DNA of 64,000 nucleotides from an uncultured delta proteobacterium (lineage in GTDB: Bacteria > Myxococcota_A > Polyangia > Polyangiales > Polyangiaceae): NCBI GenBank assembly GCA_963827955.1, contig CAWHDJ010000018.1, positions 1,181,297 to 1,245,296 on the forward strand. The letters are read 5' to 3'. How positions within the stretch are numbered: position 1 is the first letter of the stretch; every line of letters begins with the position of its first letter. The notes under the pieces are model-generated. The model was given only the letters and a program-made list of their open reading frames with translations, did no database searches and was not told the origin of the DNA. The translations under genes were made by a program, and so were the position numbers. Positions 1 to 64,000 of this stretch are shown one piece after another.

Positions 1-62
1 GATCCCGCGCGCGACGCGCTCGAGCCACGCCTCGGGCATGAAGAACGTGAGCGCCGCGAGCA

Positions 63-890
63 TCACGTACGCGCTGAAGAGGCCGATTCGAGGCGGAGCA
101 CCGTGGCCCCGAGGTGGATCGCCGCCGCGCCCGCGAGGGCCGCCCACGCGAGGCGTCGCCGCCACGGGCTCCGGCGCGCGCGGCGGCGCGTGGCGAGGAG
201 GTAGGCGGCCGCGATCAAGAGCTCCAGCGCGGTGACGCCGAGGCTCGCCAGGATCCAGAACGTCGGCGCCGCCACGCCGAGCCTCGCCGCCAGGCCCACG
301 AGCGCGGAGAAGGGCGGCCGGCCTTCGGCGAGCGACGCGAGCGGGCCCCCGCCCCGCCAGCGCGCCTCGTACTTCGAGGCGGCGGCGAAGGCATAGACGA
401 TCGCGAGCGTCACCGCGAGGAGGCGGTGCGAGAAGGCCGAGCGGCGCCGCCCGACGTCCTCGGCCCGGAGGGGTGGCAGGAGCGCGAAGCAGAGGAGCGC
501 GAGCGAGATCAGGTAATGGTGCTGGAAGCCGTCGAGCAGGCTCATCGCCCAGCCGTAGGTGTAGATCGCGGCGAGCGCCGCGATGGCCGCGCGGGCGCCG
601 GTCATCGCGCCGATGAACGCGAGCATCCCGGACATGACGAGCACGCCCGCGTAGAGGCCCGCGCTCGGGATCGGCTGCACCGCGTCGAGCCAGGCGAAGT
701 GGGCGACGTTGAACCCGCCGAGCCCGTAGCGGCCCGCGTGCGGCAGCATCAGGATCCACGCGTCGAACGCGAGCAGGAGGAGCGTGCCCCGGACCAGAAG
801 GTAGGGCCGCACCGCCGCGACCGCCCCGTACCAGTACCCGTCCCACGCGGCCTCCCAGCCACGGGCGCGATCCGCGTCGCCCGCCGTCAT
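63..890 (-). CDS. HTTM-domain (vitamin K-dependent gamma-carboxylase-like) integral membrane protein
   Basis: The ORF 63..1238 has a low-complexity N-terminus, so the start is more plausibly the internal M (MTAGDADRARGWEAAWDGYWYG), with ATG at 888-890. It has multiple TM helices and LLLLAFDAWILMLPHAG.., typical of the HTTM domain. Its start overlaps the stop of the upstream ORF (ATGA). Confidence 0.45.
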   Translation of the reverse strand: MTAGDADRARGWEAAWDGYWYGAVAAVRPYLLVRGTLLLLAFDAWILMLPHAGRYGLGGFNVAHFAWLDAVQPIPSAGLYAGVLVMSGMLAFIGAMTGARAAIAALAAIYTYGWAMSLLDGFQHHYLISLALLCFALLPPLRAEDVGRRRSAFSHRLLAVTLAIVYAFAAASKYEARWRGGGPLASLAEGRPPFSALVGLAARLGVAAPTFWILASLGVTALELLIAAAYLLATRRRARRSPWRRRLAWAALAGAAAIHLGATVLRLESASSART

Positions 891-1258
891 GGCGCGGGCC
901 GACAAGCGCGCGTCACCATGGAGGCCGGCGCCTCGCCCTCGCACCGGCGCACCAGCGTCGCCGAGATCGCGCCCGCCTCCTCGCACGCCCGCGCGAGCAC
1001 GCCCTCCACCACCCTCGGTTGCCCTCGCGTGAGCTGGACCACCCAGCCTCGCTGCAGCGGCTCGTCGAGCGGGAACGGCCGCGGGGGGCCCGACGCCGTG
1101 TCGCGCACCGTGACGGCCGCTTCGCAGCGATCGAGGCGAGCGGCCGAGAACATCCGCCAGGCGAAGCGCTCGTCCGCGGGCGCCCGGAGGCCGAGATAGT
1201 AGCCGAGCGGCAGCGCCACCTGCGCGACGAGGTAGCACGCGATGAACGCGTCGGTCAC
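887..1258 (-). CDS. hypothetical protein with an FAWRMFS-type motif, translationally coupled to the HTTM protein
   Basis: A 123-aa ORF with non-biased composition (MTDAFIACYLVAQVALPLGYYLGLRAPADERFAWRMFSAARLD..). Its stop overlaps the downstream start. Confidence 0.3.
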   Translation of the reverse strand: MTDAFIACYLVAQVALPLGYYLGLRAPADERFAWRMFSAARLDRCEAAVTVRDTASGPPRPFPLDEPLQRGWVVQLTRGQPRVVEGVLARACEEAGAISATLVRRCEGEAPASMVTRACRPAP

Positions 1259-1363
1259 GAAGCGCCCGCGCTTCGGGCGCGGGGCGGATGAGGCGGCGGT
1301 GGCGATGGGACGCAGTATCGCAAGGACCTCACGGGAAGTCCTGCTCCGTTCACGCGCCGCCGG

Positions 1364-2215
1364 TCACTTGAAGTCCTGCGCGTACCAGCCCACGGTCGAG
1401 AAGCCGCACGCCACCGTGCTGAGCACGCTGCTCTTCATGTTCAGGTAGTGACCGCACTCCCCGTTGGACCCGCTGAATACGCAGTTCTTGCAGTTGTCGT
1501 ACGGGAAGTCGCAGGTGTCGCAGCCCGAGCAGATGGACTGATCCTTCTCCGCCCACATCAGCGCGAGGCAGGTGGTGATCCCGTCGGTCGCGTTGAGCGG
1601 GTTGACGGAGTAGCCCGGGCACTCGTCCTCCGCGTTGCTCCCGCACATCCCCTGGTTGATGAACGACCAGTGCGCGCTGTTCTTCATCTCGTCCGTGGTC
1701 GCCTCCTGGGCGACGCACGACTCTGCCGAGGTCCAGCGCGTGTACGCGGGCAGCCCGCGGGTCGCGCGGTACATGTTGATCGTGTTCAGGCAGACCTCCG
1801 CGGGGCTCGTCGCGCCGCTGCTGGTCGTGCTGCTGCTCGAGGACGAGCTCGCGCTGCCCCCGCTCGTGCTCGACGTGCTCGTGGCCGCGCTCGTGCTTGC
1901 AGCCGCGCTCGTGCTCGTGGTCGCGCTCGTGCTCGTGGTCGCGCTCGTGCTCGTGCTCCCGCTCGTGCCCGTGCTGGCGCCGGCCCCGGTGCTCACCGCG
2001 CCCGTGCCTTCGCCCGACGAAGCCGGCCCCACACCCGCCGTCGCTCCGCCCACGCCTTGCCCGGTGGCCCCGCCCGCGCCGCTCGCCCCGTGCTCTCCGC
2101 CGGCGCCGCTGCTCGAGTCGTCGACCACGAGATCGTCGACGCCCGTGAGCGCGTTGCAACCCGCGAGCACCGCGAGCATCAGCGAGGCGACGGAGAGTGG
2201 CCAGGCGAAGCGCAT
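1364..2215 (-). CDS. CAP/SCP/PR-1-like domain lipoprotein with a Ser/Thr/Gly-rich linker
   Basis: The start is the internal M of ORF 1364..3307 (MRFAWPLSVASLMLAVLAGC, lipobox LAGC; ATG 2213-2215). A long S/T/G linker follows. The C-terminal domain (NTINMYRATRGLPAYTRWTSAESCVAQEATTDEMKNSAHWSF...GHYLNM) matches the CAP/PR-1 fold. Confidence 0.6.
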   Translation of the reverse strand: MRFAWPLSVASLMLAVLAGCNALTGVDDLVVDDSSSGAGGEHGASGAGGATGQGVGGATAGVGPASSGEGTGAVSTGAGASTGTSGSTSTSATTSTSATTSTSAAASTSAATSTSSTSGGSASSSSSSSTTSSGATSPAEVCLNTINMYRATRGLPAYTRWTSAESCVAQEATTDEMKNSAHWSFINQGMCGSNAEDECPGYSVNPLNATDGITTCLALMWAEKDQSICSGCDTCDFPYDNCKNCVFSGSNGECGHYLNMKSSVLSTVACGFSTVGWYAQDFK

Positions 2216-2310
2216 GTGCGTGAGCCTACGGGGCAGACGCCATGCGTCAACGGCTACCGTTTTCGCGGGAATCGGCCATCTGGTGGAAAAGTGCAGCAGC
2301 CGCGTCGAGG

Positions 2311-3307
2311 CTACGATCGGTGCAGGTTCGCCACGATCCGCGCCCCGTCGACGTCGAAGCGGAAGCGGAGCTGGCGGAGGCCGCGCAGGGCCATGGCCTC
2401 GAGCACGCGGCGCCGGTCGGCCGGGCGCACGTAGAGCATGAAGAAGCCGCCGCCGCCCGCGCCCATCAGCTTGCCGCCGAGCGCGCCCGCGGCGCGCGCC
2501 GCCTCGTAGTGCTCGTCGAGCGTCGCGTCGGTCATCTTCGACGCCAGCTTGCGCTTGCGCTCCCAGTGGTGGTGGAGCAGCTCCCCGTAGCGATCGACGT
2601 CGCCCTGCACGAGCAGGCGGTAGACCTCGTGCCCGATCTCCTTGATGGCGTGCATCCGCTCGATCGCGTCGCCGTCCAGCTCGCGCAGCCGCTTGCCCTG
2701 CTCGGAGAGCACCACGCTCGCGGGCCGCTCCACGCCGGTCCAGACGATGAGCAGGTTGGTCTCGAGCTCGTCGAGCACCTCGTCCCGCACCGGGACGGGC
2801 TCCACCGCCACCGAGCCGTCGGTGCCGAAGGTGAACGCCGTCACGCTCCCGAACGCGGAGATGTACTGGTCCTGCTTGCCGATGGGCTCGCCGAGGCGGT
2901 CGATCTCGATGGAGCACGCCTCCTCCGCGAGCTGGCGCGAGCTGACGAACTCGCGCTTGTACGTGTGGAGGGCGTTGAGCAACGCCACTGTGAACGCGCT
3001 CGACGACCCGAGCCCGCTGTTCGCCGGCAGGTCGGCCACGCTCGTGAGCTCGATGGAGTGCTCGATCTGCGTCATCCGGAGCGCCTCGCGGAAGATGCGG
3101 TGCTCGATCTTGTCGACGCTGGGGACGATCTCCGTGTGCGAGTACGCGAGGCGGATGTCGCGGTGGAACCGCTTGTTGGCCGTGACGTAGATGTACTTGT
3201 CGATCGCGGCCGAGATCGAGGTAGCCGCCGAAGCGGTTGGAGTACGCGGGGAGGTCGGTGCCTCCACCGCCGAGGGAGAAACGGACGGGGGCGCGAGAGA
3301 CGATCAT
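2311..3307 (-). CDS. GHMP kinase (D-glycero-D-manno-heptose 7-phosphate kinase HddA-like), frameshifted near 3225
   Basis: The N-terminus in one frame (MIVSRAPVRFSLGGGGTDLPAYSNRFGGY) carries the GHMP P-x-R-[IF]-S-L-x-GGGTD motif. The remainder is in another frame (ORF 2311..3267: ISAAIDKYIYVT, PANSGLGSSSAF, MGAGGGGF). The single frameshift is either a sequencing indel or a pseudogene. Confidence 0.6.
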
Positions 3308-4035
3308 GGGCTCTTGTCTCCGTTAGCGTTGCGGAGCTCGGTCTCGAGGTCGGATAGTCCCTCGGGGGAGCCGATCTCGAAGAAGCGGCGGGTGGCCACG
3401 TGCGCGCGCAAACGGCCCCGGGCGGCGAGGTCGTGCTGCACGGCCGAGAGGTCGTGCGCCTCGCCGGGCGGGAGGGCGGCGACGACCTCGCGCCGGAGCG
3501 CGGTGGCGCCGTAGTCGATCGCGTCGAGCGACGGATCGGGCGGCGCGCCCTTCGGGCGCTTCTCGTAGCGGGCGACGAGCTCGCCCTCCACGCGGGTGTT
3601 GCTGCGATCGAAGCGATCGTCGTTCTTGAAGACCGCCATGGTGCCGAGCGCCTCCGGGTGCGCGCGGAGGTCGCGGAGCGGCGCCATGTAGTCGAAGGGC
3701 AGGTACGAGTCGCCGTACGTGACGAGGAACGTGGGCGCGAGGAGCGGCGAGGCCTTGCGAAGCGCGCCCGCGGTGCCGAGCAGGCGCTCGCCGTCCTCCA
3801 CGTAGGCGAGCGAGATCCCGAACGCGCTCCCGTCGCCGAGGCTCCGCCGCACCTCGTCGCCGAGGTGCCCGATGCAGAGCACGGCCTCCTCGAACCCCGC
3901 TGCGGCGAGCCGTTCGAGGAGCCACGCGGCGAAGGGGCGGCCGGCGACGGGCAGCAGGAGCTTGGGGATCCGCTCGGTGCGCGGGAGCATCCGCGTGCCG
4001 AGACCCCCTGCGAGGATGACGACTTGGTCAGCCAT
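3304..4035 (-). CDS. sugar-phosphate nucleotidyltransferase (HddC/mannose-1-P guanylyltransferase-like)
   Basis: It starts at the internal M (MADQVVILAGGLGTRMLP..) with the classic nucleotidyltransferase G-x-G-T-R motif, and LLGTAGAL, YGDS. ATGA overlaps the GHMP kinase start. Confidence 0.65.
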   Translation of the reverse strand: MADQVVILAGGLGTRMLPRTERIPKLLLPVAGRPFAAWLLERLAAAGFEEAVLCIGHLGDEVRRSLGDGSAFGISLAYVEDGERLLGTAGALRKASPLLAPTFLVTYGDSYLPFDYMAPLRDLRAHPEALGTMAVFKNDDRFDRSNTRVEGELVARYEKRPKGAPPDPSLDAIDYGATALRREVVAALPPGEAHDLSAVQHDLAARGRLRAHVATRRFFEIGSPEGLSDLETELRNANGDKSP

Positions 4036-4975
4036 TGGGCGGGAAGACTTCCGCCGCCAGCGCGGCCACCGCGCGCCCCACCGCCTCGTCGCTGGAGAAG
4101 CGGACGCGGAACCCGAGCGCCGCGAGCTTGGCCGGATCCATGCGCGAGCGCGGCACGTCGCCCGGCCATCCACGGTCGCCGCCGGTGTAGCGGATGACCG
4201 CGTCCTTGTACGGCGAATGCGCCACGCAGAGCTCGGCGATGCGCGCCACGCTGGTCGCGTCGAGGGGCGCGAGGTTGTGGATGTTGAGCCGCTCCTTCGC
4301 GTGGTCGAGGCCGAAGAGCATGCCCTGTACGCAGTCCGTGACGAAGAGGTAGGGCTTCGACTGCTTGCCGTCGCCGAGCACCTCGAGCTCCGTCTTCTTG
4401 TCGCGGAGCTTCCTGAGGAAATCGAGCGCCGCGCCGTGCGTGCCCCGCGGGCCGACGACGTTGCCGAAGCGGTAGATGTACGCCGTGAGGCCGAAGCACT
4501 CGACGAAGGCGGAGACCATCGCCTCGCCCGCGAACTTGCTCGCGCCGTAGAGCGAGATGGGGAGGCAGCCGAGGTCGCCCTCGGCGCACGTGGCCGGCGT
4601 CTCGCCGTACACCGTTCCCGACGACGAGAAGACGAGCTTCGGCACGCCGCCGAGGCGCATCGCCTCGAGCACGTTGTACGTCGCGATGGTGCCCTGCTCC
4701 AGGTCGAGCCGCGTACGCGCGAGGCCCCAGCGCGCCTCGGGGTTGGCGGCGAGGTGGAAGACGACGTCGTGCCCCGCCACGGCGGCGGTGAGGCGCTCGA
4801 GATCGAGCATGTCGGCCTCGATCAGCGTGGCGCGCCCGGACGCGAGGTGACCCTCGATCCACGCGCGCTTGCCGACCGAGAGGTTGTCGTAGACCGTGAC
4901 GGGCCCGCGCGGGGCGAGCGCGTCCACCATGTGGCTGCCGATGAAGCCGGCGCCCCCGACGACGAACGATTGCAT
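4028..4975 (-). CDS. NAD-dependent epimerase/dehydratase (extended SDR)
   Basis: It starts at the internal M (MQSFVVGGAGFIGSHMVDAL, Rossmann GxxGxxG) and has YGASK (the catalytic YxxxK). There is an 8-bp overlap with the downstream gene. Confidence 0.7.
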   Translation of the reverse strand: MQSFVVGGAGFIGSHMVDALAPRGPVTVYDNLSVGKRAWIEGHLASGRATLIEADMLDLERLTAAVAGHDVVFHLAANPEARWGLARTRLDLEQGTIATYNVLEAMRLGGVPKLVFSSSGTVYGETPATCAEGDLGCLPISLYGASKFAGEAMVSAFVECFGLTAYIYRFGNVVGPRGTHGAALDFLRKLRDKKTELEVLGDGKQSKPYLFVTDCVQGMLFGLDHAKERLNIHNLAPLDATSVARIAELCVAHSPYKDAVIRYTGGDRGWPGDVPRSRMDPAKLAALGFRVRFSSDEAVGRAVAALAAEVFPPNG

Positions 4976-4977
4976 GC

Positions 4978-5640
4978 TCAGGTTCTCCCGGGGAGGACGA
5001 CGCCGGGCTGGGCGCCGGCGAGGCGGTCCGCCCGCTCGATGCGGGCGGCGAACTGGACCTCGTCCCGCGTGATCCAGCGGAACGGGATGTCGTGGATCCG
5101 GAGCGGCCAGTCGAGGCCGGTGAAGCGGCCGCCCGCCGTCGAGACCAGCTCCGCCCACTCGCGCGCGTCGAAGTACGTCCCGCGCACGGCGACGCCGGGC
5201 CCTGCGTTGCCCACGACATCCATCGCCAGCAGGATCTTCTCGGACAGCCAGCCGAAGCGGAAGTGATCCTTGATGGCGACGACCTTGCTCGCGACGCGCA
5301 GCGCGTCGCGGAGCACGGCGCCCGGGTCCGTGCAGTGGTGGAGCACGTCCGAGATCACCACCGCCTCGAAGGCGTCGTCGGGGAAGGGGAGGTGCAGCCC
5401 GTCGTACGCCACGACCTCGACGGCGACCGAGGGGCGGACCTTGATGTCGACCCCGGCCACGCGATCGGCGCCGACGCGGGCGGCGATGGTCTTCGCCACG
5501 GTCCCGTCCCCGCAGCCGACGTCGAGCAGCGAGCGGGCACTGCCGATTTGCGCGGCGAGCGCCCGCGCCACGCGCTCGACGCGGGGGACGTGGACGCGGT
5601 GGTGGTGCGCCGAGAAGAAGGCGCGCTTGAAGAGGTCCAT
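4978..5640 (-). CDS. class I SAM-dependent methyltransferase
   Basis: It has LLDVGCGDGTVAK (SAM-binding motif I) and VVISDVLHH (motif II-like). It starts at the internal M (MDLFKRAFF..). Confidence 0.65.
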   Translation of the reverse strand: MDLFKRAFFSAHHHRVHVPRVERVARALAAQIGSARSLLDVGCGDGTVAKTIAARVGADRVAGVDIKVRPSVAVEVVAYDGLHLPFPDDAFEAVVISDVLHHCTDPGAVLRDALRVASKVVAIKDHFRFGWLSEKILLAMDVVGNAGPGVAVRGTYFDAREWAELVSTAGGRFTGLDWPLRIHDIPFRWITRDEVQFAARIERADRLAGAQPGVVLPGRT

Positions 5641-5715
5641 GGGCGCCCCCGTTCTAGTGCAGGGCACGCCGGATGCGAGCAACTTTCCGAGCCCGTTCCC
5701 GTTCCCGCTCCCGTT

Positions 5716-5742
5716 CCCGTTCCCGGACGAGTCGGGAACGGG
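5716..5742. repeat. hairpin (10-bp stem CCCGTTCCCG / CGGGAACGGG) embedded in a GTTCCC hexamer tandem repeat (5692-5726)
   Basis: This is a direct reading of the intergenic sequence between the patatin stop (5765) and the methyltransferase start (5640). There is no U-tract after the stem, so it is not a classical intrinsic terminator. Confidence 0.4.
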
Positions 5743-5764
5743 ATGGGGCTCGGGAAGAGAGGCC

Positions 5765-6673
5765 TCAGTTCAGGCTCACGTCCGTGCTCTGCGACCCCCC
5801 GAACACCCCTCGCTCCTTCGCCTGGGCCAGCACCCGGAGCGCCGTCCTGTACCCCCGCAACACCAGCGGGCGGGCGGCGAAGCGGTTCAGGTAGCCGTAG
5901 TGGCCGATGTCGGGGGCGATGTCGAGGAAGGTGACGTGGGGGTAGAGCTTGGAGAGCAGCTCGACGCCGCGCCGCTCCTTCTCGGTGAGCAGGATGTTGA
6001 GGGCCTGGCGCACCACGGCGTGGGCGCCGCGGCGGGCGATGTTGGAGTCGGTGGGGAGGACGCTCCTCCGGGCGGTAGATGTTCGAGATGATTACGACCG
6101 TGGCGCCCGCGGCGACGGCGATGTCGGCCGAGAGGGTGCGCGCGACCTCCCCGTCGAGGAAGTAGCGGCCGCCGATGCGGTACGGCCGGAAGAGGCCGGG
6201 CACGCAGCAGCTCGCCGCCACGGCCTGGCTGATGGGCACGCGCTCCTCGTACCCCGGGCCGAAGACGACGCGCTGGCCGTTGTCGACGTCGACGGCCGTC
6301 ACGAAGATCCGGTTCGGGAGCGCGCGGAAGTCGTTGATGGGCAGGTAGCCTGCGAGGTACCGCTCGAGCTTGTCGAGCGAGAACATGCCCGAGAGCACGT
6401 AGCCGGGGTCGAGCAGGTCGCGCAGGCGCGGCGCGCCCATGAACTTGTTGAGGTGCAGGCGCGGGCCCTGGTGGCGGCGCCGCCAGGGCAGCCGGTAGCC
6501 GTCGAGGAGCACGTCGAGCGGGATGTTCTGCCCGTAGGTGGCGCTCACGATGGCCCCGGCGCTCGCCCCGACGAAGACCTCCGGCTCGATGCCCAGCTCC
6601 TCGCAGGCCTTCAGCACGCCGAGGTGGGAGAGGCCGCGGGCGGCACCGCCGGATCCGATGAAGGCAATCTTGG
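5765..6673 (-). CDS. patatin-like phospholipase, frameshifted near 6050
   Basis: MPRTKIAFIGSGGAARGLSHLG (oxyanion GGxR), VGASAGA (GxSxG nucleophile) and FLDGEVA (catalytic DG[AG]). The C-terminal 83 aa are in another frame (ORF 5765..6016, MVRQALNILLTEKE..). Confidence 0.65.
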
Positions 6674-6752
6674 TTCGGGGCATGCAAACGTAGTTTCGCC
6701 GACCCGTCGAGGAGGGGCAAGAACGCGGCCATGCGTGTGCTACAGGTGAGCG

Positions 6753-7313
6753 GTGCCCCACCTCCTTCGCGTCGTGTTCCCCGCCCTGACCCTCTCGCTC
6801 GCGGCCCTCGGCTGCCAGGCCAACCCGCAGGAGGGCATGATCCGCCCCGAGGCCTCCGTTCACGCTCCGGCGGCCCCTCCGGCTCGCCCGGCCGGCGGCA
6901 CCCACCCCGGCGCCACGGGGGAGTCGTGGAACGCCCAGCAGATCGACTGGCAGGGGTACGAGGCGGGCCTGGCGAAGGCGAAGGCGGAGAAGAAGCCCGT
7001 CGTCCTGGTGTTCTACACGAACTGGTGCCCCCACTGCCGGAACTACAGCCACGTCTTCGACGACCCGACGGTGGTCGCGCAGAGCAAGAAGTTCGTGATG
7101 GTCCGCGCCAACGCCGACGAGGAGGCGGATCTCGCCAACCGATACAGGCAGGATGGCGGCTACGTGCCCCGCACCTTCTTCCTGAAGCCGGACGGCACCC
7201 TCGACCCCGACATCCACGTCCCCCGGCCCAAGTTCCTCTACTTCTTCGACGAGAAGGACCCGCGCTCGCTGCTCGGGGGGATGGACGAGGCGCTGCGCAA
7301 GCTCGCGGGGTGA
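6753..7313 (+). CDS. thioredoxin-fold lipoprotein (WCPHC active site)
   Basis: GTG start. The signal/lipobox is LSLAALGC. VLVFYTNWCPHCRNY has the CxxC motif. The gene is divergent from the patatin gene. Confidence 0.7.
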   Translation: MPHLLRVVFPALTLSLAALGCQANPQEGMIRPEASVHAPAAPPARPAGGTHPGATGESWNAQQIDWQGYEAGLAKAKAEKKPVVLVFYTNWCPHCRNYSHVFDDPTVVAQSKKFVMVRANADEEADLANRYRQDGGYVPRTFFLKPDGTLDPDIHVPRPKFLYFFDEKDPRSLLGGMDEALRKLAG

Positions 7314-7374
7314 GCGGCGCGCAATCCGCGTGCCAAGAGACTCGTCGTTCGGGTCGAGCCGCTCGTCGTTCGAG

Positions 7375-7935
7375 CCGAGCGGATGGGCAAGCGTGCCGCG
7401 CGGATGGGTGAGCGTGCCGCGCGGATGGGCAAGCGTGCCGCGCGGATGGGCAAGCGAGCCGCGCGGATGGGAAAGCGTGCCGCGCGGATGGGCAAGCGAG
7501 CCGCGCGGATGGGCAAGCGAGCCGCGCGGATGGGCAAGCATGCCGCGCGGATGGGTAAAGCGAGCCGCGCGGATGGGCAAGCGTGCCGCGCGGATGGGCA
7601 AGCGAGCCGCGCGGATGGGCAAGCGTGCCGCGCGGATGGGCGGGTCGAGCCGCGCGGATGGGCAAGCGTGCCGCGCGGATGGGCGGGTGAGCCGTGCGGA
7701 TGGGCAAGCGTGCCGCGCGGATGGGCAAGCGAGCCGCGCGGATGGGCGGGTGAGCCGCGCGGAGGGGCAAGCGAGCCGTGCGGATGGGCAAGCGAGCCGC
7801 GCGGATGGGCGGGTGAGCCGCGCGGATGGGCAAGCGAGCCGCGCGGATGGGCAAGCGTGCCGCGCGGATGGGTGAGCGAGCCGCGCGGATGGGCAAGCGA
7901 GCCGCGCGGATGGGCAAGCGAGCCGCGCGGATGCG
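7375..7935. repeat. 21-bp tandem repeat array, about 27 copies (unit GCGCGGATGGGCAAGCG[A/T]GCC), intergenic
   Basis: It is directly visible in the sequence. Units are 20-22 bp with variants (gggtgagcg, gggcgggtgagcc), so no frame is conserved throughout. It lies between the thioredoxin stop and the next + strand gene. Confidence 0.85.
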
Positions 7936-7970
7936 ACCTCGCAGTTGTGATACACGAAGGCGTGGCGGGC

Positions 7971-8756
7971 GTGGTTGAGGGTGCGAGCAGCAGGTGGCTC
8001 CTCCTGGTTCGACGCGTCGCCGCCAGCGCGCTCGCCGCGGCCGCGTTCACGCTCCCGTCGGCGCGCGCCGAGGCGTACCGCCCCTTCGACGGCACCGACG
8101 CGGACACGGCGGAGCCCAGAGAATTCGAGCTCGAGCTCGGCCCCGTCAACTACTACCGCCAGGGGGATCAGATCTTCCTCATCACGCCCGGCATGGTCCT
8201 GAACTACGGCCTCGGCGCGAGGACCGAGCTGGTCTTCGACGCGAGTGTGTACGTGGGGGTCCACAAGCCGACCCCCGGGGCGCCGCGCGTGGCCCTGCGT
8301 GGGGACGACCTGCTCTTGAAGCACGTGTTCCGCGAAGGGATCCTTCAAGGGAAGACGGGCGTCAGCATCGCGGCGGAGGGAGGCGTGCTCACCCCCGAGA
8401 GCAGCGGGGGAGTCGTCGGCCTCGGCGCGTCGCTCGATGTCATCCTCTCGTACCAGTGGTCGTGGGGCACCATCCACTGGAACGAGTGGTTCCAGTACAC
8501 GCGCGACCACCACGCGGACCTCTACACCGGAGCCATCCTCGAAGGGCCTCACGACTGGAAGGTGCGACCCGTCGCCGAGCTCTACTACGAGAAGGATTTC
8601 GCGGCCGACCGAACCGGGTCCGTCCTCGTCGGCGCGATCTGGACCGTCAGCGAGTCGATCGCGATCGACGCCGGCTTTCGCGGCGCGCGGTCGGGCTCGG
8701 CGTACGTCACCGAGGCGAGGCTCGGGCTCACGTGGTCCATCCCGACCGAGGGCTGA
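7971..8756 (+). CDS. secreted protein, putative outer-membrane beta-barrel (MetA-pathway/phenol-degradation-like family?)
   Basis: The signal peptide (VRRVAASALAAAAFTLPSARA|EA) follows an in-frame GTG after the repeat array. Alternating hydrophobic beta-strand patterning is seen (LGLTWSI, VLVGAIWTV). The start is uncertain: GTG 7947, 7962 or 7971. Confidence 0.45.
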   Translation: MVEGASSRWLLLVRRVAASALAAAAFTLPSARAEAYRPFDGTDADTAEPREFELELGPVNYYRQGDQIFLITPGMVLNYGLGARTELVFDASVYVGVHKPTPGAPRVALRGDDLLLKHVFREGILQGKTGVSIAAEGGVLTPESSGGVVGLGASLDVILSYQWSWGTIHWNEWFQYTRDHHADLYTGAILEGPHDWKVRPVAELYYEKDFAADRTGSVLVGAIWTVSESIAIDAGFRGARSGSAYVTEARLGLTWSIPTEG

Positions 8757-8817
8757 GTCGAGGCCGCGCCAACCCACTGGCCCCCGCGCCCGTCTTCCGG
8801 TACTCCCTGATCGCTCC

Positions 8818-10216
8818 ATGAGCGACCCCGACGCGCCCTTCCAGCGTGAAGAGTCCCTCGACAAGCCGGGCATCGTCGGCGCCCGCTGGTGGCAGCGCAG
8901 CCTGGAGGCGCCGCCGGACATGATGTCGCGCCGGCAGGCGGTGCAGGGCATGCTCGTCGCCGGCGGGGTCGTGGCGGGGCTCGGCGTGATGCTCGCCGTC
9001 GCGGGCGCGGCGTCGCACGCGTCGAGCGCTTCGAGCGCTTCGAGCGACTACCGGACGGAGACGCGCCCCTCGCTGGAGGCGCAGAAGAGCTTCGGGTGGA
9101 GCTTCGGCGCGCCCGGCGAGGCGCTGACCTTCGACGGCCGGTCGAAGCAGCCCTTCGACCGCGACGCCCTCGGGCGGATGGTGGACGACCTCCGCCCCGC
9201 GCGCCGCGAGCACGCGCCCTGGTACGTGCCCACGCTCTTCCAGGCCATCGGCGCCCAGCCGCGTGAGCGCGCGGTCGAGGAGACGACGCCCACGGTCCCG
9301 CTCGCGCAGGTCCTCCAGCCCATCTCCACGGCGGCGATGGACCTGGCCTATCGCCGCGGCAAGGCGCTCGCCTCGTTGTTCCAGGGCAAGGACGCGGCCG
9401 TCATGGTCGTCGTCGACCTGCCGGGGCCCGAGGCCGTCGCCTTCGCGGCCGGCGCCGCGGCCGTCTTCGATCCCGTCTTCGCCTTCGACAACTGGCCCCA
9501 CCCGCGCGGCGTCGTCCCTGCGCACCAGACCCTCGCCGCGGCGGCGTACTACCAGCCCCTCTTCGCCAAGCGTAGCGCCCCCGCCGGCGCGCCCGCGCTC
9601 GTCGCCCTCGATCGCCGGAGGCTCGCCTCCTATGCCGACGACGCGACGCAGTTCGACAACCGCCACGTCGCCCGCGTGCCCGGCGCCGCTGCGCTGAAAG
9701 CGCTCGGGATCAAGCGGGTGCTCTACGTCGCGCCGAGCGGGACGGACCGGGAGCTCGACGATCTCAACGACGATCCGGTCGCCTACATGCTGGCCGGGAT
9801 TGAGGTGCGGCTGGTCGGCGCGGACGCCTTCGGCCCCGAATCCGAGCGACGCGGGCAACACCGACGCGCCCTTCTACTACGGATCGAGCGCCCACACCCA
9901 CCTCGGGTTCTGGCTCGCCTACCGCTGGATCGAGCCCCCCCACTCCGCCCATCCGAGCGCGCCGGTCACGATGGGGGGAGACCCCCCATACCCCCCGGCC
10001 CAGCCGGTCCCACCCATGGCGGGCGCCGCATACGCCTTCGCGCCGCGCGCCTCGCCGTTCTCCAGCGGCTCCCTCACGGGATCGGCGGAGAGGCCGAGGC
10101 CGCCGGGCTTTGCCACCGTGCCGGTGATCGTCTCGGTCGCCACCGGCCTCGTCCTCGGCGCCAAGCTGTTCCGGAGCGGGTCGTGGAACCGCGCGTCGGG
10201 CTACTCCGGAGGGTAG
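8818..10216 (+). CDS. hypothetical protein with a Tat-like signal (SRRQAVQGMLVAGGVVAGLGV), frameshifted near 9838
   Basis: It starts at the internal M of ORF 8437..10434 (MSDPDAPFQ..). The real-looking C-terminus (NPSDAGNTDAPFYYGSSAHTHLGFWLAYRWIEPP...TVPVIVSVATGLVLGAKLF) lies in the frame of ORF 9800..10216. Confidence 0.4.
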
Positions 10217-10222
10217 GGGAGC

Positions 10223-10840
10223 GTGGAGCACTCGATCTTCGCCCTCGAGGTCTGCGCCAAGCTCGTGCCGGAGAGCCCGCTCCGCGCCGGCCTGTGCGAG
10301 CTGATCACGATGGGGGCTGCGCCCCCAAACCCCCGCTCAGGGCTGGTCCGCGACGCCACCGCCGGGATGAGCCTGCACGCGAAGTGGTCGCAGTACCAGC
10401 GGGCCGCGCTGCTCGTCATCGAGCACCTCGGTGACGTCGAGCGCGGGTGCTGGGACTACTTCGACGACGAGGCGCGGGCGCGGCGCGACTACGACATGTG
10501 GACGAACGGGATGCTGACCGAGGAGGGCGTGCGCGCCGAGCCCTCCGGCCTCGCCGACCCCTACCGCGGCGAGCCCCGCTACCTGACGTTCACGATGGCG
10601 ATGCTCATCGCGCAGGGGTCGCCCGCCGATCGCATGATGCGGGGCGTGTGCGACATCCCCGAGGCGCAGCTCTGGCAGCGGGAGACGTTCGCCCGCATCC
10701 TGCGCGGCGTGTGCCAGATCAGCTTCGCGAGCGTGAAGAGCGACGTGCTCTACCTGATCCCGCGCGACGACGCGTGGGCCCTCACGGCGCAGGACCTATC
10801 GCAGAGCAAGTTCGAGTACCTGCGGATGCTCGAGGGGTAG
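10223..10840 (+). CDS. hypothetical protein
   Basis: A 205-aa ORF of non-biased composition with a GTG start 6 bp after the upstream stop. No recognisable domain. Confidence 0.4.
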   Translation: MEHSIFALEVCAKLVPESPLRAGLCELITMGAAPPNPRSGLVRDATAGMSLHAKWSQYQRAALLVIEHLGDVERGCWDYFDDEARARRDYDMWTNGMLTEEGVRAEPSGLADPYRGEPRYLTFTMAMLIAQGSPADRMMRGVCDIPEAQLWQRETFARILRGVCQISFASVKSDVLYLIPRDDAWALTAQDLSQSKFEYLRMLEG

Positions 10841-11224
10841 GTCGCGCGCCGGCGTAGGCGCATTCGCGACATGTAGGAGAAGAGGCGCGCCCGCGGCATC
10901 GGCTGCTACCGATACTTCTTGCGAGGTCCCGGACCTCGTTGCGAGGGTCGGCGTGCGGGTGCCCGATCCGCCGCCCTCGTTTCACCTTCGACGCCGAGAT
11001 TCGAGGCCATTTTGCAGCGCATCGAGCGCGGCGGCGCTCGTATGGTGCGGACCCCTCGCGCTTGGAACGGGACGTGCATGGCGGCCCCCCGCCGGGGTGT
11101 CTCGGCCTTCGGGCAAACGAAGGGCATCCCAGAAGAGCATGCTTCGAATGAAATCGGCTCACGTTTGTGGTGCCATGGACCGATGGGATTCTCGTCCCCT
11201 CCGGCGAGGCGTGGGAGGCGTGCC

Positions 11225-14200
11225 ATGAGCCACGGTTCAGGAGCGAAGCATTCTGCCCCGCCGAGGGCCCGCTGGCTCCCTTCATTCGTCGCGCTGCTCG
11301 TGGCGGCCCTCGGGATTGTGGTCGGCTCCTCGTCCTGCTCGAACCTGGACCAGTTCAAGCCCGGGGGCACCGGCCCGGTCAACTCGACCGGCAGCGGCGG
11401 CTGCACCGGCCCGGAGTGCGCCGCGCTGTGCGACGAGCACCCGCAGCCGGGCTGCAAGTGCGACGTCGAGGGCCAGCACCTGCTCTGCAGCAAGGCCGAG
11501 GCGAGCTTCCCGACCGAGGGCACCAGCGATGGCGCCACCGTCTGCGGGACGGGCTTCTCCGTGTGCACCAAAGGGGTCTGGGGAGAGTGCCAATCGACGG
11601 CGCGGTCACCATCGTGCCCAACGCGCCCCCCGGGTTCTACGCCGAGAACCTCGGCACCGGGACGAACTGCGCGAAGAACCCGTGCGACCCGGCCTGCAAG
11701 GACTTCGTCGACACGCCGACCGGCGTCACGGGCACCGGCATCGCGTCAGCGACTCGGGCGTGACCATCGCCGGGACGGAGCACGTCTGCGTGCCGAAGAG
11801 CTGCGCGGCCTCGGCATCAACTGCGGGATGCAGAGCGACAGCTGCGGCGGCGTCATCGACTGCGGCACCTGCGCGTTCCCGCAGGTCTGCGGCGGCGGCG
11901 GCCCCAGTCAGTGCGGCGTCGGGGTCAGTTGCACCAACCTCTGCCCTACCAGAAGCAGTGCTCGGCCGGCGTCACGACGAGCATCAGCGGCACCGTCTAC
12001 ATGCCGAACGGCACGACCCGCTGCCGAACGTCCTCGTCTACGTGCCCAACGCGCCCCTCTCCGCCTTCACCAGCAGACGGCGTGCGTGACCGGCGGCAAC
12101 TGCCGGCCGAGGTCTCCGGCTCCCCGCTCGTGGCGACGACGAGCGCCATCGACGGCACGTTCCTGCTGACCAACATGCCGGCGGGCATCAGTTTCCCGGT
12201 CGTCCTCCAGCTCGGCCGCTTCCGGCGCGTGTTCACGATGCCGGCGGTCACGCAGTGCACGAACGCAACCGTGTCCTGCTCGACCCCGCAGAGCTGCCTC
12301 TCCCGCTTCCCGCAGTACGAGAACGAACGTCGTCCTACGACAACATCCCGAAGATGGCCTTCATCACGGGCTGCGTCGACGCGCTCGAGTGCGTCTGGCG
12401 GAAGGTCGGCATCGGCAGCACCGGGGCCCCGGGCCTCGGCGGCACCAGCTACGGCACGGGCGAGTTCACGCCCGGGCTCACGAACGGGCGCATCAACTTC
12501 TACGCCGGGAGCGGCTGCCCCGGGACGTACGTCACCGACATCGGCACCACCACGCCGTGGGATTCGACGCTGCTCGGCGACTCGACGATGCTCGCCAACT
12601 ACGACATGGTGCTCTTCCCCTGCCAGGGCAAGGAGTACTACTACGGGACGAACCGAATCCCGTACGAGTCGAACGTCACGACCTTCGTGAACGCGGGCGG
12701 GCGCGTCTTCTCGACCCACTACAGCTACACCTGGATCTTCTCGGACACGAACGGCTACTACAACTCCGCCCTCAACCCGGCGATCAACTGGCACGTCAAC
12801 CAGAGCTACGGCGGCTCCGATCCGACCACGGGTTACATCAACACCACCTTCCCCGGGGGCCAGACCCTGGCTTCGTGGCTCATGGTCCCTGCCGTCGGCG
12901 CGTCGACGACGTACGGCCAGATGCAGATCAACACGATCCGGCACGACTTCGACAGCGTGAACCCGCCGAGCCAGCTCTACGTGAGCCTCGGCACGCTGTC
13001 CTGCGCCAGCACCGGCTCGGACCCGAAGAACTGCGGTGGCTGCGGGAAGACCTGCGGCTTCGGGAAGGTCTGCTCGAACGGCGCTTGCGCGAGCTCGTGC
13101 GCGTCGGGCCTCAAGAGCTGCTCCAGCGCGTGCACGAACGTCAACACCGACCTGAACAACTGCGGGTCCTGCGGCAACGTGTGCGACCCCGGCCAGGTCT
13201 GCACCTCCGGCGTCTGCAAGTGCCCGTCGGGGAGCACCGACTGCAACGGGAGCTGCGTCGTCACCAACAGCGATCCGACCAACTGCGGCTCCTGTGGGAA
13301 TGCGTGCGGCGTCGGCCAGACGTGCAGCAGCGGGACGTGCACGTGCGTCCCCGGGCTGACGAAGTGCAACGGCGCCTGCGTGCTCACGTCCACCGATCCG
13401 AGCAACTGCGGCGGGTGCGGCACCACCTGCTCCTCGGGCAAGAAGTACTGCCGCGGCGGGACGTGCAGCTCGTCGACGTGCACCGCCGGCGGGTACCCCA
13501 ACACCTGCACCGTCGGGAACCGGTTCGCGTGCGACACCGCGACCAACCTCCTGTCGGATCCCAAGAACTGCGGGATGTGTGGCAACGCGTGCGCCGCGGG
13601 CCAGGTTTGCAGCAACGGCACCTGCACGAGCGGGGTCACCGTGTGCGGGTCCGGGCTCACGATCTGCAGCGGCTCCTGCACGCTCCTGTCCAACGATCCG
13701 AGCAACTGCGGGGCGTGCGGCACCGTGTGCCCCGACGGGGACGCCTGCGTGAACGGCGCGTGCACCTGCTCCTCCGGCGTCACGTGCCAGAACGGCATCC
13801 CCCAGCAGGCGAGCTTCAACACGCCGCTCGGGATCGCCGCGAACAACCAGTGCGGCCGCGTCGTGTTCAGCGACTTCCACGTCGAGTCCAGCAACGACTC
13901 GCAGTACGCGTTCCCGAGCGAGTGCGGCGGCGGCGGCCTCAGCCCGCAGGAGTTCATGCTGGCGCAGGCGCTCTTCGATCTCGCCGGGTGCGTCAACATC
14001 AGCCCGCCGCCGACCTGCACCCCCGTCACGTGTGGCTACCTCGGCCTCAACTGCGGGACGGCGGGCGACGGCTGCGGCAACACCATCAACTGCGGGACCT
14101 GCCCATCGGGCCAGAGCTGTGGCGGCGGCGGCTTCCCCGGTGTCTGCGGCGTCCCGCAGACCTTCTCCTCGGCGAGCTTCGTGCGCGACTACGACGCTTC

Positions 14201-14612
14201 CACCGTCTGCAACATGGCCGCGGGGGAGCACCCCATCTGGCGCCTGTACTCGTGGAGCGCGCTCACGCCGAAGGACTCGCACATCGACTTCAACATCGCG
14301 ACGGCGACATCGCTCGCCGGGCTCGCCACCGCGACGCCCTACCCGCTCCGCTGGTCCAACCCGCCGGGCATCCCGGCGACGTACACGTCCGCCCAGCAGG
14401 CGTCGGCCCACGCCGTGAACGAGCCCACGTCCGGCAAGCCCGACACGGAGCTCGGCGGCGCCTCGCCCGACGCGACGCTGCTCGCCAACGTGCTGCCGCA
14501 GAACAACTACTACGTCCGCGTGATCGCGACCCTTCAGCCCTCGAGCGACCTGCTGAGCGCGCCGGTCCTGTCCTCCTGGGACATGCAGATCGACTGCACC
14601 ACCATGGAGTGA
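11225..14612 (+). CDS. large secreted cysteine-rich repeat protein (at least 12 CxxCGxxC modules); the N-terminal 1.1 kb is broken by about 8 frameshifts
   Basis: The signal/lipobox is MSHGSGAKHSAPPRARWLPSFVALLVAALGIVVGSSSC. Protein-like segments alternate between the three + frames from 11225 to about 12320 (ORFs 10919, 11167, 11316, 11911, 12255). From 12320 to 14612 there is a single intact frame containing NCGGCGKTCGFGKVCSNGAC-type repeats and PTCTPVTCGYLGLNCGTAGDGCGN motifs. Confidence 0.55.
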
Positions 14613-14639
14613 TCCGGCGCCGCTCGATCGCAGACGCTC

Positions 14640-15524
14640 ATGATCGAAAGGCCCATGCCCACGCGCAAGCCCGTCAGGCAGCAACTCTTCGTGCTCGTGC
14701 CCGCGGTCGCGGGGATCGCCCTCTCCCTCGGGAGCGGCTGCGGCGGCGGCAGCCCGTCGTACCCGCTCTCGGATGGAGGGCTCGGGGCCTCGAGCACGTC
14801 GAGCTCCTCGCACGCCACGTCGAGCTTTTCCGGCGCCGGCGGCACCAGCTCGTCCAGCACGAGCGCATCGAGCACGAGCGCGTCGAGCACGAGCACGTCG
14901 AGCACGAGCGCATCGAGCACGAGCACGTCGAGCACGAGCACGAGTAACACGAGCGCGAGCACGAGCGCGAGCACGAGCACGAGCACGAGCACGTCGAGCG
15001 CGAGCAGCAGCGGGGAGGCGTGCACCGCCAACGGAGAGGCCTGCGTCGTGTTCTCCGACTGCTGCTCCCAGCAGTGCAACGCCGGCTTCTGCGGGCCGAT
15101 CGGCTGTTTCGCGAACGGTCAGGCCTGCTCCAGCGACAACGAGTGCTGCTCCATCAACTGCACCGACGGCATGTGCGCGAAGGGAGCGAGCTGCCTCGCG
15201 AACGGCTTCTCGTGCACGCTGGCGTCCGAGTGCTGCTCGACCGAGTGCAACGGCGGCAAGTGCGGTCCGGCGGGGTCGTGCAACGGCAACGGGATGGCGT
15301 GCTCGGACGACAGCCAGTGCTGCTCGAGCACGTGCGCCGGCGGCCAGTGCGCTCCGCAATCCTGCGCGCCGCCCGGGGGGAGCTGCAAGTCGGCGAGCGA
15401 TTGCTGCGGTGGTCTCAGCCAGTGCACCAAGGGCACGTGCACGAGCTGCAAGACGCTCGGGCAGCCATGCGCCGGGGCCGCGGACTGCTGCTCGGGTACG
15501 TGCAGCGGCGGGACCTGCGAGTGA
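14640..15524 (+). CDS. lipoprotein with S/T-rich linker and six cysteine-rich (C-x4-5-C-x4-DCCS-x2-C-x3-4-C) knottin-like repeats
   Basis: The signal is VLVPAVAGIALSLGSGC. The (STS)n linker is followed by CTANGEACVVFSDCCSQQCNAGFCG repeated 6 times. Confidence 0.6.
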   Translation: MIERPMPTRKPVRQQLFVLVPAVAGIALSLGSGCGGGSPSYPLSDGGLGASSTSSSSHATSSFSGAGGTSSSSTSASSTSASSTSTSSTSASSTSTSSTSTSNTSASTSASTSTSTSTSSASSSGEACTANGEACVVFSDCCSQQCNAGFCGPIGCFANGQACSSDNECCSINCTDGMCAKGASCLANGFSCTLASECCSTECNGGKCGPAGSCNGNGMACSDDSQCCSSTCAGGQCAPQSCAPPGGSCKSASDCCGGLSQCTKGTCTSCKTLGQPCAGAADCCSGTCSGGTCE

Positions 15525-15590
15525 TCGGTCCGATCGAGCAAGCCCCGGGCCCGGCTCCGCGTTTTCCGGTAAGCTCCCGGCGCCTCCGTC

Positions 15591-18478
15591 ATGGATCCCG
15601 CACCCCTGCCTGCTCCGCGCTCCAGCCAGAAGCCCGCCTCGCCCCGCGTCCGGGTCGACGAGCTCGCCGTGTTCCTCCGCCGTGTGCTGCCGAACGGCGT
15701 GCGCATGGAGATCCGGCCACCCCGCCCGGTCACGGCCGCGGAAGCGCAGGTGCTCCCGCTCTTCGAGGGGTGGATCCTCGGGGCTGAGCTCTGTGTGCGG
15801 GCTTCCGGTCTCGCCGACGGGCCCTTCACCGCGGCGCTCACGGGGGAGGGCGGCGCCGTCCTCGGCGCGTCCGCGGCGGCGTCCACGCAGCCCGCCCAAG
15901 CCGAGGGCGCCGAGGGAGATGCCGAGGCGCCCGGGCGCGTCGCCTTCTCGCTCGAGCTGGCCGTCCCGCTGCAGTCCCTCACGTCGTACGCGGGGTCGAA
16001 GGCGGCGCTCGGCCTCCTCCTCGGTCGTGGCGCCGCCGCGCCCGGCAAGGATGCGCGCCGCGTCGCGCTCGTGGCGCTCACGCTGGTGGGCAAGAATGGG
16101 AGCGGGCCGCAGCTCTCGCAGGTGGACCTCCTCGACGCGACGGGCGCGACGCTCTTCGACGCTCCGGAGCGGCGCCTCTTCGACCTGCAGAACCCGGAGG
16201 AGGGGCTGTGGCTCGGCTCGGGCAAGTGGCGGCTCCGCCTCGTCGCGGACTGGGCACCTGCTCCGAAAGGCGGTGCGTCGTTCGCGCTCGATGCGCGGCC
16301 GGCCCAGCTCTTCCACCGTTACCTGCGCGGTGACGACGCTCCCGCGGTGGTCACCGAGGATCCGACCCGTCGCGCGGGCCAGGACGGCCGGCGCACGCTC
16401 GCCGAGCTGACGCTCGACACCTCGCACCCGGAGATCGGAAAGGTGCCGCAGGAAGGCAAGGATCTGCCGCTCGACATCGCGGTGGAGCACGCGCTCTCCT
16501 TCGGCGAGCACGCGGCGGTCCTGAGCTGGCACGCCGCGCTGCCCGTGCGCCTGCGCGACCCTCTGCCGCTGCTCAAGTCGTTCCAGCGGCTCTCTGCCGT
16601 GGGCATCGACTTCGGGACGACGTCGACCGTCGCCGCGCTGTACCAGAAGGGGTACCGCTCGCTGATGCGCCTCGGCAGCACGGCGGCGGCGGGCGCCAAG
16701 GGGGCGGAGAACCCGACCTACCTCCTGGTCGAGGATCACGAGCGGCTGTGGACCGAGATGGACCGCGACCCGGCGGCCTCCCGCTTCCCGAACCTGCTCC
16801 GCGTCGTGCGCGGCAGCCACGCGGCGCGAGAAGCGCTCGCCGACGTGCCGAGCGCCGTGGTCGGCGAGCTGAAGAGCCTGCCGGAGCGGGTCGTCACGCT
16901 CGACCAGTCGCCGCAGCTCCGCGACCGCGAGCGCCAGCGGGACTTCCTCCTCGACGAGGCCCGCGTGCGCGTGCTGGTCCGCGCGTACGCCTACCTCCTC
17001 GGGCCGCGCCATCAACCGCCCCGGGCAGGACGTCTACCTCCACTACTGGCTCACCCATCCGGCAAAGTTCGACGCGCGCGCCAAAAAGCTGCTCGAGGAG
17101 GAGATCAAGAACGGCATCCTCCTCAGCATCCCGTCGGGCATCCCCGCGAGCGAGGTCACCGTCGCCATGAGCGCCAGCGAGCCGGAGGCCTTCGCCGCCG
17201 AGGTCTGCCCCGAGCTCGCCGCGCACCCGGCGCTCGAGCCGGTGGTGGCGCGCTTCGGCGAGCTCCGCTTCGCGGTCTTCGACTTCGGCGGGGGCACCCT
17301 CGACGTCGCCTGCGGAAGGTTCCGCCCCGCGACCACGGAGGAGCAGGAGGAGTTCGGCAGCTCCACGGTGATCGAGACGCTCCAGGTGAGCGGCGACGAT
17401 CACCTGGGCGGCGAGTACCTGACCCACGAGCTGACCTGGCTGACGCACCAGCACGACCAGGCCCTCCCCGAGATGGAGGACAAGGAGGTGCCGATGATGC
17501 GCCCGCAGACGGTGCCGCCGAACAACCTCGCCGAGAAGGCGCACCTGTACAAGCGGAGCCTGGCGGGCCGGCAGAACCGATTCCGCTTCGAGCGCGAGCT
17601 CGGGCTGGAGGAGGTGAAGTTCGGCCCCGACCACGCGCCCCGGCGCACCGCCGGGATCGAGGCGGCGCGCCTCGACGGGACGGCGGCGAGGATCGAGTCG
17701 CTCGCGGGGGATCTCTCCGGCCTGCACGCGCGGCTCGAGGAGCACCTCGCCGCCCGCATCCGCGACGGCGTGAAGCTGATGAAGAGCATGCTCGCGATCG
17801 CGCCTTGGTCCGAACAGGCGTCCGAGCAGCAGGCCCCCGCGGCCAAGCCCGTCGACTTCCGCGAGCAGGGCGTCGTCATCCTCCTCGCCGGCAACTCGTC
17901 GCGGAGCGGCTTCGTCGAGCGGGCGCTCGCGGCGGAGCTGGGCATCCCCGGATCTCGCGGTCTGGCGGCCCGACGGCGCCGATTCACAGCCGTTCTCCCA
18001 CGTGGTGCTGTGGGAGACGCCCGAGCGCAAGGAGCGGGGCGCGACCATCGTCGGGGTGACGCCCAAGACCGCGGTCGCGCTGGGCGCCCTCAAGATCGCG
18101 AACCACGAGGTGCACCTCGTCCGCCGATCGCAGGGCTTCAGCTTCTTCCTGGGCGACCTGCGCGGCTTCCCGCCGAAGTTCACCGCCATCCTCCCCATGG
18201 GCACGCCGACGGCCGACCCTTCCGTCTTCGGCCCGCACTACGTCGACTTCGGCCGCTGGGACTCGAAGACCCCGCTCCGCGCCACCCGCGAGTACGTGCC
18301 CGGCAAGATGACGTCGAGCGACCCGCGCGTCTCGCTCGTCCCCACCGGCCTGCCGCCCGGCATCGTGGGCCGCCTCTACGTCTGCGTGGTCGCGCCGGAG
18401 GAGGTCGCCCTCATGCTCCAGCGCGAGGGGCAGGAGCCGGTCTGTGTGATGCTCGACCTCCAGAAGCTCACCTGGTGA
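15591..18478 (+). CDS. non-canonical Hsp70-family ATPase with an N-terminal extension of about 300 aa; two frameshifts (near 17005 and 17960)
   Basis: VGIDFGTTSTVAAL (phosphate-1), FAVFDFGGGTLDV (phosphate-2), SGDDHLGGEYLTHEL and VILLAGNSSRSGFV match Hsp70 nucleotide-binding-domain signature motifs. The protein continues across frames (ORFs 15591.., 17167.., 18002..18478). Confidence 0.55.
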
Positions 18479-18624
18479 GAGGGCCGGCGGGCCAAACGGC
18501 GCGCTCTGTCGGGTGAACCACTCGGGCGCCCGGCCCTAAACGGCCTCGCCGCGCTTGTCCACTCCGCGGCGATTCGCGCGCAAAACTCCGGCTGTTCGGG
18601 CGCCTTGCCTACCATCTGCCCCGG

Positions 18625-20949
18625 ATGCCCCGGATGCACGGTCTAACGCTCGTCGTCGCCCGCCCCCAGGCGGGCCGCCCCGATTCCGAACCGACCCCGG
18701 CCGAAGAAGCAGGCGTCACCCCGAGGACGCAGGCCGACGCGATCCTCGACAACCTCGTCGAGGGGTCGAAGGTCCGCCTCCGGCTCGCGGAAGGAGAGGC
18801 GCTGCCCTTCCTCTGCGACCTCGGCGCGGCGCTCGCCACGCTCGCCGCCCGGGATCGGGCGCGCGCCACGCTGCGGCTCCCGGTCCACCCGGAGCCCTGG
18901 GAGATGGGGATGGAGCGCGCCGGCCGCGACGTGCTCGTCTCGGTCTTCCAGGGCGGCGGGATCCCCGAGGTGGCGCTCCACGAGCGGCGCGTCGACGGCG
19001 AAGCGATCGCCGCGCGCACGCTGGCGGCGCTCGGCGCGGCCGGCACGGCGCTCGCGCGCGAGGCGGAGACGCTGCTCGCCCAGGGCCTCCCCTTCGGCCC
19101 CGACGGCCCCTCGTCCGAGCCTGCCATCGTCGCGATCGAGCCGACCGGCGACGTCCCCCTCGTCCTCGCCGCGGACGTGCTCCTCCGCCCGCCTCCGCCC
19201 GCGCCCGTCGCGCCCCCGCCCGCCGTCCTGCGCGCCGACCTCTTCGCGCTCCTCTTCCGCGGCAAGATCCGCATCACCGTCGGAGACCACGCCCGCGAGC
19301 TCCCCGACGTCTTCGTCTTCCCCCTCGCCGAGCAGCTCGCCGCGCTCGCCGTCGAGGCCGTCGAGGCGTGGACGCGCGGCCGCCCCTACTACCGCAGGCT
19401 GGCGGCGTTCGGCGCCATCTGCGGCATGAAGCTCGACAGCGGCGGCGCCGCGTCCCTCACCCTCGGCGTGGAGCGCCGCCGCGAGGAGTCGCGCGCCCAG
19501 ACCTGGACCTTCCCCGCCGTCGACGTGGGCGCGCTCGGGCAAGGCGTGGTCGCGTTCGGGCGCGCGCTCGTGCGGAGCATCTCCCGCCGCGATCGCGCGC
19601 AGGCCAGTAACCTCCGCCTCCACGCCTTCCGCGGGCGCATCCGCGAGCTCGGCGAGCTGCTCCGCGCCGCGACCCGCGACGACTCCAAGATCAACGACGC
19701 CCCCGAGCGCTACCGCGCCTTCGCCGCCGCCGTGCGCCCCGCCGCCAACAACGCGGAGACCCCGCTCGCCCGCGCGCGCCTCCGCTACACCGCGCGCTGG
19801 ACGGCGGCCGTCCCCTCGATCGACCTCCGGTCCACCTTCCTCTGCGGCGACCGCGTGGTGGTGGGCGCGGCGCGCGAGCTCCACTGCCTGGACGCCGAGA
19901 CCGGCTCGCCCCTCTGGCGCCGGCCCGCCGGCCGCGCCGTATCGGTGATGACGCCGCTCGGCCTCGGCCGCCTCGACCCCGAAGGCCTCTTCTGCCTGCA
20001 CGACCTCGTGAGCGGCGAGCCGCTCTGGTCGACCCGCCTCTCGCCCCGCGTCGGGACGAGCGCGTCCGGCGCCGTGGTGAGCGCGCCCGGGCTGCCGCGG
20101 ATGCTCATCGTGAGCGAGGGGGCGCGGCACCTCGTGGCGATCGACCTCCACGGCGGCGAGATCAAGTGGCGCTTCGCCGCGCGGCGGGGCGGCGTCTTCC
20201 GCCTACGCCGGGCGGGCCGCCTCGTCATCGTCGCCAGCTCGGACCCGGCGCTCACCGCGCTCGACGTCCTGACGGGCGAGGTCGTGTGGCGCTTCTGCGA
20301 CCGCCTCCGCTTCGCCTCGCACGTCGCCGTGGACCACGACGCGCTCTTCGCCATCGCGGGCGGCGGCGCCTTCGTCGGCCGCGGGGGCACGCGCCTCCAC
20401 CACCTCGACCCCTGGTCCGGCGAGGGCCGCTGGAGCGTCGACCTCCCCGAGCACCTCGCGCCCGTCGGCGCGCCGCTCCTCGGGCCGGAGACGGTGGTCG
20501 TGGCGACGCACGGGCGGCGCGGGACGGGGCTCGTCGGCTTCGACCGCAAGACGGGCGCGCGGCGCTTCGAGCAGGCCGTCTGCGGCTCCGCGGCGTCGTG
20601 CCTGATGGTCGACGGCACCGTCATCGTCAACGGCGAGGACGGCGAGCTGACGGCCGTGTCGGCGAACGACGGGTCGACGCGCTACCGCCACGTCTTCTCC
20701 GGCGGCGGCGAGGGGGACCGACCGCGGCGCCTCGAGCCCGTCCTCCGCTCCGGCGCGCTCTTCGTCCCGCAGACCGAGGTCCACGTCGTGCGCCCCCAGG
20801 ACGGGACCATCCTCGGCCGCGTGCCGAACGACATCATCCCCGACCTGCTCCGCGTCGGCGAGCGCTGCGACGTGTACGTGGCGGAGGAGAGCGGGCACCT
20901 GGCCGCCTACGACGCGGGGCCCCGGCTCATGCTCGTGACCCCGGTGTAG
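18625..20949 (+). CDS. PQQ-like beta-propeller repeat protein with an N-terminal domain of unknown function
   Basis: The 774-aa ORF is intact. The C-terminal half shows repeated [G][S/E]xLW / DG-[TL]-[VI] propeller motifs (GSPLWRR, GEPLWST, GEIKWRF, GEVVWRF, DGTVIVNGEDGELTAV). It is co-oriented with the Hsp70-like gene. Confidence 0.6.
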   Translation: MPRMHGLTLVVARPQAGRPDSEPTPAEEAGVTPRTQADAILDNLVEGSKVRLRLAEGEALPFLCDLGAALATLAARDRARATLRLPVHPEPWEMGMERAGRDVLVSVFQGGGIPEVALHERRVDGEAIAARTLAALGAAGTALAREAETLLAQGLPFGPDGPSSEPAIVAIEPTGDVPLVLAADVLLRPPPPAPVAPPPAVLRADLFALLFRGKIRITVGDHARELPDVFVFPLAEQLAALAVEAVEAWTRGRPYYRRLAAFGAICGMKLDSGGAASLTLGVERRREESRAQTWTFPAVDVGALGQGVVAFGRALVRSISRRDRAQASNLRLHAFRGRIRELGELLRAATRDDSKINDAPERYRAFAAAVRPAANNAETPLARARLRYTARWTAAVPSIDLRSTFLCGDRVVVGAARELHCLDAETGSPLWRRPAGRAVSVMTPLGLGRLDPEGLFCLHDLVSGEPLWSTRLSPRVGTSASGAVVSAPGLPRMLIVSEGARHLVAIDLHGGEIKWRFAARRGGVFRLRRAGRLVIVASSDPALTALDVLTGEVVWRFCDRLRFASHVAVDHDALFAIAGGGAFVGRGGTRLHHLDPWSGEGRWSVDLPEHLAPVGAPLLGPETVVVATHGRRGTGLVGFDRKTGARRFEQAVCGSAASCLMVDGTVIVNGEDGELTAVSANDGSTRYRHVFSGGGEGDRPRRLEPVLRSGALFVPQTEVHVVRPQDGTILGRVPNDIIPDLLRVGERCDVYVAEESGHLAAYDAGPRLMLVTPV

Positions 20950-20963
20950 GAGGAGGCTGGGTT

Positions 20964-21335
20964 CTACGCGGCGGACTTCGGGCGCTCGAAGCGCTGCGCG
21001 CGAGCGAGGCTCCAGCCTTTCGGGAGCGCCTCCGGTCGGCAGCGGAGCGCTTCGAGCTCGTCCGGCGTGATGTGGTCGGCGAGATCGGCCACCACGCTGG
21101 CGAGCAAGTGCGGCGCCGGCGGGGTACCGGGACGGCTGCGCCGGACGACCACGACGTCGATGCGCAGAGGTTCGCGGGAGAGCTGGAACTCCGAGATGCA
21201 CTGGTAGAAGCCGCCCGGGAGCACGTGCTCCAGCAACACGACGAGCACCGGATGCCACGCGGTGTAGACCCGGGTGAGCTTGTGCCGCTGAGCGGGCTCC
21301 GCCTTCTTCGTCGCCTTGCGCGCGACCTTCGCCAT
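20964..21335 (-). CDS. hypothetical protein
   Basis: The ORF is 129 aa (or 123 from MAKVARKATKK). It has a Lys-rich N-terminus and non-biased composition. No recognisable domain. Confidence 0.3.
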   Translation of the reverse strand: MAKVARKATKKAEPAQRHKLTRVYTAWHPVLVVLLEHVLPGGFYQCISEFQLSREPLRIDVVVVRRSRPGTPPAPHLLASVVADLADHITPDELEALRCRPEALPKGWSLARAQRFERPKSAA

Positions 21336-21514
21336 CGGCGGCAGCCCTACCACGGTCGCTGCCGGGTCGCGATCCCCATCGCGGCGCCGCCATCACGCGT
21401 GGGCAAGTGCGCTTCCGCGTAGGCGAGCGCTGCGCTGTGGCTCCGCACGAGCGTCATCGTGGACCGGATTTCAACGCAGAGACGCAGGGACGCAAAAAGG
21501 CAAGAAGAGCAAGC

Positions 21515-22003
21515 TCATGGCTTGGGCCATTCGACGTTCCAGAGGTCGAGGGCTCCGGCGAACGTTCGGAAGTCTTCGGCCATGGTCACCCAGCGATTCT
21601 GCTGCCGCGTCGCGCCCCAAAGCAGCCGGACAATGCGCGGGGGCGTGCATCGGTAGTCGAGCAAGATGGGGGCATCGGAGCCGAGGCCAAAGTCTCCGAT
21701 GAGCAGGGAGAGGTTGATGTCGATGCCCGATGGGCTCATGAACGGCTCGTTCCAGAATTCGCGCTCGGTGCCCGTTGCCCTCTCAGCAACCAGACGCGGA
21801 GGATGACAGAAGAGGTAGATGCGTGATTCCTCGGGCGCGAGGAGCTGGACGCGCGCGGCAGATATCAGCGGCGGCTCTCCGTTCTGCGCCAGCTCCTGCT
21901 GGTTGGTCCTTGGCCATCGCCCCGCGACGACGAGCGCCATGTACTCTTGCGGAAGCGGTAATCCTGCAATCAGCATCCGTCCCTCGTCTGCCCAACGTAC
22001 CAT
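21515..22003 (-). CDS. SUKH-1 (SMI1/KNR4) family immunity-like protein
   Basis: Starting at the internal M (MVRWADEGRMLIAGLPLPQEYMALVVAGRWP), it matches the SMI1/KNR4 LP..Y..FL motif. C-terminal LIGDFGLGSDAPILLDYR...VTMAEDFRTFAGAL matches the family's conserved C-terminal block. Codon usage is atypical (GTA, GCA, GGA, TTA, ATT) and local GC is about 60%. The ORF stays open upstream through the 21-bp repeat to M at 22288. Confidence 0.5.
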   Translation of the reverse strand: MVRWADEGRMLIAGLPLPQEYMALVVAGRWPRTNQQELAQNGEPPLISAARVQLLAPEESRIYLFCHPPRLVAERATGTEREFWNEPFMSPSGIDINLSLLIGDFGLGSDAPILLDYRCTPPRIVRLLWGATRQQNRWVTMAEDFRTFAGALDLWNVEWPKP

Positions 22004-22320
22004 TCCGATCCCCACACACGCCTCGGCGATCCCCGCGTACGCCTCGGCGAACCCCACGTACGCCTCGGCGATCCACGCATACGCCTCGGCGATCCACGCA
22101 TACGCCTCGGCGATCCCCACATACGCTTCGGCGATCCCCACGTACGCCTTGGCGATCCACGCGTACGCCTCGGCGATCCCCACATACGCCTCGTCGATCC
22201 CCACGTACGCCTCGGCGAACCACGCGTACGCCTCGTCGATCCACACGTACGCCTCGTCGATCCCCACGTACGCCTCGGCGATCCACACGTACGCCTCGGC
22301 GATCCACGCCCGAGCTTGCG
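22003..22320. repeat. 21-bp tandem repeat array, about 15 copies (unit CGCCTCGGCGATCC[C/A]CRCGTA), in frame with the SUKH gene and encoding (EAYVGIA)n heptads on the - strand
   Basis: Direct reading. It is a different unit from the 7375-7935 array but the same 21-bp period. Confidence 0.85.
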
Positions 22321-22373
22321 CGCACGACGCCGCCTCCGGTCGCCTCCGAACCTACATCGGCCCCTGCCGTCTT

Positions 22374-22436
22374 GCCCTGTCTCCGTTTGGGCCATGCCTG
22401 TCTCCGTTTGGGCCCTGCCTGTCTCCGTTTGGGCCC
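22374..22436. repeat. 3 x 21-bp tandem repeat (CTGTCTCCGTTTGGGCCMTGC)
   Basis: Direct reading. It lies 200-260 bp upstream of the 22634 gene. Confidence 0.8.
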
Positions 22437-22633
22437 TGCGACCCCTGGGCTGCGCCTCGACCAGGCGCTCGGGCCCCCTCAGGATCCTTCCCAACCTTGC
22501 GAAACCACGATTTATTTTGGACCCACAGGCCACGGCGCGTCCGGCTCGCGGCGGGCAGGCACGGCGCTTGCGATGAGGGCTCGTCGACGCGGCAATCGGG
22601 CCGCGGATCACCCATCACAGAAAGGAGGGCCCC

Positions 22634-23281
22634 ATGGCTACCGTGAATCGGACCCGGGCCATTTTGAAGATCGACAGACGCAGCACCCCCAGCGTGACGG
22701 GGAGGGCGAAGGCCGCGCGCGACGGGCTCGCGAGCGACACGACGAAGTTCGGCGCGTCCAACCCGAGCTCCGCCGCCATCGACGCCCAGATCACCGTCGT
22801 CGACAAGGCCGAGGACCAGGCGCGCAAGAGGGTCCCTGGCGCCGCTGCGGCGCGCAACGTCCAGCGATCGCTCCTCGTGGGCATGCTGGAGAAGGTGCTC
22901 ACGTTCGTGCAGGGGATCGCCGACACGAGCGCGACGCGCGAGGACGCCGTGGCCACGATCCTGGCGGCAGGATTGCTGGTCGCGACGCCCCCGCAGGCGC
23001 GGAAGCAGATCCTCGCGGCCAAGCAGGGTCCGCAGTCGGGCTGCGTGCTGCTGGCCGCCTTCGCGAAGCTGCTCGGCGCCGCGGGGAGCGCGAAGAGCTG
23101 CTTCAACTGGCAGCAAACCAGTGACGGCAAGACCTTCGTCAACCAGCCGTCGACGCCGAAGGCGAAGACCATGGTCACCGGCCTCACGCCGGGCCAGAGC
23201 TACGGCTTCCGCGTGAGCGTCACCCGCTCGGACGGCACCACCGGCGAGTGGACGCAGGTCGTCACCATCATCGCTCACTGA
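22634..23281 (+). CDS. hypothetical protein with C-terminal fibronectin type III-like domain
   Basis: A strong RBS (AAAGGAGG) sits 6 bp before the ATG. The C-terminus KTMVTGLTPGQSYGFRVSVTRSDGTTGEW fits the FN3 consensus (LxPxTxYxFRV). Confidence 0.5.
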   Translation: MATVNRTRAILKIDRRSTPSVTGRAKAARDGLASDTTKFGASNPSSAAIDAQITVVDKAEDQARKRVPGAAAARNVQRSLLVGMLEKVLTFVQGIADTSATREDAVATILAAGLLVATPPQARKQILAAKQGPQSGCVLLAAFAKLLGAAGSAKSCFNWQQTSDGKTFVNQPSTPKAKTMVTGLTPGQSYGFRVSVTRSDGTTGEWTQVVTIIAH

Positions 23282-23401
23282 CCCGATCCTCCCCCCTCCT
23301 CGCGCCGGCCCCTGCCCGGCGCGAGCCCCACCCCCTCGCCCGCCCCGTGACGATCGCCTCGTCCACGGGGCGGGCCTTCTTGGGGCCGGCGAAAGATTCA
23401 G

Positions 23402-24427
23402 TCAGCTCGGCGGGCTCGCCTCTTCGGCGGCGAGGGCCTCGAACGGGTCCTGCCACGACTCGAACTGGAGGATGCCGAGCGCGTCGAAGCGCTCGCGCTG
23501 CCGCGGCGAGAGCAGGCCGATCCGCTTCACGGCCGGCACGATCTTGGCGAAGAGGAGCTGGCGGAACATCTGCTGGCCCTTGTTGTGGAGGGCGATCTGC
23601 ATGCACTCCTCGACCGGGAGCCCCAGCTTCTCCCACACCTGCTGGAAGAGGAGCCGATCGCGCATCAGCACGGCGGCCTCGTAGACGAAATCCTCGCGCT
23701 CCCGCCGCTCCGCCTCGGGGAGATCGTCGTAGTAGTCGCGCAGCGAGAGGACGCCGTAGGCGACGTGGCGCGCCTCGTCCGCCATCACGTACTGGAGCAG
23801 CTTCTTGAGGAGCGGCTCCGGCATCGTCTGGCGCATGATCCCGAACGACGCGAGCGCCAGGCCCTCGACCATGATCTGCATGCCGAGGAGCTTGATGTCC
23901 CAGCGGCTGTCCTTGAGGATGAGGTCGAGCAGCGTCTTGAGGTGGGGGCTCACCGGGTACGAGTTGCCGAGCTTCTCGTGCAGGTAGCGATCGAAGACCT
24001 CGACGTGGCGGGCCTCGTCGACCACCTGCGTCGCGACGTAGTACTTCGAGTCCATGTCGGGCACGGAGGCGACGAGCTGCGTCGCCGCCATGAGCGCGCC
24101 CTGCTCGCCGTGGAGGAACTGCGAGAGCACCCAGGCGTTGGTCTCGACGTGGACCGTGTCCTTCTCCTTCGGCGTCATGCGCGCGTCGATCGCGGAGCCG
24201 TAGAGGGGCATCATCTCCTCGGGCGGACGCGACTGCATCACGTCGACCTCGGTCGACCAGGGCAGCACGTCGTCCGGGATCCACTGGCTGCGCTTCGCCT
24301 TGCCGTACAGGTCGCGCAGGTCGCGCCGCGTCTCCTCGTATCCCCAGTTGTAGACGAGGTCGAGGCTGCACTCGATGCGCTCGAGGGACGACGGGGAAGT
24401 GCGCTGGCGGGCGGATGACGCGGGCAT
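23402..24427 (-). CDS. ferritin-like diiron-carboxylate protein (two E..H / DEARH motifs)
   Basis: It has VDEARHVEVF and MADEARHVAYG, a duplicated DEARH diiron-ligand motif. It starts at the internal M (MPASSARQ..), ATG 24425-24427. Confidence 0.55.
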   Translation of the reverse strand: MPASSARQRTSPSSLERIECSLDLVYNWGYEETRRDLRDLYGKAKRSQWIPDDVLPWSTEVDVMQSRPPEEMMPLYGSAIDARMTPKEKDTVHVETNAWVLSQFLHGEQGALMAATQLVASVPDMDSKYYVATQVVDEARHVEVFDRYLHEKLGNSYPVSPHLKTLLDLILKDSRWDIKLLGMQIMVEGLALASFGIMRQTMPEPLLKKLLQYVMADEARHVAYGVLSLRDYYDDLPEAERREREDFVYEAAVLMRDRLLFQQVWEKLGLPVEECMQIALHNKGQQMFRQLLFAKIVPAVKRIGLLSPRQRERFDALGILQFESWQDPFEALAAEEASPPS

Positions 24428-24506
24428 GGGGCCTCCTCTGCTCCGGACAAGGTTGTCGGCAGGGGGCACCCGCGGTCAAGCAGGAAGGCTCGTCACGGGC
24501 GCGGGA

Positions 24507-25577
24507 TCACTCCGGGGCGGCGCTCGACGCGGCGATGCTCCCCTTGCCGAAGAGCCGCTCCCCCTCCGCCACCAGGATGCCCATGCCGCCGGCCACCGAG
24601 GGCAGGAGCTGGGTGAAGTGGTAGACGAACATGAACGCCAGCGCCTTCTCCTGGTCGACCCCGAAGAACATGAGCGCCGCCGTGCCGCCCGCCTCGACCG
24701 TCCCGATGCCCCCCGGCGAGGGGACCACCGTCGCGAGGTTGAACCCGATGAGCACGCTGAACGCCATCCCCAGCGTGAGCTGGATCCCGAACGCGTGCCC
24801 CGTCAGGATGAGGGCGCCGACCTCCCACGCCCAGGGCAGCGGCGCGACCGCGAGCGCGATCGCGAGCATCCGCTTGCTCTTGAAGGCCGCGATGCCGGAG
24901 CGGAACGCGCCGAAGATCGAGCTCAGGCGCGAGCCCGGGCGCGGCGTCCACCCGCGGATCGTGAGAAAGAGCATGGTGCCGCCCCAGCTCACGAGCAGCG
25001 CGCCGAAGATGAGGAGCGCCTTGTAGAGCCACCACGGGAGGTCGCTCACCAGCGAGAGGACGAGCAGGATCGGGATCCAGCCCCACCAGTCGAGCCAGCG
25101 ATCGACGAACTCGGTGCCGAGGATGGTGGCCCGGCTCTTCCCGCTCCGGCGGCCGAGGTACTGCACCCGGAGCAGGTCCCCGCCGCGCGCCGGCAGGATG
25201 GCGTTGAAGAACTGCCCGACCATCTGCGCCCGGTACGCCTGCCCGTATGCGAGCCCGAGGAGCGGGTGCATCACGAGGTGCCAGCGGAGCGACTGGAGCG
25301 CGAGCACCATCAGGGCCGAGAGCGCGCAGCCCACGATGACGAGCGGCGAGATCCCGGCGACGTAGTGCGCCACCTCCGCCGGCCGGATGCCGCGCCAGTA
25401 CCCGACGCCGCCGGCCACGGCCAGGCCCACCACGAGGCCGAGCAGGACGCGGCCGAGGCGCCCGGCGAGCGAGGGGACGGCCGGCGTCTCGCCCTGTTCG
25501 GCCTCGCCGCGTCCGCCGTGTTCGGCCTCGCCGCGTTCGGCCTCGACAGGGGGGGCGGCGTCGCGGGCGGGCTCCAT
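24507..25577 (-). CDS. flippase-like / lysylphosphatidylglycerol-synthase TM-region (UPF0104) family membrane protein
   Basis: It has more than 7 TM helices and PSPGGIGTVEAGGTAALMFFGV near the C-terminus, the characteristic GG-G-E motif of LPG_synthase_TM. Confidence 0.55.
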   Translation of the reverse strand: MEPARDAAPPVEAERGEAEHGGRGEAEQGETPAVPSLAGRLGRVLLGLVVGLAVAGGVGYWRGIRPAEVAHYVAGISPLVIVGCALSALMVLALQSLRWHLVMHPLLGLAYGQAYRAQMVGQFFNAILPARGGDLLRVQYLGRRSGKSRATILGTEFVDRWLDWWGWIPILLVLSLVSDLPWWLYKALLIFGALLVSWGGTMLFLTIRGWTPRPGSRLSSIFGAFRSGIAAFKSKRMLAIALAVAPLPWAWEVGALILTGHAFGIQLTLGMAFSVLIGFNLATVVPSPGGIGTVEAGGTAALMFFGVDQEKALAFMFVYHFTQLLPSVAGGMGILVAEGERLFGKGSIAASSAAPE

Positions 25578-25666
25578 GGGCCCCGGGCCGTATCACTCCG
25601 CGGTGTCGAGGGGAAGGGCAGGGGAGGGCTTGACGCAGAGGCCGCGGCCGCGTCCCATACGCTCCG

Positions 25667-26188
25667 ATGCCACCCGTACGCGGCTCCCTCTCGCTCGCCC
25701 TGACGTTGCTCGCGTCGACCACCCTGTGCGCCGCCCTCCCGGGCTGCACGGCCGCGGTTCCGCCCCCGCCTCCCGTTGCGCCCGAAGCGCCGGCGCCGGC
25801 GCCTCCCCCTGCCCCCGCCAAGCCGCCTTCCCTCGACCCCGCGGTGGTCAAGCTCGGCGGCGGCTGCGAGGGTGCGATGCAGGAGTACGTCAAGCGCTGC
25901 ATGGAGAGCCCGGCGGACTGCAGCGACAAGAGCAAGACCGACGGCGTGATGGGCGCCTACGGCGCCGTGCTCAACAACCCCGCCTACCTGGACGACTGCA
26001 AGTCGCCCCCCAGCACCGGGGTGAAGGTCTGCGCCGCCGTCACGAAGGGGCACGCGGTCGGCGTCACGGTGACCACCTCCCCGGGCGACGAGGGCATCGC
26101 CACCTGCATCGCGCAGAAGGTCCGGGGCCTCGCCTTCCCGGTGTATCCCCGCCTCGACGTCACCAACACCAACTTCGCCGCGCAGTAG
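25667..26188 (+). CDS. lipoprotein, hypothetical (Pro-rich linker, Cys-containing C-terminal domain)
   Basis: The signal is SLSLALTLLASTTLCAALPGC with a lipobox. Confidence 0.5.
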   Translation: MPPVRGSLSLALTLLASTTLCAALPGCTAAVPPPPPVAPEAPAPAPPPAPAKPPSLDPAVVKLGGGCEGAMQEYVKRCMESPADCSDKSKTDGVMGAYGAVLNNPAYLDDCKSPPSTGVKVCAAVTKGHAVGVTVTTSPGDEGIATCIAQKVRGLAFPVYPRLDVTNTNFAAQ

Positions 26189-26213
26189 GCCCGCCGAGCG
26201 GGCCCAGCGGCGC

Positions 26214-27050
26214 TCACGCCGCGGCCGTCGCGCTCTTCGCCACCATCGCCTCGCTCGCCTCCCAGAGCCGCCGCCCGACCTCCGGGTCGCGCGCCCCCTT
26301 CCCCGGCGTCACCGGCTTCCGCTTCTCGAAGTACTTACCGGTCACCTTCTCCACGTCCGGCGACGACGCCAGGTAGAGGCTCGTGTCCGCGCCCTTCTCC
26401 GAGGTCGTCAAGAAGGGCCGGATCAGCTTCACCCCGAGGCGCATCCAGCCCGGCCCCGTGGCGCCGAAGTTGCTCGCGATCACGCCGGGGTGGAGCGAGT
26501 TCGAGGTCACCCCGGTGCCCTCGAGCCGCCGGGCGAGCTCCTCGCTCCACACGACGTTGGCGAGCTTGGAGGCGCCGTACACCTGCATGGGGACGTACGA
26601 GCGGCGCGCGAACTCCAGATTTTCGAAGTCGAGGCGGGCGCTCCGGTGCGCCAGGGAGGCGACGTTCACGACGCGCGCCGGGGCGGCGGCCTCGAGGGCG
26701 CCGCGGAGCAGGTTCGTGAGCAGGAAGTAGGCGAGGTGGTTGGTGGCGAAGGTCCGCTCGATCCCGTCCACCGTGAGCGCGCGATCGCCGTTGATGGCGC
26801 CGGCGTTGTTCACCAGCACGTGGAGCCTGTCGTACCGGCCGAGGAACTCGGCGGCGACGCGCCGGATGTCGGCCTGCGACGAGAGGTCGCACGTGAAGAG
26901 GTGGACGTCGCCGTTCCCGGTCTCGCGCCGGATCTCCTCCACCGCGTCGCGCCCGCGCCCCGCGTCGCGCGCGACGGCGGCGACGGTCGCCCCCTGCCGG
27001 GCGAGCTCCAGCGCGGTGATCTTGCCGATGCCGGAGGTGAAGCCGGTGAC
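26214..27050 (-). CDS. SDR family oxidoreductase, frameshift at codons 3-4
   Basis: The body is ORF 26214..26942 (NNAG, YGASK). The true N-terminus, EIVLVTGFTSGIGKITALELARQGATV (TGxxxGIG), is preceded by ATG AAA GGC in the +1 frame. A single-base indel in an AAA run is implied. Confidence 0.6.
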   Translation of the reverse strand, partial: VTGFTSGIGKITALELARQGATVAAVARDAGRGRDAVEEIRRETGNGDVHLFTCDLSSQADIRRVAAEFLGRYDRLHVLVNNAGAINGDRALTVDGIERTFATNHLAYFLLTNLLRGALEAAAPARVVNVASLAHRSARLDFENLEFARRSYVPMQVYGASKLANVVWSEELARRLEGTGVTSNSLHPGVIASNFGATGPGWMRLGVKLIRPFLTTSEKGADTSLYLASSPDVEKVTGKYFEKRKPVTPGKGARDPEVGRRLWEASEAMVAKSATAAA

Positions 27051-27126
27051 CAGGACGATCTCTGCCTTTCATGGCGCGCATGGGAGGGGCGCGCCGGTGA
27101 AGCGTCAAGGGGTCGTGCGCGGCGCT

Positions 27127-27930
27127 TCAGGCGGGCGGGAGGATGACGGCGACGGGCGCGGCCTCCAGGCGCGCCGCGATGAGCCCGTCGTGCACCGCGA
27201 TGCGCACCTGGTGGAGCGCCGGCGCGAGGTCGGCGCTCTTGGCCCAGATGAAGAGGGTGGCCTCGAGCGACCGCGCGATGCCCGTGACGACGACGTTGGG
27301 CGCCGGCGTCGTCAGGACGAGCTTCGATGCGCGCGCCGCCTCGAGCAGCACGGCCGTGAGCTTCGCCGGATCCGTGCCCCAGGCGACGGTGACGGGGATC
27401 CCGCCGCGGAGCGTGCCGAGGGTGGAGCTGTTGACGATGCTGCCCTTGGTGATCTCCTTGTTCGGGACGAGGATGACCTGGTTGTCGGCCGTGAGGAGCG
27501 TGGTCGCGAAGAGGCCGATCTCCTTGACCGTGCCGGTGACCCCGGCCGCCGAGACGCTGTGCTCCAGATCGAAGGGGCGGAACACGAGGATCATCACGCC
27601 GCTCGCGAAGCTCTCCAGGCTGCTCTGGAGCGCGAGGCCGATCGCGAGGCCGGCGGAGGCGAAGACCGCGACGAGGCTGGTGGTCGGGACGCCGACGGCG
27701 CCCAGGGCCGCGATGACCGCGGCGGCGAGCACCGTGTACCGGAGCAGCCTGCCGAGGAAGCCGCCGAGCGCCCCGTCGAGCTTCCTGGCGTGGAAGGCGT
27801 GCTGGAGCATGTTCCCCGCCGAGCGGCCGATCACCGCGCCGAGCAGGAGGATGACGACGGCGAGGACCAGCCCCTTGGCCAGGGGGATGAGGTGCGCCTG
27901 GAGAAGGGCGATGGACTCGAGGGCCTGCAT
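27127..27930 (-). CDS. mechanosensitive ion channel, MscS family
   Basis: It starts at the internal M (MQALESIALL..) and has 3 TM helices, then LLTADNQVILVPNKEITKGSIVNSS (MscS beta-domain signature). Confidence 0.65.
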   Translation of the reverse strand: MQALESIALLQAHLIPLAKGLVLAVVILLLGAVIGRSAGNMLQHAFHARKLDGALGGFLGRLLRYTVLAAAVIAALGAVGVPTTSLVAVFASAGLAIGLALQSSLESFASGVMILVFRPFDLEHSVSAAGVTGTVKEIGLFATTLLTADNQVILVPNKEITKGSIVNSSTLGTLRGGIPVTVAWGTDPAKLTAVLLEAARASKLVLTTPAPNVVVTGIARSLEATLFIWAKSADLAPALHQVRIAVHDGLIAARLEAAPVAVILPPA

Positions 27931-28072
27931 GCGCGCCCAATCGCCTACTCGGTGCGGGGCCGCAAACGTCTTCCGACGATGCGGTGCCGCCCAGCCTCCG
28001 GGACGGTGTTGACGGAGCGTACCACGCGGATTGCGCGTGCAACGCCGTGGGTCCGCCGGTAGATTGCAAGGG

Positions 28073-28354
28073 ATGGCGGAGGAGCGAAGGGCCCGCACCA
28101 AGCACGCAAGCCACGTGAGCGTCCGCCTCGACGCGGCGACGATGATCCGCGTGGAGGCCGTGGCCCCGCTCTTCTCGACGGAGTGGCGCACCGCCTCCCG
28201 CTCGGACGTGCTGCGCGGGCTGATCCTCGACGCGCTGGATCGGTTCGAGCAAGGCGCCCGGCCCGAGGGGTGGCGGGGTGCCGCGCCGGAGAAGGCGGGG
28301 GCGAAGCCTGCGGCGGGGAAGAAGGGGAAGCGAGGGGCGAAGCCGAAGCGGTAG
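28073..28354 (+). CDS. ribbon-helix-helix (CopG/Arc-like) DNA-binding protein with Lys-rich tail
   Basis: MAEERRARTKHASHVSVRLDAATMIRVEAV...SRSDVLRGLILDALDRFE follows the beta-strand, helix, helix pattern of RHH proteins. It converges on the low-GC island. Confidence 0.4.
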   Translation: MAEERRARTKHASHVSVRLDAATMIRVEAVAPLFSTEWRTASRSDVLRGLILDALDRFEQGARPEGWRGAAPEKAGAKPAAGKKGKRGAKPKR

Positions 28355-28356
28355 GC

Positions 28357-28941
28357 TCAGACGCAGAGCGTCGATAGCCAGTAATCCGCTCCGTCGCTGA
28401 GGTGGGCGACCTGGAGCGGGAGGCGCCCCTTCGTCGTCGCATAGGCCATCCTTCCGGGCCTCGGGCCGGACTTGGACACCGCGTGGTGACTGAAGACGAT
28501 CCCGCGGTACTCGACGCGAGGTTTTCCAAGGTCCGCGTGATGACCCACCATTGCGAGGAAGTAATCGGCGAGGAGCCTCGCGTTCTCGAGCTGGTCGATG
28601 GCGCCCTCCAGTTTCCCCGATTTGAGCTCGCACAGGAGCACGTAGAGCACGGGGTCATCCTCCCCCTGCTCGCAGAATATCCAGTAATCGCACATGCGCG
28701 CGACGCCTTCGATCTCGCGGAATAGCGGGAACAGCCGGTCCTTGACGCAGATCGGCTGACCCCTCGGGCCGAAGGAGATCTTCGCGTTGAAGGAGACCAC
28801 CACGCACTTGCCCGATTGGTGGATCCTCACGGGCTTGCACGTGCTGCCTTCGTCCTCCTCGCGCAGCTCGTTGTCCGTCACCACGAGGCCATGGCGGAGC
28901 ACCTCGTCGACGGCCTGGAGCCAGCGGGAGCCCTTACCCAT
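28357..28941 (-). CDS. hypothetical protein, partner of the AAA_21 ATPase (possible effector; acidic cluster CEQGEDD)
   Basis: It is 194 aa and its start overlaps the ATPase stop by 8 bp. GC is about 62%, against about 72% in the flanks. No HNH motif is seen. Confidence 0.45.
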   Translation of the reverse strand: MGKGSRWLQAVDEVLRHGLVVTDNELREEDEGSTCKPVRIHQSGKCVVVSFNAKISFGPRGQPICVKDRLFPLFREIEGVARMCDYWIFCEQGEDDPVLYVLLCELKSGKLEGAIDQLENARLLADYFLAMVGHHADLGKPRVEYRGIVFSHHAVSKSGPRPGRMAYATTKGRLPLQVAHLSDGADYWLSTLCV

Positions 28942-30280
28942 TGAGGGCCACGTAGATCTGCTGGGACACCGCGTTCAACTTGTTGATCTCCTCCTCGATG
29001 GTACGCGCCTCGAACCCTTCCTCGGTCACGGGCACGTTCTCGGCCGTGCCGCCCTGGAACAGGTACACGCCGAGCTTGGACGGGCTCAGCAGCTCGGCGT
29101 CGGCGTAGCCGAGCTCGGCGCGCAGATCCTTGATGGGCTGCGTGTCGCGAGAGAGGAGGACGAGGTTGTTCAGCTCGCGCAGGATGTAGTCGCTGTGCGT
29201 GCTCATGATCATGCGCAGGCCCCGGTTCACCGCCTTGGCGAGCACGCGAGCCACCTTCCGCTGATTATCCGGGTGGAGGTTCAGCTCGGGCTCGTCGATC
29301 ATGAGGAGGTCGCCCTTCCTGGCGATGTGGCGGAGAAAGAAGACGAGCCGCACGAGCGATTTGACGATGGAGGAGGAGAGGTGGATGCCGAGCGTCGCTG
29401 GCGCACCTTCCGGCTTGAATCCAACCTCGCCTTCTTTGGACAAATAGACGGCGCCGCCGAGGAGCGTCTCGAGCTCGACGGCCAGATCGGCGAACTCACC
29501 CTTCCCTTTTGCGAGGCGAACGAGATCATTCGCCATGCGAAGACTATCCTGTATCGGCCACGGATAGCGTCCGACATCGCGTGTGAGCGACATGGGCTCC
29601 GGTTGTGCATCGATTTTCGCCTCGACGATCCTGTCCACGAGCTCCATGCGGCGGGTAGAAAGCTCTTTCGCGAACATATCCACATCGACGCGCTCCGTGG
29701 GCAGGATCGCGCAATATGGCCAGCATGTCTTCATCACGATCGTGCCCAGTTCATCTCCAATTCCATCGGCCAGCACGTCCATCAGAGCGGACGGGATCTG
29801 AGTGAAAGGAACAGATTTGGGGGAATCGCGGTGAAAGGCATACGCAACCAGTGCGCGCCCTTGGATGTAAATGCGGACCTGATATTCTCCAGAATACGCA
29901 TATCCGATCGGGCTCACCATGCCCCAGCTTGGCTCGTTCGCTCCAGCGCGCAGCACGACTCGGACGTCTGCAAAATACTGCCGCTCGGCGGCGAAACACA
30001 GGTGTAGGCGGCTCGCGAGCTGGTCGGCCGCCTCTGCGAGGATGCGGGGCCACAGTGCGGCGATGCGCTCGATGGGGATCGCTTGCTGCGGCGACGCCAG
30101 CATCTCGCCCGCGAGCTCGTGGAATACCTTGGGCGCGCTGGGCGACCGGAAGAGCCCGTATACGCTCCACGCCACGTACGTCTTCCCCGTGCCGTTCGGC
30201 CCGGTCAGCAGGATCATCTCCTTCGAGAGATCGACCTCCGCCTCGCGCAGCGGGCCCAGGTTTTCGACGCGGAAGAACAT
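28934..30280 (-). CDS. AAA_21/AAA_15 ABC-type ATPase (OLD/AbiL/PARIS/Septu-like ATPase component)
   Basis: It starts at MFFRVENLGPL. It has Walker A LTGPNGTGKTY, Walker B LLMIDEPELNLHP and H-loop IMSTHSDY, and is low-GC relative to the surroundings. Confidence 0.65.
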   Translation of the reverse strand: MFFRVENLGPLREAEVDLSKEMILLTGPNGTGKTYVAWSVYGLFRSPSAPKVFHELAGEMLASPQQAIPIERIAALWPRILAEAADQLASRLHLCFAAERQYFADVRVVLRAGANEPSWGMVSPIGYAYSGEYQVRIYIQGRALVAYAFHRDSPKSVPFTQIPSALMDVLADGIGDELGTIVMKTCWPYCAILPTERVDVDMFAKELSTRRMELVDRIVEAKIDAQPEPMSLTRDVGRYPWPIQDSLRMANDLVRLAKGKGEFADLAVELETLLGGAVYLSKEGEVGFKPEGAPATLGIHLSSSIVKSLVRLVFFLRHIARKGDLLMIDEPELNLHPDNQRKVARVLAKAVNRGLRMIMSTHSDYILRELNNLVLLSRDTQPIKDLRAELGYADAELLSPSKLGVYLFQGGTAENVPVTEEGFEARTIEEEINKLNAVSQQIYVALNG

Positions 30281-30397
30281 CGCCCGGGCACCATACCCGC
30301 GGCGCCCCAGGCCCGGCAAGCCGCCGGCCGACCAGCCCCGACGCAGACGCCCGTCCCGGGCGCCGCGCCGTCATGCGAGCGCGTTTGCGTGACGGTC

Positions 30398-30460
30398 GGC
30401 GTCTCTCGCGATGGCGCGAGCGCCTCTCGCGATGACGCGAGCACCTCCCGCGATGGCGCG
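30398..30460. promoter_or_regulatory. 3 x 21-bp tandem palindromic repeats (CTCTCGCGATGGCGCGAGCGC; core TCGCG-N4-CGCGA) in the divergent ATPase/MVP intergenic region
   Basis: Direct reading. Each unit contains a perfect 5-4-5 inverted repeat, which is operator-like. It sits 120-180 bp upstream of the ATPase start and about 110 bp upstream of the MVP start. Confidence 0.45.
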
Positions 30461-30566
30461 AGCGCTTCTCGGGTAACGCGCTCGCGCTGACGCGTTGCGT
30501 TGCCAGGCCCATCCGACGAGCACGCGCGTCCCGCTCCTGGTGCCCATTCCGGTGTAGCCTTCCCCC

Positions 30567-33434
30567 GTGACAGAGCGCACGAGCCGCAAGATCCCCGTCA
30601 CCGAACGCCAGTTCCTCTGGGTCCAGGACGACGACAAGGGCGAGGTCACCCTCCACGTCGGCCCCACGATGGTCTCGCCCACCGCGGCGGACCGCGTTGT
30701 CGTCGACGACGGTGAGGGCGGGTTCCGGGAGGACCTCTCGGGCCGGCCCCAGCAGATGGTGGAGCTCAGCGACAGCCAGTACGCGGTGCTCTTCAACCCG
30801 CTGGGGGAGAACGACGGGGGCCCGAACGGGAAGTTCCGCGCCGGCCGCAACGAGTCGCGCCCGGTGCGCAACGGCACGCGGGCGATGATCCCCGGCCCGT
30901 GCAGCTTCTACCTGCGCCCCGGGCAGCGGATCGACGTGCGCGACGCGCACGAGCTGGCGTCGAACCAGTACCTCGTCGTCAAGGTGTACGGCGAGGTCGA
31001 CACCACCGCGCCCTTCTTCCAGGTCACGGCGCGATCCGCCACCATCACCCGCGCCACGGCCGAGAGCCCCATCGCCCCCGGCAGCACCTCGCCCGACGGC
31101 GACGCGCGCGACGTCGTGCTCAAGCGCGGCCAGCTCATCGTCATCCGCGGCCTCGACACCCAGTTCTACATCCCGCCGACCGGCGTCGACATCGTGCCCG
31201 ACACCTCCGTCGACGACTCCGGCGCGGGCCTCAACGCCGCCGCCGCCCAGCGCCTCCTCGCCGCCCTCGCGCCCCCGCCTCCGCCTCCGCAGGCCGATCC
31301 GGCGGCCGTGGGCGGCGCCTTCGGCGCGCCCGCGATGAAGGCCGAGGCCGCCTACGACGAAGAGCGCGCCGAGGAGCCCGAGCAGCAGCAGACCCGCGCC
31401 CCGCGCCGCGCCGCCCCCGTCGTCGACCAGACCGCGCGCTCCCGCCAGCGCGTCATGCCTGCCGCCGCCGCAGCGCCCCCCGGCTTCGGTCCTCCTTCAC
31501 CTCCGCCGGCGCCGGCGCCCCAGCCGTTCCCGCCCCCGCAGACGCTCTCCGAGCTGGGATTGCTCGCCGCCGTGCGCCGCGCCCTGGAGCGCGAGGCCCG
31601 CCAGGCCCGCCTCGTGCGCCAGGCCGTCGTGCTCGGCGAGAAGGAGTACTGCGTCATCGTCGACGCCGACGGCAAGCGCGAGATCAAGGTCGGCCCGGCC
31701 CGCGTCTTCCCCGGCCCCTACGACGTCTTCATGGTCGAGGGCTCGAAGAACCGCGTCTACGACGCGTACGAGCTGCTCCCCCAGCGCGCCCTCTGGCTCC
31801 GCGTCATCGCCCCCATCTCGCGCGACGACCTCGCCGCCCGCCTCCCGCGCGGCTTCGCCCTCGACAAGGACCAGTACTACCCCGGCGACGAGCTGCTCCT
31901 CACGGGCGTCTCCACCTTCTTCGTCCCGTTCAACGAGATCGAGGTCCTCTCCCCGCAGACGGGCGAGGCCGTCGTCGGCAACGATCACCGCACCGTCTTC
32001 ATCGAGGCCATCGGCATCGACCAGAAGAGCGGCATCTACGTCCGCGATCTGGCCACCGGGGAGGTGCGGCTCGTCCGCGGCAAGCAGAGCTACCTCGTCG
32101 ATCCGCGCAAGGAGGTGCAGATCACCCGCACCGTCTCCGCGACGGACTGGAACCTGTGGATTGCCGGCAACGAGCCGCACAAGCGCACGGGCGCGCCCAT
32201 CACGACGCCGTGGGCCCTCTCCATCGTCGTGCCCCACAACATGGCCGCCCTCGCGACGTCGGCCGACGGCCAGCGCGTCATCCTCGGCCCGTGCGTGACC
32301 TTGCTCGGGTACGAGGAGACGCTGACCTCCATCCTGCTCTCGACGGGCACCCCCAAGTCGGATCAGGACCCGCTCCGCACCTCTTTCCTCCGCGTCGGCG
32401 GCAACCGGATCAGCGACGCGATCACCGTCGAGACGCTCGACTTCGTCGCCATCAGCGCCAAGGTCTCGCTCTCCGTCACCTTCCTCCAGGAGCAGAAGGA
32501 TCGCTGGTTTTACCACGAGAACTACGTGCAGGTCCTCGTCGACCACCTCCGGTCCATCGTCCGGAGCCGCTGCCGGACGCTGCCGCTGTCCACGCTCTGG
32601 CCGCAGATCCCCGCCGTCGTGCGCGACACGATCCTCGGCGAGAAGAGCGCGGCCGGCGGGCGCCCGGGGCGCGCGTTCCCGGAGAACGGGATGGTCGTGA
32701 CGGAGGTGGAGGTGCTCTCCGCCAACATCGTTGACAAGTCGATCGCCGCGCAGATGCAGCGGGTGCAGTCGGAGTTCGTGACGCTCCAGATCGGAGACCG
32801 CCAGGCGCAGGAGGCCCTCGCCTCCGCGCGCCTCCGCGCCGACATCAAGCGCCAGCACCAGGAGCTGGAGCAGGAGGCGCGGGAGCGGGAGGCGAGGCTC
32901 GAGGAGCAAGCGCGGCGGACGGCGCACGAGGTGAGCGTGGCGCGGGTGAAGGACGAGGAGTCGCTGCGGCGCGAGCAGCAGGCGCTCGGCGACGCGCGCG
33001 AGGCGGCGGCGCTCGCGGCGCGGCTCGGGCGGCAGGCGGACGAGCGCGACGCCGAGCGGGCCAACCTGGAGAAGTCGGCGGCCGCGCAGGCGGCGGCGAG
33101 GCGCGTGGTGGACGCGGCCGACGTGGAGAACCGGCGGGCGCTGCGCGATCTGGAGGTGCTGCTGATCCAGGCAGAGAGCGCGGCGACGGTGGCCGAGCGG
33201 CAGGCCGTGCAGGCGGGGCTCGTCGAGGCGCTCACGGCGCTCGGCGACAAGGCGCTGCTCGGCGAGGTCGCGCAGAACATGAACCTCGTCACCCTCTTCA
33301 AGGGCAAGGACGTGGGCACCATCCTCGCCGAGGTGCTCGGCGGCACGCCGGCGATGCCCGCCGTGCAGGCCCTGCGCGCGAAGTTCGCCTCGGCGCTCAC
33401 GACCGGCAGCACCCAGCCCGACGACGCCGGCTGA
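30567..33434 (+). CDS. major vault protein (MVP) homologue
   Basis: The 955-aa ORF is intact. From my recollection of the human MVP sequence, it shares blocks in the N-terminal repeats, the shoulder region and a coiled-coil cap-helix region at the C-terminus, for example: HVGPTMV / [31 protein letters not shown] / [46 protein letters not shown] / [30 protein letters not shown]...[27 protein letters not shown] / RVPHNAAV...[41 protein letters not shown] / VFPQNGLVVSSVDV. GC and codon usage look native. Confidence 0.8.
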   Translation: [955 protein letters not shown]

Positions 33435-33513
33435 CGGGCGGGCTCACGCGCGGCCGTGGTTGCGTGCCGAGCCTGCGTGACGCTACCGTGTCGCCGAGCG
33501 AGCCACCGAGACC

Positions 33514-35806
33514 ATGCCCAAGGACGCCCCCGGACATCGCTTTCGTTTCTTTCGCGCCGGCGGATTCGATCAGGTCCGCCTCGACCGTGGGGAGGACATC
33601 CTGGCCCTCCAGGAGCTGGATCAGAAGCTCTGGGTCGCGCTGGGCTGCCCGATCCACGGCCTCGAGTTCGACGAGAAGACGCTCTCGCTGATCGACACGG
33701 ACAAGGACGGCCGCATCCGCGCGCCGGAGATCCTCGCGGCCATCAAGTGGGTCGGCTCGGTGCTCAAGAGCCCGGACAGCCTGCTCAAGCGGCTGCCCTC
33801 GCTCCCGCTCGCGGCCATCGACGGCAAGAGCGAGGAGGGCAAGCGGCTGCTCTCGTCGGCGAAGCGGATCCTCGCGAACCTCGACAAGAAGGGCGCCGAG
33901 GAGATCTCGCTCGACGACACGACGGACACGGCGAAGGTCTTCGCCGCGACCAAGTTCAACGGCGACGGCATAGTCCCCGCCACGTCCTCGGACGACCCGT
34001 GGCTCGCGAAGGCGATCGAGGACGTCATCGCGTGCGCCGGCTCGGTCGTCGACCGCAGCGGCGCCCCCGGCGTCTCGCAGGAGAAGGTCGACGCGTTCTT
34101 CGCCGAGGCGGAGGCGTTCGCGGCCTGGTGGGCCGAGGCCGACGACGACGCGGCGAACGTGCTGCCGCTCGGCGAGCGCACCGCGGCCGCCGCCGACGTG
34201 ATCCGCGCCGTGCGGGCGAAGATCGACGACTACTTCACGCGCACGCGCCTCGCCGCCTTCGACCTCCGAGCGGTGAAGGCGCTGAACCGCGACGAGGCCG
34301 AGTACGTCGCCCTCGCGGCGCAGCAGCTCTCCGCCTCGGCCGACGAGGTCGCCTCCTTCCCCATCGCCCACGTCGAGGCGGATCGCGCCCTGCCGCTCCG
34401 CGCGGGGCTGAACCCCGCGTGGGCCCCGGCCATCAAGAAGCTGGTGGCGGAGGTCGTGGTGCCCGTGCTCGGCGACAAGACGGAGCTGACCGCCGACGAC
34501 TGGCGATCGCTCTCCGCGCGCTTCGACGCGTTCGAGGCGTGGCGCGGGCGGAAGAAGGGCGCGACGGTGGAGCCGCTCGGGCGCGATCGGGTCAAGGAGC
34601 TCCTCGAAAGGGGGGCCAAGGCGCAGATCGAGGCGCTCATCGCCGAGGACAAGGCGCTGGAGGACGAGGCGAACGCCATCGACCAGGTGGACAAGCTCGT
34701 CCGGTACCACCGCGACCTCCACGCGCTGCTCAACAACTTCGTCACCTTCCGCGACTTCTATTCGAAGAAGAAGAAGGCGCTCTTCCAGGCGGGCACCCTG
34801 TACCTCGACGGCCGGAGCTGCGAGCCTCTGCGTCAAGGTCGCCGACGCCGCCGCGCACGCCACGCTCGCGACGCAGAGCGGCACCTACCTCGTCTACTGC
34901 GAGTGCGTGCGCAAGGGCACGGGGGAGAAGATTGTCATCGCCGCCGCCATGACGGGCGGCGACGCCGACGACCTGATGGTCGGCCGCAACGGCATCTTCT
35001 ACGACCGCAAGGGCAACGACTGGGACGCGACCATCATCAAGCTGATCCAGCACCCCATCAGCACGCGGGAGGCGTTCTGGCTCCCCTACAAGCGGGTGGC
35101 GAAGCTCATCGGCGATCAGGTCGAGAAGTTCGCGTCGACGCGCGACAAGGAGATGCAGGACAAGGCGGCGACGAGCATCGCCGAGACGGGCAAGGCGGCG
35201 GAGGGCCCGCCTGCCGCGGCCGCTCCCGCTGCCCCGCCGGCGCCCGCGCCGGGCGCGGCGGCGGCCCCGCCCGCGAAGCCGGCGTTCGAGATCGGGGCGC
35301 TGGCGGCCATCGGGCTCGCGATCGGCGCCGTCGGCTCCGCGGTCGCCGCGGTGGCGACCGGCTTCCTGGCGCTGTCGTGGTGGCAGATGCCGCTCGCGAT
35401 CGGGGGCGTGCTCCTCGCGATCTCCGGGCCCTCGGTCATCCTCGCCTGGCTCAAGCTGCACCGGCGCAACATCGGGCCGCTGCTCGACGCGAACGGCTGG
35501 GCCGTGAACGCGCGGGCCAAGCTGAACATCCCGTTCGGCAGCTCCCTCACGGGGGTCGCGGCGCTCCCGGCCAACGCGGAGCGATCCCTCGAGGACCCGT
35601 TCGCCGATCCGAAGCCGGTCTGGCCCCGCTACGTCGCCGCGATCGCCGTGATCGGCGCCCTCGGCGCAGCGTGGCACTACGGGTACCTGTCGATGCTGTG
35701 GGCGAAGGTCACCGCGCCGCCGGCGCCCCGCCCCGTCGCGAGCGCCGCCCCGCTGGCTTCCGCCGCGCCACCGGCGCCCGCCGCGCCCGCGGCGCCCCAC
35801 AAGTAA
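33514..35806 (+). CDS. hypothetical membrane-anchored protein (EF-hand-like loop DTDKDGRIRAPE; C-terminal TM hairpin), frameshift near 34830
   Basis: It is 80 bp downstream of MVP on the same strand. The first 430 aa are in ORF 33514.. and the remainder in ORF 34907..35806 (LCVKVADAAAH...). Two C-terminal TM helices (AFEIGALAAIGLAIGAVGSAVAAV, LAIGGVLLAISGPSVILAWL) are followed by an Ala/Pro-rich tail. Confidence 0.5.
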
Positions 35807-35848
35807 CGCGGGGCGCCCGTCACGCTGGGGCCGCGAGCGGCCCCAGGG

Positions 35849-36274
35849 TCAGTTGTTGACGCGCTGGAAGAGCACCACGTCCCCGGACGGGGCCTCGGGC
35901 GCGGTGTCCTGCTCCACCGTGACCTGGAGGTCGAACGCCGTCACGGGGACGCTCGCGCCCTCGATGCTGCCCTTGCGCGCGCCGTCGTCGTACTTCATCG
36001 CCCCCACGCGGTGCCACTTGGGCTTGTCGGCCTTGGTCCAGACGACGAAGCCCTTCCCACCGGGGCCGAGGCGATCCGGCGGCGCGAGGTGCTCGATCTC
36101 GATCTTGAGCGTGGTGAACGAGCCGTCCTTGTTCACGTCGGCGACGATCTTCGCGTCCATCTCCGGCGCCTTCGGGCTGCCGTGGACGGCGTACTTCAGC
36201 GGCCCGCCGCACCCGGCGAGGGCGGCTGCAAGGAACACCAAGGATCCTGTGATCTTCCACCTGTTGACGTGCAT
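35849..36274 (-). CDS. lipoprotein, hypothetical
   Basis: It starts at the internal M (MHVNRWKITGSLVFLAAALAGCGG, lipobox LAGC); 141 aa. Confidence 0.5.
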   Translation of the reverse strand: MHVNRWKITGSLVFLAAALAGCGGPLKYAVHGSPKAPEMDAKIVADVNKDGSFTTLKIEIEHLAPPDRLGPGGKGFVVWTKADKPKWHRVGAMKYDDGARKGSIEGASVPVTAFDLQVTVEQDTAPEAPSGDVVLFQRVNN

Positions 36275-36719
36275 GGGATCTCCTGACAGTGGGGCCGGCC
36301 GAATAGCACACGGGGCCGATGCCCCGGAAGCCCTTTCAGGCGGCGCCCGCCGCATGGCGTCGCCCTCATCCGCAGCGCACACCGCCGGAGACCAGCGCGA
36401 GGATCGCCGCCGCGAGGGCCGCGAGGCCCACGCACGCCAGCGCGGCGCCCGGAGCCAGGACGACCGCCGCGAGGAGCGCGCCCGGCCGCGCACGGCGCGC
36501 CGCAGGGAGGACCACGCGGGGGACTCCAGCGTCGCGGTGCAGGCGAAGGGGAAGGTGGCCGGGGCGCTCCGGGGGAGGGTGGGCTCGTCGTCGTCGAGGA
36601 AGGCGGGCGGGCGTAGAATCTCGCAGGGTGTCGGGGGCGTGGGTCATGCCCCTCCATCGACGGAGGCGGGGCCAGAGTTGCGTGGGCATGCCGGAAAAAC
36701 GACCGGGCCCTCGAAAATC

Positions 36720-37532
36720 TTACCAGGCGAGCGGCTCCCGATCCTCGAAGACGCCCCCTTGCGGCCCGCCCGGGGGCAGGAGCGCGAGCCACACCGGCGT
36801 ATCCGCGCCCTCCTCCACGCTGCGGGGCGCGTGGGCGCCCCCCATCCGGGTCTTCACCCAGCCCGGCCCGGCCGCGTTGCAGAGGATTCCGCGCCCATCC
36901 CGCGAGAGGCTCCGCCCGTAGATGCCGGTGAGCGCGTTGACCCCCATCTTCGAGACCCGGTACGCCGACGAGGGCCAGCCGTCCTTCCGGTGCGTGCCCG
37001 CGGCCACCCCCTCGACGAACCCCTTCATGAGCGCGTCCAGCTCCTCGCGCCGCAGATCGGGGGCGTGGAGCCGCGCGCGCAGGGGAGCGGGCAGGTCGTT
37101 CGTGCCGCCGAGGCCGCTCGTGACGTTCACGATGCGCCCGCCGGGGCGCACGAAGGGGAGGAGCGCGTCCGTCACGCGCTCGATGCCGAGGTAGTTCACG
37201 TCGATCGTCGTCCTGGCGATCTCGGCGTCGAGCCCATCGAACATCACGCCCGCGTTGTTCACGAGCACGTCGAGGCCGCCGTGCGCCTCCCGGACCCACG
37301 CCGCCAGCGCGCGGACGGTCTCCTCCCGCGCCACGTCGACGTGCCGCGCCTCGGCGGCGATCCCCTCGCCTTCGAGCGCCCGCGCCGCCTCGCGCCCGTC
37401 GCGCTCCACGCGGCTGCCGACGACCACGCGCACCCCCTTCTTGCCGAGCTGGCGGGCGATCGAAAGCCCGATGCCGCGGTTGGCCCCGGTCACGATCGCG
37501 AGCTTCGTCGTGCCATTCATGACCGCCAACAT
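36720..37532 (-). CDS. SDR family oxidoreductase (carbonyl reductase-like)
   Basis: It has IVTGANRGIGLSIARQL (TGxxxGIG), NNAG and YRVSK (YxxxK). Confidence 0.65.
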   Translation of the reverse strand: MLAVMNGTTKLAIVTGANRGIGLSIARQLGKKGVRVVVGSRVERDGREAARALEGEGIAAEARHVDVAREETVRALAAWVREAHGGLDVLVNNAGVMFDGLDAEIARTTIDVNYLGIERVTDALLPFVRPGGRIVNVTSGLGGTNDLPAPLRARLHAPDLRREELDALMKGFVEGVAAGTHRKDGWPSSAYRVSKMGVNALTGIYGRSLSRDGRGILCNAAGPGWVKTRMGGAHAPRSVEEGADTPVWLALLPPGGPQGGVFEDREPLAW

Positions 37533-37576
37533 AGCGCCTCGGGGCGCCTCGGGCTTCCGGGAGCCGTCCACCACTC

Positions 37577-37657
37577 CGCGGCTGAGCTCAACCGGAATTG
37601 AACCGCCAAGACGCCAAGGCGCCAAGACGCAAAAAGGAAATCATCTTTTTGGCGTCT
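37577..37657. terminator. long (about 35-bp arm) AT-containing palindrome/hairpin between sppA and the SDR gene
   Basis: TTGAACCGCCAAGACGCCAAG(GCGCCAAGACGC)AAAAAG-gaaatcat-CTTTTTGGCGTCTTGGCGTCTTGGCGGTTCAA; near-perfect inverted repeat with A/T runs flanking the loop, conspicuous in 72% GC DNA. Could act as a bidirectional terminator. Confidence 0.4.
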
Positions 37658-37696
37658 TGGCGTCTTGGCGGTTCAATCTCTTTCTCGAACAGGTCT

Positions 37697-39346
37697 TCAG
37701 CCGATCCGGAACCGCGCGGGCAGCACCATCCAGCTCGTCTCCCGCAGCACGGGCGCCGCGATCGCCGCGAGCGAGGCCTCGTCGAGCGAAGCCGGCAGCA
37801 CCGGCTCGTCCGGAGCCTCCACGTTCCACACCGGCGCGCCGGGCCCGAGGCCCGCGAGCTCTCGCGCCCGTGCGATGCCCGTCTCGAGGTCGCCCAGCTC
37901 GTCCACGAGGCCGTGGGAGAGCGCGTCCGTGCCGGCCCAGACGCGCCCGCGCGCGATCTCCCGCACCTTCTCGATCGAGAGGTGCCGGCCGTCGGCCACC
38001 TTGGCCACGAAGCGGTCGTAGATCTCGTGGTTCGCGCGGCGGAGGAGCGCGCGATCCTCCTCGCCGAGGGGCTTCGACGGGTCGAGCAGGAGGGCGAAGC
38101 GGCCACGGCGGATCTGCTCCGCGTGCAAGCCCCAGCGGGAGAAGAAGTCCTCGGCCACCAGCTTGCCGGTGAGCACACCGATGGATCCGGTGACGGTGGT
38201 GGGGGCGGCGATGACGCGGGTGGCGTGGGTGAGGACGTAGTAGCCGCCGCTCGCGGCGACGGCGCCCATCACGGCGACGATCGGCTTTTTGTCGCGGATG
38301 CGGGCGACCTCGCGCCAGATGAGGTCGCTGGCGAGGGCGGAGCCTCCGCCCGAGTCGACGAAGAAGACGACGGCGCGGGTCTGCTTGTCCTTCGCGGCGG
38401 CGCGCAGGGCGCGGACGAGGGTCTCGGCGCCGGCGATGGGGCCGCCCATCGGGAAGCGGCGGGACTTGCCGGGGACGATGCCGCCCGTGAGGGAGACGAC
38501 CGCGATGCGGCCGCCCGCGATCGACGGGACGCGCGCCCCGAGGAAGCGCTTCGCCTCGGCGAGCGGGCGGTGCTTGTCGCCGACGATCTCGTCCTCGTAC
38601 GCGAGCCGGTCGACGAGGCCCGCCTCCTTGGCGCGGGCGGCCGAGGTGATGCCCTCGTCGATCAGCGCGCGGAACGTGTCGGGGGAGAGGCGGCGGCTCG
38701 CGCCGATGGCGCCGGCGTAGTGCTCCACGAAGCGGTCGAGCAGGGCCTCGAGCTGCTCGCGGTGCGCGGGGCTCATCTCCTGCCGGACCAGGGTGTCGAA
38801 GGCGTTCTTGTACTCGTCGATGGCGAGCTTCTCGAAGCGGACGCCGAAGCGGGCGAGGGCGTCGCGCATGAAGGTGATGGAGAGCCCGAGGCCGCGGAGG
38901 CCGACGTCGGCGCTCTCGGGGACGACGATCTCGGCCGTGGCGGAGGCGACGTAGTAGCCGGTGAGGTCGATCTGGGTCAGGTATGCCATGGTCCGCTTGG
39001 CGGCGGCGAGCGCGCCGATGGCCTGGCGGAGGGCGAAGGCGGTGGCCGGGTCGACGTGGAGGGCGTCGATGTGGAAGACGACGCCGGTGAGCCACGGGGC
39101 GCGCGCGAGGGCTTCGAGGTCGGCGGTGATCTGCTCGAGCGAGGGGCGCGGGTGGAGGCCCTGGACCGGGATGGGCACGGGCAGGCCGAAGAAGCGGGGC
39201 CGCTCGGCGCGCGGGACGATGACGCCGGACAGCTCGACCACGACCCACGGGGGGCGCTCTCCGGGCAGGTGGGAGAGGGCGTTCCTGGCGCCGGCGCGGG
39301 CGGCCTGGACGGCGGTCTGGAGGGCGGCGAGGCGCTTTGGGCTCAT
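37697..39346 (-). CDS. sppA: signal peptide peptidase SppA (67K type, two ClpP-fold domains)
   Basis: The ORF is 549 aa with two ClpP/crotonase-like halves (GGIVPGKSRR, SGGGSALASD, AVAASGGYYVLTHA). Confidence 0.75.
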   Translation of the reverse strand: MSPKRLAALQTAVQAARAGARNALSHLPGERPPWVVVELSGVIVPRAERPRFFGLPVPIPVQGLHPRPSLEQITADLEALARAPWLTGVVFHIDALHVDPATAFALRQAIGALAAAKRTMAYLTQIDLTGYYVASATAEIVVPESADVGLRGLGLSITFMRDALARFGVRFEKLAIDEYKNAFDTLVRQEMSPAHREQLEALLDRFVEHYAGAIGASRRLSPDTFRALIDEGITSAARAKEAGLVDRLAYEDEIVGDKHRPLAEAKRFLGARVPSIAGGRIAVVSLTGGIVPGKSRRFPMGGPIAGAETLVRALRAAAKDKQTRAVVFFVDSGGGSALASDLIWREVARIRDKKPIVAVMGAVAASGGYYVLTHATRVIAAPTTVTGSIGVLTGKLVAEDFFSRWGLHAEQIRRGRFALLLDPSKPLGEEDRALLRRANHEIYDRFVAKVADGRHLSIEKVREIARGRVWAGTDALSHGLVDELGDLETGIARARELAGLGPGAPVWNVEAPDEPVLPASLDEASLAAIAAPVLRETSWMVLPARFRIG

Positions 39347-39406
39347 GCGCCGGGCAGCATAGCCAGGGCGGGCGGTGAAGGCGAACCGCCCGGACCCTCT
39401 CTGCCT

Positions 39407-40975
39407 TCACTGGAACTGAACGAAACAGCGGTAGGCGGTGCCGGTGTTCACCGGGTCCTGCGTGGCGGCGCGGAGCTCGAGGAGGAGGGTGGCGCCGCCC
39501 GTGACGGCGATCGGGCTGGTGTTGCCGAAGTTGGCCTTGGGGCTCGCGGGCTCGGGGCCGATGGGCTCGCCGAGCACGGTCGCCGGGGACTTGCCGTCGT
39601 GCAGCGTGGCCGAGAAGCCACCGAGGCCCGAGCCCGCGCGGTCGACCTCGCAGAGCAGGAAGGCGCCCGTGGCCGAGGCGGGCACCATCATCTGGAACCA
39701 GTCGACGTCGGGCTGGGAGGCGGCGGCCGGCGCGGAGATGTCGCCGTCGACCCCGTAGATGCCCGTGCTCGTCAGCGCGAGCATCTCGGCCGCCCCGGGG
39801 TCGTCGTTCTCCCCCTGCCCCGAGGGGCCCTCGAGTTCGGCCTGGCCGACGTAGTACGAGCCGATGAAGTGCTCGACGAAGTAGTAGTCCGTGGCCGGGC
39901 TCGACGTCGGCGCGGCGCTCTCGACGAAGAGGTAGTACGTGCCGCCGAGGGTGATCGGGAACGAGAGGTCGAGCGGGCCGTTGGAGTGGTCGTCGCCGTT
40001 GGTGAAGTCGGTCTGGTCGACCTGGGCGACGACGTGCTTGCCGGCCGCGTCGTCGGTGACCGTCGCCCGGATGGGGGAGGTCGAGCCGTCGCCGTCGTCG
40101 GCGCCCGTGGGCTGGACCCAGAGCTCCGCGCGGGGGCGCTCGCCCGTGTCGATGGCGGTGTCGAGCGGCGGGGTGAACGAGAAGACGTGCGTGTCCGTCG
40201 TGCTCCGGAAGGCGCCGTCGAGCACGTAGAAGCCGTACTCGCCCGCGTTCGCCATGGCCGGGAGCGCGTAGGGCACCTCTACCGCGTGGCCCGTGCTCCC
40301 GTCCTGCTCCGCGCCCGCGGCGACCTCGACCGGCGTGGCGAGCGCGTTCGTGCGGTAGACGAAGACCTGGTAGTCGAACGTCGTGACCTGGCTCGGATCG
40401 GTGTCGTTGCAGGGGACACCCGGGTGCGCGGCCGCGTAGGCGGAGCAGTCCTCGACCTCGATGTAATACGTGCCGTCCTCGGGGAGCGTGACGAAGAGCT
40501 GCGAGTCCGTCGAGCTGCTGGGCCAGCCGTCGTTGTCGCCGGCGATCGCCGTCTGGTCCGGGCCGAGGAGGGTGAGGTACGTGTCGATGACGGTCGGGTC
40601 GTAGCCGTTCGGGTTGGTGGAGAGGCCCTGGGCGATCGCGCCGAGGACGAGCATGTCGCCCTGCTTGCCCGTGAACGCGTAGTAGTCCGGCGTCTGGGTG
40701 CTCACGAGGGTGCCGTTCGTGGGCGGGGCGTCGATCTCGACGTGGAGCGCGCCGGTAGGGTCGTGCCCGGCGGACGCGCCGCCGGTGCTGGCCGACGTGG
40801 AGAACGAGCCCGTGCCGGTGCTGGCGTGCGAGGCGCTCGTCCCGGTCCCCGCGGTGCCGCCGGCGCCCGAGCTGCCCGAGAATGCCGCGGCGCCGCTCGC
40901 GCTGCACGCGGCCCCGAGCGCCGCCGTGCCGAGCACCACGAGGGCGACGCGCGCGCGCGAAAGTGAGGCAAGCAT
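39407..40975 (-). CDS. secreted lipoprotein with Gly/Ser-rich linker and beta-sandwich (PPC/pre-peptidase C-terminal-like) repeats
   Basis: It starts at the internal M (MLASLSRARVALVVLGTAALGAAC, lipobox). Repeated YY[IL]FVE / DYY.F segments are typical of PPC-like beta-sandwiches. Confidence 0.5.
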   Translation of the reverse strand: MLASLSRARVALVVLGTAALGAACSASGAAAFSGSSGAGGTAGTGTSASHASTGTGSFSTSASTGGASAGHDPTGALHVEIDAPPTNGTLVSTQTPDYYAFTGKQGDMLVLGAIAQGLSTNPNGYDPTVIDTYLTLLGPDQTAIAGDNDGWPSSSTDSQLFVTLPEDGTYYIEVEDCSAYAAAHPGVPCNDTDPSQVTTFDYQVFVYRTNALATPVEVAAGAEQDGSTGHAVEVPYALPAMANAGEYGFYVLDGAFRSTTDTHVFSFTPPLDTAIDTGERPRAELWVQPTGADDGDGSTSPIRATVTDDAAGKHVVAQVDQTDFTNGDDHSNGPLDLSFPITLGGTYYLFVESAAPTSSPATDYYFVEHFIGSYYVGQAELEGPSGQGENDDPGAAEMLALTSTGIYGVDGDISAPAAASQPDVDWFQMMVPASATGAFLLCEVDRAGSGLGGFSATLHDGKSPATVLGEPIGPEPASPKANFGNTSPIAVTGGATLLLELRAATQDPVNTGTAYRCFVQFQ

Positions 40976-41185
40976 CCCTTTGGGGTACACCCGCGAACGC
41001 CTGCGAACAAGCCGGGCGAGGCCCTGAGCGGGGGGAAGGCCGGGCCCGGGGGTGCTCCTCCTCGCGCGACGAGCGCGCGCAACGAGCCTGCGCAACGAGC
41101 GCGCGCAAAGAGGGCCGCGCTCGTCGTACGCTGCACACGTGCCACCGCCCACCGCCCACCGCTCCAGCTCCGCCGGGATCGCGCA

Positions 41186-42760
41186 GTGAAGCTCCAGCGG
41201 AGGGGCGGCCTCGCGGCCTCGTTCGCGCTCCTCGCGGCGCTCCAGTGGGCCGTCTCGTTCCTCGTCGCCGGGGCCATCCGCACGGTGGGCACGTACGACA
41301 CGGCCTATTACTACGTGATCGCGCGCAACCTCGCCCAGGGGCGCGGGCTCCTCGACACGGTGGTCTGGCAGTACCTCGGCGCGCCAAGGGCCGTGGCCCG
41401 GCCCGCGGGCGATTACTGGGAGGTGGGCTGGCCGCTCGTGCTCGGCGCGCTGATGCGCGTCTTCGACACCTCGCAGCGCGCCTCGATCCTCCTCTGCGCG
41501 GCGCTCTCGGGCCTGCTCCCGGTCCTCACGGCGCTCGTGGCCCGCCTCGCGACCCGCCGCGCCGACGTGGCGTGGACGGCGGGGCTCCTGGTCGTGGCGC
41601 AGACCCGCCTCTGGCCGACGGACGCGACGCCGGACGCCACGCTCGCGTACCAGCTCACGACCCTGGGCGCGCTCGCCGTGTTCTACCTCGCGCGGGACCG
41701 CGCCCTCTCGCCGGGCGCCCGCGTCGCCGCCGGCGCCGCGCTGATCCTGCCCGCGTACGTGCGCGGCGAAGGCTTCGTGGTCGCGGCGTGCTTGCTCCTG
41801 CTCCTCTTCTTCGCGGGCGAGGCCCCGCTCCGGGATCGCGCCCGTCGCCTCGCGCCGCCGATCCTCGGGGTGGCGCTCGTCGTCCTGCCCTTCACGATCC
41901 GCAACCAGCTCGTCTACGGGGAGCTCTTGCCCACGGGGCGATCGCTGCGCTTCTGGATGCGGACGCTGAAGGACCTCGACCGCTTCGCCTCCGATCCGAC
42001 GCCGGCCGCGTGGTGGGCGCAGGGGCCTTCGCGGCTGCTCTACGTGCGCTACCGATCGATCGTGGGGCACCTCGCGCAGCTCACGATCCAGATCCCGTGG
42101 CCGCTCCTCGTGCTTGCGGCGGTCGGCGTCGCCGTCCACGTCTCCGCCGAGCGCCGCCGCGCCGCGGCGATCCCGTCGCTCGTCGTGGCGTCGCTCCTCG
42201 TGCCCTGTCTCCTGGTCCCCATCGTCGCGAACCCCGACCGGTTCGTGATGAACACGCTGCCTCTCTTCTGCATCCTCGCGGCGCACGGGGTCTTCGCGCT
42301 CGTGGACAGGGCGCGCCGCGCCGTGGACCACCCCGCGGTCGCCGCCCTCGTCGTGGGCGCCGCCGTCCTCGCCTCGTCGCTCGTGTACCGCGAGGGCGGG
42401 AGCGCCTGGGACAACGTCCACGTCCTGCGGCTCTACGGCGACGCGCCGCCCGTGCTCTCGGACCCGGAGGCGATCGCGCCGCTCCGGCTCGGGCGCGACG
42501 ACGTGGTGCTCACCGACGACCCGCTGCGCGTGGCGGCGGTGCTCGACGTCGCGGCCATCTTCTGCCCGACGGACGGTCCCGCTGCCGTGGAGGCGCTGGT
42601 GGACAGGTACCGCCCCCGCTTCGTGCTGGTGGGATCGCGCGCCCTCGAGCGCCTGGTGAAGAGCGGCCGCTTCCCGTTCCGCGCGGTCTCCAGCGCGGGG
42701 GGCGCGACGTGGTACGAGCTCTCCGAGGGGGTGCGGAACGCGGACGGGAGCGCGCGTTGA
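41186..42760 (+). CDS. glycosyltransferase family 39/83 (ArnT/PMT-like) membrane protein
   Basis: There are about 11 TM helices. The N-terminal loop YDTAYYYVIARNLAQGRG matches the PMT_2/ArnT motif. Confidence 0.6.
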   Translation: MKLQRRGGLAASFALLAALQWAVSFLVAGAIRTVGTYDTAYYYVIARNLAQGRGLLDTVVWQYLGAPRAVARPAGDYWEVGWPLVLGALMRVFDTSQRASILLCAALSGLLPVLTALVARLATRRADVAWTAGLLVVAQTRLWPTDATPDATLAYQLTTLGALAVFYLARDRALSPGARVAAGAALILPAYVRGEGFVVAACLLLLLFFAGEAPLRDRARRLAPPILGVALVVLPFTIRNQLVYGELLPTGRSLRFWMRTLKDLDRFASDPTPAAWWAQGPSRLLYVRYRSIVGHLAQLTIQIPWPLLVLAAVGVAVHVSAERRRAAAIPSLVVASLLVPCLLVPIVANPDRFVMNTLPLFCILAAHGVFALVDRARRAVDHPAVAALVVGAAVLASSLVYREGGSAWDNVHVLRLYGDAPPVLSDPEAIAPLRLGRDDVVLTDDPLRVAAVLDVAAIFCPTDGPAAVEALVDRYRPRFVLVGSRALERLVKSGRFPFRAVSSAGGATWYELSEGVRNADGSAR

Positions 42761-42782
42761 TCGCGTGCTCCCGTAGGTGGCC

Positions 42783-45209
42783 TACTGGCCTTCGCAGGTG
42801 ATGAATGTCTCGGATCCGTCGGCGGGGTGGCCCGCGCCCACGAAGCGGATTCTGTCGCCGCTCTGTCGAGGGGCACTCGGCCACGATCTGCTCGTTCCCC
42901 ACGTTGGGGATCACGGTCGCGTCCACATAGCACCAGCCGTCGACGCCCGACGGCTCCGTCACGCTCTCCTGGCACGACGTGAGCTCGGCGCCGTGGGTCT
43001 GGGTGATCTCGCAGAAGCAGTCGCCGGAGACCGTCTCGTCGCGCTCGATCGCGGCGAGCACCACCGGGTCGGTGGCCGAGACGGCCTCGCGGGCCGCGCC
43101 GCAGGAGCACCCGCTGGGCCCCTTGGGCGTCGCCTCGAGGACCACGCACTGCACCTGGCCGGAGGCGTCGGGGTGGAGCGGGCGCGCGAGGCACTGGTTG
43201 CTGAGCCGCTGCTTGAGCCGGTCGATGATCGCCTGGACGGCGGGCTTGTAGCCGTAGTCCGCGGCGCTCGAGTCGTCGGTCTGCTTGGCGCAGATGGAGG
43301 CGACGATGCCCCCCGAGGTCGGGTCGTTGTCGTACATGCCCTTCACGATGGCGAGGTTGCGCACGCCCGGGTACGCCTTGGCCTGGTACTGCTGGGTCGG
43401 GTTGCCCGTCGGGTCGCTGCTGTTGGCCTGGCAGAGCGGGTTGTTCTGCTCGGGGGTGTTGCCGTAGCAGTTGCAGGCGCCGCTCGCGTCCTTCGAGCAA
43501 TCCCTCGGCTTGGGGATGGGGAAGGTGCACGCGTACTCGATGTCGTTCGCGGGGGAGGCGATGTTCCACTCGTGCCCGTTCAGCGCGTTCTGCGAGCCGA
43601 TCGAGAGGCCGGTGATCGGGTCCCGGCCCGTGCGGGGCACCGTCGACTCCTGCATGAACGGAGACCTGGGCGGCTGGTAGTTGTCCGGATCGCCGACGAT
43701 GTCCTCCCAGAACGTGTTGCCCAGCGGGTCCTTCATCGCGAGCTCGGCCGGCGTCTTGAAGCCGCCCTTCGGCGTCTTGTCCGAGGGATCGATCCCGTTC
43801 AAGAGGTCCGGCGCGCCGCTCGCCGTCTGCCGCGCGATGAGCTGCCAGGGCACGCCCGTGATGGTTGCGTAGTAGAGCAGGCTCGAGTCGCGCTGGGCGA
43901 GGAGCGGGTTCTGGAACGTGTTGCCGGCGTCGTCCTTCAGCTTCGTCTGCGTCAGCGCCGCCACGTAGCGCGAGGTCGGGTAGAGGAAGTCGATGCCGTA
44001 GCGCGCCTTGAGGCTCTCCTTGCCGTTGGTGAGGCCGAACGCGCGGATGCCGTGGCGCGGGTCCTCGTCGGCGGAGGAGTACTGCGGGTTCGAGGCGCAG
44101 GCGGGATTGGGCGGGCAGCCGTCCGGGGTGGGCAGGCCGCACGAGGTGCAGCAGCGGTCGCCCGGGCCCTTCGCCGGGTCGGTGCACTCCGCGCGGGCGT
44201 GGGGGAGGTAGTCGCCCTCCGCGAGGACGGGGTTGTAGGAGGACTGCTTGATGGACACGTCGGTCTCGTCCGTGAGGACGATGATCGCGAGGAGCGAGTC
44301 CGGACGGAGGAACTTCTGCCGCTCGTTGAGGAGATCCTTGTCGACGTGGTGATACGTGCCGAACTGGTTGTTGGCGAGGTGCTGCATGTCGAACGCGTCG
44401 AGCGTGTTGGTCTGCGTGTTCTCGACGCCGACGTTGAGCTTCGAGCTGTTCGGGTCCGCGACGAGGACCAGCGGCGCCGGGTCGACGAGGAAGTGGTACC
44501 AGGCCTCGTTCTGCTGCTCCCAGCCGCAACCCTCCTGGCCCGTCCCCTGCACGAGCTCGGTGAGGTTGGACGTGAACCGGGTGATGTCCGTCTCCCCGTT
44601 CGGCGTGAGCTGCTTGTTCGGGTCCCAGGCCAGGAACCCCTCGTTCTGGTACGTCGGCACGTCGGGGGCGGCGGCGTCGCACGGATCCGTGCGCGTGATC
44701 AAGTGGCCGAGGTCGTTGTTGGACGTGTTGGTCGAGCCCGTGGGGCACGTGTTGACGGCGCTGTCCGGGCAGCCCGACGCGCCGAAGGTCCCCATGCTCG
44801 ACGTGATGATGCCCACGTGGACGTCGGTGACGGGGGAAAACTCCCGCTGCGAGCCCGTGGGGCAGGCGGCCGTCGGGGTCCCCGGCTGCAGGTTGGCGGC
44901 GACGGGCTGGCCGGTCCTGCCGTCGAGGCAAGGCGGGTTGAGGATGCCGTTGATCAGGTTCGGCACGGCGGCGGCGAGGATGTCCTGCTTGTCCGCCATG
45001 GACGCGGAGTTGTCGATCATGAGGAGCAGGTCGATCTTGTCGACGCCGCTCTGCCGGAGGACGTCCGTCTCCGTCGAGGTGGTGAGCGGCTGGATTGGCG
45101 CGACCGGCCGATCGAGGCAGCCGGCGACGGCGGGCGCGGCGAGGGCGATGGAGGCGGCGGCGAGGCGGGCGGCGCGATGGACGCCTCCCCCCAGGGGTCG
45201 ACCCTTCAT
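42783..45209 (-). CDS. vWA-like (MIDAS DxSxS) secreted lipoprotein, Cys-rich; C-terminal frameshift near 42860
   Basis: The signal/lipobox is LAAASIALAAPAVAGC, with IDLLLMIDNSASMADKQD (MIDAS). The true C-terminus (..DRIRFVGAGHPADGSETFITCEGQ*) is in another frame, with stop at about 42783. Confidence 0.5.
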
Positions 45210-45636
45210 GACGAGCTCCTTTTCGAGCGCGGGCTTCGCGGCGCGATTTCGCGCGCTCGGGACGTGGGTGGGGGGTGCCCCCCGCCGCCCTCACGAAATC
45301 GTGATCGGGTCCACTGGTTTCCGTGCTGCGGTACGCTTCCGGCGCCGGTGGAACGTGGCGGGGGTGGACCGAGGTGACGTGGCGCAGCGGGTTGTGCGCC
45401 CGGGGCCTGGCTTGCGCTTCGGCGGCACGAACGTCACGTCGGCATCCCACACGCTCATGTCGAGCGTTACGCCGGCCATGTACTCCTCGTCGCGCGCTGT
45501 CAGCGCCTGCCGGAACTCCACCGAAACGATGACGGTGACGACCGCCACCGCGAAGATGATCCACGAGGCCGTGTTGCTCGGGTTCGTCACGTGGACGATG
45601 ACGAGAAGGCCCTCGCCGAGGACGCCGCCTGCGAGC

Positions 45637-46167
45637 TCAGTAAACGAGCCGCGGCTCCTGCTTCAGCTCGAACCGGAGCATGTTCTCGGTGATCACGCGG
45701 GAAGCCGTGGGGTTGAACCTCTGGCCCCAGTACTTCCCCAGGCCGACCGTCCGCGCCTCCTCGGCGTTCACCTTGTCCGTCTTCCCCTCGGTGATGCACT
45801 CGATCGTCGCGCCGCGGTCCCGCTCGTTCCAGGGATCGTTCATGAAGTGGTGGGCGTGAATCATCTCGTGCCCGAGGACGAGCGCCTCGTCGGTCGCCTG
45901 CGCCAGGATCGTGACGTCACACGGCTTTCCGGCGCTCGAGAGGTTGAAGTTGGCGTCGCCGGCGGGGCGCGCGCAGGCCGGTTGCTCGTCGAGGATGATC
46001 TCGCAGCTCCGCTCCGAGTTCACCAGCCAGCCGATGAGGGCTCGCCCGCCTCCGGAGAGCCAGCTCCCGTCCCTCGTGAGGGCGATCAGCCTCGCGGGCA
46101 GCCCCCGGGCAGGGTCGGCGCGCGAACCAGTAGTGGCCGGCGGGCGAACAGCGTAGAAGGGTACCAT
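45637..46167 (-). CDS. putative zincin/aspzincin-like metallopeptidase (HExxH)
   Basis: It has LVLGHEMIHAHHF (HExxH) and a downstream EGKTDKVNAEE that weakly resembles aspzincin GTxDxxYG. It has no signal peptide. Confidence 0.4.
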   Translation of the reverse strand: MVPFYAVRPPATTGSRADPARGLPARLIALTRDGSWLSGGGRALIGWLVNSERSCEIILDEQPACARPAGDANFNLSSAGKPCDVTILAQATDEALVLGHEMIHAHHFMNDPWNERDRGATIECITEGKTDKVNAEEARTVGLGKYWGQRFNPTASRVITENMLRFELKQEPRLVY

Positions 46168-46810
46168 GAACCAGGCTCCCCAACTTGCTCCCGACGCGAA
46201 CGCGCCTGCTCCCGGCGCGATGGTTGCCGCGCCTTCCTACCCACTCGCCCTCAGCCACCCCACGTACCGCGTGAAGCGCTCGTTTTGGTCCTTCCTCGGG
46301 CGGACGACGCGCGTGTTCGCGCCCGATGGATCGCTCGCCTGCTACATCTCCCAGTCGGCCTTCAAGCTCCGGCAGGAGATGACCCTCTTCGCCGACGAGG
46401 GCCAGACGCAGCCGATGATCCTGATGAAGGCGCGGCAGGCGATCGGCTTCAGCATCAACCACGACGTCTTCGACTCGCGCACCCAGCAGAAGCTCGGCAG
46501 CGTGCGGAACAAGGGCATCGGGTTCTTCCGCGACGAGTGGGAGCTCCTCGACGCGAACGACCAGCCCGTCGGCAAGATGCTCGAGATGGGCAGCGCCCTC
46601 CTCCGCCGCATCTTCCCGATCCTCAGGAACGGCAAGTGGGATGTCCAGGTCGGCGGGCAGGTCTGCGCGCAGGTGCGCGAGATGTGGCGCATGTTCGCCA
46701 AGGAGTACACGCTCGACCTGACGATGAACCAGGGCCGCCTGGACCCGCGCTTCGCCATGGCGTGCGCGGTCCTCGCGCTGAACCGCGAGGCGATGCGCGA
46801 AGCGAGGTGA
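46166..46810 (+). CDS. LURP-one-related/tubby C-terminal-like (DUF567/YxjI) family protein
   Basis: It is 214 aa and divergent from the metallopeptidase, with overlapping start codons (ACCATGAA). Confidence 0.4.
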   Translation: MNQAPQLAPDANAPAPGAMVAAPSYPLALSHPTYRVKRSFWSFLGRTTRVFAPDGSLACYISQSAFKLRQEMTLFADEGQTQPMILMKARQAIGFSINHDVFDSRTQQKLGSVRNKGIGFFRDEWELLDANDQPVGKMLEMGSALLRRIFPILRNGKWDVQVGGQVCAQVREMWRMFAKEYTLDLTMNQGRLDPRFAMACAVLALNREAMREAR

Positions 46811-46828
46811 TCCCGAAGCGCCGGGGGC

Positions 46829-47777
46829 TCACCGGGGGCGCAGGCGCCAGACGTGGAACCGATCGGTGGCGTTGGCGTGGAAGTAGACGTACCCGTCGCG
46901 CCCCCACGTCGGGTGGCACGCCTCGCGGTCGCCCTCGGTGAGCTGGACGAGGCCCGAGCCGTCTGGGCGGACCGTGAACAGGTCCGCCTGTCGGGCCTCG
47001 AGCGTGGCGTTCACCGAGCAGAACACGATCCGATCCCCGTCCGGGGACCACGCGGGCTCGACGTCGTCGCTCGGGCCCTCGGTGATCTGCGCCGCGCCCG
47101 TGCCGTCGGCGTTCGCGGCGAAGAGGTGCGCGCTCCCGCCCGACGTGCGCACGAACGCGAGCCGCTTGCCGTCCGGGCTCCACGCCGGCTCCGTCCCTTC
47201 GCCGGAGACCTTGAATCCGCGGGCGTCCGGCCTGGAGAAGGCGAGGGCCGCGTCGAAGTGGCGCGCGGTGCGCCAGCCGGTGCGGTACACGGCCATGTTC
47301 GCCATGCTCATCGCGATGGTCGAGCCGTCCGGCGACACCGCGGGCCACTCGCCCGCGAACCCGACCTCGCCCGCGTCGGCGACCAGCGGCGGCTTGCCGG
47401 AGCCGTAGCCGATCATCTGCATCAGCGTGCGCCCCGGCGGCCCGACGGAGAAGAAGAACAGGGCCGAGCCGTCCGGCTTCCAAGCCGGCTCGAGCCCCGT
47501 CACGTCTCCCGAGCTGTACGCGATCGTCCCTGACCCGCCCGAGTCCACCCCATCGAGCGACATCACCTCGATGCGGGGCGGCGCGTCGGGCGAGGCGGCC
47601 ACCTCGTAGGCGATGGACTTCGCGTCGGGCGAGACGGCCGGGTCGAGCTCGTTCTCGTCCGAGCGCGTGACCTGCGTCAGATCCGTCGCCGCGTCCGTCG
47701 CCGAGAGCGGGCGCCACACCGCCGGGGAGCACGCCACGAGCGCCGTCGATCCTGCGATGAGAAGCACGCGCTTCATG
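46829..47777 (-). CDS. TolB-like periplasmic beta-propeller (PD40/WD40-like repeats) lipoprotein
   Basis: It starts at the internal M (MKRVLLIAGSTALVACS). PD40-like motifs recur: SPDAKSIAY, AWKPDGSALFF, VSPDGSTIAMS, AWSPDGKRLAFV, AWSPDGDRIVF. Confidence 0.6.
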
Positions 47778-47790
47778 GCCGCTCTCCCTC

Positions 47791-49036
47791 TCACTCGCCG
47801 TAGGGGTCCGTCATCGCGGGGTTGGGCTTCACCGGGGTGACCATCGACGCGTGGGTCGTCCTCCCGCCCGCCGCGCCGCCCGGCGGCGTCATGAGCCACG
47901 GCGCCGTCTGGAAGCCCGGGATTGACGGGAAGAGCCAGTTCGGCAGCTTCGAGTAGTCGCCGAAGAGGAACGTCGACCCCGTCCCGCCGAGGCGCCCGAG
48001 CGCGTCGTACGCGTGCATCATCACCTCGTTCGTCGTGACGTTCGCCGCCGTCGCCTCGTTCTCCGCGGCGGACGCCTTGGCCAGCGCGATCCTGCTCTCC
48101 GCCTCCCCCCTCGCGGCGGCGACGGTGGTCGCGGCGTTCGCGTCCGCCTTCAGCTTGTCGATCGCCGCCTGCTCGACCGCGAGCTTCTTCTCCGTGCGCT
48201 TGTTCAGGAGCGCCGAGTCGAGGCGGGCCTTCTCCTCCTCGGTCTCCTTGGCGATCTCCATCTTCTTGACCTCGGTCTCGGTCTGGGCGGCGAGCTTGCG
48301 CTGCTCGGCCTGGGCCTGGAGCTCCATCCGCTTCTGCTCGGTCTGGGCCTGGAGCACCATCTTCTTCTGCGCGGACTGGAGCTGCGAGCTCGCGCTTCTG
48401 CTGGAGCGCCGCGTTCTCGAGGAGCTGCTTCTTGGTGAGCGTCTCCTCCTGCGAGACGATCCGCTGCCGGTAGGCCTCCATGATCTCGGGCGCGTACTGG
48501 ATCTTCTCGATGAGGACGCTGGCGACCTCGATGTGCTTGCCGTGCAGGCGCTGGCGGAGATCCTTCTCGACGTCGTCCTCGATCGCGCCGTTCTCCTTCT
48601 GGAGGTCCGCGTACGAGGTGTGGGCGAGGACGCCGATCGCCGCGCTCCTGAGCTCGGGTCCGATGACCTCGTCGAAGTAGTTGGGCCCGATCTCCGTGTC
48701 GAGGAGGTAGAGCTCGGAGACCACGGGCCGGTACTTGAGCGCCAGGTGGATGTCGAGCGGGAGCTTCTCCGAGGAGAGTGTCTTGATCTCCTCCTTCGCC
48801 GTCGAGTACGTCACGTCGAAGTCGTCGACGCGCGGGCACTTGTTCTCCGGCTCCCAGAAGTAGCACGCCGTGCGGTACCACCCGGGCTGGAGAACCTCGT
48901 GCTGGATGCCCCCGTGCCCGGGATCGAAGAAGAGCGCACGGTGGCCGGGCTGGACCAGGGCGCCCGCGCAGCCGGTCCCCGTCGTGAGCGCGGCGAGGGC
49001 GATGAGAGAGAGTCCGATCGTCGAGAGATTTCGCAT
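47791..49036 (-). CDS. SPFH/band-7 (HflC/prohibitin-like) lipoprotein with C-terminal coiled coil, frameshift near 48400
   Basis: It has MRNLSTIGLSLIALAALTTGTGC (lipobox) and an SPFH core (HTSYADLQKENGAIEDDVEKDLRQRLHGKHIEVASVLIEKIQYAPEIMEAYRQR). The C-terminal coiled coil is in the frame of ORF 47791..48360 (MVLQAQTEQKRMELQAQAEQRK..). Confidence 0.55.
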
Positions 49037-49116
49037 GACAGTACCCATCGCGAGCCGGAGAGTCACTCCGGTCGCCCCTTTTTCTTCGTTGTGATTCAAA
49101 TAGTCGAAAGCAGTCG

Positions 49117-49662
49117 TCAGCGCGTCACGCCAACCGCGTTGAGATCGACCCCTTCGAGCCATCCATCGAGATCCCGCCCGATCTGCATCATGCACTTGTA
49201 CATGATGGGTCCCCCCTTGTCGGCGCGGGCGGCGCCGCTCTGCCGGCAGCTCGCCTGTGTCTGCGCCAGGTACACGTTGCCGGCCCGCGCGTGCAGCGTG
49301 GCGCGCACGGCGACCGAGAAGACGACGCGCTCTCCGTCGTACAGCGCGTCGGCGTTGGTGACCTCGACGAAGAGCTCCCAGCCGTCCTTGCTCGCGGGGT
49401 GCGACCTGTGCTCGCTCGCCCACGGCACGGTGGCCGAGGAGATGGCGTACCCGAGGGCGGACTCGACGTCCGAGTACGTGGTGTCCGAACCTCGCACGGG
49501 CAAGGGGTCCTGCACCGCCGTCGCGCGCGTGACGACGCGGAGTGGGGCCGCGGTCGGGGGCGTGAGCGGGACGCCCGCGGTGCTGAGGAGGGGAATGATT
49601 TGGCGCGAGCCCTCGCACCCGGTGATGAGCAACCCGCAGACGGCAATGGCGGCTGTGCGCAT
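49117..49662 (-). CDS. lipoprotein, hypothetical
   Basis: It starts at the internal M (MRTAAIAVCGLLITGCEG, lipobox); 181 aa. Confidence 0.45.
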   Translation of the reverse strand: MRTAAIAVCGLLITGCEGSRQIIPLLSTAGVPLTPPTAAPLRVVTRATAVQDPLPVRGSDTTYSDVESALGYAISSATVPWASEHRSHPASKDGWELFVEVTNADALYDGERVVFSVAVRATLHARAGNVYLAQTQASCRQSGAARADKGGPIMYKCMMQIGRDLDGWLEGVDLNAVGVTR

Positions 49663-49961
49663 GCCCTGTGTGGTGCAGCACGCATGCCACACGGCGACGA
49701 TGACGGGGGGCGGGCCGCGCGGTCGCCGTCGCCGTCCGCGCGTCGACGTGTCTATTGCCTCGATCGGCTTGCGGAATTCGGTCGAGACACCCGCTCGACG
49801 CGGCCGGCCCGGCACCGTCCGGTTTTCATCCGGGTGGCTGTAAATCAGACGGAGCCCTCGACCGGGGCCCGGGACGCGGTGGGAGCATTTCCCGGTCGCC
49901 GGGAAAAGCTCCACCTGGAAGCTCGCCTCTCTGCCGCCCCGACCGGGCGGCGCGCGCTTCA

Positions 49962-50156
49962 TCAGCAGATGCACTCGGGCCCGCCGTCGGGCAGCTCGAG
50001 GATGCCGCCGTCGGCGGTCTCGGCCGCGACGCAGTCGGGCCCGTACTCCTTGGTGCACGGGTCGTTCGAGCTGGTCTGGGTCTGGCATGCGCCGGCGAGG
50101 GTCAGGACGGCGATCGAAGCGGGGATGACGAGCCGCTTCGTCTTCTTCTTCTCCAT
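49962..50156 (-). CDS. small Cys-containing lipoprotein
   Basis: MEKKKTKRLVIPASIAVLTLAGACQTQ (lipobox LAGC); 64 aa with 5 further Cys. Confidence 0.35.
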   Translation of the reverse strand: MEKKKTKRLVIPASIAVLTLAGACQTQTSSNDPCTKEYGPDCVAAETADGGILELPDGGPECIC

Positions 50157-50234
50157 GCTGAAATGTATGCGTCGAGCGCACCCTCGGATGCAATGGCGCA
50201 TTCGTGCTCCGCCGCCGTCACCCTCCGGCCCGGT

Positions 50235-51488
50235 CTACTCTCCTTCCTCTTCCACCCGGCGGCGCGAGCCGCGGAGGCCGTAGGCGACGATGTAGAGGTA
50301 GGAGAGCGCCGGGAGGACGTACGCCCGGCCGAGGCCGAAGCGGTCGGCGGTGAGGCCGAAGATCACGGGGACGACGGCGCCGCCCACGCAGGCCATGACG
50401 AGGAGGCCGGACCCGCGGCTGGTCTCGTGCCCGAGCCCGGCGATCCCGAGCGTGAAGATGGTCGGGAACATGATGGAGTTGCAGAGGCCGACCGTGAGGA
50501 TCGACCACATCGCCAGGGCCCCGGTGGAGAGGAGCGAGGTCGTCACGAGCGCGGCGGCGGCGGTGGCGCAGGCGGCGAGCACCCGGCCGGCGTCGGCGCG
50601 CCGGAGCACGAGCGCGCCGGCGAAGCGCCCGACCATGGCGCCGCCCCAGTAGAGCGACACGTGACGGGCCGCGTCCACGGCGTCGAGGCCCCCGACGCGC
50701 GGCTCCGCGAGGAGGTTGATCAGGAAGCTCCCGATCGAGACCTCGGCGCCGACGTAGAGGAAGACGGCGACGACGCCGAGCGCCAGGTGCCGTGCGCGGA
50801 GCGCGTGGAGGAGGGAGCCCCCGGGGCTGCCCTCGGCCGAGGGGACGCGCGGCAGGTCGACGAGGGAGATCGCGCCGGCGAGCAGGAGGAGGGCGAGCGT
50901 GATGCCGAGGTAGGGCAGCCGCACGGCGTGCGCGTCGGCGAGGGCGCCGGCGCCGCCGTGCGCGAGGATGAGGTAGCCGCCGAAGACGGGCGCGACCGTG
51001 GTGCCGAGCGAGTTGAAGGCCTGGGTGAGGTTGAGCCGGCTCGGCGCGCCCTCCGGGGGGCCGAGGACGGCGACGTACGCGTTGGCGGCGACCTGCAGGA
51101 AGACGATGCCCGAGGCGAGCACGAAGAGGGCGCCGAGGAAGAACGTGTACGAGGGGATGCTCGCGGCCGGGTAGAAGAGGAGGGCGCCGGCGCCCGCGAT
51201 GGCGAGGCCGGCGAGGATGCCGCGCTTGTAGCCCACCCTCGCGATGACCTTGCCGGCGGGCAGGCTCACCAGGAAGTACGCCGAGAAGAAGCAGAACTGC
51301 ACGAGCGCGCCGCGGGCGTACCCGAGGTCGAAGACCTTCTTCAGGTGAGGGACGAGGATGTCGTTCAGGGCCGTGAGGAAGCCCCAGGCGAAGAAGAGCG
51401 CGGTGACGGCGGCGAGCGCCGGCCCGTAGCGCCTCCTCGAGGCCGCGCTCGCCCCTGCGCTCGCCGCCTGCGGATCCCCGGGGTGCAT
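50235..51488 (-). CDS. MFS transporter, FucP (L-fucose/glucose-galactose:H+ symporter) family
   Basis: The ORF is 417 aa with 12 TM helices. The N-terminal FFAWGFLTALNDILVPHLKKVFDL fits the FucP-family signature. Confidence 0.65.
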   Translation of the reverse strand: MHPGDPQAASAGASAASRRRYGPALAAVTALFFAWGFLTALNDILVPHLKKVFDLGYARGALVQFCFFSAYFLVSLPAGKVIARVGYKRGILAGLAIAGAGALLFYPAASIPSYTFFLGALFVLASGIVFLQVAANAYVAVLGPPEGAPSRLNLTQAFNSLGTTVAPVFGGYLILAHGGAGALADAHAVRLPYLGITLALLLLAGAISLVDLPRVPSAEGSPGGSLLHALRARHLALGVVAVFLYVGAEVSIGSFLINLLAEPRVGGLDAVDAARHVSLYWGGAMVGRFAGALVLRRADAGRVLAACATAAAALVTTSLLSTGALAMWSILTVGLCNSIMFPTIFTLGIAGLGHETSRGSGLLVMACVGGAVVPVIFGLTADRFGLGRAYVLPALSYLYIVAYGLRGSRRRVEEEGE

Positions 51489-51548
51489 GAGCGGGTCTTA
51501 CTCCAGGCTTCCAAAGGACGCCTCCGGTGGGTCATCCTCCGCCGCCCG

Positions 51549-52997
51549 ATGAGCCGACGCCCCGAGCCCCCGCCCCCTCCGCACCCGCTCGAGCTCTCCC
51601 CCGAGGCGATGCGCGCCATGGTCGATCGGGCCATGGAGCGCATCGAGCGCCACCTCGCGTCGCTCCCCAGCAGCCCATGCACGCCACCGCCGGCGGGAAG
51701 AAGCTCGCGCGCGCGCTGCGCGAGCCGATGCCGGAGCGCGGGCAGCCCTTCGAGAAGCTGCTTCGCCTCCTCTTCGGCCGGGTCATCCCGGCGAGCCTCA
51801 ACACCGCCTCGCCGGGGTACCTCGCCTACATCCCCGGCGGCGGTCTCTTCCACGCGGCCGTCGCCGATCTGATCGCCGACGCGACGAACCGCTACGTCGG
51901 CGTGTGCATCGCCGCGCCGGGCCTGGTGCAGATCGAGGAGAACGTCATCCAGTGGTTCTGCGCCATGATCGGGCTCCCCGGCGTCCGCCGGCGGCATCCT
52001 GACCACCGGCGGCTCGCTCGCCAACCTCATCGCGGTCGTCACCGCCCGCCGCGAGCGCCTCCCGCCCGACTTCCTCCGTGGCGCGATCTACACGTCGGAG
52101 GAGGCGCACCACTCGGTGCGAAGGCCGCGCTCCTCGCCGGGCTCCTCCCCGAGCGCGTGCGCGCCGTGCCCACCGACGACCGCTTCCGCCTCGCGCCCGA
52201 GGCGCTCGCCGCGGGCCGTGACGCCGAAGACCGCGCGGCCGGGCTCTCGCCCTTCCTCGTCGTGGCGAGCGCGGGGACGACCAGCACCGGCGCGTCGACG
52301 ACCTCGAGGCGCTCGCCGATCTCGCCTCGCGCGAGGGCCTGTGGCTCCACGTCGACGCCGCGTACGGCGGCTTCTTCGCGCTCACCGCGCGCGGCGGGCG
52401 GCCCTGCGCGGCATCGAGCGCGCCGACTCGATGACGCTCGACCCCGCACAAGACGCTGTTCTTGCCCTATGGCACGGGCTGCCTCGCTCGTCCGCGACCG
52501 CGAGGCGCTGCGGCGCGCGCACGCCGTGCCGGCCAGCTACCTGCCGCCGATGCAGAGCGACGAGGGGCTCGTCGATTTCTGCGAGCTCGGGCCCGAGCTC
52601 TCGCGCGACGCCCGCGGCCTGCGGGTGTGGCTCCCGCTCGCCATGCACGGCGCCGGCGTCTTCCGCGCCGCGCTGGACGAGAAGCTCGATCTCGCGCGCT
52701 GGGCGGCCGACGCGCTCCGCCGCATGCGACGGCATCGAGGTCGTGGCCGAGCCCGAGCTCTCGCTGCTCGCGTTCCGGGCGCGGCTCGCCGGCGACGAGC
52801 GACGCCGAGGAGCCGACGCCGCAATCGCCGGCTCTGCCGAAGGTGAACGAGAAGCAGCGGGTGCTCCTCACGGGCGCGGTGGTGAAGGGGCGGTTCCTCA
52901 TCCGCATGGCGGTGCTGAGCTTTCGCACCCACGACGATCGCATGGCGAGGCCGTGGAGGACGTGCGCACGAGCCTCGCCGAGCTCCGGCGAGCGTGA
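51549..52997 (+). pseudogene. PLP-dependent group II decarboxylase (aromatic-amino-acid/glutamate decarboxylase family) interrupted by about 7-8 frameshifts
   Basis: Segments appear in three frames: MSRRPEPPPPPHPLELSPEAMRAMVDRAMERIERHLASLP; SPGYLAYIPGGGLFHAAVADLIADATNRYVGVC; GSLANLIAVVTARRERLPPDF; FLVVASAGTTSTGA; GLWLHVDAAYGGFFALT; DSMTLDPHKTLFLPYGTGCLLVRD; VNEKQRVLLTGAVVKGRFLIRMAVLSFRTHDDRM. The PLP-lysine HK context (DPHKTL) is present. Confidence 0.5.
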
Positions 52998-53087
52998 CCC
53001 CGGCCCCTCTCCCTTTGCCTCCCCGCCGGCTGGCGCGTATCCTGAAACCCTGCCTCACGTCGTCTCCCGTCTTGCTTCGGAGGTCGG

Positions 53088-54057
53088 ATGAGCCATCGGC
53101 GCGCGCTCCTCGTCCCGCTCCTTCTCCTCGCAGTGGACGCCTGCTCCGCGACGTCGACGCCGGGCCAGCTCGGCAACGGATCGTTCGTCTACGTCTGCAA
53201 CGACCCGACGAACGACGCCGCCTGCGACGGCACGACGGAGACCACGACCGCGCTGCCCGGCGCCGTCGCCGTCGGGGCGAGCTTCATGGTCGGGTACGAC
53301 CCGAGCCTCGACACGATGTCCCTCGACCCGGGCACGCCCGAGTCGGCCACGCCCTCCATCCTCGCCGACGAGGGCGGCGCCCTGCGCTTCCTGGGCGCGG
53401 GCAGGGCGACGATCGTCGTGGAGGGCAACGGCGGGATCGTGGACTTTGCCGAGCTCTCCGGCGGGGACATCGCGACGTTCACAATCGACGTCCAGGCCAA
53501 CGGGTTCGACTGCGACGGGCCCCCACCGCCTTCTCCGGACGCCGGCGCGGGCGGTGGAGGCGCAGGCGGCGCGGGCGCGGGTGGAGGCGGCACGGGTGGA
53601 GCGGGCAGCGGCGGTGGAGGCACCGCGGACGCGGGCGCGACGGACGCAGGCTCGAACGATGCAGGCGCTGCAGATGCGGGGGCGGGCACCGGCGGGGCGG
53701 GCTCGGGAGGCGGCGCGGCGGGTGGCGCCGGCGGCTCGCCGAGCGCCGTTGGCTCGGGGAGCGGTGGGGCTGCCGGGGGCGGCGGGCACATGATCGACGC
53801 CGTGGTGAACATCTCGCTGGACGCGACGACCGACATCACGTGCGACCCCATCGACTCCGGCGGCAACGTGCTCGCCGGAGAAATCGCGGTCACGGCGGAG
53901 AGGCTCCAATCCCACCATCGTGTCGGTCGCTCCGAGCTCGTTCTCGTCGGCGCACGCGATCCAGCTCTGCGGCTGGGCGCCCGGGACGGTCACCATCACC
54001 GTCAGGGGCGGCGGGAAGACCGCGACGTTCCGCGCCACCGTCTCGAGCACTCCATGA
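53088..54057 (+). CDS. lipoprotein with Gly/Ala-rich linker and C-terminal Ig-like (Big_2-like) domain; frameshift near 53900
   Basis: The signal/lipobox is LLVPLLLLAVDAC. The C-terminus SNPTIVSVAPSSFSSAHAIQLCGWAPGTVTITVRGGGKTATFRATVSSTP* is in another frame. ATGA overlaps the next gene. Confidence 0.45.
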
Positions 54058-54452
54058 GCCACCTCCCGCGCCTCTCCGCTCCGCTCGCCGCGGCCGTGCT
54101 CGCGCTCTCCTCCGGCTGTGGGACGGCGCCCTACGACCACACCGAGATCGACTCGGTGAACGCCGACGGGACGACCTCGCCGCTCGCCGCCATCGTCATC
54201 CAGGCCGGCAGCGCCATGGAGATCGCGGCGATCCCGATGAGCGCCGACGGCCCGCTCGGCGGCAGCTTCACCTTCGACCTCACCTCCAGCGACTCCAGCG
54301 TGCTCGACGTCCAGCCCGCCCTCGGCCAAACGTCCCAAGAGCCCGACTTCGTGGTGATCGGCGTCAGCGCCGGGGACGCGCGGATCCTCGTCACCCTCGA
54401 CGAGACGCTGAAGGCCCCCATCCCCGTTCAGGTCGTCCCGCAGCAGCCGTGA
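54054..54452 (+). CDS. lipoprotein with Ig-like (Big_2-like) domain
   Basis: It has MSHLPRLSAPLAAAVLALSSGC (lipobox) and ...DARILVTLDETLKAPIPVQVV. Confidence 0.45.
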   Translation: MSHLPRLSAPLAAAVLALSSGCGTAPYDHTEIDSVNADGTTSPLAAIVIQAGSAMEIAAIPMSADGPLGGSFTFDLTSSDSSVLDVQPALGQTSQEPDFVVIGVSAGDARILVTLDETLKAPIPVQVVPQQP

Positions 54453-54468
54453 CGCTCGCGGGCCCCAA

Positions 54469-55119
54469 TCAGAACGACCAGCGCCACCCGTTCGACCCGG
54501 GGGCCCCCACCCAGCGTGGCAGCGCAGCTCCCTCGCTCGTGCTCGACGCGGGCACCCTCCCGGACCCGTAGGCGATGAGCGGGATCCCCGCCACTGCCCC
54601 CGCGATCGCGACGGCGGTCAGCGCGATGAGCCCGGTCTCGATCCCCTGCGTGCTGCACGAATAGCCGGCGCCGTCGGAGGTGCAGATCTGCGGGCCGACG
54701 TGGAGGAACGGCGCGGTTGTGGCGGCGGTGATCGTCCCGACGACCAGAAGGGCGATCCCGAACCCGACGGCCGTGCCTGAACGGCGCACGGTCAAGGGCA
54801 CGGGCGGCGCCTCCGGCGCGTAAGGCACGTACGGGTAAGGCTGCGCCGCGGGCCACGCCGCGGGAGGCGCGTAGGCGGGCGGGTAGCCCGGCGGCGCGTA
54901 CCCGGGCGCCGGTGCGTATGCGGGTGGCGCGTATCCCGCGGGAGGCGCGGCGGGCAGCGGGACGTACACCGGCGCTGCGGGCGGGGCCGCAGCAGGCGCC
55001 GCTGGGGCGGTAGGCGCGGGAGGTGACGGCGCGACTGCGGGCGGCTCGTCCGCGCTTGCGGGGGTCGCGAGCCCGACCAGGAGGGGAAGGAGAGGAAGGA
55101 TGAGCCAGCGACGGCGCAT
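54469..55119 (-). CDS. Pro/Ala-rich secreted membrane protein
   Basis: It has a signal MRRRWLILPLLPLLVGLATPASA, a PAPY-rich region, and C-terminal TM helices. Confidence 0.4.
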   Translation of the reverse strand: MRRRWLILPLLPLLVGLATPASADEPPAVAPSPPAPTAPAAPAAAPPAAPVYVPLPAAPPAGYAPPAYAPAPGYAPPGYPPAYAPPAAWPAAQPYPYVPYAPEAPPVPLTVRRSGTAVGFGIALLVVGTITAATTAPFLHVGPQICTSDGAGYSCSTQGIETGLIALTAVAIAGAVAGIPLIAYGSGRVPASSTSEGAALPRWVGAPGSNGWRWSF

Positions 55120-55138
55120 GCCCCAGGATAGCGCGGTT

Positions 55139-56302
55139 CTAGGGAGAAGGCGGGGGCCTGTCCGGCGCGGGCGTGTCGATGAGCACCGGCGACGCTCCCC
55201 CCTTGGACGGGCGCTTGGACGGGGTCTCGTCCTGATCCCAGGGCTTCTTCTCCTCCTGGAGGGCCTTCGCGTCGAACGAGGGCGGCGTCTTGGGATCGCA
55301 CTCGGGGGGCGGGCCGAGGCCGTCGGCGTTGAACGTGTAGGTGAGCGAGCCCGAGGCGTCCGGGTTCTTGATCTGCGCCTTGATCCGGACCTCGCGCTCC
55401 CCCTTGCGGGCCTTGGTGCAGAACGAGAGCAGGTAGTAGCGCTGCGCGTGGGCCTCGACCTTCGCCGCGATGCGGTCGAGCGGGCCCGCAATCGCGGCGC
55501 GGTCCGCCGCGGCCTCGATGCCGTCGCGCCCCACGTCGTCGAGCTCGGGGTGCTCCGCGCCGCCGCCGGCGGCGAAGATCTCGTAGAGCTTGTACTTGTC
55601 GTCGTCCCACTCCTGCCGCATCGCGTCCCGGGACACGCGGTTCGCCTGGTCGATGCCCTGGGCGAGGACGACCAGGGTGCCGAAGCGGAGCGGCCGGCGC
55701 TCCCGGTCCAGCGCGCGCTTGAGCTCGCGCAGCCCCTCGACGACCGCGCCGTGGAGGTTGGTCGACGAGTCCTTCGTCCGGAACTTGCGGAGGGCGTCGA
55801 ACGCGTTGGCGGCCAGCTTCCCGTCGGCGGAGAACGGCACGATGGGGTGGATCTTCTCCTCCCCGTCGTAGGCGTAGACGCCGACGCGCTGCCCCTTGCC
55901 CAGGCGCTCGGCGAAGGCCTTGGCGGCGTCGACGATCGAGTCCGGCGCGGCGGCGGTGCTGGTGCCGCTCAGGTCGACGAGCAGGAGCGTGTAGCTCACC
56001 GCGGCGACGTCGGCGCTCTGGAGGAGCTGCTTGGTGTCCTCCTTGGCGATGGGGTTGCCGTCCTCGGAGATCGAGAAATCGTCGGCGGTGAGGCCGGTGA
56101 CCGGCGCGTCCAGGCGCTCGACGCTGAAGAAGACCCACGCGTTGTTGGGCTTCTTCTGTGCGTTCGCGACGCGGTTCATGCTGATCCACCCGCCGCACGC
56201 GGGCAGGAGGAGCGAGGAGGCGAGGAGGATCGCGGCGCGCGCGACGAGGGGCGGTCTCGGGCTCACGCGGGGGGTTAGAGCGGGGCGGCGGCCTGCTGTC
56301 AA
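55139..56302 (-). CDS. vWA-domain lipoprotein
   Basis: The lipobox is LLLPACGG, with TLLLVDLSGTSTAA (MIDAS-like DxSGT) and a C-terminal Pro-rich tail. Confidence 0.55.
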   Translation of the reverse strand: MTAGRRPALTPRVSPRPPLVARAAILLASSLLLPACGGWISMNRVANAQKKPNNAWVFFSVERLDAPVTGLTADDFSISEDGNPIAKEDTKQLLQSADVAAVSYTLLLVDLSGTSTAAAPDSIVDAAKAFAERLGKGQRVGVYAYDGEEKIHPIVPFSADGKLAANAFDALRKFRTKDSSTNLHGAVVEGLRELKRALDRERRPLRFGTLVVLAQGIDQANRVSRDAMRQEWDDDKYKLYEIFAAGGGAEHPELDDVGRDGIEAAADRAAIAGPLDRIAAKVEAHAQRYYLLSFCTKARKGEREVRIKAQIKNPDASGSLTYTFNADGLGPPPECDPKTPPSFDAKALQEEKKPWDQDETPSKRPSKGGASPVLIDTPAPDRPPPSP

Positions 56303-56326
56303 CCGACCCGCTCCGGACGCGGCGCG

Positions 56327-58346
56327 CTACAGGGTCTCGAGGAACGCGGTGAGGTCGGCGATGTCCGACGGGGAGAGCTGCGCGGTGTGGCCGTGGCTCT
56401 CGCCGCCGTTGCACGCGGCCATGGCGGGGTCGAAGCGGTCCGAAAGCTTCGTCGCGCAGCCGTCGTGGAAGTAGGGCGCGCGCGCGGACAGGCCGAGGAG
56501 CGGGGGCACCTGGAAGCTCTCGCCGGTGCCGACGTTCTCGTTCATGTTGTTGGTGAAGTGCGCCCCGCTGTGGCACCCGCTACATCCCACGTCGGCGCGC
56601 ATGAAGAGCTGCCTGCCGTGGTCGATCTGCGCCTCGCTGCCCGTGGGCGAGGGCGGGAAGGACGGGAGCCCGTCGAGCCACGCAGAGGCCGCCGCGACCG
56701 TCTCCGGCTGCGCCTTCGACGCGTCGCCGCCCATGCGCTTCACGAAGATCTCCTGCATCAGCGTGCCCATGTCGCGGATGCTCCCGTCCCAGTGCAGGGG
56801 GACCGTCTCGAGGACGTGGCCGGAGGCGGCCGGCGTCTTGCGGGGGCCGAAGTCGAACTGCCAGACGTGCCCGTCCTGCTCGCCCTCGGGGTGGCACGAA
56901 GCACAGGCGATGAAGCTCGAGGGGCCCGCCTGATGGTTGAAGAGCTCCTGGCCGGGGTCCGCCTTCGAGGCGCCGGGGAGCGCGATGGAGGTCTTGGTGG
57001 ACTCGAAGAACTGCGCGTCGACGACGACGATGGACGCCGGCTGCCGCGTCTGGATCACCCACGTGAAAGGAGACGCGACGGCGACCGCCACCGGCTGCGC
57101 GGGGAGCGCGATCTCCGCGTTCTCGGAAACGCAGCTGCCCGAGGCCAGGCCACTCGAGAGCGCCGAGGCCGTGGAGAACATGACCGCGTTCGCGCCGGCC
57201 GCGGCGACGGCGACGTTGCCGCGCTCGTCGACGGCGACGTCGACCGGGAGGGTGGCGCCGACGAGGCTGGGCCCGGGCAGCGGGATGCGGGGGTTGCCGT
57301 CGGGGTCGAACCACGTGACCGCCGTCTTGACGACCGTCCCGTCGCAGCCCGGCGGGACGGGCGGGAGCCCTCCGCCGCCGGCGCCGCTCCCGTTGCCATT
57401 GCCGCCGTTGTAGCTACCGCTGCCGCTGCTCCCGCCCCCTTGGCCCATGTCCCCCTGGCCCATGCCGTTGCCCCCGCCGGTCCCGGGATCGACGACGGTG
57501 GGCCCCTGCGCGACCGGGGCGCCCGGCAGCGGGCTGACATCGATCGTCGTGTTGGACGCGAGCTGGTGGACGACGAGGAGCCCGCCGGTGCCGTCCGGGA
57601 TCGCCCGCCACGCGACCTCGGGCGTGCTCATGGGGAGCGTCGAAGGCGTCCCTGCGAACGGGTTGCTCGGCGCGGGCGGCCTCTGACGGTTGATGATGTT
57701 CCCCTTGGCGTCGAGGACGAGGACCTCGGCGGAGCGGAAGCGCGTGACCATGAGCTCGTCGCCCTGGACGACGACGTCGCGCAAATCGCGGTCCGGGAAG
57801 CGGAGCGTGCGGACGGGCGCGCCGCCCTTGGCCGGGAGCGTGACCAGCTCGCCGCCCGCACAGGCGACGTGGACGACAGAGGCCTTCGCGTCGAAGGCGA
57901 GGCCGCGGGGCGCCGGGCACACTTCGCTGCGATCGACGACCTTCCCCGCCGCGACGTCGATGGTGGCGACCGCCCCCGCGCCGCGGAGCGCGACGTGGAC
58001 GCGGCCGGCGCCGTCCTCGACGACGCGCCCGGGCTCGTCACCCGGCCGGAGCGCGACGGCCCTGACCGCCCGCGTCGCGATGTCCACGAATCCACACCCC
58101 GTCGCGGTCGCTGTCCGCCGCGACGGCGAGCCCGCTCTTCGTCACGAGCAGCGTCCCGCCGCTGACGGGCACCGGCGGACGCGTCGCGTCGCCCAGCATC
58201 ACCTGCTCGGGGGTAGGGGAGGGGGATCCTGGCGACGTGGCGCCGGGGCTCGAGCTGTCCCCCTGGGTCGAGGGGCCATGGGCACTGCAGGCGGACACTG
58301 CCGCCAATGAGGAAACCAGAAGCGCGCGCGCCGTACGTCGCGTCAT
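56327..58346 (-). CDS. di-haem cytochrome c peroxidase/MauG-family lipoprotein with N-terminal beta-propeller-like region; frameshift near 58085
   Basis: Two CxxCH motifs (CASCHPEGEQDGHVWQF, CSGCHSGAHFTNN) lie in the C-terminal 230 aa. The N-terminal signal/lipobox (MTRRTARALLVSSLAAVSAC) is in ORF 58038..58358, in a different frame. Confidence 0.6.
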
Positions 58347-58507
58347 GAGACCTCCCACCGGCGCCGGTCTTCGGTGCCGCCTCGTCTCCGTGGCGGGTTC
58401 CGCCCGCCGCCATCACGAAAAAGTCGTCACCCGAGGAGAGGAGGGAGCACGCGGCCTCCTCCGGGCGGGAGTGGGGCCGCCTGGTTGCGCTCCCCCCGCA
58501 CGGTCGT

Positions 58508-59599
58508 ATGAAGATCCGTCCAGTGGGGGCGGCGAGACTCCGCGCCTCCCTCGCGAAGCCCAACGGGGAGGGGGAGGGGGATGACGAAGCCGCCGACCGG
58601 GCGCTGCCCGACGATCTCGATGGGCATCTCCGGTCTCGACGACGTGCAGCATGTCTCCGCGAGCAGGAGCCCTGGAGTGACCTGCCCATCGTCCTCGTGA
58701 GCGTGCCCGGGGAGCCCCAGGAGGCGCGCGTACGGGCGCTGAAGCTCCTCGAGCCCGTGGGCAACATCGCGATCCTGGAGCGCCCCTTCCAGAAGCGGAC
58801 GCTGGTGAGCGTGTTCGAGGCCGCGCTCCGCGCGCGCCGCCGGCAGTACCAGATGCGCGACGCCATGGGCGAGCTCCTGCGGGCGGAGCAGCAGCGCGTG
58901 AAGGCGGAGGCCGTCTCGCTGAGCGTCCACGCCCTCGCCAAGCCCGCGCTCTCCCGCGACAAGGTGCTCGCCGGCACCAATCGGATCGGCCGCGCCGCCG
59001 ACCGCATGAGCCGGATGATCCGCGATCTGCTCGACTTGACGCGGGAGCGTCAGGGCGGCGGCATCCCGATCGCGCCCGCGCCCACGGACATCGAGGGGAT
59101 CGCCCGGGGCGCGGTCGAGGAGATCCAGGCGGCGAGCCCCGACCGTCGCATCCTCCTGACGATCGACGGCGACATGCGCGGCGAGTGGGATCCCGACCGG
59201 CTCTCGCAGGTCGTCACGAACCTGCTCGGCAACGCCGTCGCGTACAGCCCGCCCGACACCGCCGTATCGGTCGACCTCTACGCCGAGGGCGAAGGCGTCG
59301 TGCTCTCGGTGCACAACCTGGGGGATCCGATCCCTCCCGAGCGGATGGCGACGCTCTTCGACCCCTTCAAGCGCGCGCCGGCGCGGGGCGAGCGGGAGCC
59401 GGCCCGGCGCGGGCTCGGGCTCGGCCTCTTCATCGCCGACCGGATCGTCCGGGCCCACGGCGGCAAGGTCTCCGTGACGAGCACGGCCGAGGACGGGACG
59501 ACGTTCCGCGTGACCTTGCCGCGCCGCCGGCCGGTCCGGACCGCCGAGGCCGCGCACCTGGAGAACCTGCTCGCCGCGGTGCACGAGAGCTGCGCGTGA
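58508..59599 (+). CDS. sensor histidine kinase (HisKA + HATPase_c) with N-terminal receiver-like region
   Basis: The H-box region is followed by N, G1 ([25 protein letters not shown]) and G2 ([18 protein letters not shown]) boxes. The N-terminal 100 aa resemble the end of a receiver domain (PIVLVS...). Confidence 0.55.
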
Positions 59600-59640
59600 G
59601 CCCTTTGCTTCCCCTGGGCCCCTCTGGCATTGAGAGCCGC

Positions 59641-60036
59641 ATGCGCATCCTCCACACCATGCTCCGCGTCGGCGACCTCGATCGATCCATCGCGTTCTAC
59701 CGGGACGTGCTCGGGATGCAGCTCCTCCGCCGGAAGGACTACCCCGAGGGCAAGTTCACCCTCGCCTTCCTGGGCTACGAGAAGAACCCGGAGCAGGCCG
59801 AGATCGAGCTCACCCACAACTGGGGCGTCGAGACGTACGAGCTGGGCACGGCGTACGGGCACATCGCGATCGGCGTGGGCGACATCCACGCCGTGTGCGA
59901 TCGCATCCGCGCGGCGGGCGGAAAGATCACCCGCGAGCCCGGGCCGATGAAGCACGGGACGACGGTGATCGCGTTCGTGGTCGACCCGGACGGGTACAAG
60001 ATCGAGCTGATCGAAGAGGGCAGCCGGGGGCGCTGA
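59641..60036 (+). CDS. gloA: lactoylglutathione lyase (glyoxalase I)
   Basis: As I recall the E. coli GloA sequence, it is near-colinear: [20 protein letters not shown]...[14 protein letters not shown]...[21 protein letters not shown]. Confidence 0.8.
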
Positions 60037-60040
60037 GCGC

Positions 60041-61508
60041 ATGGTGGAGGACGATCTCTTCGCCGAGGTGCCGAGGGAGCGGGGGATCTTCTGCAACCGC
60101 ACCCTCAACATGCGGTCCATCCGGGCCATCGGCTACGACATGGACTACACGCTGATCCACTACCTCAGCGAGGCGTGGGAGCGGCGCGCGTACGAGCACC
60201 TCCGGCAGAAGCTCCTCGCGATGGGCTGGCCGGTCGACTCCCTCGCGTTCGACCCGGGGTGGGTCATCCGGGGGCTCTGCCTCGACCTCGAGCTGGGCAA
60301 CGTGGTGAAGCCCAACCGCTTCGGCTACGTCAAGCGGGCGTACCACGGCACGAGGAGGCTCGAGTACGACGAGCAGCGGCGCGTCTACGCCCGCACGATC
60401 GTGGACCTGTCCGAGCCGCGCTGGGTCTTCCTCAATACGTTCTTCTCGCTGTCCGAGGGGTGCATGTACGGCCAGCTCGTCGACCTGCTCGACGCGCGGA
60501 GGCTGCCCGAGGTGCTCGGGTACACGGAGCTCTACGATCGGATGAAGCGCGCGCTCGACCTCGCGCACATGGAGGGCGCGCTCAAGGCCGAGATCACCGA
60601 GCGCCCCGAGGACTACGTCGTCCTCGACCCGGAGACGCCGCTCGCGCTCCTCGACCAGAGGCGCGCGGGCAAGAAGCTGCTGCTCGTCTCGAACTCGGAG
60701 TGGTTTTACACGCGCGCGATCATGCGGTACGCGTTCGACCGCTTCCTCCCCGATGGGATGGGCTTCCGCGACCTCTTCGACGTCTTCATCGTCTCGGCCC
60801 GCAAGCCCGAGTTCTTCACCGAGCGGGCGCCGCTCTTCGAGGTGGTGAACGACGACGGGCTCTGCCGCCCGGCGCTCGGGCTCTCGGAGGGCCGCGCCTT
60901 CCTCGGCGGGCACGCGGGGCTCGTGGAGAGCTACCTGGGGATGTCGGGCGACGAGATCCTGTACGTGGGGGACCACATCTACGGCGACGTGAAGGTATCG
61001 AAGAGCGTACTCCGCTGGCGGACGGCGCTCATCGTGCGGGAGCTGGAGGGCGAGATCCTGGCGGAGGACGCGGCGCTCGCGGCCGAGGAGCGGCTCTCCG
61101 GCCTGATGCGGGACAAGGAGCGCCTGGAGCACGCGCACGCGCGCGTGCGGCTCGAGCTGCTGCGGCTGAAGGACGGCGACGGGGCGGGCGCGGGCGCGGT
61201 CTCCGAGGAGGATCTGACGGCGAAGATGAACGGGCTGCGCTCGAGGATGGCCGCTCGACGCGGAGATCGCCCCGCTGGCGAAGGCGTCGAGCGAGCTCAT
61301 CAACCCGCGCTGGGGCCTGCTCTTCCGCGCGGGCAACGACAAGAGCCACCTGGCGCGGCAGCTCGAGCGATCGGCCGACATCTACACCTCGCGGGTCTCG
61401 AACTTCCTCCTCCGCACCCCCTTCGCCTACATGCGCCCCCCGCGCGGCAGCCTCCCGCACGACCCGATCGCGGCCGCCCCGGGCCCGCTCCCTGTTGATA
61501 GCGCCTAG
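60041..61508 (+). CDS. HAD-superfamily 5'-nucleotidase (cN-II-like), frameshift near 61255
   Basis: It has IGYDMDYTLIHY (HAD motif I DxDxT). The C-terminus (LDAEIAPLAKASSELINPRWGLLFRAGNDKSHL...) is in a second frame, with stop TAG 61506-61508. Confidence 0.6.
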
Positions 61509-61524
61509 ATATGCGAACCGTGCG

Positions 61525-63133
61525 ATAGAACCCCGGGCGTCAGCCCTGGGCATTGGTCTCATCTGCGGGCGGACGAGCGGGGCGGTGCGCCGGTGGCGAA
61601 AATGATGGCCGATCGGGTCAGCGTGAGGGCTGGCGCGCCGGAGTCCATGTAGTCGTACTGGACAACCGTCCCGCGGGTGGTCGTGCCGCTCGATGGATGA
61701 AGGCTGCGAGATTGAGCGATGGGCGGAGGAGCAGGTTGCCTCGGCGAAACTTGGCGACGTACGGCGAGTCCGGCGCGCAGCGTCGATGCTGCGACGCACC
61801 GCTGAGCAACCTGCGGGTCGGCTGACGGAGGTCTTCGAAGCGCGTGCGGAGCTGCAGGCCGCGTACGACTTCATCGAGGGCGACATCTCTTCGAGGGCGC
61901 TCATCACGGGGTTCGCGAAGGCGTCGCTTCGCGTGGTGGGCGGCGCCTCGTTCTTCTACGCGATCGTCGATGGGACCAGCTTCTCGCTCACGGACGCCTC
62001 GAAGACGAAGGACTTCGGATCCATCGGCATGCGCTCGCTGCCGACGCGAGGGTTGAAGGTCCTCGACATGCTCGCGGTAGCTGCCGACGGCACTCCCGTG
62101 GGGTTGCTCGATCTCGAGTTCTGGGCGCGCGGGCCGAAGAGCAAGAAACCGCGGTCCGTGCGACGACGCGAAGGGGAAACCGAGACGGCACGATGGGCCG
62201 ACTTCGTGACCCGTACCGGCGAACAGGTGCACCAGGAGGCGCCCTCGTGTGTGCCGTGGTTCCTGATCGACCGTGAGGGTGACAACGCCGGGGTTCTGCG
62301 TGCCGCTGCGAAGCACGGGCATTTCACCATTCGCGCCGTCCAGGACCGTCCTGTGGTGCTCGCGAACGGCCGACGGCGCCTGCTGTTCAAGCACATGCAC
62401 AAGCGCCGCACCGTGGGCAGCTACTACCTCGACGTGCCCGCCGGGCCGAACCGACGCGCCCGCCGCGCACTGCTCGACGTGCGCTTCGCCGACGTCGTGC
62501 TCGATCTACCTGAGTACGCCACGGACAGCCGCACGACGTTGAGCGTGCGCGTGGTCTGGGCCCACGAGCGTCGTGCGCCGCACGGCGAAGACCGTATCGA
62601 TTGGATGCTCCTCACCGACGCCGACGTGAACGGGTTCGATGACGCCATGGACATCATCGCGGGCTACAGCCACAGGTGGCGGGCGGAAGACTTTCACCGG
62701 GCCTGGAAGCGCGGTCATTGCAACGTCGAGGACACACAGCTGCACACCAAGGACCACGTCATCCGCTGGGCTACAATGCTCGCTGCCGTGGCTGCTCGCG
62801 TCGAACGCCTCAAGCACCTCGCCCGCACCCAACCCGATGCTCCGGCCACGATCGCGCTGTCCGCGATCGAGATCGAGGCGCTCCGCGCCGCGAAGACCAA
62901 GATCAAGATGCGCACCGAGACCATCCCGGAGGGCGTGCCCAGCATCGCCCAAGCCGTCCGCTGGATCGCCGACCTCGGCGGCTACACCGGCAAGTCCTCC
63001 GGCGGGCCCCCGGGCTCCACGACGATCGGACGTGGGTTGGAGCGCCTGATGATCTGGGCCGACGCGTTCGAATATGCCGAGAAACTGCGGCAAAAATGAG
63101 ACCAATGCCCAGGGCTGACGCCCGGGGTTCTAT
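61525..63133 (+). mobile_element. IS4-family insertion sequence (1609 bp) with 38-bp perfect terminal inverted repeats
   Basis: The left end ATAGAACCCCGGGCGTCAGCCCTGGGCATTGGTCTCAT (61525-61562) is the exact reverse complement of 63096-63133. It encloses a single 468-aa transposase ORF, is inserted between convergent genes, and has no obvious target-site duplication. Confidence 0.8.
61693..63099 (+). CDS. DDE transposase, IS4 family (YREK signature)
   Basis: YSHRWRAEDFHRAWK matches Y-x2-R-x3-E-x6-K. The ORF is intact and its stop codon lies inside the right inverted repeat. Confidence 0.7.
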   Translation: MDEGCEIERWAEEQVASAKLGDVRRVRRAASMLRRTAEQPAGRLTEVFEARAELQAAYDFIEGDISSRALITGFAKASLRVVGGASFFYAIVDGTSFSLTDASKTKDFGSIGMRSLPTRGLKVLDMLAVAADGTPVGLLDLEFWARGPKSKKPRSVRRREGETETARWADFVTRTGEQVHQEAPSCVPWFLIDREGDNAGVLRAAAKHGHFTIRAVQDRPVVLANGRRRLLFKHMHKRRTVGSYYLDVPAGPNRRARRALLDVRFADVVLDLPEYATDSRTTLSVRVVWAHERRAPHGEDRIDWMLLTDADVNGFDDAMDIIAGYSHRWRAEDFHRAWKRGHCNVEDTQLHTKDHVIRWATMLAAVAARVERLKHLARTQPDAPATIALSAIEIEALRAAKTKIKMRTETIPEGVPSIAQAVRWIADLGGYTGKSSGGPPGSTTIGRGLERLMIWADAFEYAEKLRQK

Positions 63134-63138
63134 ACGTT

Positions 63139-64000
63139 TTATTTGTGCCAGTACGTGTCCAGGTAAATCTCGTCCTCGTCGTCGGTCAGCCCCGCCCCGT
63201 GGCGGTTGTCGGACCATGCGGTGACGAAGCTGGTCCCCGTCGCCGCCAGGGTCGGGTACATCGGCGGGAGCGCGATCGAGCCGGGCATCTCCACGTACGT
63301 GTCGAGCAGCTTCGAGAGGTCCGGCGCGACGGTGTTGGCGGCCATGCCGATGTGGCCGCCGGTCGGGTCGCACTCCGATCGTTGATCCTCCCAGAACAGC
63401 GCGAACCCCTCGGGCACCTGCGCGATTCGCGGGTACTCGCGCGTGCCCTGGTGATTGAAGATCGGCTTGGGCGCGGCGAGGAGCTTGCCCGTCTCGTCGA
63501 TCTTCACCGCGAAGACGAGGTCGCGCTCCTCCGTGTCGTCGCACCCGACGGGGTTCTCCGCGGCGGCGGTGTCCACGCCCTCGTAGACCAGGACGAAGGA
63601 GCCGTCGGGGAGCGCGAGGAGGTGGTTGCCGAAGAGCTGCGGATCCCAGCTCGTCGCCTCGACGGGCGCGGGTTTGTTCGCCAGCGTGCCGGTGGCGAGG
63701 TCCACCACGGCGAGGAAGACCTTGGGCTCGTTGAGCTGGACGAGGACGTTGTACACGTCGCGCACGTACGCGACGAGGCAGACGCCGGCGTTGCAGGCGA
63801 TGCTCATCTCGGCGAGCGGCTCGAGGGCCTGCGGGCCCTGGGTGCTCTCCGGAGGCTGCGGCTGGTCGCTGTCGAGCGTGAGGGGCCCGGAGAGCATGTT
63901 CTTGCTCGTGTCCCAGCGGGCGAAGCGGATCTCGACGGGCGGCGGGTTGCTCGGATCGGTCGCCGGCGTGATGTGCAGCCACGCGGCCGAGAAGCCGCTC
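63139..64000 (-). CDS. hypothetical secreted protein, 5' end outside the window
   Basis: ORF 63139..63897 looks protein-like and the reading frame stays open to the window edge. No domain is recognised. Confidence 0.35.
   Translation of the reverse strand, partial: SGFSAAWLHITPATDPSNPPPVEIRFARWDTSKNMLSGPLTLDSDQPQPPESTQGPQALEPLAEMSIACNAGVCLVAYVRDVYNVLVQLNEPKVFLAVVDLATGTLANKPAPVEATSWDPQLFGNHLLALPDGSFVLVYEGVDTAAAENPVGCDDTEERDLVFAVKIDETGKLLAAPKPIFNHQGTREYPRIAQVPEGFALFWEDQRSECDPTGGHIGMAANTVAPDLSKLLDTYVEMPGSIALPPMYPTLAATGTSFVTAWSDNRHGAGLTDDEDEIYLDTYWHK

Follow-up and report, generated by a model that had tools for sequence, protein, structure and literature searches.

A non-coding 21-bp tandem repeat array upstream of a predicted outer-membrane barrel gene in an uncultured Polyangiaceae-like bacterium, read as a probable lineage-specific minisatellite

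We analyzed a 64-kb stretch of DNA (the window) from an uncultured delta proteobacterium, and focused on an array of about 27 contiguous 21-bp repeats that lies between two genes. The array is non-coding. On balance, we read it as a lineage-specific minisatellite without a dedicated sequence-specific function, at a locus known here from one assembly. We infer three features of the array: its mechanism of amplification, the instability of its copy number, and transcription through it. A 21-bp seed from local intergenic sequence would have been amplified in place to about 27 copies, likely by slipped-strand mispairing or unequal recombination among its units; the same processes most likely maintain the array. 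Renewed duplication of blocks of one to three units would have left the unit variants in higher-order patterns. Any effect on expression would most likely follow from array length as a side effect, and would not reflect a dedicated sequence-specific function. The amplification appears to be part of a local propensity, as suggested by three more 21-bp arrays in the window and by arrays of 20-21 bp in relatives.

TRF called the array at positions 7371-7933, with a period of 21, 26.7 copies, 88% matches, and a score of 884, by far the strongest array of the window by this score. Splitting the sequence by hand placed the main array at 7375..7933 on the + strand, with 26 complete 21-bp units (7375-7922) followed by an 11-bp partial unit (7923-7933) and the consensus CCGCGCGGATGGGCAAGCG[A/T]G. 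This consensus is the 21-mer of the first-pass annotation rotated by two bases, and both counts bear out its description of a near-perfect 21-mer repeated about 27 times at 7375-7935. The annotation had also reported units of 20 and 22 bp. Two 22-bp units are present, namely unit 9 (7543-7564, GGGTAAAGCGAG) and unit 13 (7628-7649, GGGCGGGTCGAG), but there is no 20-bp unit among the hand-split units of 7375-7933. A search for the unit at three or fewer mismatches returned 24 matches, all within 7375-7922, as compared with a mean of 0.04 in shuffled sequences, and 24 matches were reached in none of 100 shuffles. The main unit has no copy elsewhere in the 64-kb window. Two copies of a related 21-bp unit, CTCGTCGTTCGRGYCGAGCSG, abut and overlap the left start of the main array at 7341..7380 on the + strand (TRF period 21, 1.9 copies, 89% matches); this unit has 13 of 21 bases in common with the main unit (p about 0.05). 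The whole repeat cluster thus spans 7341-7933 (593 bp) within a 657-bp intergenic gap. GC content across the array is 0.74-0.76, and the + strand is G-rich, with a GC skew of +0.21 to +0.32.

The array has structure above and below the level of the unit. The eight commonest units of 7375-7933 are identical, and the variants follow a partly 63-bp pattern: in one part of the array there is a higher-order period of 63 bp, or three units, with a self-match of 0.94 at lag 63 across 7601-7851. Each unit contains an 8-bp palindrome, CCGCGCGG, and falls into two halves, a constant one of 13 bp and a variable one of 8 bp; there is almost no variation at positions 1-13, and most of the changes fall at positions 14-20. 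The palindromes are spaced by 21 bp along the array, which is two helical turns. Inverted repeats at the flanks are weak (71-83%), and neither shared termini nor target-site duplications were seen at the flanks of four large arrays, this one and others described below.

The array lies between two genes on the + strand, which the first-pass annotation had named as a thioredoxin lipoprotein gene and a putative outer-membrane barrel gene; both assignments stood up. The upstream gene (6753..7313) encodes a thioredoxin-like putative lipoprotein with a Thioredoxin_7 match (E 2.7e-16) and a lipobox-like LAALGC. Its codon-position GC is 0.69/0.46/0.95, and 27 nt separate its stop codon from the repeat cluster. 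The downstream gene (7971..8756) encodes a 261-aa protein, identical to P0001, with a signal peptide and a mature N-terminus of AYRPFDGTDA. The family is unannotated, and the protein had no match in Pfam, NCBIfam, or PDB sequences. Its AlphaFold model (pLDDT 74) is a beta-barrel, with matches to porins, OmpG, FapF, and a COG4313 channel. Other neighbors include a methyltransferase gene, a patatin gene, and unknown genes. Among the window genes scanned, no replication, partition, transposase, or enhancer-binding-protein gene was found near the array.

A unique spacer of 37 nt (7934..7970, + strand) separates the array from the barrel gene. It contains a Shine-Dalgarno-like GAAGG (7956-7960) 10 nt before the GTG at 7971, and is too short for a full promoter and leader. 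A scan of 7200-8100 found no sigma-70-like promoter and no terminator. We also considered hand-picked -10/-35 candidates near array edges, but these were weak and inconsistent between loci, and were dropped. As only 37 nt remain between the array and the start codon, the barrel gene must be transcribed through the array or from a promoter that the array carries, and the array must belong either to the gene's transcription unit or to its promoter region. Transcription of the barrel gene could be read-through from the thioredoxin gene, in which case the array would form a G-rich leader, or could start within the array or at its edge.

The first-pass annotation had called the array non-coding on the ground that uneven unit lengths break every reading frame. 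The call holds, although the frame-break argument taken alone is weak, since real genes in this assembly carry apparent single-base frameshifts. Such frameshifts were seen in the patatin gene, in the gene at 8818-10216, and in the L144 orthologue of the barrel gene. Both 22-bp units could hence be sequencing indels. That they can be real is argued by the array of a related locus, L060 (see below), which has the same 22-bp variant twice. Codon-position GC is flat in every frame, at 0.71/0.86/0.71 for the unit consensus and 0.75-0.77 for the whole array, as compared with 0.67-0.69/0.46-0.50/0.91-0.95 in neighboring genes. The Shine-Dalgarno-like sequence and signal peptide of the barrel gene follow the array, and all 26 of 26 homologues in the barrel-family alignment start at the signal peptide. 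Longer database entries do not have heptad repeats, and + strand translations of the array found nothing similar in a 5.8-billion-cluster protein collection.

We considered whether the array might encode a heptad repeat, which would extend the barrel protein at its N-terminus or form a repeat protein of its own on one or the other strand; the 22-bp units would then be sequencing errors. All six frames are open across the array, 21 bp corresponds to seven codons, and the assembly does have indel errors. However, a 190-residue repeat would then stand ahead of a signal peptide, and the barrel homologues have no such extension. The array is also broken twice in frame by the 22-bp units, and its codon-position composition and the empty protein search both speak against translation. 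The source annotation translates a comparable array in the window at 22006-22305, although the homologues of the gene beside it, at 140-153 aa, have no repeat. We therefore regard a coding repeat as exceedingly improbable.

A function at the level of RNA is a second possibility, as a G-rich repeat leader of the barrel mRNA or as a stand-alone repeat RNA that, for example, sponges up a protein or gives rise to R-loops. The excess of G over C on the sense strand favors R-loops, and the 37-nt gap, together with the lack of a terminator-like site after the thioredoxin gene, makes transcription through the array likely. However, no Rfam family matched anywhere in the 64-kb window, and folding of 7314-7975 was no better than that of shuffled sequences on either strand (z -1.4 and -1.1). 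The unit sequence is also conserved nowhere else in the genomes or viral contigs searched, and we consider a functional RNA very unlikely. Hairpins between the 8-bp palindromes of the units form in silico with the stability expected from composition, and slippage driven by such hairpins is possible, as an effect not distinguished from base composition. A G-quadruplex was rejected by inspection, as the GGG runs are 21 nt apart.

We searched for the unit in other genomes. A 19-mer of the unit, compared with 185,579 species genomes (one each), found no array and 58 single matches scattered across phyla, which are chance matches. A 17-mer found no array in viral contigs, where it had 5 single chance matches. 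As far as can be seen, then, the unit sequence is private to the locus. Literature searches found no published class of 21-bp arrays in myxobacteria. In form, the published element that comes closest is BrickBuilt, a 23-nt minisatellite carried within a MITE of Porphyromonas gingivalis, which likewise consists of spacer-free repeats of about 20 nt in intergenic DNA at multiple loci per genome (PMC4596501). BrickBuilt elements are always intergenic, 49-591 nt from coding sequences, with reported bidirectional promoter activity; one unit occurs at 19 loci, with a conserved leader and tail and inverted-repeat ends (PMC4596501). In contrast, the arrays described here have a private unit at each locus, and their flanks have no common sequence or termini. 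We rejected a MITE-borne minisatellite, as there is no second copy of the unit in the window, no array in the species genomes, and no conserved ends.

The age of the array can be judged from orthologous loci. The barrel protein family had 784 matches, and its named relatives are Polyangiaceae. The closest relative used here, L145 (85% identity to the window protein), has no array, and the start of its barrel gene overlaps the stop codon of a cytochrome c-type gene; the same cytochrome c operon layout is found in L141, L142, and L143 (63-64% identity). There is likewise no array in L146 or L152 (both about 70% identity), nor upstream of the orthologue in L144 (about 73%). Two loci differ. L060 (70% identity) has a 21-bp array of 27.7 copies at 5379-5962, with an unrelated C-rich unit, CGTCGAGCCCGACCGACCGAG. 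This array ends 38 nt before the ATG of the orthologue and starts 27 nt from the start of a divergent gene, and its units are split in the same manner, with one half near-invariant and the other variable. L059 (72% identity) has 1.15 kb of non-coding DNA with decayed 20-bp repeats upstream of the orthologue. The cytochrome c gene that stands before other orthologues does not adjoin the barrel gene in the window or in L060. In a neighbor-joining tree, the array-free P0002 is sister to the window protein and the array-free P0005 is sister to the L060 protein. The tree, with its array-free sisters, suggests that the arrays are young and arose independently, and the array-free L145 orthologue, whose start overlaps the cytochrome c stop, also indicates a young array in the window. 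By this comparison, the window array appears to post-date the split from the 85%-identical relative. A further 80 more distant orthologue loci from metagenomes, mostly 43-65% identical and taken from short-read assemblies, showed no upstream array, which is a weak negative as such assemblies may break at arrays.

The orthologous loci also bear on the idea of a contingency locus, in which gain or loss of units would alter the distance to an upstream signal or the length of the leader, and would thereby change barrel-gene expression reversibly and heritably, for example under phage or predator pressure. Phase-variable promoter tracts are well known, such as the 7-bp repeats upstream of Haemophilus influenzae hmw and the TAAA repeats upstream of Neisseria nadA; their units are 1-7 bp and their variation is documented. 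The window array resembles these tracts in lying just upstream of a surface-protein gene, whose expression copy number could tune. The downstream product is a predicted outer-membrane barrel, and L060 has an independent array of equal period and nearly equal copy number 38 nt upstream of the orthologue. The decayed repeats of L059 and the shared detachment from the cytochrome c gene fit as well. However, the unit is 21 bp, and the array was read from one assembly. A 21-bp unit preserves helical phase and would make a poor on/off switch next to tracts of 1-7 bp. The sister orthologues P0002, P0005, and P0046 have no arrays, and other arrays of the class adjoin unrelated genes, with one in a convergent region that has no gene start. 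We consider a contingency locus unlikely.

Three other intergenic 21-bp arrays are present in the window. The largest, at 22006..22305, has 14.3 copies of an unrelated unit, CGATCCCCACGTACGCCTCGG, and again a higher-order period of 63 bp. Its end lies 29 nt upstream of 21976, the true start of a minus-strand gene of roughly 153 aa. Its GC at the three codon positions is coding-like, but we rejected it as coding, as homologues of the adjacent gene (140-153 aa) start at MLIAGL and have no repeat. The source annotation (P0121, 257 aa) translated this array by mistake, which produced a fake N-terminal extension of 104 residues. A second array of three 21-bp copies (22376..22439, unit CCTGTCTCCGTTTGGGCCCTG) lies upstream of an AT-rich tract and a sigma-54-like site, and a third of 3.5 copies (30399..30471, unit GCGCCTCTCGCGATGGCGCGA) lies between two divergent genes, one for an AAA_15 ATPase and one that is vault-protein-like. 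Among related metagenome genomes, arrays of 20-21 bp occur in L060 and L144 and, in decayed form, in L059. At 3644-4224, L144 has three adjacent 20-bp arrays, and the first and third are inverted copies of one another. Units are related between arrays that adjoin at one locus, whereas the likeness of units between loci is no better than that of shuffled sequences, and we found no motif common to the units of different loci beyond chance. A GCTCGC hexamer present in three loci was a post hoc pick and was dropped. About 909 kb of other loci had no non-coding 20-21-bp arrays, a comparison that is partly circular, as L060, L144, and L059 were grouped after arrays had been seen there.

Some features of these arrays recur. 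The large clusters have lengths of 593 bp (window), 584 bp (L060), and 581 bp (L144). Four start codons have the edge of a large array 27-38 nt away, at 7971 and 21976 in the window and at two genes in L060. These distances leave no room for a promoter and a leader, which points to transcription from within or through the arrays.

The similar lengths raise the question of whether the arrays are assembly or sequencing artefacts, or have a wrong copy number. An error-prone long-read metagenome assembly is the probable source. In favor of an artefact, several genes of the window and of L144 have apparent frameshifts, related contig names are in the style of a long-read assembler, and three clusters are oddly alike at about 580-590 bp. 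However, the units have genome-like GC, are specific to their locus, and have ordered variants, unlike adapters or polishing noise. Arrays are found in contigs of several samples, including the decayed one in L059, and 560 bp fits well within single long reads. An artefact is thus highly improbable.

We note several observations that count against a purely neutral minisatellite. Variation is uneven across the unit halves, both in the window and in L060, and palindromes recur from unit to unit at two helical turns. The sigma-54 match that scores best in the window adjoins the array. An unrelated array of 27.7 copies lies 38 nt upstream of the L060 orthologue, which is an unlikely coincidence if, by a rough estimate, 3-7% of intergenic regions have arrays. 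Three clusters of near-equal length are not obviously expected of a purely neutral process. Large arrays have their edges 27-38 nt away from four start codons. These oddities in the unit halves, the cluster lengths, the edge distances, and the sigma-54-like sites are left unexplained by a purely neutral reading.

The first-pass annotation had suggested that the array could modulate the downstream gene or act as a protein-binding array, for which the features seen here are suggestive. In a binding or enhancer array, CCGCGCGG would be the core bound by a dimeric protein, with sites on one face of the helix, and the array would serve as a sigma-54 upstream activating sequence or as a multi-site operator or decoy. 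We scored sigma-54 sites against the consensus TGGCACG-N4-TTGCW, as matches out of 12. The best score in the window is a candidate site of 11/12, TGGCACGCGGATTGCG, at 7320..7335 on the - strand, 5 bp from the repeat cluster. The site points leftwards, antisense to the thioredoxin gene and towards the patatin operon, which starts at 6683, and the array is on its upstream side. A second site, of 10/12, at 22557..22572 on the + strand, precedes the gene at 22634; there, the 3 x 21-bp array, the AT-rich tract, the 10/12 site, an AGGAGG, and the ATG at 22634 follow one another in a layout that fits textbook enhancer dependence.

Several lines of evidence favor a binding array. The division into a constant 13-bp half that contains the palindrome and a variable 8-bp half, found again in L060, is expected of a constrained binding core and a free linker, and the 8-bp palindromes are exactly two helical turns apart. 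The array is upstream of the 11/12 candidate, and the layout with the 22376-22439 array is canonical. Of the eight sites with a score of 10/12 or more, two are within 200 bp of the end of an array and face away from it (rough post hoc p ~2e-3). Myxobacterial enhancer-binding proteins bind tandem 8-bp half sites located 80-150 bp upstream of sigma-54 promoters, and the half site of Nla28 is CT(C/G)CG(C/G)AG (PMC7910581). CCGCGCGG agrees with it at 6 of 8 positions, and the two mismatches are symmetric.

There are, however, several points against a binding array. The 7320-7335 site aims into the 3' end of the thioredoxin gene, away from the barrel gene. It is an inverted, diverged copy of part of a unit, and is hence not independent of the array, and a site of 11/12 occurs by chance in 23% of simulated windows. 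No comparable sigma-54 site was found beside the L060 array or beside 30399-30471, and no gene for a GAFTGA-type enhancer-binding protein was found in the window or in related loci. A total of 27 sites is far above any described enhancer, and the 20-bp period in related genomes breaks helical phase. Compared with Nla28-type enhancers (PMC7910581), the window array shares an 8-bp palindromic core upstream of a candidate -24/-12 type element in a myxobacterial-type genome, and the small 22376-22439 array fits the layout well. It differs in having 27 contiguous units 5 bp from the -24 element, rather than two or a few sites at -80 to -150, and in that the adjacent promoter-like site is antisense to a gene. 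We take a binding array to be a minority possibility.

A broader version of this idea is that the arrays of a high-GC, Polyangiaceae-like clade are selected cis-regulatory platforms, that is, expanded enhancers or operators that contain promoters or feed into them, in some cases with sigma-54 dependence, and that have arisen repeatedly. Such platforms would be characterized by a 20-21-bp period, private units, core and linker halves, lengths of about 580-590 bp, and edges 27-38 nt from start codons, and would include two independent origins before the same barrel gene. We put this forward tentatively, as a rather unlikely account.

Multi-site protein platforms of another type are iterons and centromere-like arrays. 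Iterons typically consist of direct repeats, 17-22 bp long and in phase with about two turns of the helix, and long tandem arrays such as sopC are plasmid centromeres. The window array, with direct repeats of about 20 bp phased at two helical turns, resembles iterons as well as sopC and parC, and could in principle be the iterons of a replication origin or serve in partition as a centromere-like site. However, it is in an ordinary chromosomal context on a 1.78-Mb contig. There is no rep, dnaA, parA, or parB-like gene among the window genes examined, and no parM/parR-type partition domain in genes scanned across the window, hence no cognate Rep or Par gene. It has no AT-rich unwinding region, with a GC of 0.74-0.76, and several unrelated arrays lie within the same 64 kb. 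We give this explanation almost no credence. The array also recalls CRISPR arrays, which are likewise non-coding and repeat a short, partly palindromic sequence many times at regular spacing; a CRISPR array was rejected, as the units are contiguous and there are no spacers.

The lineage-specific minisatellite that we favor is closest in kind to bacterial VNTR/MLVA loci, such as those of Mycobacterium, Yersinia, and Coxiella. These are also non-coding, with head-to-tail units of 10-100 bp, no spacers, and a unit of their own at each locus, and their presence differs between close relatives. VNTR loci grow and shrink by slippage or recombination, the mechanism that we infer here. The first-pass annotation had regarded arrays of this size as hotspots for copy-number variation, which is plausible here; the lack of an array at the 85%-identical orthologue and the higher-order duplications lend it indirect support. 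With about 27 copies and 560 bp, the window array is at the long end of the range. VNTR loci are defined by polymorphism, whereas this array was read from one assembly alone, and they differ further from the arrays described here, several of which have a 20-21-bp period in common and unrelated sequences.

Taken as a single locus, the array is an ordinary, if unusually long, bacterial minisatellite and a good strain-typing marker. Arrays of this type also trap gene callers, as in the fake 104-residue extension at 22006-22305. The wider pattern consists of unrelated arrays of the same period, a twin array before the L060 orthologue, and sigma-54-type elements at array edges. If this pattern is real, it would point to a recurrent route by which promoters are built or tuned through amplification of a short binding site. 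Enhancer-binding proteins are very numerous in these uncultured myxobacteria, which would then be the place to study this route.

We compared the main array of about 27 tandem 21-bp units (window 7375-7933) with arrays at loci that hold orthologues of the downstream barrel gene (7971-8756, plus strand), which encodes a predicted outer-membrane beta-barrel protein. At the orthologous locus L060, a 21-bp array of 27.7 copies (5379-5962; unit CGTCGAGCCCGACCGACCGAG) is unrelated in unit sequence to the main array. It occupies a divergent region, 27 nt from a PD40-like gene and 38 nt from the barrel-gene orthologue. Exactly two of its units are 22 bp long, both the same variant; the main array also has exactly two 22-bp units. 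At a second such locus, L144, a convergent intergenic region (3644-4224) holds three adjacent 20-bp arrays of 7, 17 and 3 copies, the outer two being inverted copies of one another. This cluster totals 581 bp, a length similar to those of the large clusters in the window (593 bp) and in L060 (584 bp).

A further array of 14 21-bp units lies at window 22006-22305, overlapped by an ORF on the minus strand (21515-22288). The source annotation reads it as protein, namely an (EAYVGIA)n N-terminal extension of P0121 (257 aa), and its composition is coding-like (GC1/2/3 of 0.64/0.45/0.94). Despite this composition, we assigned the array to upstream non-coding DNA, because homologues are 140-153 aa long and start at MLIAGL (window 21976). 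Nearby, window 22376-22640 has the canonical layout of an enhancer-dependent promoter: three direct repeats of 21 bp (22376-22439), followed by a tract rich in AT (about 22508-22520), a sigma-54-like site matching at 10 of 12 positions (AGGCACGGCGCTTGCG, 22557-22572), AGGAGG, and the ATG of an fn3/PKD-like gene at 22634. Another 21-bp array, of 3.5 copies (30399-30471), separates an AAA_15/AAA_21 ATPase gene (28934-30319, minus strand) from a divergent gene (30567-33434, plus strand) whose 955-aa product has major-vault-protein shoulder and repeat domains. Tandem repeats at 14842-15006 (15 bp, 11.6 copies) and 1874-1973 (18 bp, 5.6 copies) have periods divisible by three and surroundings of coding-like composition, and are probably intragenic repeat peptides.

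Beside the main array, the sigma-54-like site at 7320-7335 (minus strand) is oriented antisense to the thioredoxin gene and faces, across it, a divergent patatin operon (start 6683), an arrangement that resembles an excludon. Immediately upstream of the patatin gene, also on the minus strand, is a second, weaker site of the -24/-12 type (TGGCCGCGTTCTTGC, 6717-6731). That patatin-like gene (about 5765-6683, minus strand), an unknown membrane protein gene (8818-10216, plus strand) and the barrel orthologue in L144 (at about 9893-10000) are real genes broken up by apparent single-base frameshifts. Such breaks hint at the indel errors that are typical when an assembly is built from long reads only.

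The family of the barrel protein is large (at least 784 homologues) and unannotated; it has a mature N-terminus of AYRPFDGTDA and no model in Pfam or NCBIfam. A putative tRNA-like sequence (…GGTTCGAGTCCCTCCTCGTGCA…, about 830-925 of locus L152) was seen immediately upstream of P0005, the barrel orthologue at that locus. In several genomes (loci L141-L143 and L145) the barrel gene is translationally coupled downstream of a gene for a multihaem cytochrome c, a partner from which the barrel gene of the window has been separated.

Follow-up and report, generated by a model that had tools for sequence, protein, structure and literature searches.

Clustered one-base frameshifts in a Polyangia genome assembly are probably sequencing or assembly errors and not signs of dying genes

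Introduction

Two kinds of described system come closest to the pattern of broken reading frames that we discuss here. In bacterial genomes assembled from long reads, residual single-base indels break open reading frames (ORFs), chiefly in stretches to which polishing reads cannot be assigned; the relevant reports concern Polypolish (PMC8812927), Nanopore R10.4 (PMC9262707) and Kastor (PMC12007338). Curated pseudogenes have a different character. Among 151 of them from Burkholderia, indel sizes are broad (single-nucleotide events make up 131 of the 396 deletions), 300 insertions stand against the 396 deletions, the two are mixed everywhere, and substitutions occur alongside (PMC6054270).

The window, i.e. 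the whole stretch of DNA that was analysed, is 64 kb long, and it belongs to a myxobacterium of the Polyangia with Minicystis and Sorangium among its relatives. It contains ~30 one-base frame breaks; 29 were counted, and 18 of these lie inside two short patches. A preliminary description of this DNA had called the distribution of frameshifts extremely uneven, and had leaned towards indel error as the cause. In what follows, we describe the two patches and the isolated shifts around them, and weigh sequencing or assembly errors against mutations and dying genes. We put the probability that the clustered frameshifts are such errors at about 0.85.

Reading frames in GC-rich DNA

The window has a G+C content of 71% (mean 0.713) and a GC content at third codon positions (GC3) of ~97%, so that the true reading frame is legible straight from composition. 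Wrong frames can run for hundreds of codons without a stop, and lists of ORFs therefore mislead here. For a model of codon usage we took 13 long ORFs with strong bias from the window as the training set, and then divided the sequence by seven-state Viterbi segmentation. Together with GC3 frame plots, this revealed rapid switching of frame on the plus strand at 11283-12325 and 51521-52983; the segmentation also returned isolated frame switches additional to these two stretches. Intact homologues were compared with the DNA by a purpose-written, frameshift-aware protein-to-DNA alignment. An ordinary tblastn search of the window with the homologues was uninformative, because off-frames stay open in GC-rich DNA. 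Gene boundaries were told from frameshifts by the positions of stop codons, by three-frame reading and by domain continuity; the frame switches at 912, 3304, 4028, 4987, 28940, 45637, 47792, 59585 and 60032 proved to be ordinary gene boundaries. Corrected ORFs were chosen by GC3, choice by length having given spurious frames. Shift positions are accurate to a few bases only, since the best relatives are 58% (Cys-rich gene) and 79-83% (decarboxylase) identical. Rfam recorded no RNA family in the window, and exact copies of two of its intact proteins are not on record.

Two patches of frameshifts

The first patch occupies part of a gene for a Cys-rich protein:

11225-14612, plus strand: gene for a Cys-rich secreted or membrane-anchored protein with Stig1-like Cys repeats (PF04885), from a large Polyangia paralogue family
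11591-12322, plus strand: Patch 1, 8 frameshifts in 732 bp, at ~11591, 11744, 11808, 11946, 12016, 12075, 12104 and 12322
12323-14612, plus strand: the clean remaining 2.3 kb of the Cys-rich gene, in one frame and with no stop codon

The start codon of the gene is the ATG at 11225 (homologue P0003 aligns from Met1), and its product is ~1129 aa long once 8 missing bases are put back. A search with the conceptually joined protein gave 637 hits; a scan of the species-representative genome collection turned up no relative. The homologues, from Polyangia metagenome bins and Minicystis, are intact and 47-58% identical, and they align to 94-97% of the corrected protein's N-terminal 600 aa. Frameshift-aware alignment to four of them (P0001, P0002, P0003 and P0006) returned the same eight sites. 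Every one is a one-base deletion, with one homologue residue unmatched per junction. Inspection of the contexts suggests contraction of a short run at most sites (e.g. CAA[A]TC, GCC[C]TC, CCC[C]TAC, ACCC[C]GCTG and GAA[A]CG), and no such reading at two of the eight. The clean part forms a single Viterbi segment, 12325-14783, with an ORF at 12255-14612.

The second patch falls within a decarboxylase gene:

51549-52997, plus strand: gene for a Group II PLP-dependent (aromatic-amino-acid type) decarboxylase (PF00282), 479 aa when corrected
51669-52948, plus strand: Patch 2, at least 10 frameshifts in 1280 bp, from alignment to four orthologues

In the corrected protein, PF00282 (Pyridoxal_deC) spans residues 64-415 (E = 4e-50). 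Over its full length it is 79-82% identical to the intact orthologues P0121, P0124, P0126 and P0128, from Minicystis and other Polyangia (81% for those of Minicystis); orthologues in the species-representative genome collection reach at most 75%. The Minicystis loci around the orthologous gene have only the decarboxylase and an MFS transporter in common with the window. Five of the shifts are -1 (51669, 52119, 52292, 52396 and 52948) and five are +1 (51977, 52443, 52486, 52724 and 52794). Between 52790 and 52850, a conserved stretch, ...SDAEE-DA-NRRLC-AKVNEKQ..., is split in pieces over all three frames, from which it follows that 1 to 3 further -1 shifts are probably hidden there, and that the decarboxylase total may be 11-13. 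The PLP-lysine motif D-P-H-K is present in the corrected protein (TLDPHKTLFLPYG), with one extra C inside it at the DNA level, GACCC[C]GCACAAG.

These results bear out most of what the preliminary description had said of the two genes. It had counted about 8 frame switches at the 5' end of the Cys-rich gene, and the number is exactly 8; it had called the next 2.3 kb clean, as they are. For the decarboxylase it had rightly noted repeated switching, but its count of 7-8 was too low.

Isolated frameshifts

Outside the patches, 11 isolated frameshifts affect 10 of ~50 genes, of unrelated functions, and all 11 are one-base insertions:

3215-3220, minus strand: +1 at 3217 in the GHMP (HddA-like heptose-7-phosphate) kinase gene, context CTC-G-ATC
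6060-6066, minus strand: +1 at 6062 in the patatin-like gene, after the patatin domain, context GAG-C-GTC
9842-9848, plus strand: +1 at 9844 in the Tat-signal protein gene, context TCC-G-AGC, from codon usage and ORF restoration only
16999-17003, plus strand: +1 at 17001 in the Hsp70/actin-like 950-aa gene (15591-18473), context CTCGGGCCGC
17945-17949, plus strand: second +1 in the Hsp70-like gene (15591-18473), at 17947, context ATCCCCGGATC, alignment ELGI/PDL
27096-27104, minus strand: +1 at ~27100 in the SDR gene, codons 2-3, ATG AA[A] GGC, corrected N-terminus MKAEIVLVTGFTSGIG
34823-34827, plus strand: +1 at 34825 in the MVP partner, a conserved gene that follows the MVP-like gene, context GAG-C-CTC
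42870-42878, minus strand: +1 at 42874 in the vWA-like lipoprotein gene, close to its 3' end, from codon usage and ORF restoration only
48383-48389, minus strand: +1 at 48385 in the SPFH/Band 7 gene, just past the Band_7 domain, context CTC-G-CAG
58090-58096, minus strand: +1 at ~58093 in the N-terminal part of the di-haem cytochrome c peroxidase-like gene, context TGGATTCGTGG
61249-61255, plus strand: +1 at 61251 in the cytosolic 5'-nucleotidase family gene, context GCC-G-CTC

Removal of one base restores a full ORF, with a GC3 of 0.92-0.97, in all of these cases. For several, profiles or homologues run across or up to the junction. The corrected GHMP kinase matches NCBIfam NF049969 over residues 2-322 (profile positions 3-333 of 338); the 5'-nucleotidase covers positions 1-458 of 460 of the PF05761 profile; and SDR profiles begin at residues 2-4 of the corrected SDR protein. 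In the Hsp70-like protein, alignment to P0241 and P0243 (80% identity) reads AYLL/GRAIN at 17001 with no residue lost, and the MVP partner, aligned to P0362 and P0363, reads SCE/LCV. The patatin-like gene becomes a 305-aa ORF (GC3 0.95), as judged from the reading frames and ORF restoration. The extra base in the vWA-like lipoprotein gene probably sits in a CCCC run; the corrected ORF ends at ~42785 and no longer overlaps the convergent gene.

All nine of the genes in which single frameshifts had previously been noticed do carry one, in each case one added base, and the Hsp70-like shifts at 17001 and 17947 are additional to them. Genes that had been called intact are likewise each in one frame: MVP (30567-33434), PQQ-repeat (18625-20949), SppA and transposase (61693-63099).

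Clustering, size and sequence context

The unevenness first noticed is far beyond chance. In none of 20000 random placements of 29 shifts in 64 kb did 10 fall within 1.3 kb or 8 within 750 bp, and if the single shifts are taken to set the background (1.8e-4 per nt), Poisson probabilities for the patches are 2e-12 and 9e-14. The isolated shifts are compatible with a uniform distribution (KS P = 0.84), at ~1 per 5.5 kb. All 29 shifts are of one base: in alignments to homologues, -1 sites lose exactly one residue and +1 sites lose none. The ratio of insertions to deletions is 11:0 among the single shifts, 0:8 in Patch 1 and 5:5 in Patch 2; for single shifts versus Patch 1, this difference in direction gives a Fisher P of 1.3e-5.

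Short homopolymers had been put forward as favouring long-read error. Six of 16 insertions are indeed at runs of three or more, but ~0.25-0.31 is expected by chance, and about half of the sites lie outside such runs altogether (e.g. CTC-G-ATC, CTC-G-CAG and ATG-C-GAC). The enrichment is marginal, and too weak to serve as an argument. GC content and internal repeats, as causes of the patches, found no support either: GC is 0.70 and 0.74 in the patches, which is not unusual against the mean of 0.713, and there is no near-identical repeat of either patch within the window.

A context CTG -> CTCG is common to the +1 sites at 3217, 48385 and 52486. In a 21-nt tandem array that contains two +1 units, one unit shows the same change relative to its siblings. 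CTG -> CTCG may be a systematic error motif.

The contexts bear also on recoding, by programmed ribosomal frameshifting or transcriptional slippage, and on phase variation, under which the shifts would act as switches for a protein of the cell surface. The Cys-rich product probably has such a location, and a few sites are at short runs. However, runs at the shift sites reach 4 nt at most, and slippery heptamers were not seen there; 8-10 consecutive recoding events in one mRNA would be without precedent; and every gene tested has intact orthologues in one frame. With the shifts not conserved in those orthologues, recoding may be regarded as effectively refuted, and the combined reading, phase variation included, has a negligible chance of being correct.

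Errors or decay

Both patch genes are unambiguously disrupted by comparison with intact orthologues, and this is what a pseudogene would show. If pseudogenisation were genuine, and very recent, the 8 and at least 10 indels of the patches would all be real, and only the single shifts, if any, would be errors. The other marks of decay are absent. Among 138 columns of the decarboxylase conserved at 98% or more in 120 homologues, the corrected protein keeps 136, intact homologues themselves having 0-3 mismatches; one of its two differences is a changed residue and the other is a codon hit by a deletion. This comparison with orthologues, which had been proposed as a check, shows single-frame intact relatives and a protein with nearly all of its near-invariant residues. 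In the Cys-rich gene, conserved columns differ at 3 of 87 positions in the shifted part versus 3 of 112 in the clean part. GC3 is 0.971 in Patch 1 and 0.965 in Patch 2, against a window median of 0.971, and no corrected frame contains an in-frame stop codon. What is found in the broken genes is one-base indels only, with conserved residues kept and codon bias intact; invariant residues have not been lost. The absence of relaxed selection in these genes favours error.

So does the size of the indels. Every one is 1 nt long, unlike those of curated pseudogenes, and 18 indels with essentially no substitutions make an indel-to-substitution ratio unlike that of neutral bacterial decay. Sizes and directions are not mixed over the whole reading frame, as they would be in a pseudogene: Patch 1 has eight deletions out of eight in 732 bp. 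In Patch 1 the position of the lesions also speaks for error. A dead gene would be neutral over its whole downstream part, yet the cluster in the Cys-rich gene ends within the gene, and the 2.3 kb beyond it are free of lesions. After the first shift, the other 7 fall within the next 731 of 3021 nt, for which P = 5e-5 under uniform decay. Patch 2 differs in that its limits match one gene almost exactly, as those of a real pseudogene would, and for this reason a small chance of a truly dead decarboxylase remains. Surface proteins from large paralogue families can, moreover, often be dispensed with, and the Cys-rich protein comes from such a family. All told, we regard genuine pseudogenisation as very unlikely.

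Error is favoured, finally, by the uniform background of +1 shifts in 10 unrelated genes. Those affected include the heptose kinase, the SDR, the SPFH protein and a widely conserved Hsp70-like protein, and one added base in each of ten unrelated genes of a large, free-living myxobacterial genome is not credible biology. The direction of the indels points the same way: it is specific to each compartment, which does not fit one mutational process but does fit differences in data support.

A real mutational process in the living organism, localised or genome-wide, might be sought in a mutator lineage deficient in mismatch repair, or in error-prone patch synthesis with bursts of single-base indels. 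Single-base indels are dominant in repair-deficient strains, as they are here; the clusters are compact; and two +1 units lie in the 21-nt tandem array. But frameshifts in ~20% of genes, conserved ones included, would be very costly, a single process does not account for a deletion-only patch and an insertion-only background, and substitutions at conserved sites are not in excess. We consider such a process extremely improbable. A further proposal takes both clusters as real: in a Polyangia lineage not yet sampled, a recent, localised burst of single-base indels would have inactivated a highly conserved decarboxylase together with the 5' third of the gene for a surface protein. The burst would have to be too recent for substitutions to have followed, and error-prone synthesis over ~1 kb could be its source. 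This seems to us highly unlikely. Were the indels real, the two patches would exhibit an unusual, clustered indel process; the evidence opposes it.

We prefer sequencing or assembly error, then, as the preliminary description did, mainly on the grounds of retained conservation, of indel size and direction, and of position, with homopolymers contributing little. The assembly consensus would carry a low, uniform level of +1 insertion errors, ~1 per 5.5 kb, and two stretches of ~0.7 kb and 1.3 kb would have been called from much poorer evidence. Few reads or a single one may have supported them, they may be gap-filled or may have escaped polishing, or there may have been reads that could not be placed. 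The indel error rate in the patches would have risen to ~1%, with a different spectrum in each: deletions only in Patch 1, and mixed in Patch 2. A technical cause, and the technology or assembly step responsible for it, are what we infer from the pattern as a whole. Judged from their sequences, the genes for the Cys-rich surface protein and the PLP decarboxylase, like the ten with isolated shifts, most probably remain whole and working in the living organism.

Consequences for annotation

Anyone annotating this window would list about a quarter of its genes as pseudogenes, or as split or extended ORFs, and the same presumably holds for the assembly at large. Claims of gene decay for this organism that rest on this assembly would be wrong. 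In DNA of 71% GC, with wrong frames open for hundreds of codons, errors produce long false proteins and not obvious truncations. The corrected gene models can be reused. So can the tests that distinguish error from decay without reads: retention of conserved columns, GC3, the size and direction of indels, and their position within the gene. The frameshift pattern is useful for quality control, and is no biological novelty.

Comparison with known systems

Like the pseudogenes of Burkholderia (PMC6054270), the patch genes have ORFs broken by several frameshifts relative to functional orthologues. Unlike them, the events in the window are all of 1 nt, and have a direction specific to the compartment, while conserved residues, GC3 and freedom from stop codons are untouched. 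The errors of long-read and hybrid assemblies are the closer match, with one difference: those that have been published are mostly in homopolymers and repeats, whereas about half of the sites in the window are outside runs of three or more, and the patches are not repeats within it. Because the patches are unremarkable in GC and repeats, and runs are little above chance, a long-read platform or its polishing is a cause that we can only infer. In the window as in those assemblies, one-base indels break genes that are otherwise conserved, and full-length proteins are restored by reference to intact homologues; the errors are also concentrated in stretches beyond the reach of polishing, as the two patches may be.

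Tandem arrays and single-base insertions

The window contains four tandem arrays. Each has a period of 21 nt, and the units differ from one array to another:

7371-7933, the largest, 26.7 copies, upstream of the gene at ~7990-8756
22006-22305
22376-22439
30399-30471

Read on the minus strand, the 22006-22305 array gives the heptad AEAYVGI; despite this reading, it may be non-coding. Two of the 27 units in the 7371-7933 array are 22 nt long. The first has TAAAG where its sibling units have CAAG, and the second has GTCGAG where they have GTGAG. The +1 types in these units (one extra base each) are those found in genes of the window.

A CpG is created at many of the +1 sites, in the following contexts:

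3217, GHMP kinase gene, CTC-G-ATC
9844, Tat-signal protein gene, TCC-G-AGC
48385, SPFH gene, CTC-G-CAG
52486, PLP-decarboxylase gene, CTC-G-CTC
61251, 5'-nucleotidase gene, GCC-G-CTC
7636, GT-C-GAG

These sites could represent a systematic motif of consensus or polishing error (CTG to CTCG); alternatively, they could be due to chance, the DNA being CpG-rich.

Genes of the window

The following genes and gene pairs are described here:

61693-63099, +, Tn5-type transposase, intact
28360-30319, -, PD-T4-4 anti-phage defence system, complete, both genes present
30567-35790, +, major-vault-protein (MVP)-like gene, then a conserved partner gene
14640-15524, +, second Cys-rich protein, small and secreted, directly 3' of the large Cys-rich gene
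15591-18473, +, Hsp70/actin-like protein, ~950 aa, ATPase motif GIDFGTTST

The transposase (domains Tnp_DNA_bind and Dimer_Tnp_Tn5) has a GC3 of 0.86, clearly below that found elsewhere in the window, suggesting that its gene was acquired recently. The island holding the PD-T4-4 system is low in GC (0.61-0.67). PD-T4-4_A, an AAA_15-type ATPase of 461 aa, matches over its full length (E = 5e-88) and PD-T4-4_B matches with E = 2e-12; neither gene is frameshifted.

The MVP-like protein (955 aa) comprises MVP_shoulder and Vault_3 domains. Its downstream partner, a conserved, membrane-anchored protein of ~750 aa, is without any Pfam domain; the representative library contains 1968 relatives of it.

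The small Cys-rich gene keeps a single frame throughout. A repeat with a unit of 6 or 15 nt (14842-15006) codes for a low-complexity, Ser/Thr-rich linker in its product, which also has CxxxCC-type repeats.

The Hsp70/actin-like gene carries two +1 shifts (17001 and 17947) and was absent from the frameshifted genes listed in the preliminary description. Its protein has no match in Pfam or NCBIfam and is labelled ‘Molecular chaperone DnaK’ in one source; single-ORF proteins 60-80% identical to it occur Polyangia-wide.

Follow-up and report, generated by a model that had tools for sequence, protein, structure and literature searches.

A very divergent Hsp70-superfamily ATPase of the Polyangiales, its candidate GrpE-fold and dynamin-like partners in relatives, and a propeller gene placed beside it by rearrangement

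In a 64,000-nucleotide stretch of Polyangiaceae DNA (the window), a gene for an Hsp70-like ATPase with two apparent frame changes lies upstream of a co-oriented gene for a PQQ-type propeller protein, which raises the questions of what kind of ATPase this is, whether its gene is intact, and whether the two genes work together. Frame-by-frame translation and GC3/codon-score frame plots resolved the upstream gene as a single plus-strand coding region (15591-18478 of the window) for a 961-aa protein that runs through three successive frames: frame 0 for aa 1-471 (15591-17003), collinear with intact homologues, and then, placed by translation and alignment, frame 1 for aa 472-786 (17005-17949) and frame 2 for aa 787-961 and the stop (17951-18478; stop codon at 18476-18478). 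The open reading frame listed here, 15591-18059 (822 aa), runs into arginine-rich, out-of-frame text past residue 471. The preliminary description had noted two apparent frameshifts as possible indels; they lie where it placed them, at 17.00 and 17.95 kb, and each amounts to one extra base. The first lies in the run GGGCC (17001-17005, frame 0 to +1), where all seven relatives in the DNA alignment have a 1-base gap, and the second in CCCCGG (17946-17951), where the window reads ATCCCCGGATCTC and Minicystis reads ATCCCCGATCTC. The protein junctions that result from removing these bases (YAYLLG followed by RAINRPGQDVY, and ELGIP followed by DLAVWRP) agree with the family consensus, which at the second is ELGIPDLKVWRP, and the repaired protein aligns end to end, across both junctions, with 24 intact homologues.

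The coding region is no chance reading: more than 190 intact, collinear homologues of 920-970 aa (E=0) occur across the Polyangiales and the family comprises 646 clusters in a library of 1.84 billion proteins, with at least 559 of the library clusters (50% identity) matched at E<1e-10. The closest intact homologue (P0001) is 80% identical to the window protein. Sequence profiles barely recognize the family: the repaired protein does not match HSP70 (PF00012) in Pfam even at E≤1, and in a search of 38 distant relatives every Pfam family that scored did so for a single protein only, none of these families being HSP70. Its sequence-level matches are limited to DnaK and HscA, with NCBIfam scores of no more than 20 bits against cut-offs of 620 and above (HscA, 19.9 bits against 620; DnaK, 18.6 against 648). 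Every Hsp70 threshold of Pfam and NCBIfam lies above these scores. The protein shares with DnaK the fold of the nucleotide-binding domain (NBD) and the phosphate-1, phosphate-2, and adenosine motifs. An hhalign comparison with DnaK residues 183-235 (E 5.9e-8) places D564, T569, and D571 on DnaK D194, T199, and D201, and a Foldseek search (3Di+AA) with the AF2 model of the ATPase, which is moderately confident (mean pLDDT 68), returned Hsp70 NBDs as all of the top 50 PDB matches. The NBD (aa 335-840; 16593-18112, plus strand) contains large insertions and all four motifs that the preliminary description had quoted, namely phosphate-1 GIDFGTT (aa 338-344, nt 16602-16622), phosphate-2 DFGGGTLDV (aa 564-572, nt 17281-17307), GDDHLGGEY (aa 601-609, nt 17392-17418), and adenosine LLAGNSSRSG (aa 764-773, nt 17881-17910), besides the motifs THPAKF and SEPEAFAAE. 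The protein has an actin-fold NBD that carries the DxGTT, DxGGGTxD, and adenosine motifs of the Hsp70 superfamily, and the region 15591-18478, one gene, encodes a very divergent Hsp70-superfamily ATPase whose family extends across the Polyangiales. The preliminary description was right that the protein is not DnaK, HscA, or HscC. The family has no name in Pfam or NCBIfam.

The protein also differs from DnaK in what surrounds the NBD. The N-terminal extension, put at about 300 aa in the preliminary description, measures 334 aa (aa 1-334; 15591-16592, plus strand) and has no match among Pfam, NCBIfam, or PDB sequences. In the AF2 model it forms two all-beta domains (aa 20-182 and 212-321; pLDDT about 80-93 in most blocks), and it occurs in the Polyangiales clade alone, other N termini being found in more distant family members. 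The two beta domains are linked by a near-invariant acidic loop, FDAPERRLFDLQNPEEG (aa 189-205; 16155-16205, plus strand), which is modeled as disordered (pLDDT <50) and contains, in the homologue alignment, the invariant columns D190, R194, F197, D198, L199, P202, E203, E204, and G205; it may represent a binding motif. At the other end, no DnaK-type substrate-binding domain (SBD-beta and helical lid) was recognized by Pfam or NCBIfam, and its absence, already noted in the preliminary description, persists after repair of the frames. The protein ends instead in a beta-rich domain of about 120 aa that begins with FLGDLRGFPPKF (18113-18475, plus strand). This domain has no Pfam match and is modeled with mixed confidence; it is also kept in distant family members, and the hhalign alignment to a distant paralogue extends through it.

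We tallied the neighbors at 68 informative related loci within 10 kb of the ATPase gene (2 kb for one short contig). A gene for a protein of about 250 aa, here called GrpE-like, lies directly downstream of the ATPase in 31 loci and, with an insertion, in 3 more, and a dynamin-family GTPase is present in 38. One or both were found at 58 of the 68 loci, both together at 14, and neither at 10. At the loci with neither, the best-conserved downstream frames are on the opposite strand, and the downstream comparison of these loci is uninformative because the high GC content produces similarity in all frames. No DnaJ family or J-domain protein occurs among the called neighbors at four related loci. 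The identification of the GrpE-like protein rests on the fold search because none of the sequence methods gave a significant result: Pfam gave no more than a hit in a coiled-coil region (E 0.025), a profile search of PDB sequences (hmmsearch) returned no GrpE, and hhalign against E. coli GrpE gave a nonsignificant E of 0.52. With the confident model of this protein (pLDDT 91.6), Foldseek against the PDB returned 11 GrpE/GrpEL1 chains as the sole significant matches (E 7e-5 to 4.5e-2), the next match following at E 0.7. The long helix, the helical bundle, and the C-terminal beta domain of GrpE are all present in the model, which suggests that this partner has the GrpE fold and may serve as the dedicated nucleotide-exchange factor of the ATPase.

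The GTPase of the relatives scores 43.6 bits against Dynamin_N (PF00350; cut-off 27), carries the G1-G4 motifs (P-loop GLEKQGKS, DLPG, and TKVD), and has as its nearest solved relative the Nostoc bacterial dynamin-like protein (BDLP; 2j68, E 1.2e-4). Downstream of it lies a 656-aa protein that is rich in coiled coil, without a P-loop or a family match; a second paralogous dynamin-like protein (DLP) in the operon, and with it a "dynamin pair," was rejected on the lack of GTPase motifs in this protein. No transmembrane stretch is predicted in any of the proteins. A GrpE-like gene, a GTPase gene, and a gene for the coiled-coil partner were not found in any frame of the 64-kb window, and the module is not demonstrable for the window genome; for the same reason the preliminary description missed these conserved partners. 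Compared with the DnaK-GrpE system, the exchange factor of the relatives is not detectable by sequence, and the window is without one.

The reading that we favor, with more confidence than doubt, is that the window holds a member of a divergent Hsp70-like family whose relatives belong to a GrpE/GTPase module, that its present neighbor was brought in by rearrangement, and that its two frame changes are assembly errors. Both changes are +1 insertions in homopolymer-type runs of G and C and are absent from all relatives compared. The gene shows no decay: of the columns that are invariant elsewhere, only two carry private changes, both conservative (T210S and L689I) and within the range of intact homologues, and GC3 and codon bias are undiminished in all three segments. 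Two more genes of the window, one near 34.82 kb and one near 9.83 kb, show similar +1 changes, judged from coding potential alone; searches with Pfam, and with tblastn in the related loci, yielded no homologue in support of them. Because of this lack of decay and the similar changes in two other genes, sequencing or assembly errors are most probably the cause of the two ATPase frame changes, and the gene in this genome is therefore probably intact. An exact 42-mer search of metagenomes for an independent copy of the organism, in which the extra bases could be checked, returned no match. An annotation pipeline would label this ATPase a pseudogene or break the gene into fragments, and the modest message of the window is that the gene is probably intact but misassembled and that its propeller neighbor is a coincidence of rearrangement.

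The strongest competing explanation, which we regard as unlikely but by no means negligible, is that the gene is a recent pseudogene, which lost its partners by rearrangement and, having become useless, then gained two real frameshifts. This would account for two frame changes within one 2.9-kb gene, for the absence of GrpE-like and GTPase partners from 64 kb, and for a synteny break that falls exactly at the ATPase stop codon. However, substitutions at invariant positions are not in excess and codon usage has not drifted, and the insertions all lie in G/C runs, including the two candidate changes in unrelated genes of the window, which indicates a technical bias. In ten related genomes the ATPase is intact and neither partner lies within a distance of 10 kb (2 kb on one short contig); in many it lacks an adjacent GTPase. 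An early pseudogene would show the same picture of two frameshifts and lost partners.

What the ATPase might do can be proposed from gene order and analogy, on which the following remodeling mechanism is based. The ATPase is composed of two N-terminal beta domains with their acidic loop, an Hsp70-type NBD, and, where DnaK has its SBD, a small beta domain at the C terminus. In relatives its gene heads a module that also encodes a putative dedicated exchange factor of the GrpE fold, a coiled-coil protein of about 650 aa, and a bacterial dynamin-like GTPase. The ATPase would run an Hsp70-like ATP/ADP cycle that is reset by its own GrpE-like factor, while its domains outside the NBD would bind and remodel (assemble, release, or recycle) a GTPase/coiled-coil assembly that may act in membrane remodeling, repair, or defense. 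In the window genome, the ATPase gene stands apart from all three partners, placed beside an unrelated propeller gene by rearrangement. In Hsc70-auxilin uncoating of clathrin and in the disassembly of VIPP1 by cpHsc70, an Hsp70 ATPase cycle dismantles or recycles a membrane-remodeling scaffold; the likeness of the proposed ATPase-GTPase remodeling to these systems is one of analogy only. We infer that the family could consist of GrpE-cycled, Hsp70-like remodelers that work with dynamin-like GTPases.

Two described bacterial systems resemble the module in gene content. In the "chaperone group" of cyanobacterial BDLPs, a gene with a DnaK-type domain is linked to, and downstream of, the DLP gene (Jilly et al. 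2018, PMC5827413). The Polyangiales module likewise links a bacterial dynamin-like GTPase gene to a DnaK-type gene, but, apart from the different taxon, its ATPase is far more divergent than the recognizable DnaK domain of the cyanobacterial group and is encoded upstream rather than downstream, accompanied by its own GrpE-like protein and by one rich in coiled coil. The GAP1-N2 DO-GTPase conflict systems, linked to HSP70 and GrpE and sometimes to an HSP70 without an SBD (Kaur, Burroughs, Iyer, Aravind 2020, PMC7159879), share the theme of a large TRAFAC GTPase and a downstream partner with HSP70 and GrpE. DO-GTPases, however, form a separate family, whose members bear zinc ribbons at the N terminus, have a GAP1 partner, and occur chiefly in Actinobacteria and Firmicutes (PMC7159879), whereas the Polyangiales GTPase matches Dynamin_N and the Nostoc BDLP and lacks a zinc ribbon. 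Multimeric assemblies have been proposed for the HSP70 components of such GTPase-centered systems (Kaur et al. 2020, PMC7159879), and in keeping with this the ATPase could instead be a polymerizing, actin/MreB-like cytomotive protein whose partners regulate filaments. We consider such a role improbable, given that the top 50 Foldseek matches are Hsp70 NBDs exclusively, that DnaK and HscA are the only sequence-level matches, that the signature motifs DxGGGTxD and GDxxLGGE are of the Hsp70 type, and that partners of the GrpE fold belong specifically to nucleotide cycling of the Hsp70 type.

The propeller gene itself (18625-20949, plus strand) encodes, as the preliminary description had it, 774 aa with an unknown N-terminal domain and a PQQ-type propeller: the N-terminal approximately 445 aa (18625-19959) match no Pfam or NCBIfam family, and PQQ_2 (PF13360) covers about aa 450-770 (3.6e-37, 128.7 bits against a cut-off of 27.6) in the BamB-like part that ends with the stop codon (19960-20949). 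The PQQ_2 repeats are thus far over threshold, yet the protein differs from BamB in its extra 445-aa domain, which has no family match, and stays far below the cut-offs of the models for the BamB equivalog (TIGR03300, 69.4 against 285.2 bits; PRK11138, 35.9 against 423) and for PQQ dehydrogenase (TIGR03075, 28 against 480 bits). Judged by eye, its N terminus has no signal-like stretch or lipoprotein signal. Orthologues in the Polyangiaceae keep the N-terminal domain and cover 95-100% of the query. Kinship of this domain with the small downstream proteins of the relatives was rejected, blastp giving no match between them.

That the ATPase and the propeller protein form a functional two-gene system, as the preliminary description proposed, appears very improbable. 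The genes have the same orientation, are 146 nt apart without a terminator-like site (or a promoter-like one) in the gap, and are flanked on either side by genes on the opposite strand; co-transcription is possible in this single genome. Against this stands the synteny: at none of the 68 related loci is either half of the propeller protein represented by a homologue within 10 kb of the ATPase, and such nonconservation is what the preliminary description had named as refuting the pairing. Orthologues with the N-terminal domain included sit in other contexts, the closest (86%, in the nearest relative) and that of Minicystis rosea (73%) having no ATPase nearby; about 550 kb separate the two genes in M. 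rosea. By blastn, the homology to related loci consists of two independent blocks that meet at 18479-18542: window positions 15581-18478 correspond to 7990-10898 of one related locus (L002) and end at the ATPase stop, and positions 18543-20952 correspond to 9917-12317 of another (L080). In the DNA of three close relatives, the GrpE-like gene that is missing from the window begins a few bases past the ATPase stop; where genes have been called, in two of the three, the distance is 4 bases. These comparisons indicate that the propeller gene, conserved but unrelated, adjoins the ATPase through a rearrangement right after the ATPase stop codon, and on synteny across the 68 loci, the orthologue contexts, and the blastn blocks a functional pair was rejected. 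Less probable still, and close to negligible, is that both +1 changes, although they share a direction, are programmed ribosomal frameshifts, as they are absent from 24 of 24 aligned full-length homologues and from 7 of 7 relatives at the DNA level, lie in plain runs of G and C in which no known +1 shift motif occurs, and resemble changes in unrelated genes.

Among distant family members, a gene for a coiled-coil protein adjoins the ATPase-family gene in all four loci examined; the corresponding neighbor in the Polyangiales is the protein modeled with the GrpE fold. One of these (L083) has the order ZorA, ZorB, Hsp70-like protein, coiled-coil protein, and three Leo-type dynamins, so that linkage of an ATPase of this family to dynamin-family GTPases recurs independently in the Polyangiales and at the distant ZorAB/Leo locus. 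It is tempting to speculate, and we do so tentatively, that the family is a large, undescribed superfamily with variable N termini that forms part of an Hsp70, exchange factor, and dynamin machine for membrane remodeling or antiphage defense. The repeated teaming with dynamins in this broader reading consists of the four-gene module of the Polyangiales and the distant locus with ZorAB, the Hsp70-like protein, and Leo dynamins. If true, such a prokaryotic machine would have no described counterpart. Hsp70 systems are heavily studied, and yet the ATPase family escapes Pfam and NCBIfam and its GrpE-like factor every sequence method tried. Were the dynamin linkage functional, it would offer a testable example, in bacteria, of a dynamin-type scaffold to which an Hsp70-type cycle is coupled, with bearing on the roles of bacterial dynamins and on the resetting of defense or membrane-repair assemblies.

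The likeness to known defense systems is confined to the distant locus, where the ATPase-family member sits between ZorA/ZorB, as known from Zorya, and three Leo-type dynamins, as known from Eleos (LeoA/LeoBC). The ATPase (searched as P0001), the propeller protein, the Polyangiales GTPase, and the coiled-coil partner had no defense-specific match in PADLOC v2 at E≤0.01, and membership of the window genes in a defense system was rejected accordingly; no Zor genes are among the called genes of the Polyangiales loci inspected. PADLOC v2 identified ZorA, ZorB, and LeoA/BC at L083 alone, and matched the GrpE-like protein weakly to LmuB (E 0.0054) in its coiled-coil region.

The Hsp70-like ATPase gene (15591-18478, +) lies in DNA of 72% G+C, in which long spurious ORFs are therefore plentiful; the three-frame translation, the GC3 frame plot and the codon-score plot nevertheless concur on a single plus-strand coding region, read in frame 0 over 15591-17003, in frame 1 over 17005-17949 and in frame 2 from 17951 to the stop codon at 18476-18478. 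Joining the three segments yields a protein of 961 aa, used for numbering here, that contains all four Hsp70 motifs quoted in the preliminary description, and what had been observed there, an Hsp70-like gene with two apparent frameshifts ahead of a propeller gene, was confirmed as a whole. Motif resemblances to DnaK are visible by eye (GIDFGTT to GIDLGTT, THPAKF to TVPAYF, SEPEAFAA to NEPTAAAL, LLAGNSSRS to LVGGQTRMP). The HSP70 domain gave no Pfam match even at E ≤ 1, and NCBIfam returned only 14-20 bit matches to DnaK and HscA at aa 559-624 (cut-offs >600). Using hhalign, we aligned the family profile with the nucleotide-binding domain (NBD) of E. coli DnaK (E 5.9e-8, aa 553-613 against DnaK 183-235), which pairs D564, T569 and D571 with DnaK D194, T199 and D201. 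The structure predicted by AlphaFold2 from an alignment of 25 sequences (mean pLDDT 68) has an actin-fold core, preceded by two confident all-beta domains (aa 20-182 and 212-321) and followed by a small beta domain at the C-terminus; its top 50 Foldseek matches in the PDB are Hsp70 NBDs only (E 2e-8 to 1e-6). The protein belongs to the Hsp70/actin-fold superfamily; the fold by itself makes it an actin-fold ATPase, and it is the motifs together with a GrpE-fold partner in relatives that make it Hsp70-type. It has no recognisable substrate-binding domain, and its N-terminal domains have no sequence relatives in Pfam, NCBIfam or the PDB. The two N-terminal beta domains are joined by an acidic loop, FDAPERRLFDLQNPEEG, which is nearly invariant and predicted to be disordered.

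The repaired protein aligns collinearly, end to end and through both junctions, with 24 intact homologues. At junction 1 (...YAYLLG/RAINRPGQDVY...), one extra base sits in the G/C run GGGCC (17001-17005), where the DNA of each of seven relatives is one base shorter; at junction 2 (...ELGIP/DLAVWRP...), one extra base sits in the G/C run CCCCGG (17946-17951), where the window reads ATCCCCGGATCTC and Minicystis ATCCCCGATCTC. We consider sequencing or assembly error the likely cause, because only two private substitutions (T210S and L689I) fall at columns that every other sequence keeps unchanged, a count inside the range shown by intact homologues, because codon bias is kept across all three segments in the GC3 and codon-score plots, because two further window genes bear the same signature, a +1 shift of the coding signal with no stop at ~34.82 and ~9.83 kb, and because all four changes are insertions within G/C runs, a pattern that a technical bias would fit better than independent mutations. 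On the same evidence, a very recent loss of function, leaving a pseudogene, appears unlikely, and programmed frameshifting is highly improbable, given that the shifts are absent from all 24 aligned full-length homologues and from the DNA of those seven relatives. The ATPase frameshifts are thus probably artefacts. As for the two further genes, the change at ~34.82 kb is an extra C (DGRSCE/LCVKV), a candidate third single-base insertion of the window, in a ~763-aa gene (33.5-35.8 kb, +) with an EF-hand-like DTDKDGRI motif and C-terminal hydrophobic segments; that at ~9.83 kb (…GADAFGPE/PSDAGNTDAPFYYG…) is a candidate +1 change in a ~465-aa protein (8.87-10.2 kb, +). Neither protein has a Pfam match, and no homologue support was found for either candidate.

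The preliminary description had also paired the ATPase with the downstream propeller gene (18625-20949, +; 774 aa), the two being flanked on both sides by genes on the opposite strand. A PQQ_2/BamB-like propeller spans about aa 450-770 of this protein (3.6e-37), and its N-terminal ~445 aa match no family in Pfam or NCBIfam. Searching 76 related ATPase loci with 10 kb flanks by tblastn with both halves of the protein gave no match; 68 of the loci extend at least 1.5 kb past the ATPase, and a propeller homologue is absent from every one. The propeller protein, N-terminal domain included, is conserved across Polyangiaceae; the neighbours of its closest orthologue (86%) and of the Minicystis rosea orthologue (73%) are unrelated, and in M. 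rosea the ATPase and propeller genes lie at 3.23 and 2.68 Mb. In blastn comparisons, 15581-18478 corresponds to a relative's ATPase gene, the match ending exactly at the stop codon, and 18543-20952 corresponds to a propeller locus on a different contig. With these two separate blocks and the absence of the pairing in relatives, the adjacency is a lineage-specific junction at 18479-18542. The gap holds no terminator-like or promoter-like site, so that read-through into the propeller gene is possible in this genome, without bearing on function. Of the earlier interpretation, the novel, uncharacterised Hsp70-like ATPase therefore stands and the propeller partnership does not.

More than 190 homologues of the ATPase, each a single ORF of 920-970 aa with 56-80% identity, occur in Polyangium, Chondromyces, Byssovorax, Minicystis and many Polyangiales MAGs, all annotated as "hypothetical" or loosely as "DnaK"; 72 species genomes carry one, M. 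rosea (77%) being the closest named genome. A profile search of 1.84 billion representatives recovered 646 clusters (559 with E < 1e-10), most of them proteins of 800-1400 aa that have the ATPase and C-terminal domain in common and different N-termini. Among 38 distant relatives, Pfam gave two stray single-member matches, HSP70 not among them, and some distant relatives have below-threshold NCBIfam matches to DnaK/HscA in the phosphate-2 region. A survey of Myxococcus Hsp70s has been published (PMC8265645); neither the family nor its Polyangiales module is described in the full-text literature searched, which was incomplete in coverage.

In relatives, three genes are found 3' of the ATPase, encoding a GrpE-like protein, a GTPase and a coiled-coil protein. 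In the three loci where genes have been called, the GrpE-like gene starts 4 nt past the ATPase stop; in most other loci the distance is no more than a few tens of bases. Its product (~225-290 aa) is conserved in its N-terminal helix and in its last ~60 aa, between which lie a variable coiled coil and a helical region, and was not identified as GrpE by Pfam, a PDB profile search or hhalign against E. coli GrpE; its AlphaFold2 model (pLDDT 91.6), which combines a long helix with a helical bundle and a beta domain, matches significantly only 11 GrpE/GrpEL1 chains in the PDB (E 7e-5 to 4.5e-2; next E 0.7). The GTPase (~865 aa; Dynamin_N 43.6 bits, cut-off 27) has P-loop, DLPG and TKVD motifs, with Nostoc BDLP as its nearest solved relative, and the third partner is a ~650-aa coiled-coil protein without GTPase motifs. 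Across 68 related loci, the GrpE-like gene directly adjoins the ATPase in 31 (plus three with an insertion), the GTPase lies downstream in 38, both in 14 and neither in 10. The unbroken order ATPase-GrpE-like-GTPase-coiled coil is found in those Polyangiales clades that are more divergent, suggesting an ancestral arrangement. None of the three partners is encoded within the 64 kb window in any frame, and the ATPase is orphaned at this locus. Genes of toxin/defence type accompany the module in two loci: in Polyangium aurulentum (L001) AbiEii separates the GrpE-like gene from the GTPase, and in L005 an AAA_15/AAA_21 ATPase and a PIN-domain gene lie upstream.

Among more distant loci, L083 (715-13201) encodes, in order, ZorA (2.5e-23), ZorB (1.5e-73), a 1271-aa Hsp70-like protein, a 356-aa coiled coil and three Dynamin_N proteins; two of these are complete in the locus and match LeoA/LeoBC (about 1e-18 to 1e-22). 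The arrangement resembles a composite Zorya/Eleos-like locus with a distant family member in it; the Hsp70-like/dynamin linkage thus recurs independently, here within an overtly defence-like setting. In locus L078 (3443-11270), genes for two coiled-coil proteins precede tandem Hsp70-like paralogues of 970 and 1089 aa; transposases and an integrase flank this group, which lies in an IS-rich island. The gene just upstream of the Hsp70-like ATPase in L079 encodes a 249-aa coiled-coil protein, and helicase, DrmC-like, radical-SAM and STAND-like genes surround the ATPase in L082. Related linkages have been described: Jilly et al. 2018 (PMC5827413) noted a cyanobacterial BDLP "chaperone group" in which a gene with a DnaK domain lies downstream, and Kaur et al. 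2020 (PMC7159879) described, in Actinobacteria and Firmicutes, GAP1-N2 DO-GTPase systems that include HSP70 and GrpE. The GTPase of the latter systems, with zinc ribbons and GAP1, belongs to a different family from that of Polyangiales.

The nucleotide-binding motifs of the Hsp70-type NBD are intact, and the predominant neighbours in relatives encode a GrpE-fold protein and a dynamin-family GTPase. A plausible mechanism is that the ATPase alternates between an ATP and an ADP state, its dedicated exchange factor driving release, and that it engages a GTPase/coiled-coil assembly through one or more of the clade-specific N-terminal domains, the acidic loop and the C-terminal domain; it would load, disassemble or recycle that assembly, and the outcome might be membrane remodelling, repair or defence. 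Hsc70 acts on clathrin coats and cpHsc70 on VIPP1, which offers an analogy. No J-domain protein, membrane anchor or effector was evident in the related loci and proteins examined. We regard this exchange-factor-cycled remodelling role as tentative, and the account of the locus overall as somewhat better founded. The biology of interest, the link between dynamin-like GTPases and a divergent Hsp70/GrpE pair, resides in the family and not in the window locus.

Elsewhere in the window, a 785-aa cysteine-rich protein with STIG1-like repeats (2.8e-21) is encoded upstream of the ATPase (12255-14612, +), and about 600 bp before the ATPase start a 15-bp unit is repeated in tandem (14842-15006; 11.6 copies, 81% matches), inside a weak ORF on the minus strand whose product would have LVLDV-type repeats. 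An AurF-like di-iron oxygenase gene adjoins an LPG_synthase_TM gene (23402-25577, -), and a 953-aa bacterial MVP homologue (30573-33431, +) combines a Major Vault Protein shoulder (1.4e-16) with vault repeat domains.

Follow-up and report, generated by a model that had tools for sequence, protein, structure and literature searches.

The window analysed in this study, a 64-kb stretch of a Polyangia (Myxococcota) chromosome, raises the question of what is encoded by a minus-strand reading frame that runs without stops from 22351 to 21518, straight across a 21-bp tandem array. A preliminary description made from the letters had offered two readings, an orphan SUKH (SMI1/KNR4) immunity gene with an unprecedented repetitive N-terminal extension, or an orphan immunity cassette whose upstream toxin had been replaced by the expansion of the repeat, and the public annotation P0001 gives a product of 257 aa that starts at GTG 22288. 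The open frame itself was as described, as ATG 22003 and GTG 22288 were counted to be 95 codons apart and TRF placed the array at 22006–22305; the heptads were likewise found, the units reading (V/A)(G/W)(I/F)(A/D)(E/K)AY in the gene's frame. Two measures needed correction: the core starting at ATG 22003 has 162 aa instead of 163 aa, and the end that had been set for the feature, 22436, falls outside the open frame, which ends at 22351, and within a separate array at 22376–22439. These results indicated that the feature is real and can be explained in ordinary terms, as an immunity-like orphan gene whose start was mis-annotated; overall, we consider it likely that the locus consists of a stranded, cassette-derived orphan gene of the SUKH fold and a non-coding minisatellite (Table 1).

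Table 1. Features of the gene and its upstream region, in window coordinates.
Feature	Position	Strand	Description and basis
Terminator-like hairpin with T-rich tail	21510..21524	minus	Overlaps the stop codon; weak, 1 site vs. 0.5 in shuffles
Most likely true CDS	21515..21976	minus	153-aa predicted SUKH-fold protein, MLIAGLPLPQEY...WPKP; stop codon 21515–21517
Cassette-type 5′ leader	21977..21996	minus	R′ core GTTGGGC (21996–21990), AGAC, GAGGGA, CGG, then ATG 21976
In-frame ATG, core start in the preliminary description	22001..22003	minus	Upstream of the cassette boundary; without counterpart in relatives
21-bp minisatellite, 14.3 copies	22006..22305		Minus-strand unit G(T/C)G(G/T)GGATCGCCGAGGCGTAC; TRF, pattern count
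Upstream stop closing the open frame	22352–22354	minus	Upstream of the array
Second 21-bp array, CCTGTCTCCGTTTGGGCCCTG × 3	22376..22439		Outside the open frame; unit unrelated to that of the first array; TRF

The start codon was assigned by comparison with relatives, whose N-termini aligned with Met 21976 (MLIAGLPLP...), that is, the second Met of the core as first delimited. The Shine-Dalgarno sequence GAGGGA occupies 21985–21980, 3 nt 5′ of ATG 21976, and the conserved GAGG Shine-Dalgarno and ATG are common to the window gene and the gene of its closest relative, P0002 (84% aa identity), at locus L043. In a BLAST comparison, the window was 90% identical to L043 at the nucleotide level from 21997 to 21514 only, a stretch that takes in the Shine-Dalgarno sequence and ATG 21976 and excludes ATG 22003, and the L043 position that matches ATG 22003 falls within an attC site. 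The R′ core followed by the start codon was found in all four sequences compared, namely the window, L043, and the loci of the next relatives, L049 (P0005) and L050 (P0017). A start downstream of the repeat, at ATG 22003, had been named as an outcome that would refute the extension, and the comparative evidence indeed put the start downstream of the repeat, 27 nt beyond ATG 22003; judging from these alignments the CDS most likely comprises 21976–21515 and encodes 153 aa. In the gene's frame, GAGG-N5-GTG occurs in every GTG-type unit of the array; this is probably the reason for the selection of GTG 22288 by the gene caller, and the 257-aa public record is probably a start-codon mis-annotation. 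The repeat extension that had been called unprecedented for an immunity protein would reduce to that mis-annotation, and the case adds a caution for high-GC genomes, in which repeats can pose as N-terminal protein extensions.

The genomic contexts of the relatives were then compared. The three closest relatives (84%, 54%, and 46% aa identity), from the metagenomic loci L043, L049, and L050, are all integron gene cassettes. The attC sites of integrons consist of R″ (RYYYAAC) and R′ (GTTRRRY) core sites, an internal loop, and extrahelical bases. In L043, an 87-nt element that runs from GCC(G/C)AAC to GTTGGGC and forms a long imperfect hairpin stood on either side of the gene, and the two hairpin copies differed by compensatory changes. 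The layout was the same in L049 and L050, as the gene was flanked in the three loci by attC-like hairpins whose R″ is GCCCAAC and whose R′ is GTTGGGC; bottom-strand ssDNA folding of three attC sites from these loci gave z-scores of −4.6 to −5.5. By their motifs and folds, the flanking hairpins of the relatives are attC sites. Further, an isolate genome, that of Ideonella lacteola (L023), carried its family member as a single-gene cassette in an array with at least 22 attC sites at intervals of ~500 bp. Two loci from MAGs gave similar pictures: in L013, an IntI homologue (52% identity, E 1e-94) was located 2.8 kb upstream and attC sites were present on both sides of the gene, and in L030, the ATG followed 15 nt after the end of an attC site, with a fragment of IntI nearby. 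These two loci served as the positive control of the IntI search, a tblastn with an IntI1 probe, and attC sites were scanned with a custom regex-plus-folding procedure. The 3′ attC feature was present in L043, L049, L050, L023, L013, and L030, and other family members sit singly among unrelated genes. The nearest relatives being single-gene integron cassettes without a toxin, the notion that a toxin had been replaced by a repeat expansion was left unsupported. The SUKH-like family, unmodelled and comprising 879 clusters at 50% identity, is recurrent integron-cassette cargo in at least four phyla, and this carriage would tie immunity against interbacterial toxins to the environmental pool of cassettes.

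On its minus strand, the window reads ...GGTAC, then GTTGGGCAGACGAGGGACGG, then ATG. The motif GTTGGGC(A/T)GAC was invariant among the window, L043, L049, and L050, and the sequences further upstream were unrelated; therefore, the window keeps the 5′ boundary of a cassette (21990–21996). The segment GTTGGGCAGAC at 21996–21986 was identical in L043 and L049, which gives the succession of a 5′ boundary of the type G↓TTRRRY, a short leader, and an ORF. It is this retained 5′ boundary that lets a cassette gene be recognised outside any integron. At the other end, homology to L043 ended 1 nt past the stop codon, the 3′ flank of the window gene was unrelated to the L043 attC and yielded no attC fold (z 0.09 vs. 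shuffles), and BLAST of the L043 attC against the window gave no match. Thus, with attC absent at the 3′ end and the L043 homology stopping directly after the stop codon, the cassette in the window is incomplete. The window as an integron was rejected as well, given that the attC scan of the window produced 3 matches vs. 2–6 in shuffles, none of them near the gene, and that IntI was not found in the 64 kb (best E 3.4 with the IntI1 probe). The array at 22006–22305 and the array at 22376, the unit of which contains GGCCCAAAC, were each considered as a split or expanded attC and were discarded, because the R′ core has no adjoining L-box complement and the fold was no better than that of shuffles.

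Compared with integron gene cassettes, the window copy is alike in its 5′ boundary TTGGGC, a leader of 13–30 nt, a single small ORF, and its 90% nucleotide identity to a bona fide cassette, that of L043. It is unlike them in having no downstream attC and no integrase detected in the 64 kb, and in carrying a minisatellite upstream in place of attI/attC. The copy may have been acquired horizontally, from the cassette pool into the Polyangia chromosome, and would have kept the 5′ boundary G↓TTGGGC, the leader, the Shine-Dalgarno sequence, and the start codon; loss of the attC site, with no integrase nearby, would then have left a stranded orphan cassette gene. The window gene would illustrate, on a small scale, how cassette genes can escape to ordinary chromosomes. 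Its neighbours, by Pfam matches, are ordinary chromosomal genes, encoding a PQQ propeller, an AurF-like protein, an LPG-synthase TM protein, and an SDR. The next gene upstream (22634–23281, plus strand) is divergent and has a weak Fn3-like match, and no toxin domain was found among the neighbouring genes scanned with Pfam, in agreement with the gene having been called an orphan without a toxin upstream. The best named matches of the AurF-like neighbour came from Kofleriaceae, Sorangiineae, and Polyangia, which points to a myxobacterium of the class Polyangia as the host, and an empty-site comparison through this neighbour (72–75% aa identity) met with no conserved synteny in the nearest available Polyangia loci.

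The base composition also set the gene apart from its host. The gene core has a GC of 0.634–0.636 and a GC3 of 0.77–0.78, vs. a GC of 0.713 for the window and a GC3 of 0.85–0.98 for its ORFs of coding-type composition, so the lower GC and foreign composition first noticed were borne out (63% and 0.77 vs. 71% and 0.85–0.98); with GC3 values of 0.77 in the window gene and 0.75 in L043, the composition resembles that of L043 and not that of the host. Cassettes are described as normally promoterless (PMC1382264 and PMC4670013), and no promoter-like site was found from 21300 to 22700 with a scan that covers the sigma-70-type consensus only, so the window gene may be silent. These observations, along with attC and IntI being undetected in the window and a composition not ameliorated towards the host, would fit dead cargo, that is, a promoterless, unexpressed, and decaying cassette remnant that has no function in the host. 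This is unlikely, as the ORF is undisrupted from end to end and still has its Shine-Dalgarno sequence and start codon, the promoter scan was limited to the one consensus type, and the dN/dS of 0.41 between the window copy and the L043 cassette copy indicates a protein that is under constraint yet evolving fast.

The array upstream of this gene starts 9 bp from the boundary of the cassette, and 330 bp separate its other end from the divergent gene at 22634. TRF reported 88% matches, no indels, and a score of 432, and the consensus unit had 13 matches at ≤3 mismatches vs. 0.02 expected in shuffles. It consists of head-to-tail tandem copies of a unit in the 10–100 bp range in non-coding DNA, and was presumably generated within this intergenic region itself, through slippage or unequal recombination. 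Intergenic minisatellites or VNTRs of bacteria include the mycobacterial MIRU-VNTR loci. Like these, the window array has head-to-tail units of tens of bp, is intergenic, and lies near gene starts, and, as in VNTRs, its unit is a multiple of 3 and its frames are open into the flanking genes. Unlike in MIRU-VNTR, the units in the window are locus-specific and do not form a dispersed family, and five arrays have a period of exactly 21 bp.

These five period-21 arrays start at 7341, 7371, 22006, 22376, and 30399 and are distributed over three intergenic regions, the array at 22376–22439 sharing the divergent intergenic region of that at 22006–22305; all five are intergenic and near gene starts, 30–100 nt from the start codons. 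The five 21-bp units were compared as rotations or complements of one another, and such a relationship was rejected, as the best agreements (9–13 of 21) were at the level of shuffled units. No literature reports of 21-bp intergenic arrays in myxobacteria were found. An exact 21-bp period, equal to two helical turns, thus recurs in unrelated arrays of one window.

Given where these arrays lie, the array at 22006–22305 could be a functional cis-element, either a set of phased protein-binding sites or a copy-number-variable spacer that would tune or silence transcription of the acquired gene or of the divergent gene at 22634. The concentration of five arrays with unrelated units in 5′ intergenic positions of a 64-kb window speaks for this, as does their scarcity elsewhere, with two period-21 arrays, both short, in the 457 kb of other loci. 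However, the units share no motif, no promoter-like sites were found, no Rfam family matched in the window, and intergenic arrays at another Polyangia locus have periods of 17 and 18 bp, which shows that 21 bp is not general; we regard the cis-element as improbable. It is similarly improbable that the period-locked 21-bp arrays located 30–100 nt upstream of starts (7341–7933, 22006–22305, 22376–22439, and 30399–30471) represent a genome-wide class. If they did, phase-preserving, copy-number-variable arrays would tune or insulate adjacent genes, including a cassette gene that arrived promoterless. A locus-specific, non-coding minisatellite remains our interpretation.

The family to which the encoded protein belongs was collected by successively wider searches. 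A single-sequence search gave 55 homologues, a profile search 705 (as 90%-identity clusters), and an exhaustive profile search the 879 clusters mentioned above. The members, described as a family of ~140 aa, have a median length of ~150 aa and share the conserved motifs GRWP, APEE, PPFxTV, IGDFGLGSDAPILLDYR, and PRVIRLxW. A SUKH-1 signature had been read in the core and an HMM search proposed for its confirmation. The window protein, submitted as core and as full ORF, had no Pfam or NCBIfam match at E ≤ 1 and thus reached no HMM threshold, the curated one of PF09346 included. Among the relatives, PF09346 (SMI1_KNR4) was the only Pfam family that recurred, with matches that were all sub-threshold, in 22 of 45 relatives (best E 0.0012) and in 19 of 55 more divergent members (best E 3.1e-5), and a Nannocystis member is labelled 'SMI1/KNR4 family protein' in UniRef. 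An alignment-based AF2 (AlphaFold) model of the window protein had a pLDDT of 94 and a pTM of 0.89; Foldseek gave no significant match in the PDB (best 2icg, E 1.6), and no relevant match came from PDB sequence searches, whether the query was the single sequence or a profile.

From these data we conclude that the window protein is probably a remote member of the SUKH superfamily and belongs to a family of its own that has no Pfam model; the best explanation is a family distantly related to SMI1/KNR4 (SUKH-1) and a cytoplasmic protein. It differs from SMI1/KNR4 immunity proteins (SUKH-1, PF09346), for example, YobK and RhsPI, in falling below every curated HMM threshold, and its family differs in comprising 879 clusters without Pfam coverage, most members of which are solitary and without toxin linkage. 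The lack of a direct HMM match or a significant Foldseek match, the housekeeping genes in most of the genomic contexts, and the absence of a PADLOC match for the window gene would also suit an unrelated small alpha/beta domain that is neither SUKH nor immunity, with, for example, a regulatory or chaperone-like role as in Syd or Knr4. We think this improbable and keep the assignment to the SUKH superfamily.

With respect to function, one family member stood beside a toxin. In L033 (Lysobacterales), the member starts 9 nt after the gene of a protein with Rhs repeats, in which the core ends in the usual motif ...DPVNGIDPSGY and is followed by a variable C-terminal domain; by gene order, this is the classical toxin-immunity arrangement. 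A toxin-adjacent position was found at this 1 of ~25 relatives' loci, and because ~19 of 20 scanned upstream neighbours of the relatives were unrelated housekeeping genes, the toxin linkage of the family comes from a single locus. In the window, the gene does not directly follow a gene for a polymorphic toxin of the Rhs, CDI, T6SS, or LXG type. Orphan SUKH immunity genes of Bacteroidales that reside in recombinase-associated arrays were protective in experiments (PMC12247911), and these rAID systems comprise short co-oriented orphan SUKH genes that spread horizontally and reside in an array that depends on a tyrosine recombinase and has conserved motifs between its genes (PMC12247911). The relatives of the window gene are like rAID systems (PMC12247911) in residing in recombinase-type arrays, here integron arrays; unlike them, they use classical integrons with IntI and attC, and the window copy lies outside any array, without a recombinase or recombination sites. 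By analogy to SUKH immunity proteins and to the orphan SUKH genes of rAID systems, and with support from the Rhs-linked member, the window gene most likely encodes an orphan immunity protein that would bind and neutralise an incoming polymorphic toxin domain.

It remains to state why the array is regarded as untranslated. In a genome of 71% GC, a stop-free 21-mer that is repeated opens all frames, and the array indeed contains no stops in any of the six; therefore, its open frame is uninformative. The 8 variable sites of the unit split 3/3/2 over codon positions 1/2/3, and the differences from the consensus comprised 20 nonsynonymous and 6 synonymous changes, so that variation is mostly nonsynonymous and free of third-position bias, roughly what unconstrained DNA would be expected to give. 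A point in favour of translation is the GC3 of the array in the gene's frame, which at 0.94 is host-like, although it is weak evidence from what is in effect one 21-mer. A coiled-coil or heptad-repeat domain fitted poorly, the homologues being without repeats, the variation mainly nonsynonymous, and Gly/Trp present in every heptad. The period-7 self-identity was 0.82 in P0001 vs. ≤0.36 in the other 279 of the 280 family proteins retrieved, and SUKH genes fused to repeats, which had been proposed as something to look for in related genomes, were found in 0 of these 279. Neither this array nor any other tandem repeat was found upstream of the genes in the relatives' loci, and a search of JGI metagenome contigs with a degenerate pattern of 1.5 units revealed no second array; the lone match was a single-copy coding match (EIAEAYAGFD) in a putatively glycosyltransferase-like ORF and was set aside.

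An array translated from GTG 22288 or from any other GTG-type unit, as a de novo heptad-repeat extension of the SUKH protein, is highly improbable: its open frame, its unit GC3 of 0.94 with a GC1>GC2<GC3 pattern in the gene's frame, the GAGG at 5-nt spacing before every GTG-type unit, its freedom from indels, and the 257-aa public annotation are outweighed by the six open frames, by the array being effectively one 21-mer (for which 7 of 7 GC at one codon phase has an estimated chance of ~1/6), by unit variation that shows no coding constraint, by the 0 of 279 other family proteins with repeats, by the start codon and Shine-Dalgarno sequence conserved at 21976 in relatives that start at the equivalent ATG, with the array outside the cassette boundary, and by a sister array that yields the same ORF-extension artefact.

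This sister array at 7371–7933 (21 bp × 26.7), used as a control, fills the spacer between two genes. Its indels shift the frame twice (MGKRAAR... to SRADGQA... to EPRGWAS...), and the ORF 7383–8756 nevertheless runs open through it. Since an array can extend an ORF despite frameshifts, and since the array at 22006–22305 is open in six frames and lacks third-position bias, we interpret the latter, from its sequence pattern, as a non-coding minisatellite. The signal-peptide-like N-terminus of the protein encoded by ORF 7383–8756 lies after the control array.

The public protein annotation of the SUKH gene, P0001, takes in 13 repeat units of the 21-bp array through which it reads, and its start was probably mis-called, by 104 codons. 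Five period-21 arrays were found in the 64-kb window (beginning at 7341, 7371, 22006, 22376 and 30399), and their units are unrelated. The pair at 7341 and 7371 occupies the entire spacer between a gene ending at 7313 and the next gene, the product of which has a signal-peptide-like N-terminus; an ORF is open throughout the array despite the frame-shifting indels that the array carries. The array at 30399 precedes the gene for a 955-aa protein, with about 100 nt separating it from the GTG start codon. This protein matched PF11978 with an E value of 1.4e-16, and Vault_3 and Vault_4 more weakly; the gene is a bacterial MVP-like gene.

Arrays of other periods were also present in the window, and the 15-bp one overlaps an ORF with coding-type composition. 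In L052, a comparison locus from another Polyangia MAG, both intergenic arrays lie directly 5′ of a Y1_Tnp gene (weak Pfam match). In two related Limnoglobus MAG loci, L002 and L005, a short 21-bp array is followed by a Ser/Thr kinase gene and then by a SUKH-like family member.

Relatives of the SUKH gene were located in integrons and beside a toxin gene. In the Ideonella lacteola locus, attC sites, each about 60 nt long, recur roughly every 500 bp over the full 12.4 kb and number at least 22; in the Abditibacteriaceae MAG, the IntI homologue shares 52% identity with IntI1 and a SUKH-like family member is among the attC-flanked cassettes. At the locus L033, the core of an Rhs-repeat toxin ends in ...DPVNGIDPSGY, and beyond it lies a C-terminal domain, about 260 residues long, that contains a Gly-zipper-like segment. 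This toxin and the family member that comes directly after it are a candidate cognate toxin-immunity pair, suited to experiments.

Features in the window and in the loci of relatives
Feature	Location	Strand	Details
18-bp array	1861-1975		5.6 copies
21-bp array	7341-7933		CGAGCCGCGCGGATGGGCAAG, 26.7 copies; 1.9-copy array alongside
ORF over array	7383-8756
15-bp array	14842-15006		11.6 copies
Overlapping ORF	14534-15118	-
129-aa ORF	20964-21353	-	Directly downstream of SUKH gene
8-bp repeats and 12-mer	21470-21500		ACGCAGAG x 2.6, then GACGCAAAAAGG
P0001	21515-22288	-	NCBI/ENA, 257 aa; start GTG 22288
21-bp array	30399-30471		GCGCCTCTCGCGATGGCGCGA, 3.5 copies
955-aa protein	30567-33434	+	Major Vault Protein shoulder and repeat domains
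Palindrome	37597-37677		81 nt, perfect
21-bp arrays	L002 2633-2715; L005 3504-3571		3-4 copies, TGTCGC..TCGGTCGATTTT.
Complete integron	L013 2293-3228 (-) and 5840-6560		Abditibacteriaceae MAG; IntI homologue and cassettes
Chromosomal cassette array, large	L023 1-12429		Ideonella lacteola DXS29W, NZ_JBBUTG010000041.1; integron
Rhs-repeat toxin; family member	L033 4-2226; 2235-2663		9 nt between
17-bp and 18-bp arrays	L052 6886-7220		8.1 and 5.4 copies (latter 100% identity)

The 129-aa ORF has a host-like GC3 of 0.91; no match to it was found in Pfam, NCBIfam or PADLOC, and no identical sequence in the protein collection searched. The palindrome is made of 8-mer repeats (GCCAAGAC/GCCAAGGC ... 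GACGCAAAAAGG), and its 12-mer, with 2 matches vs. 0.1 expected, recurs immediately 3′ of the SUKH gene, preceded there by 8-bp repeats.
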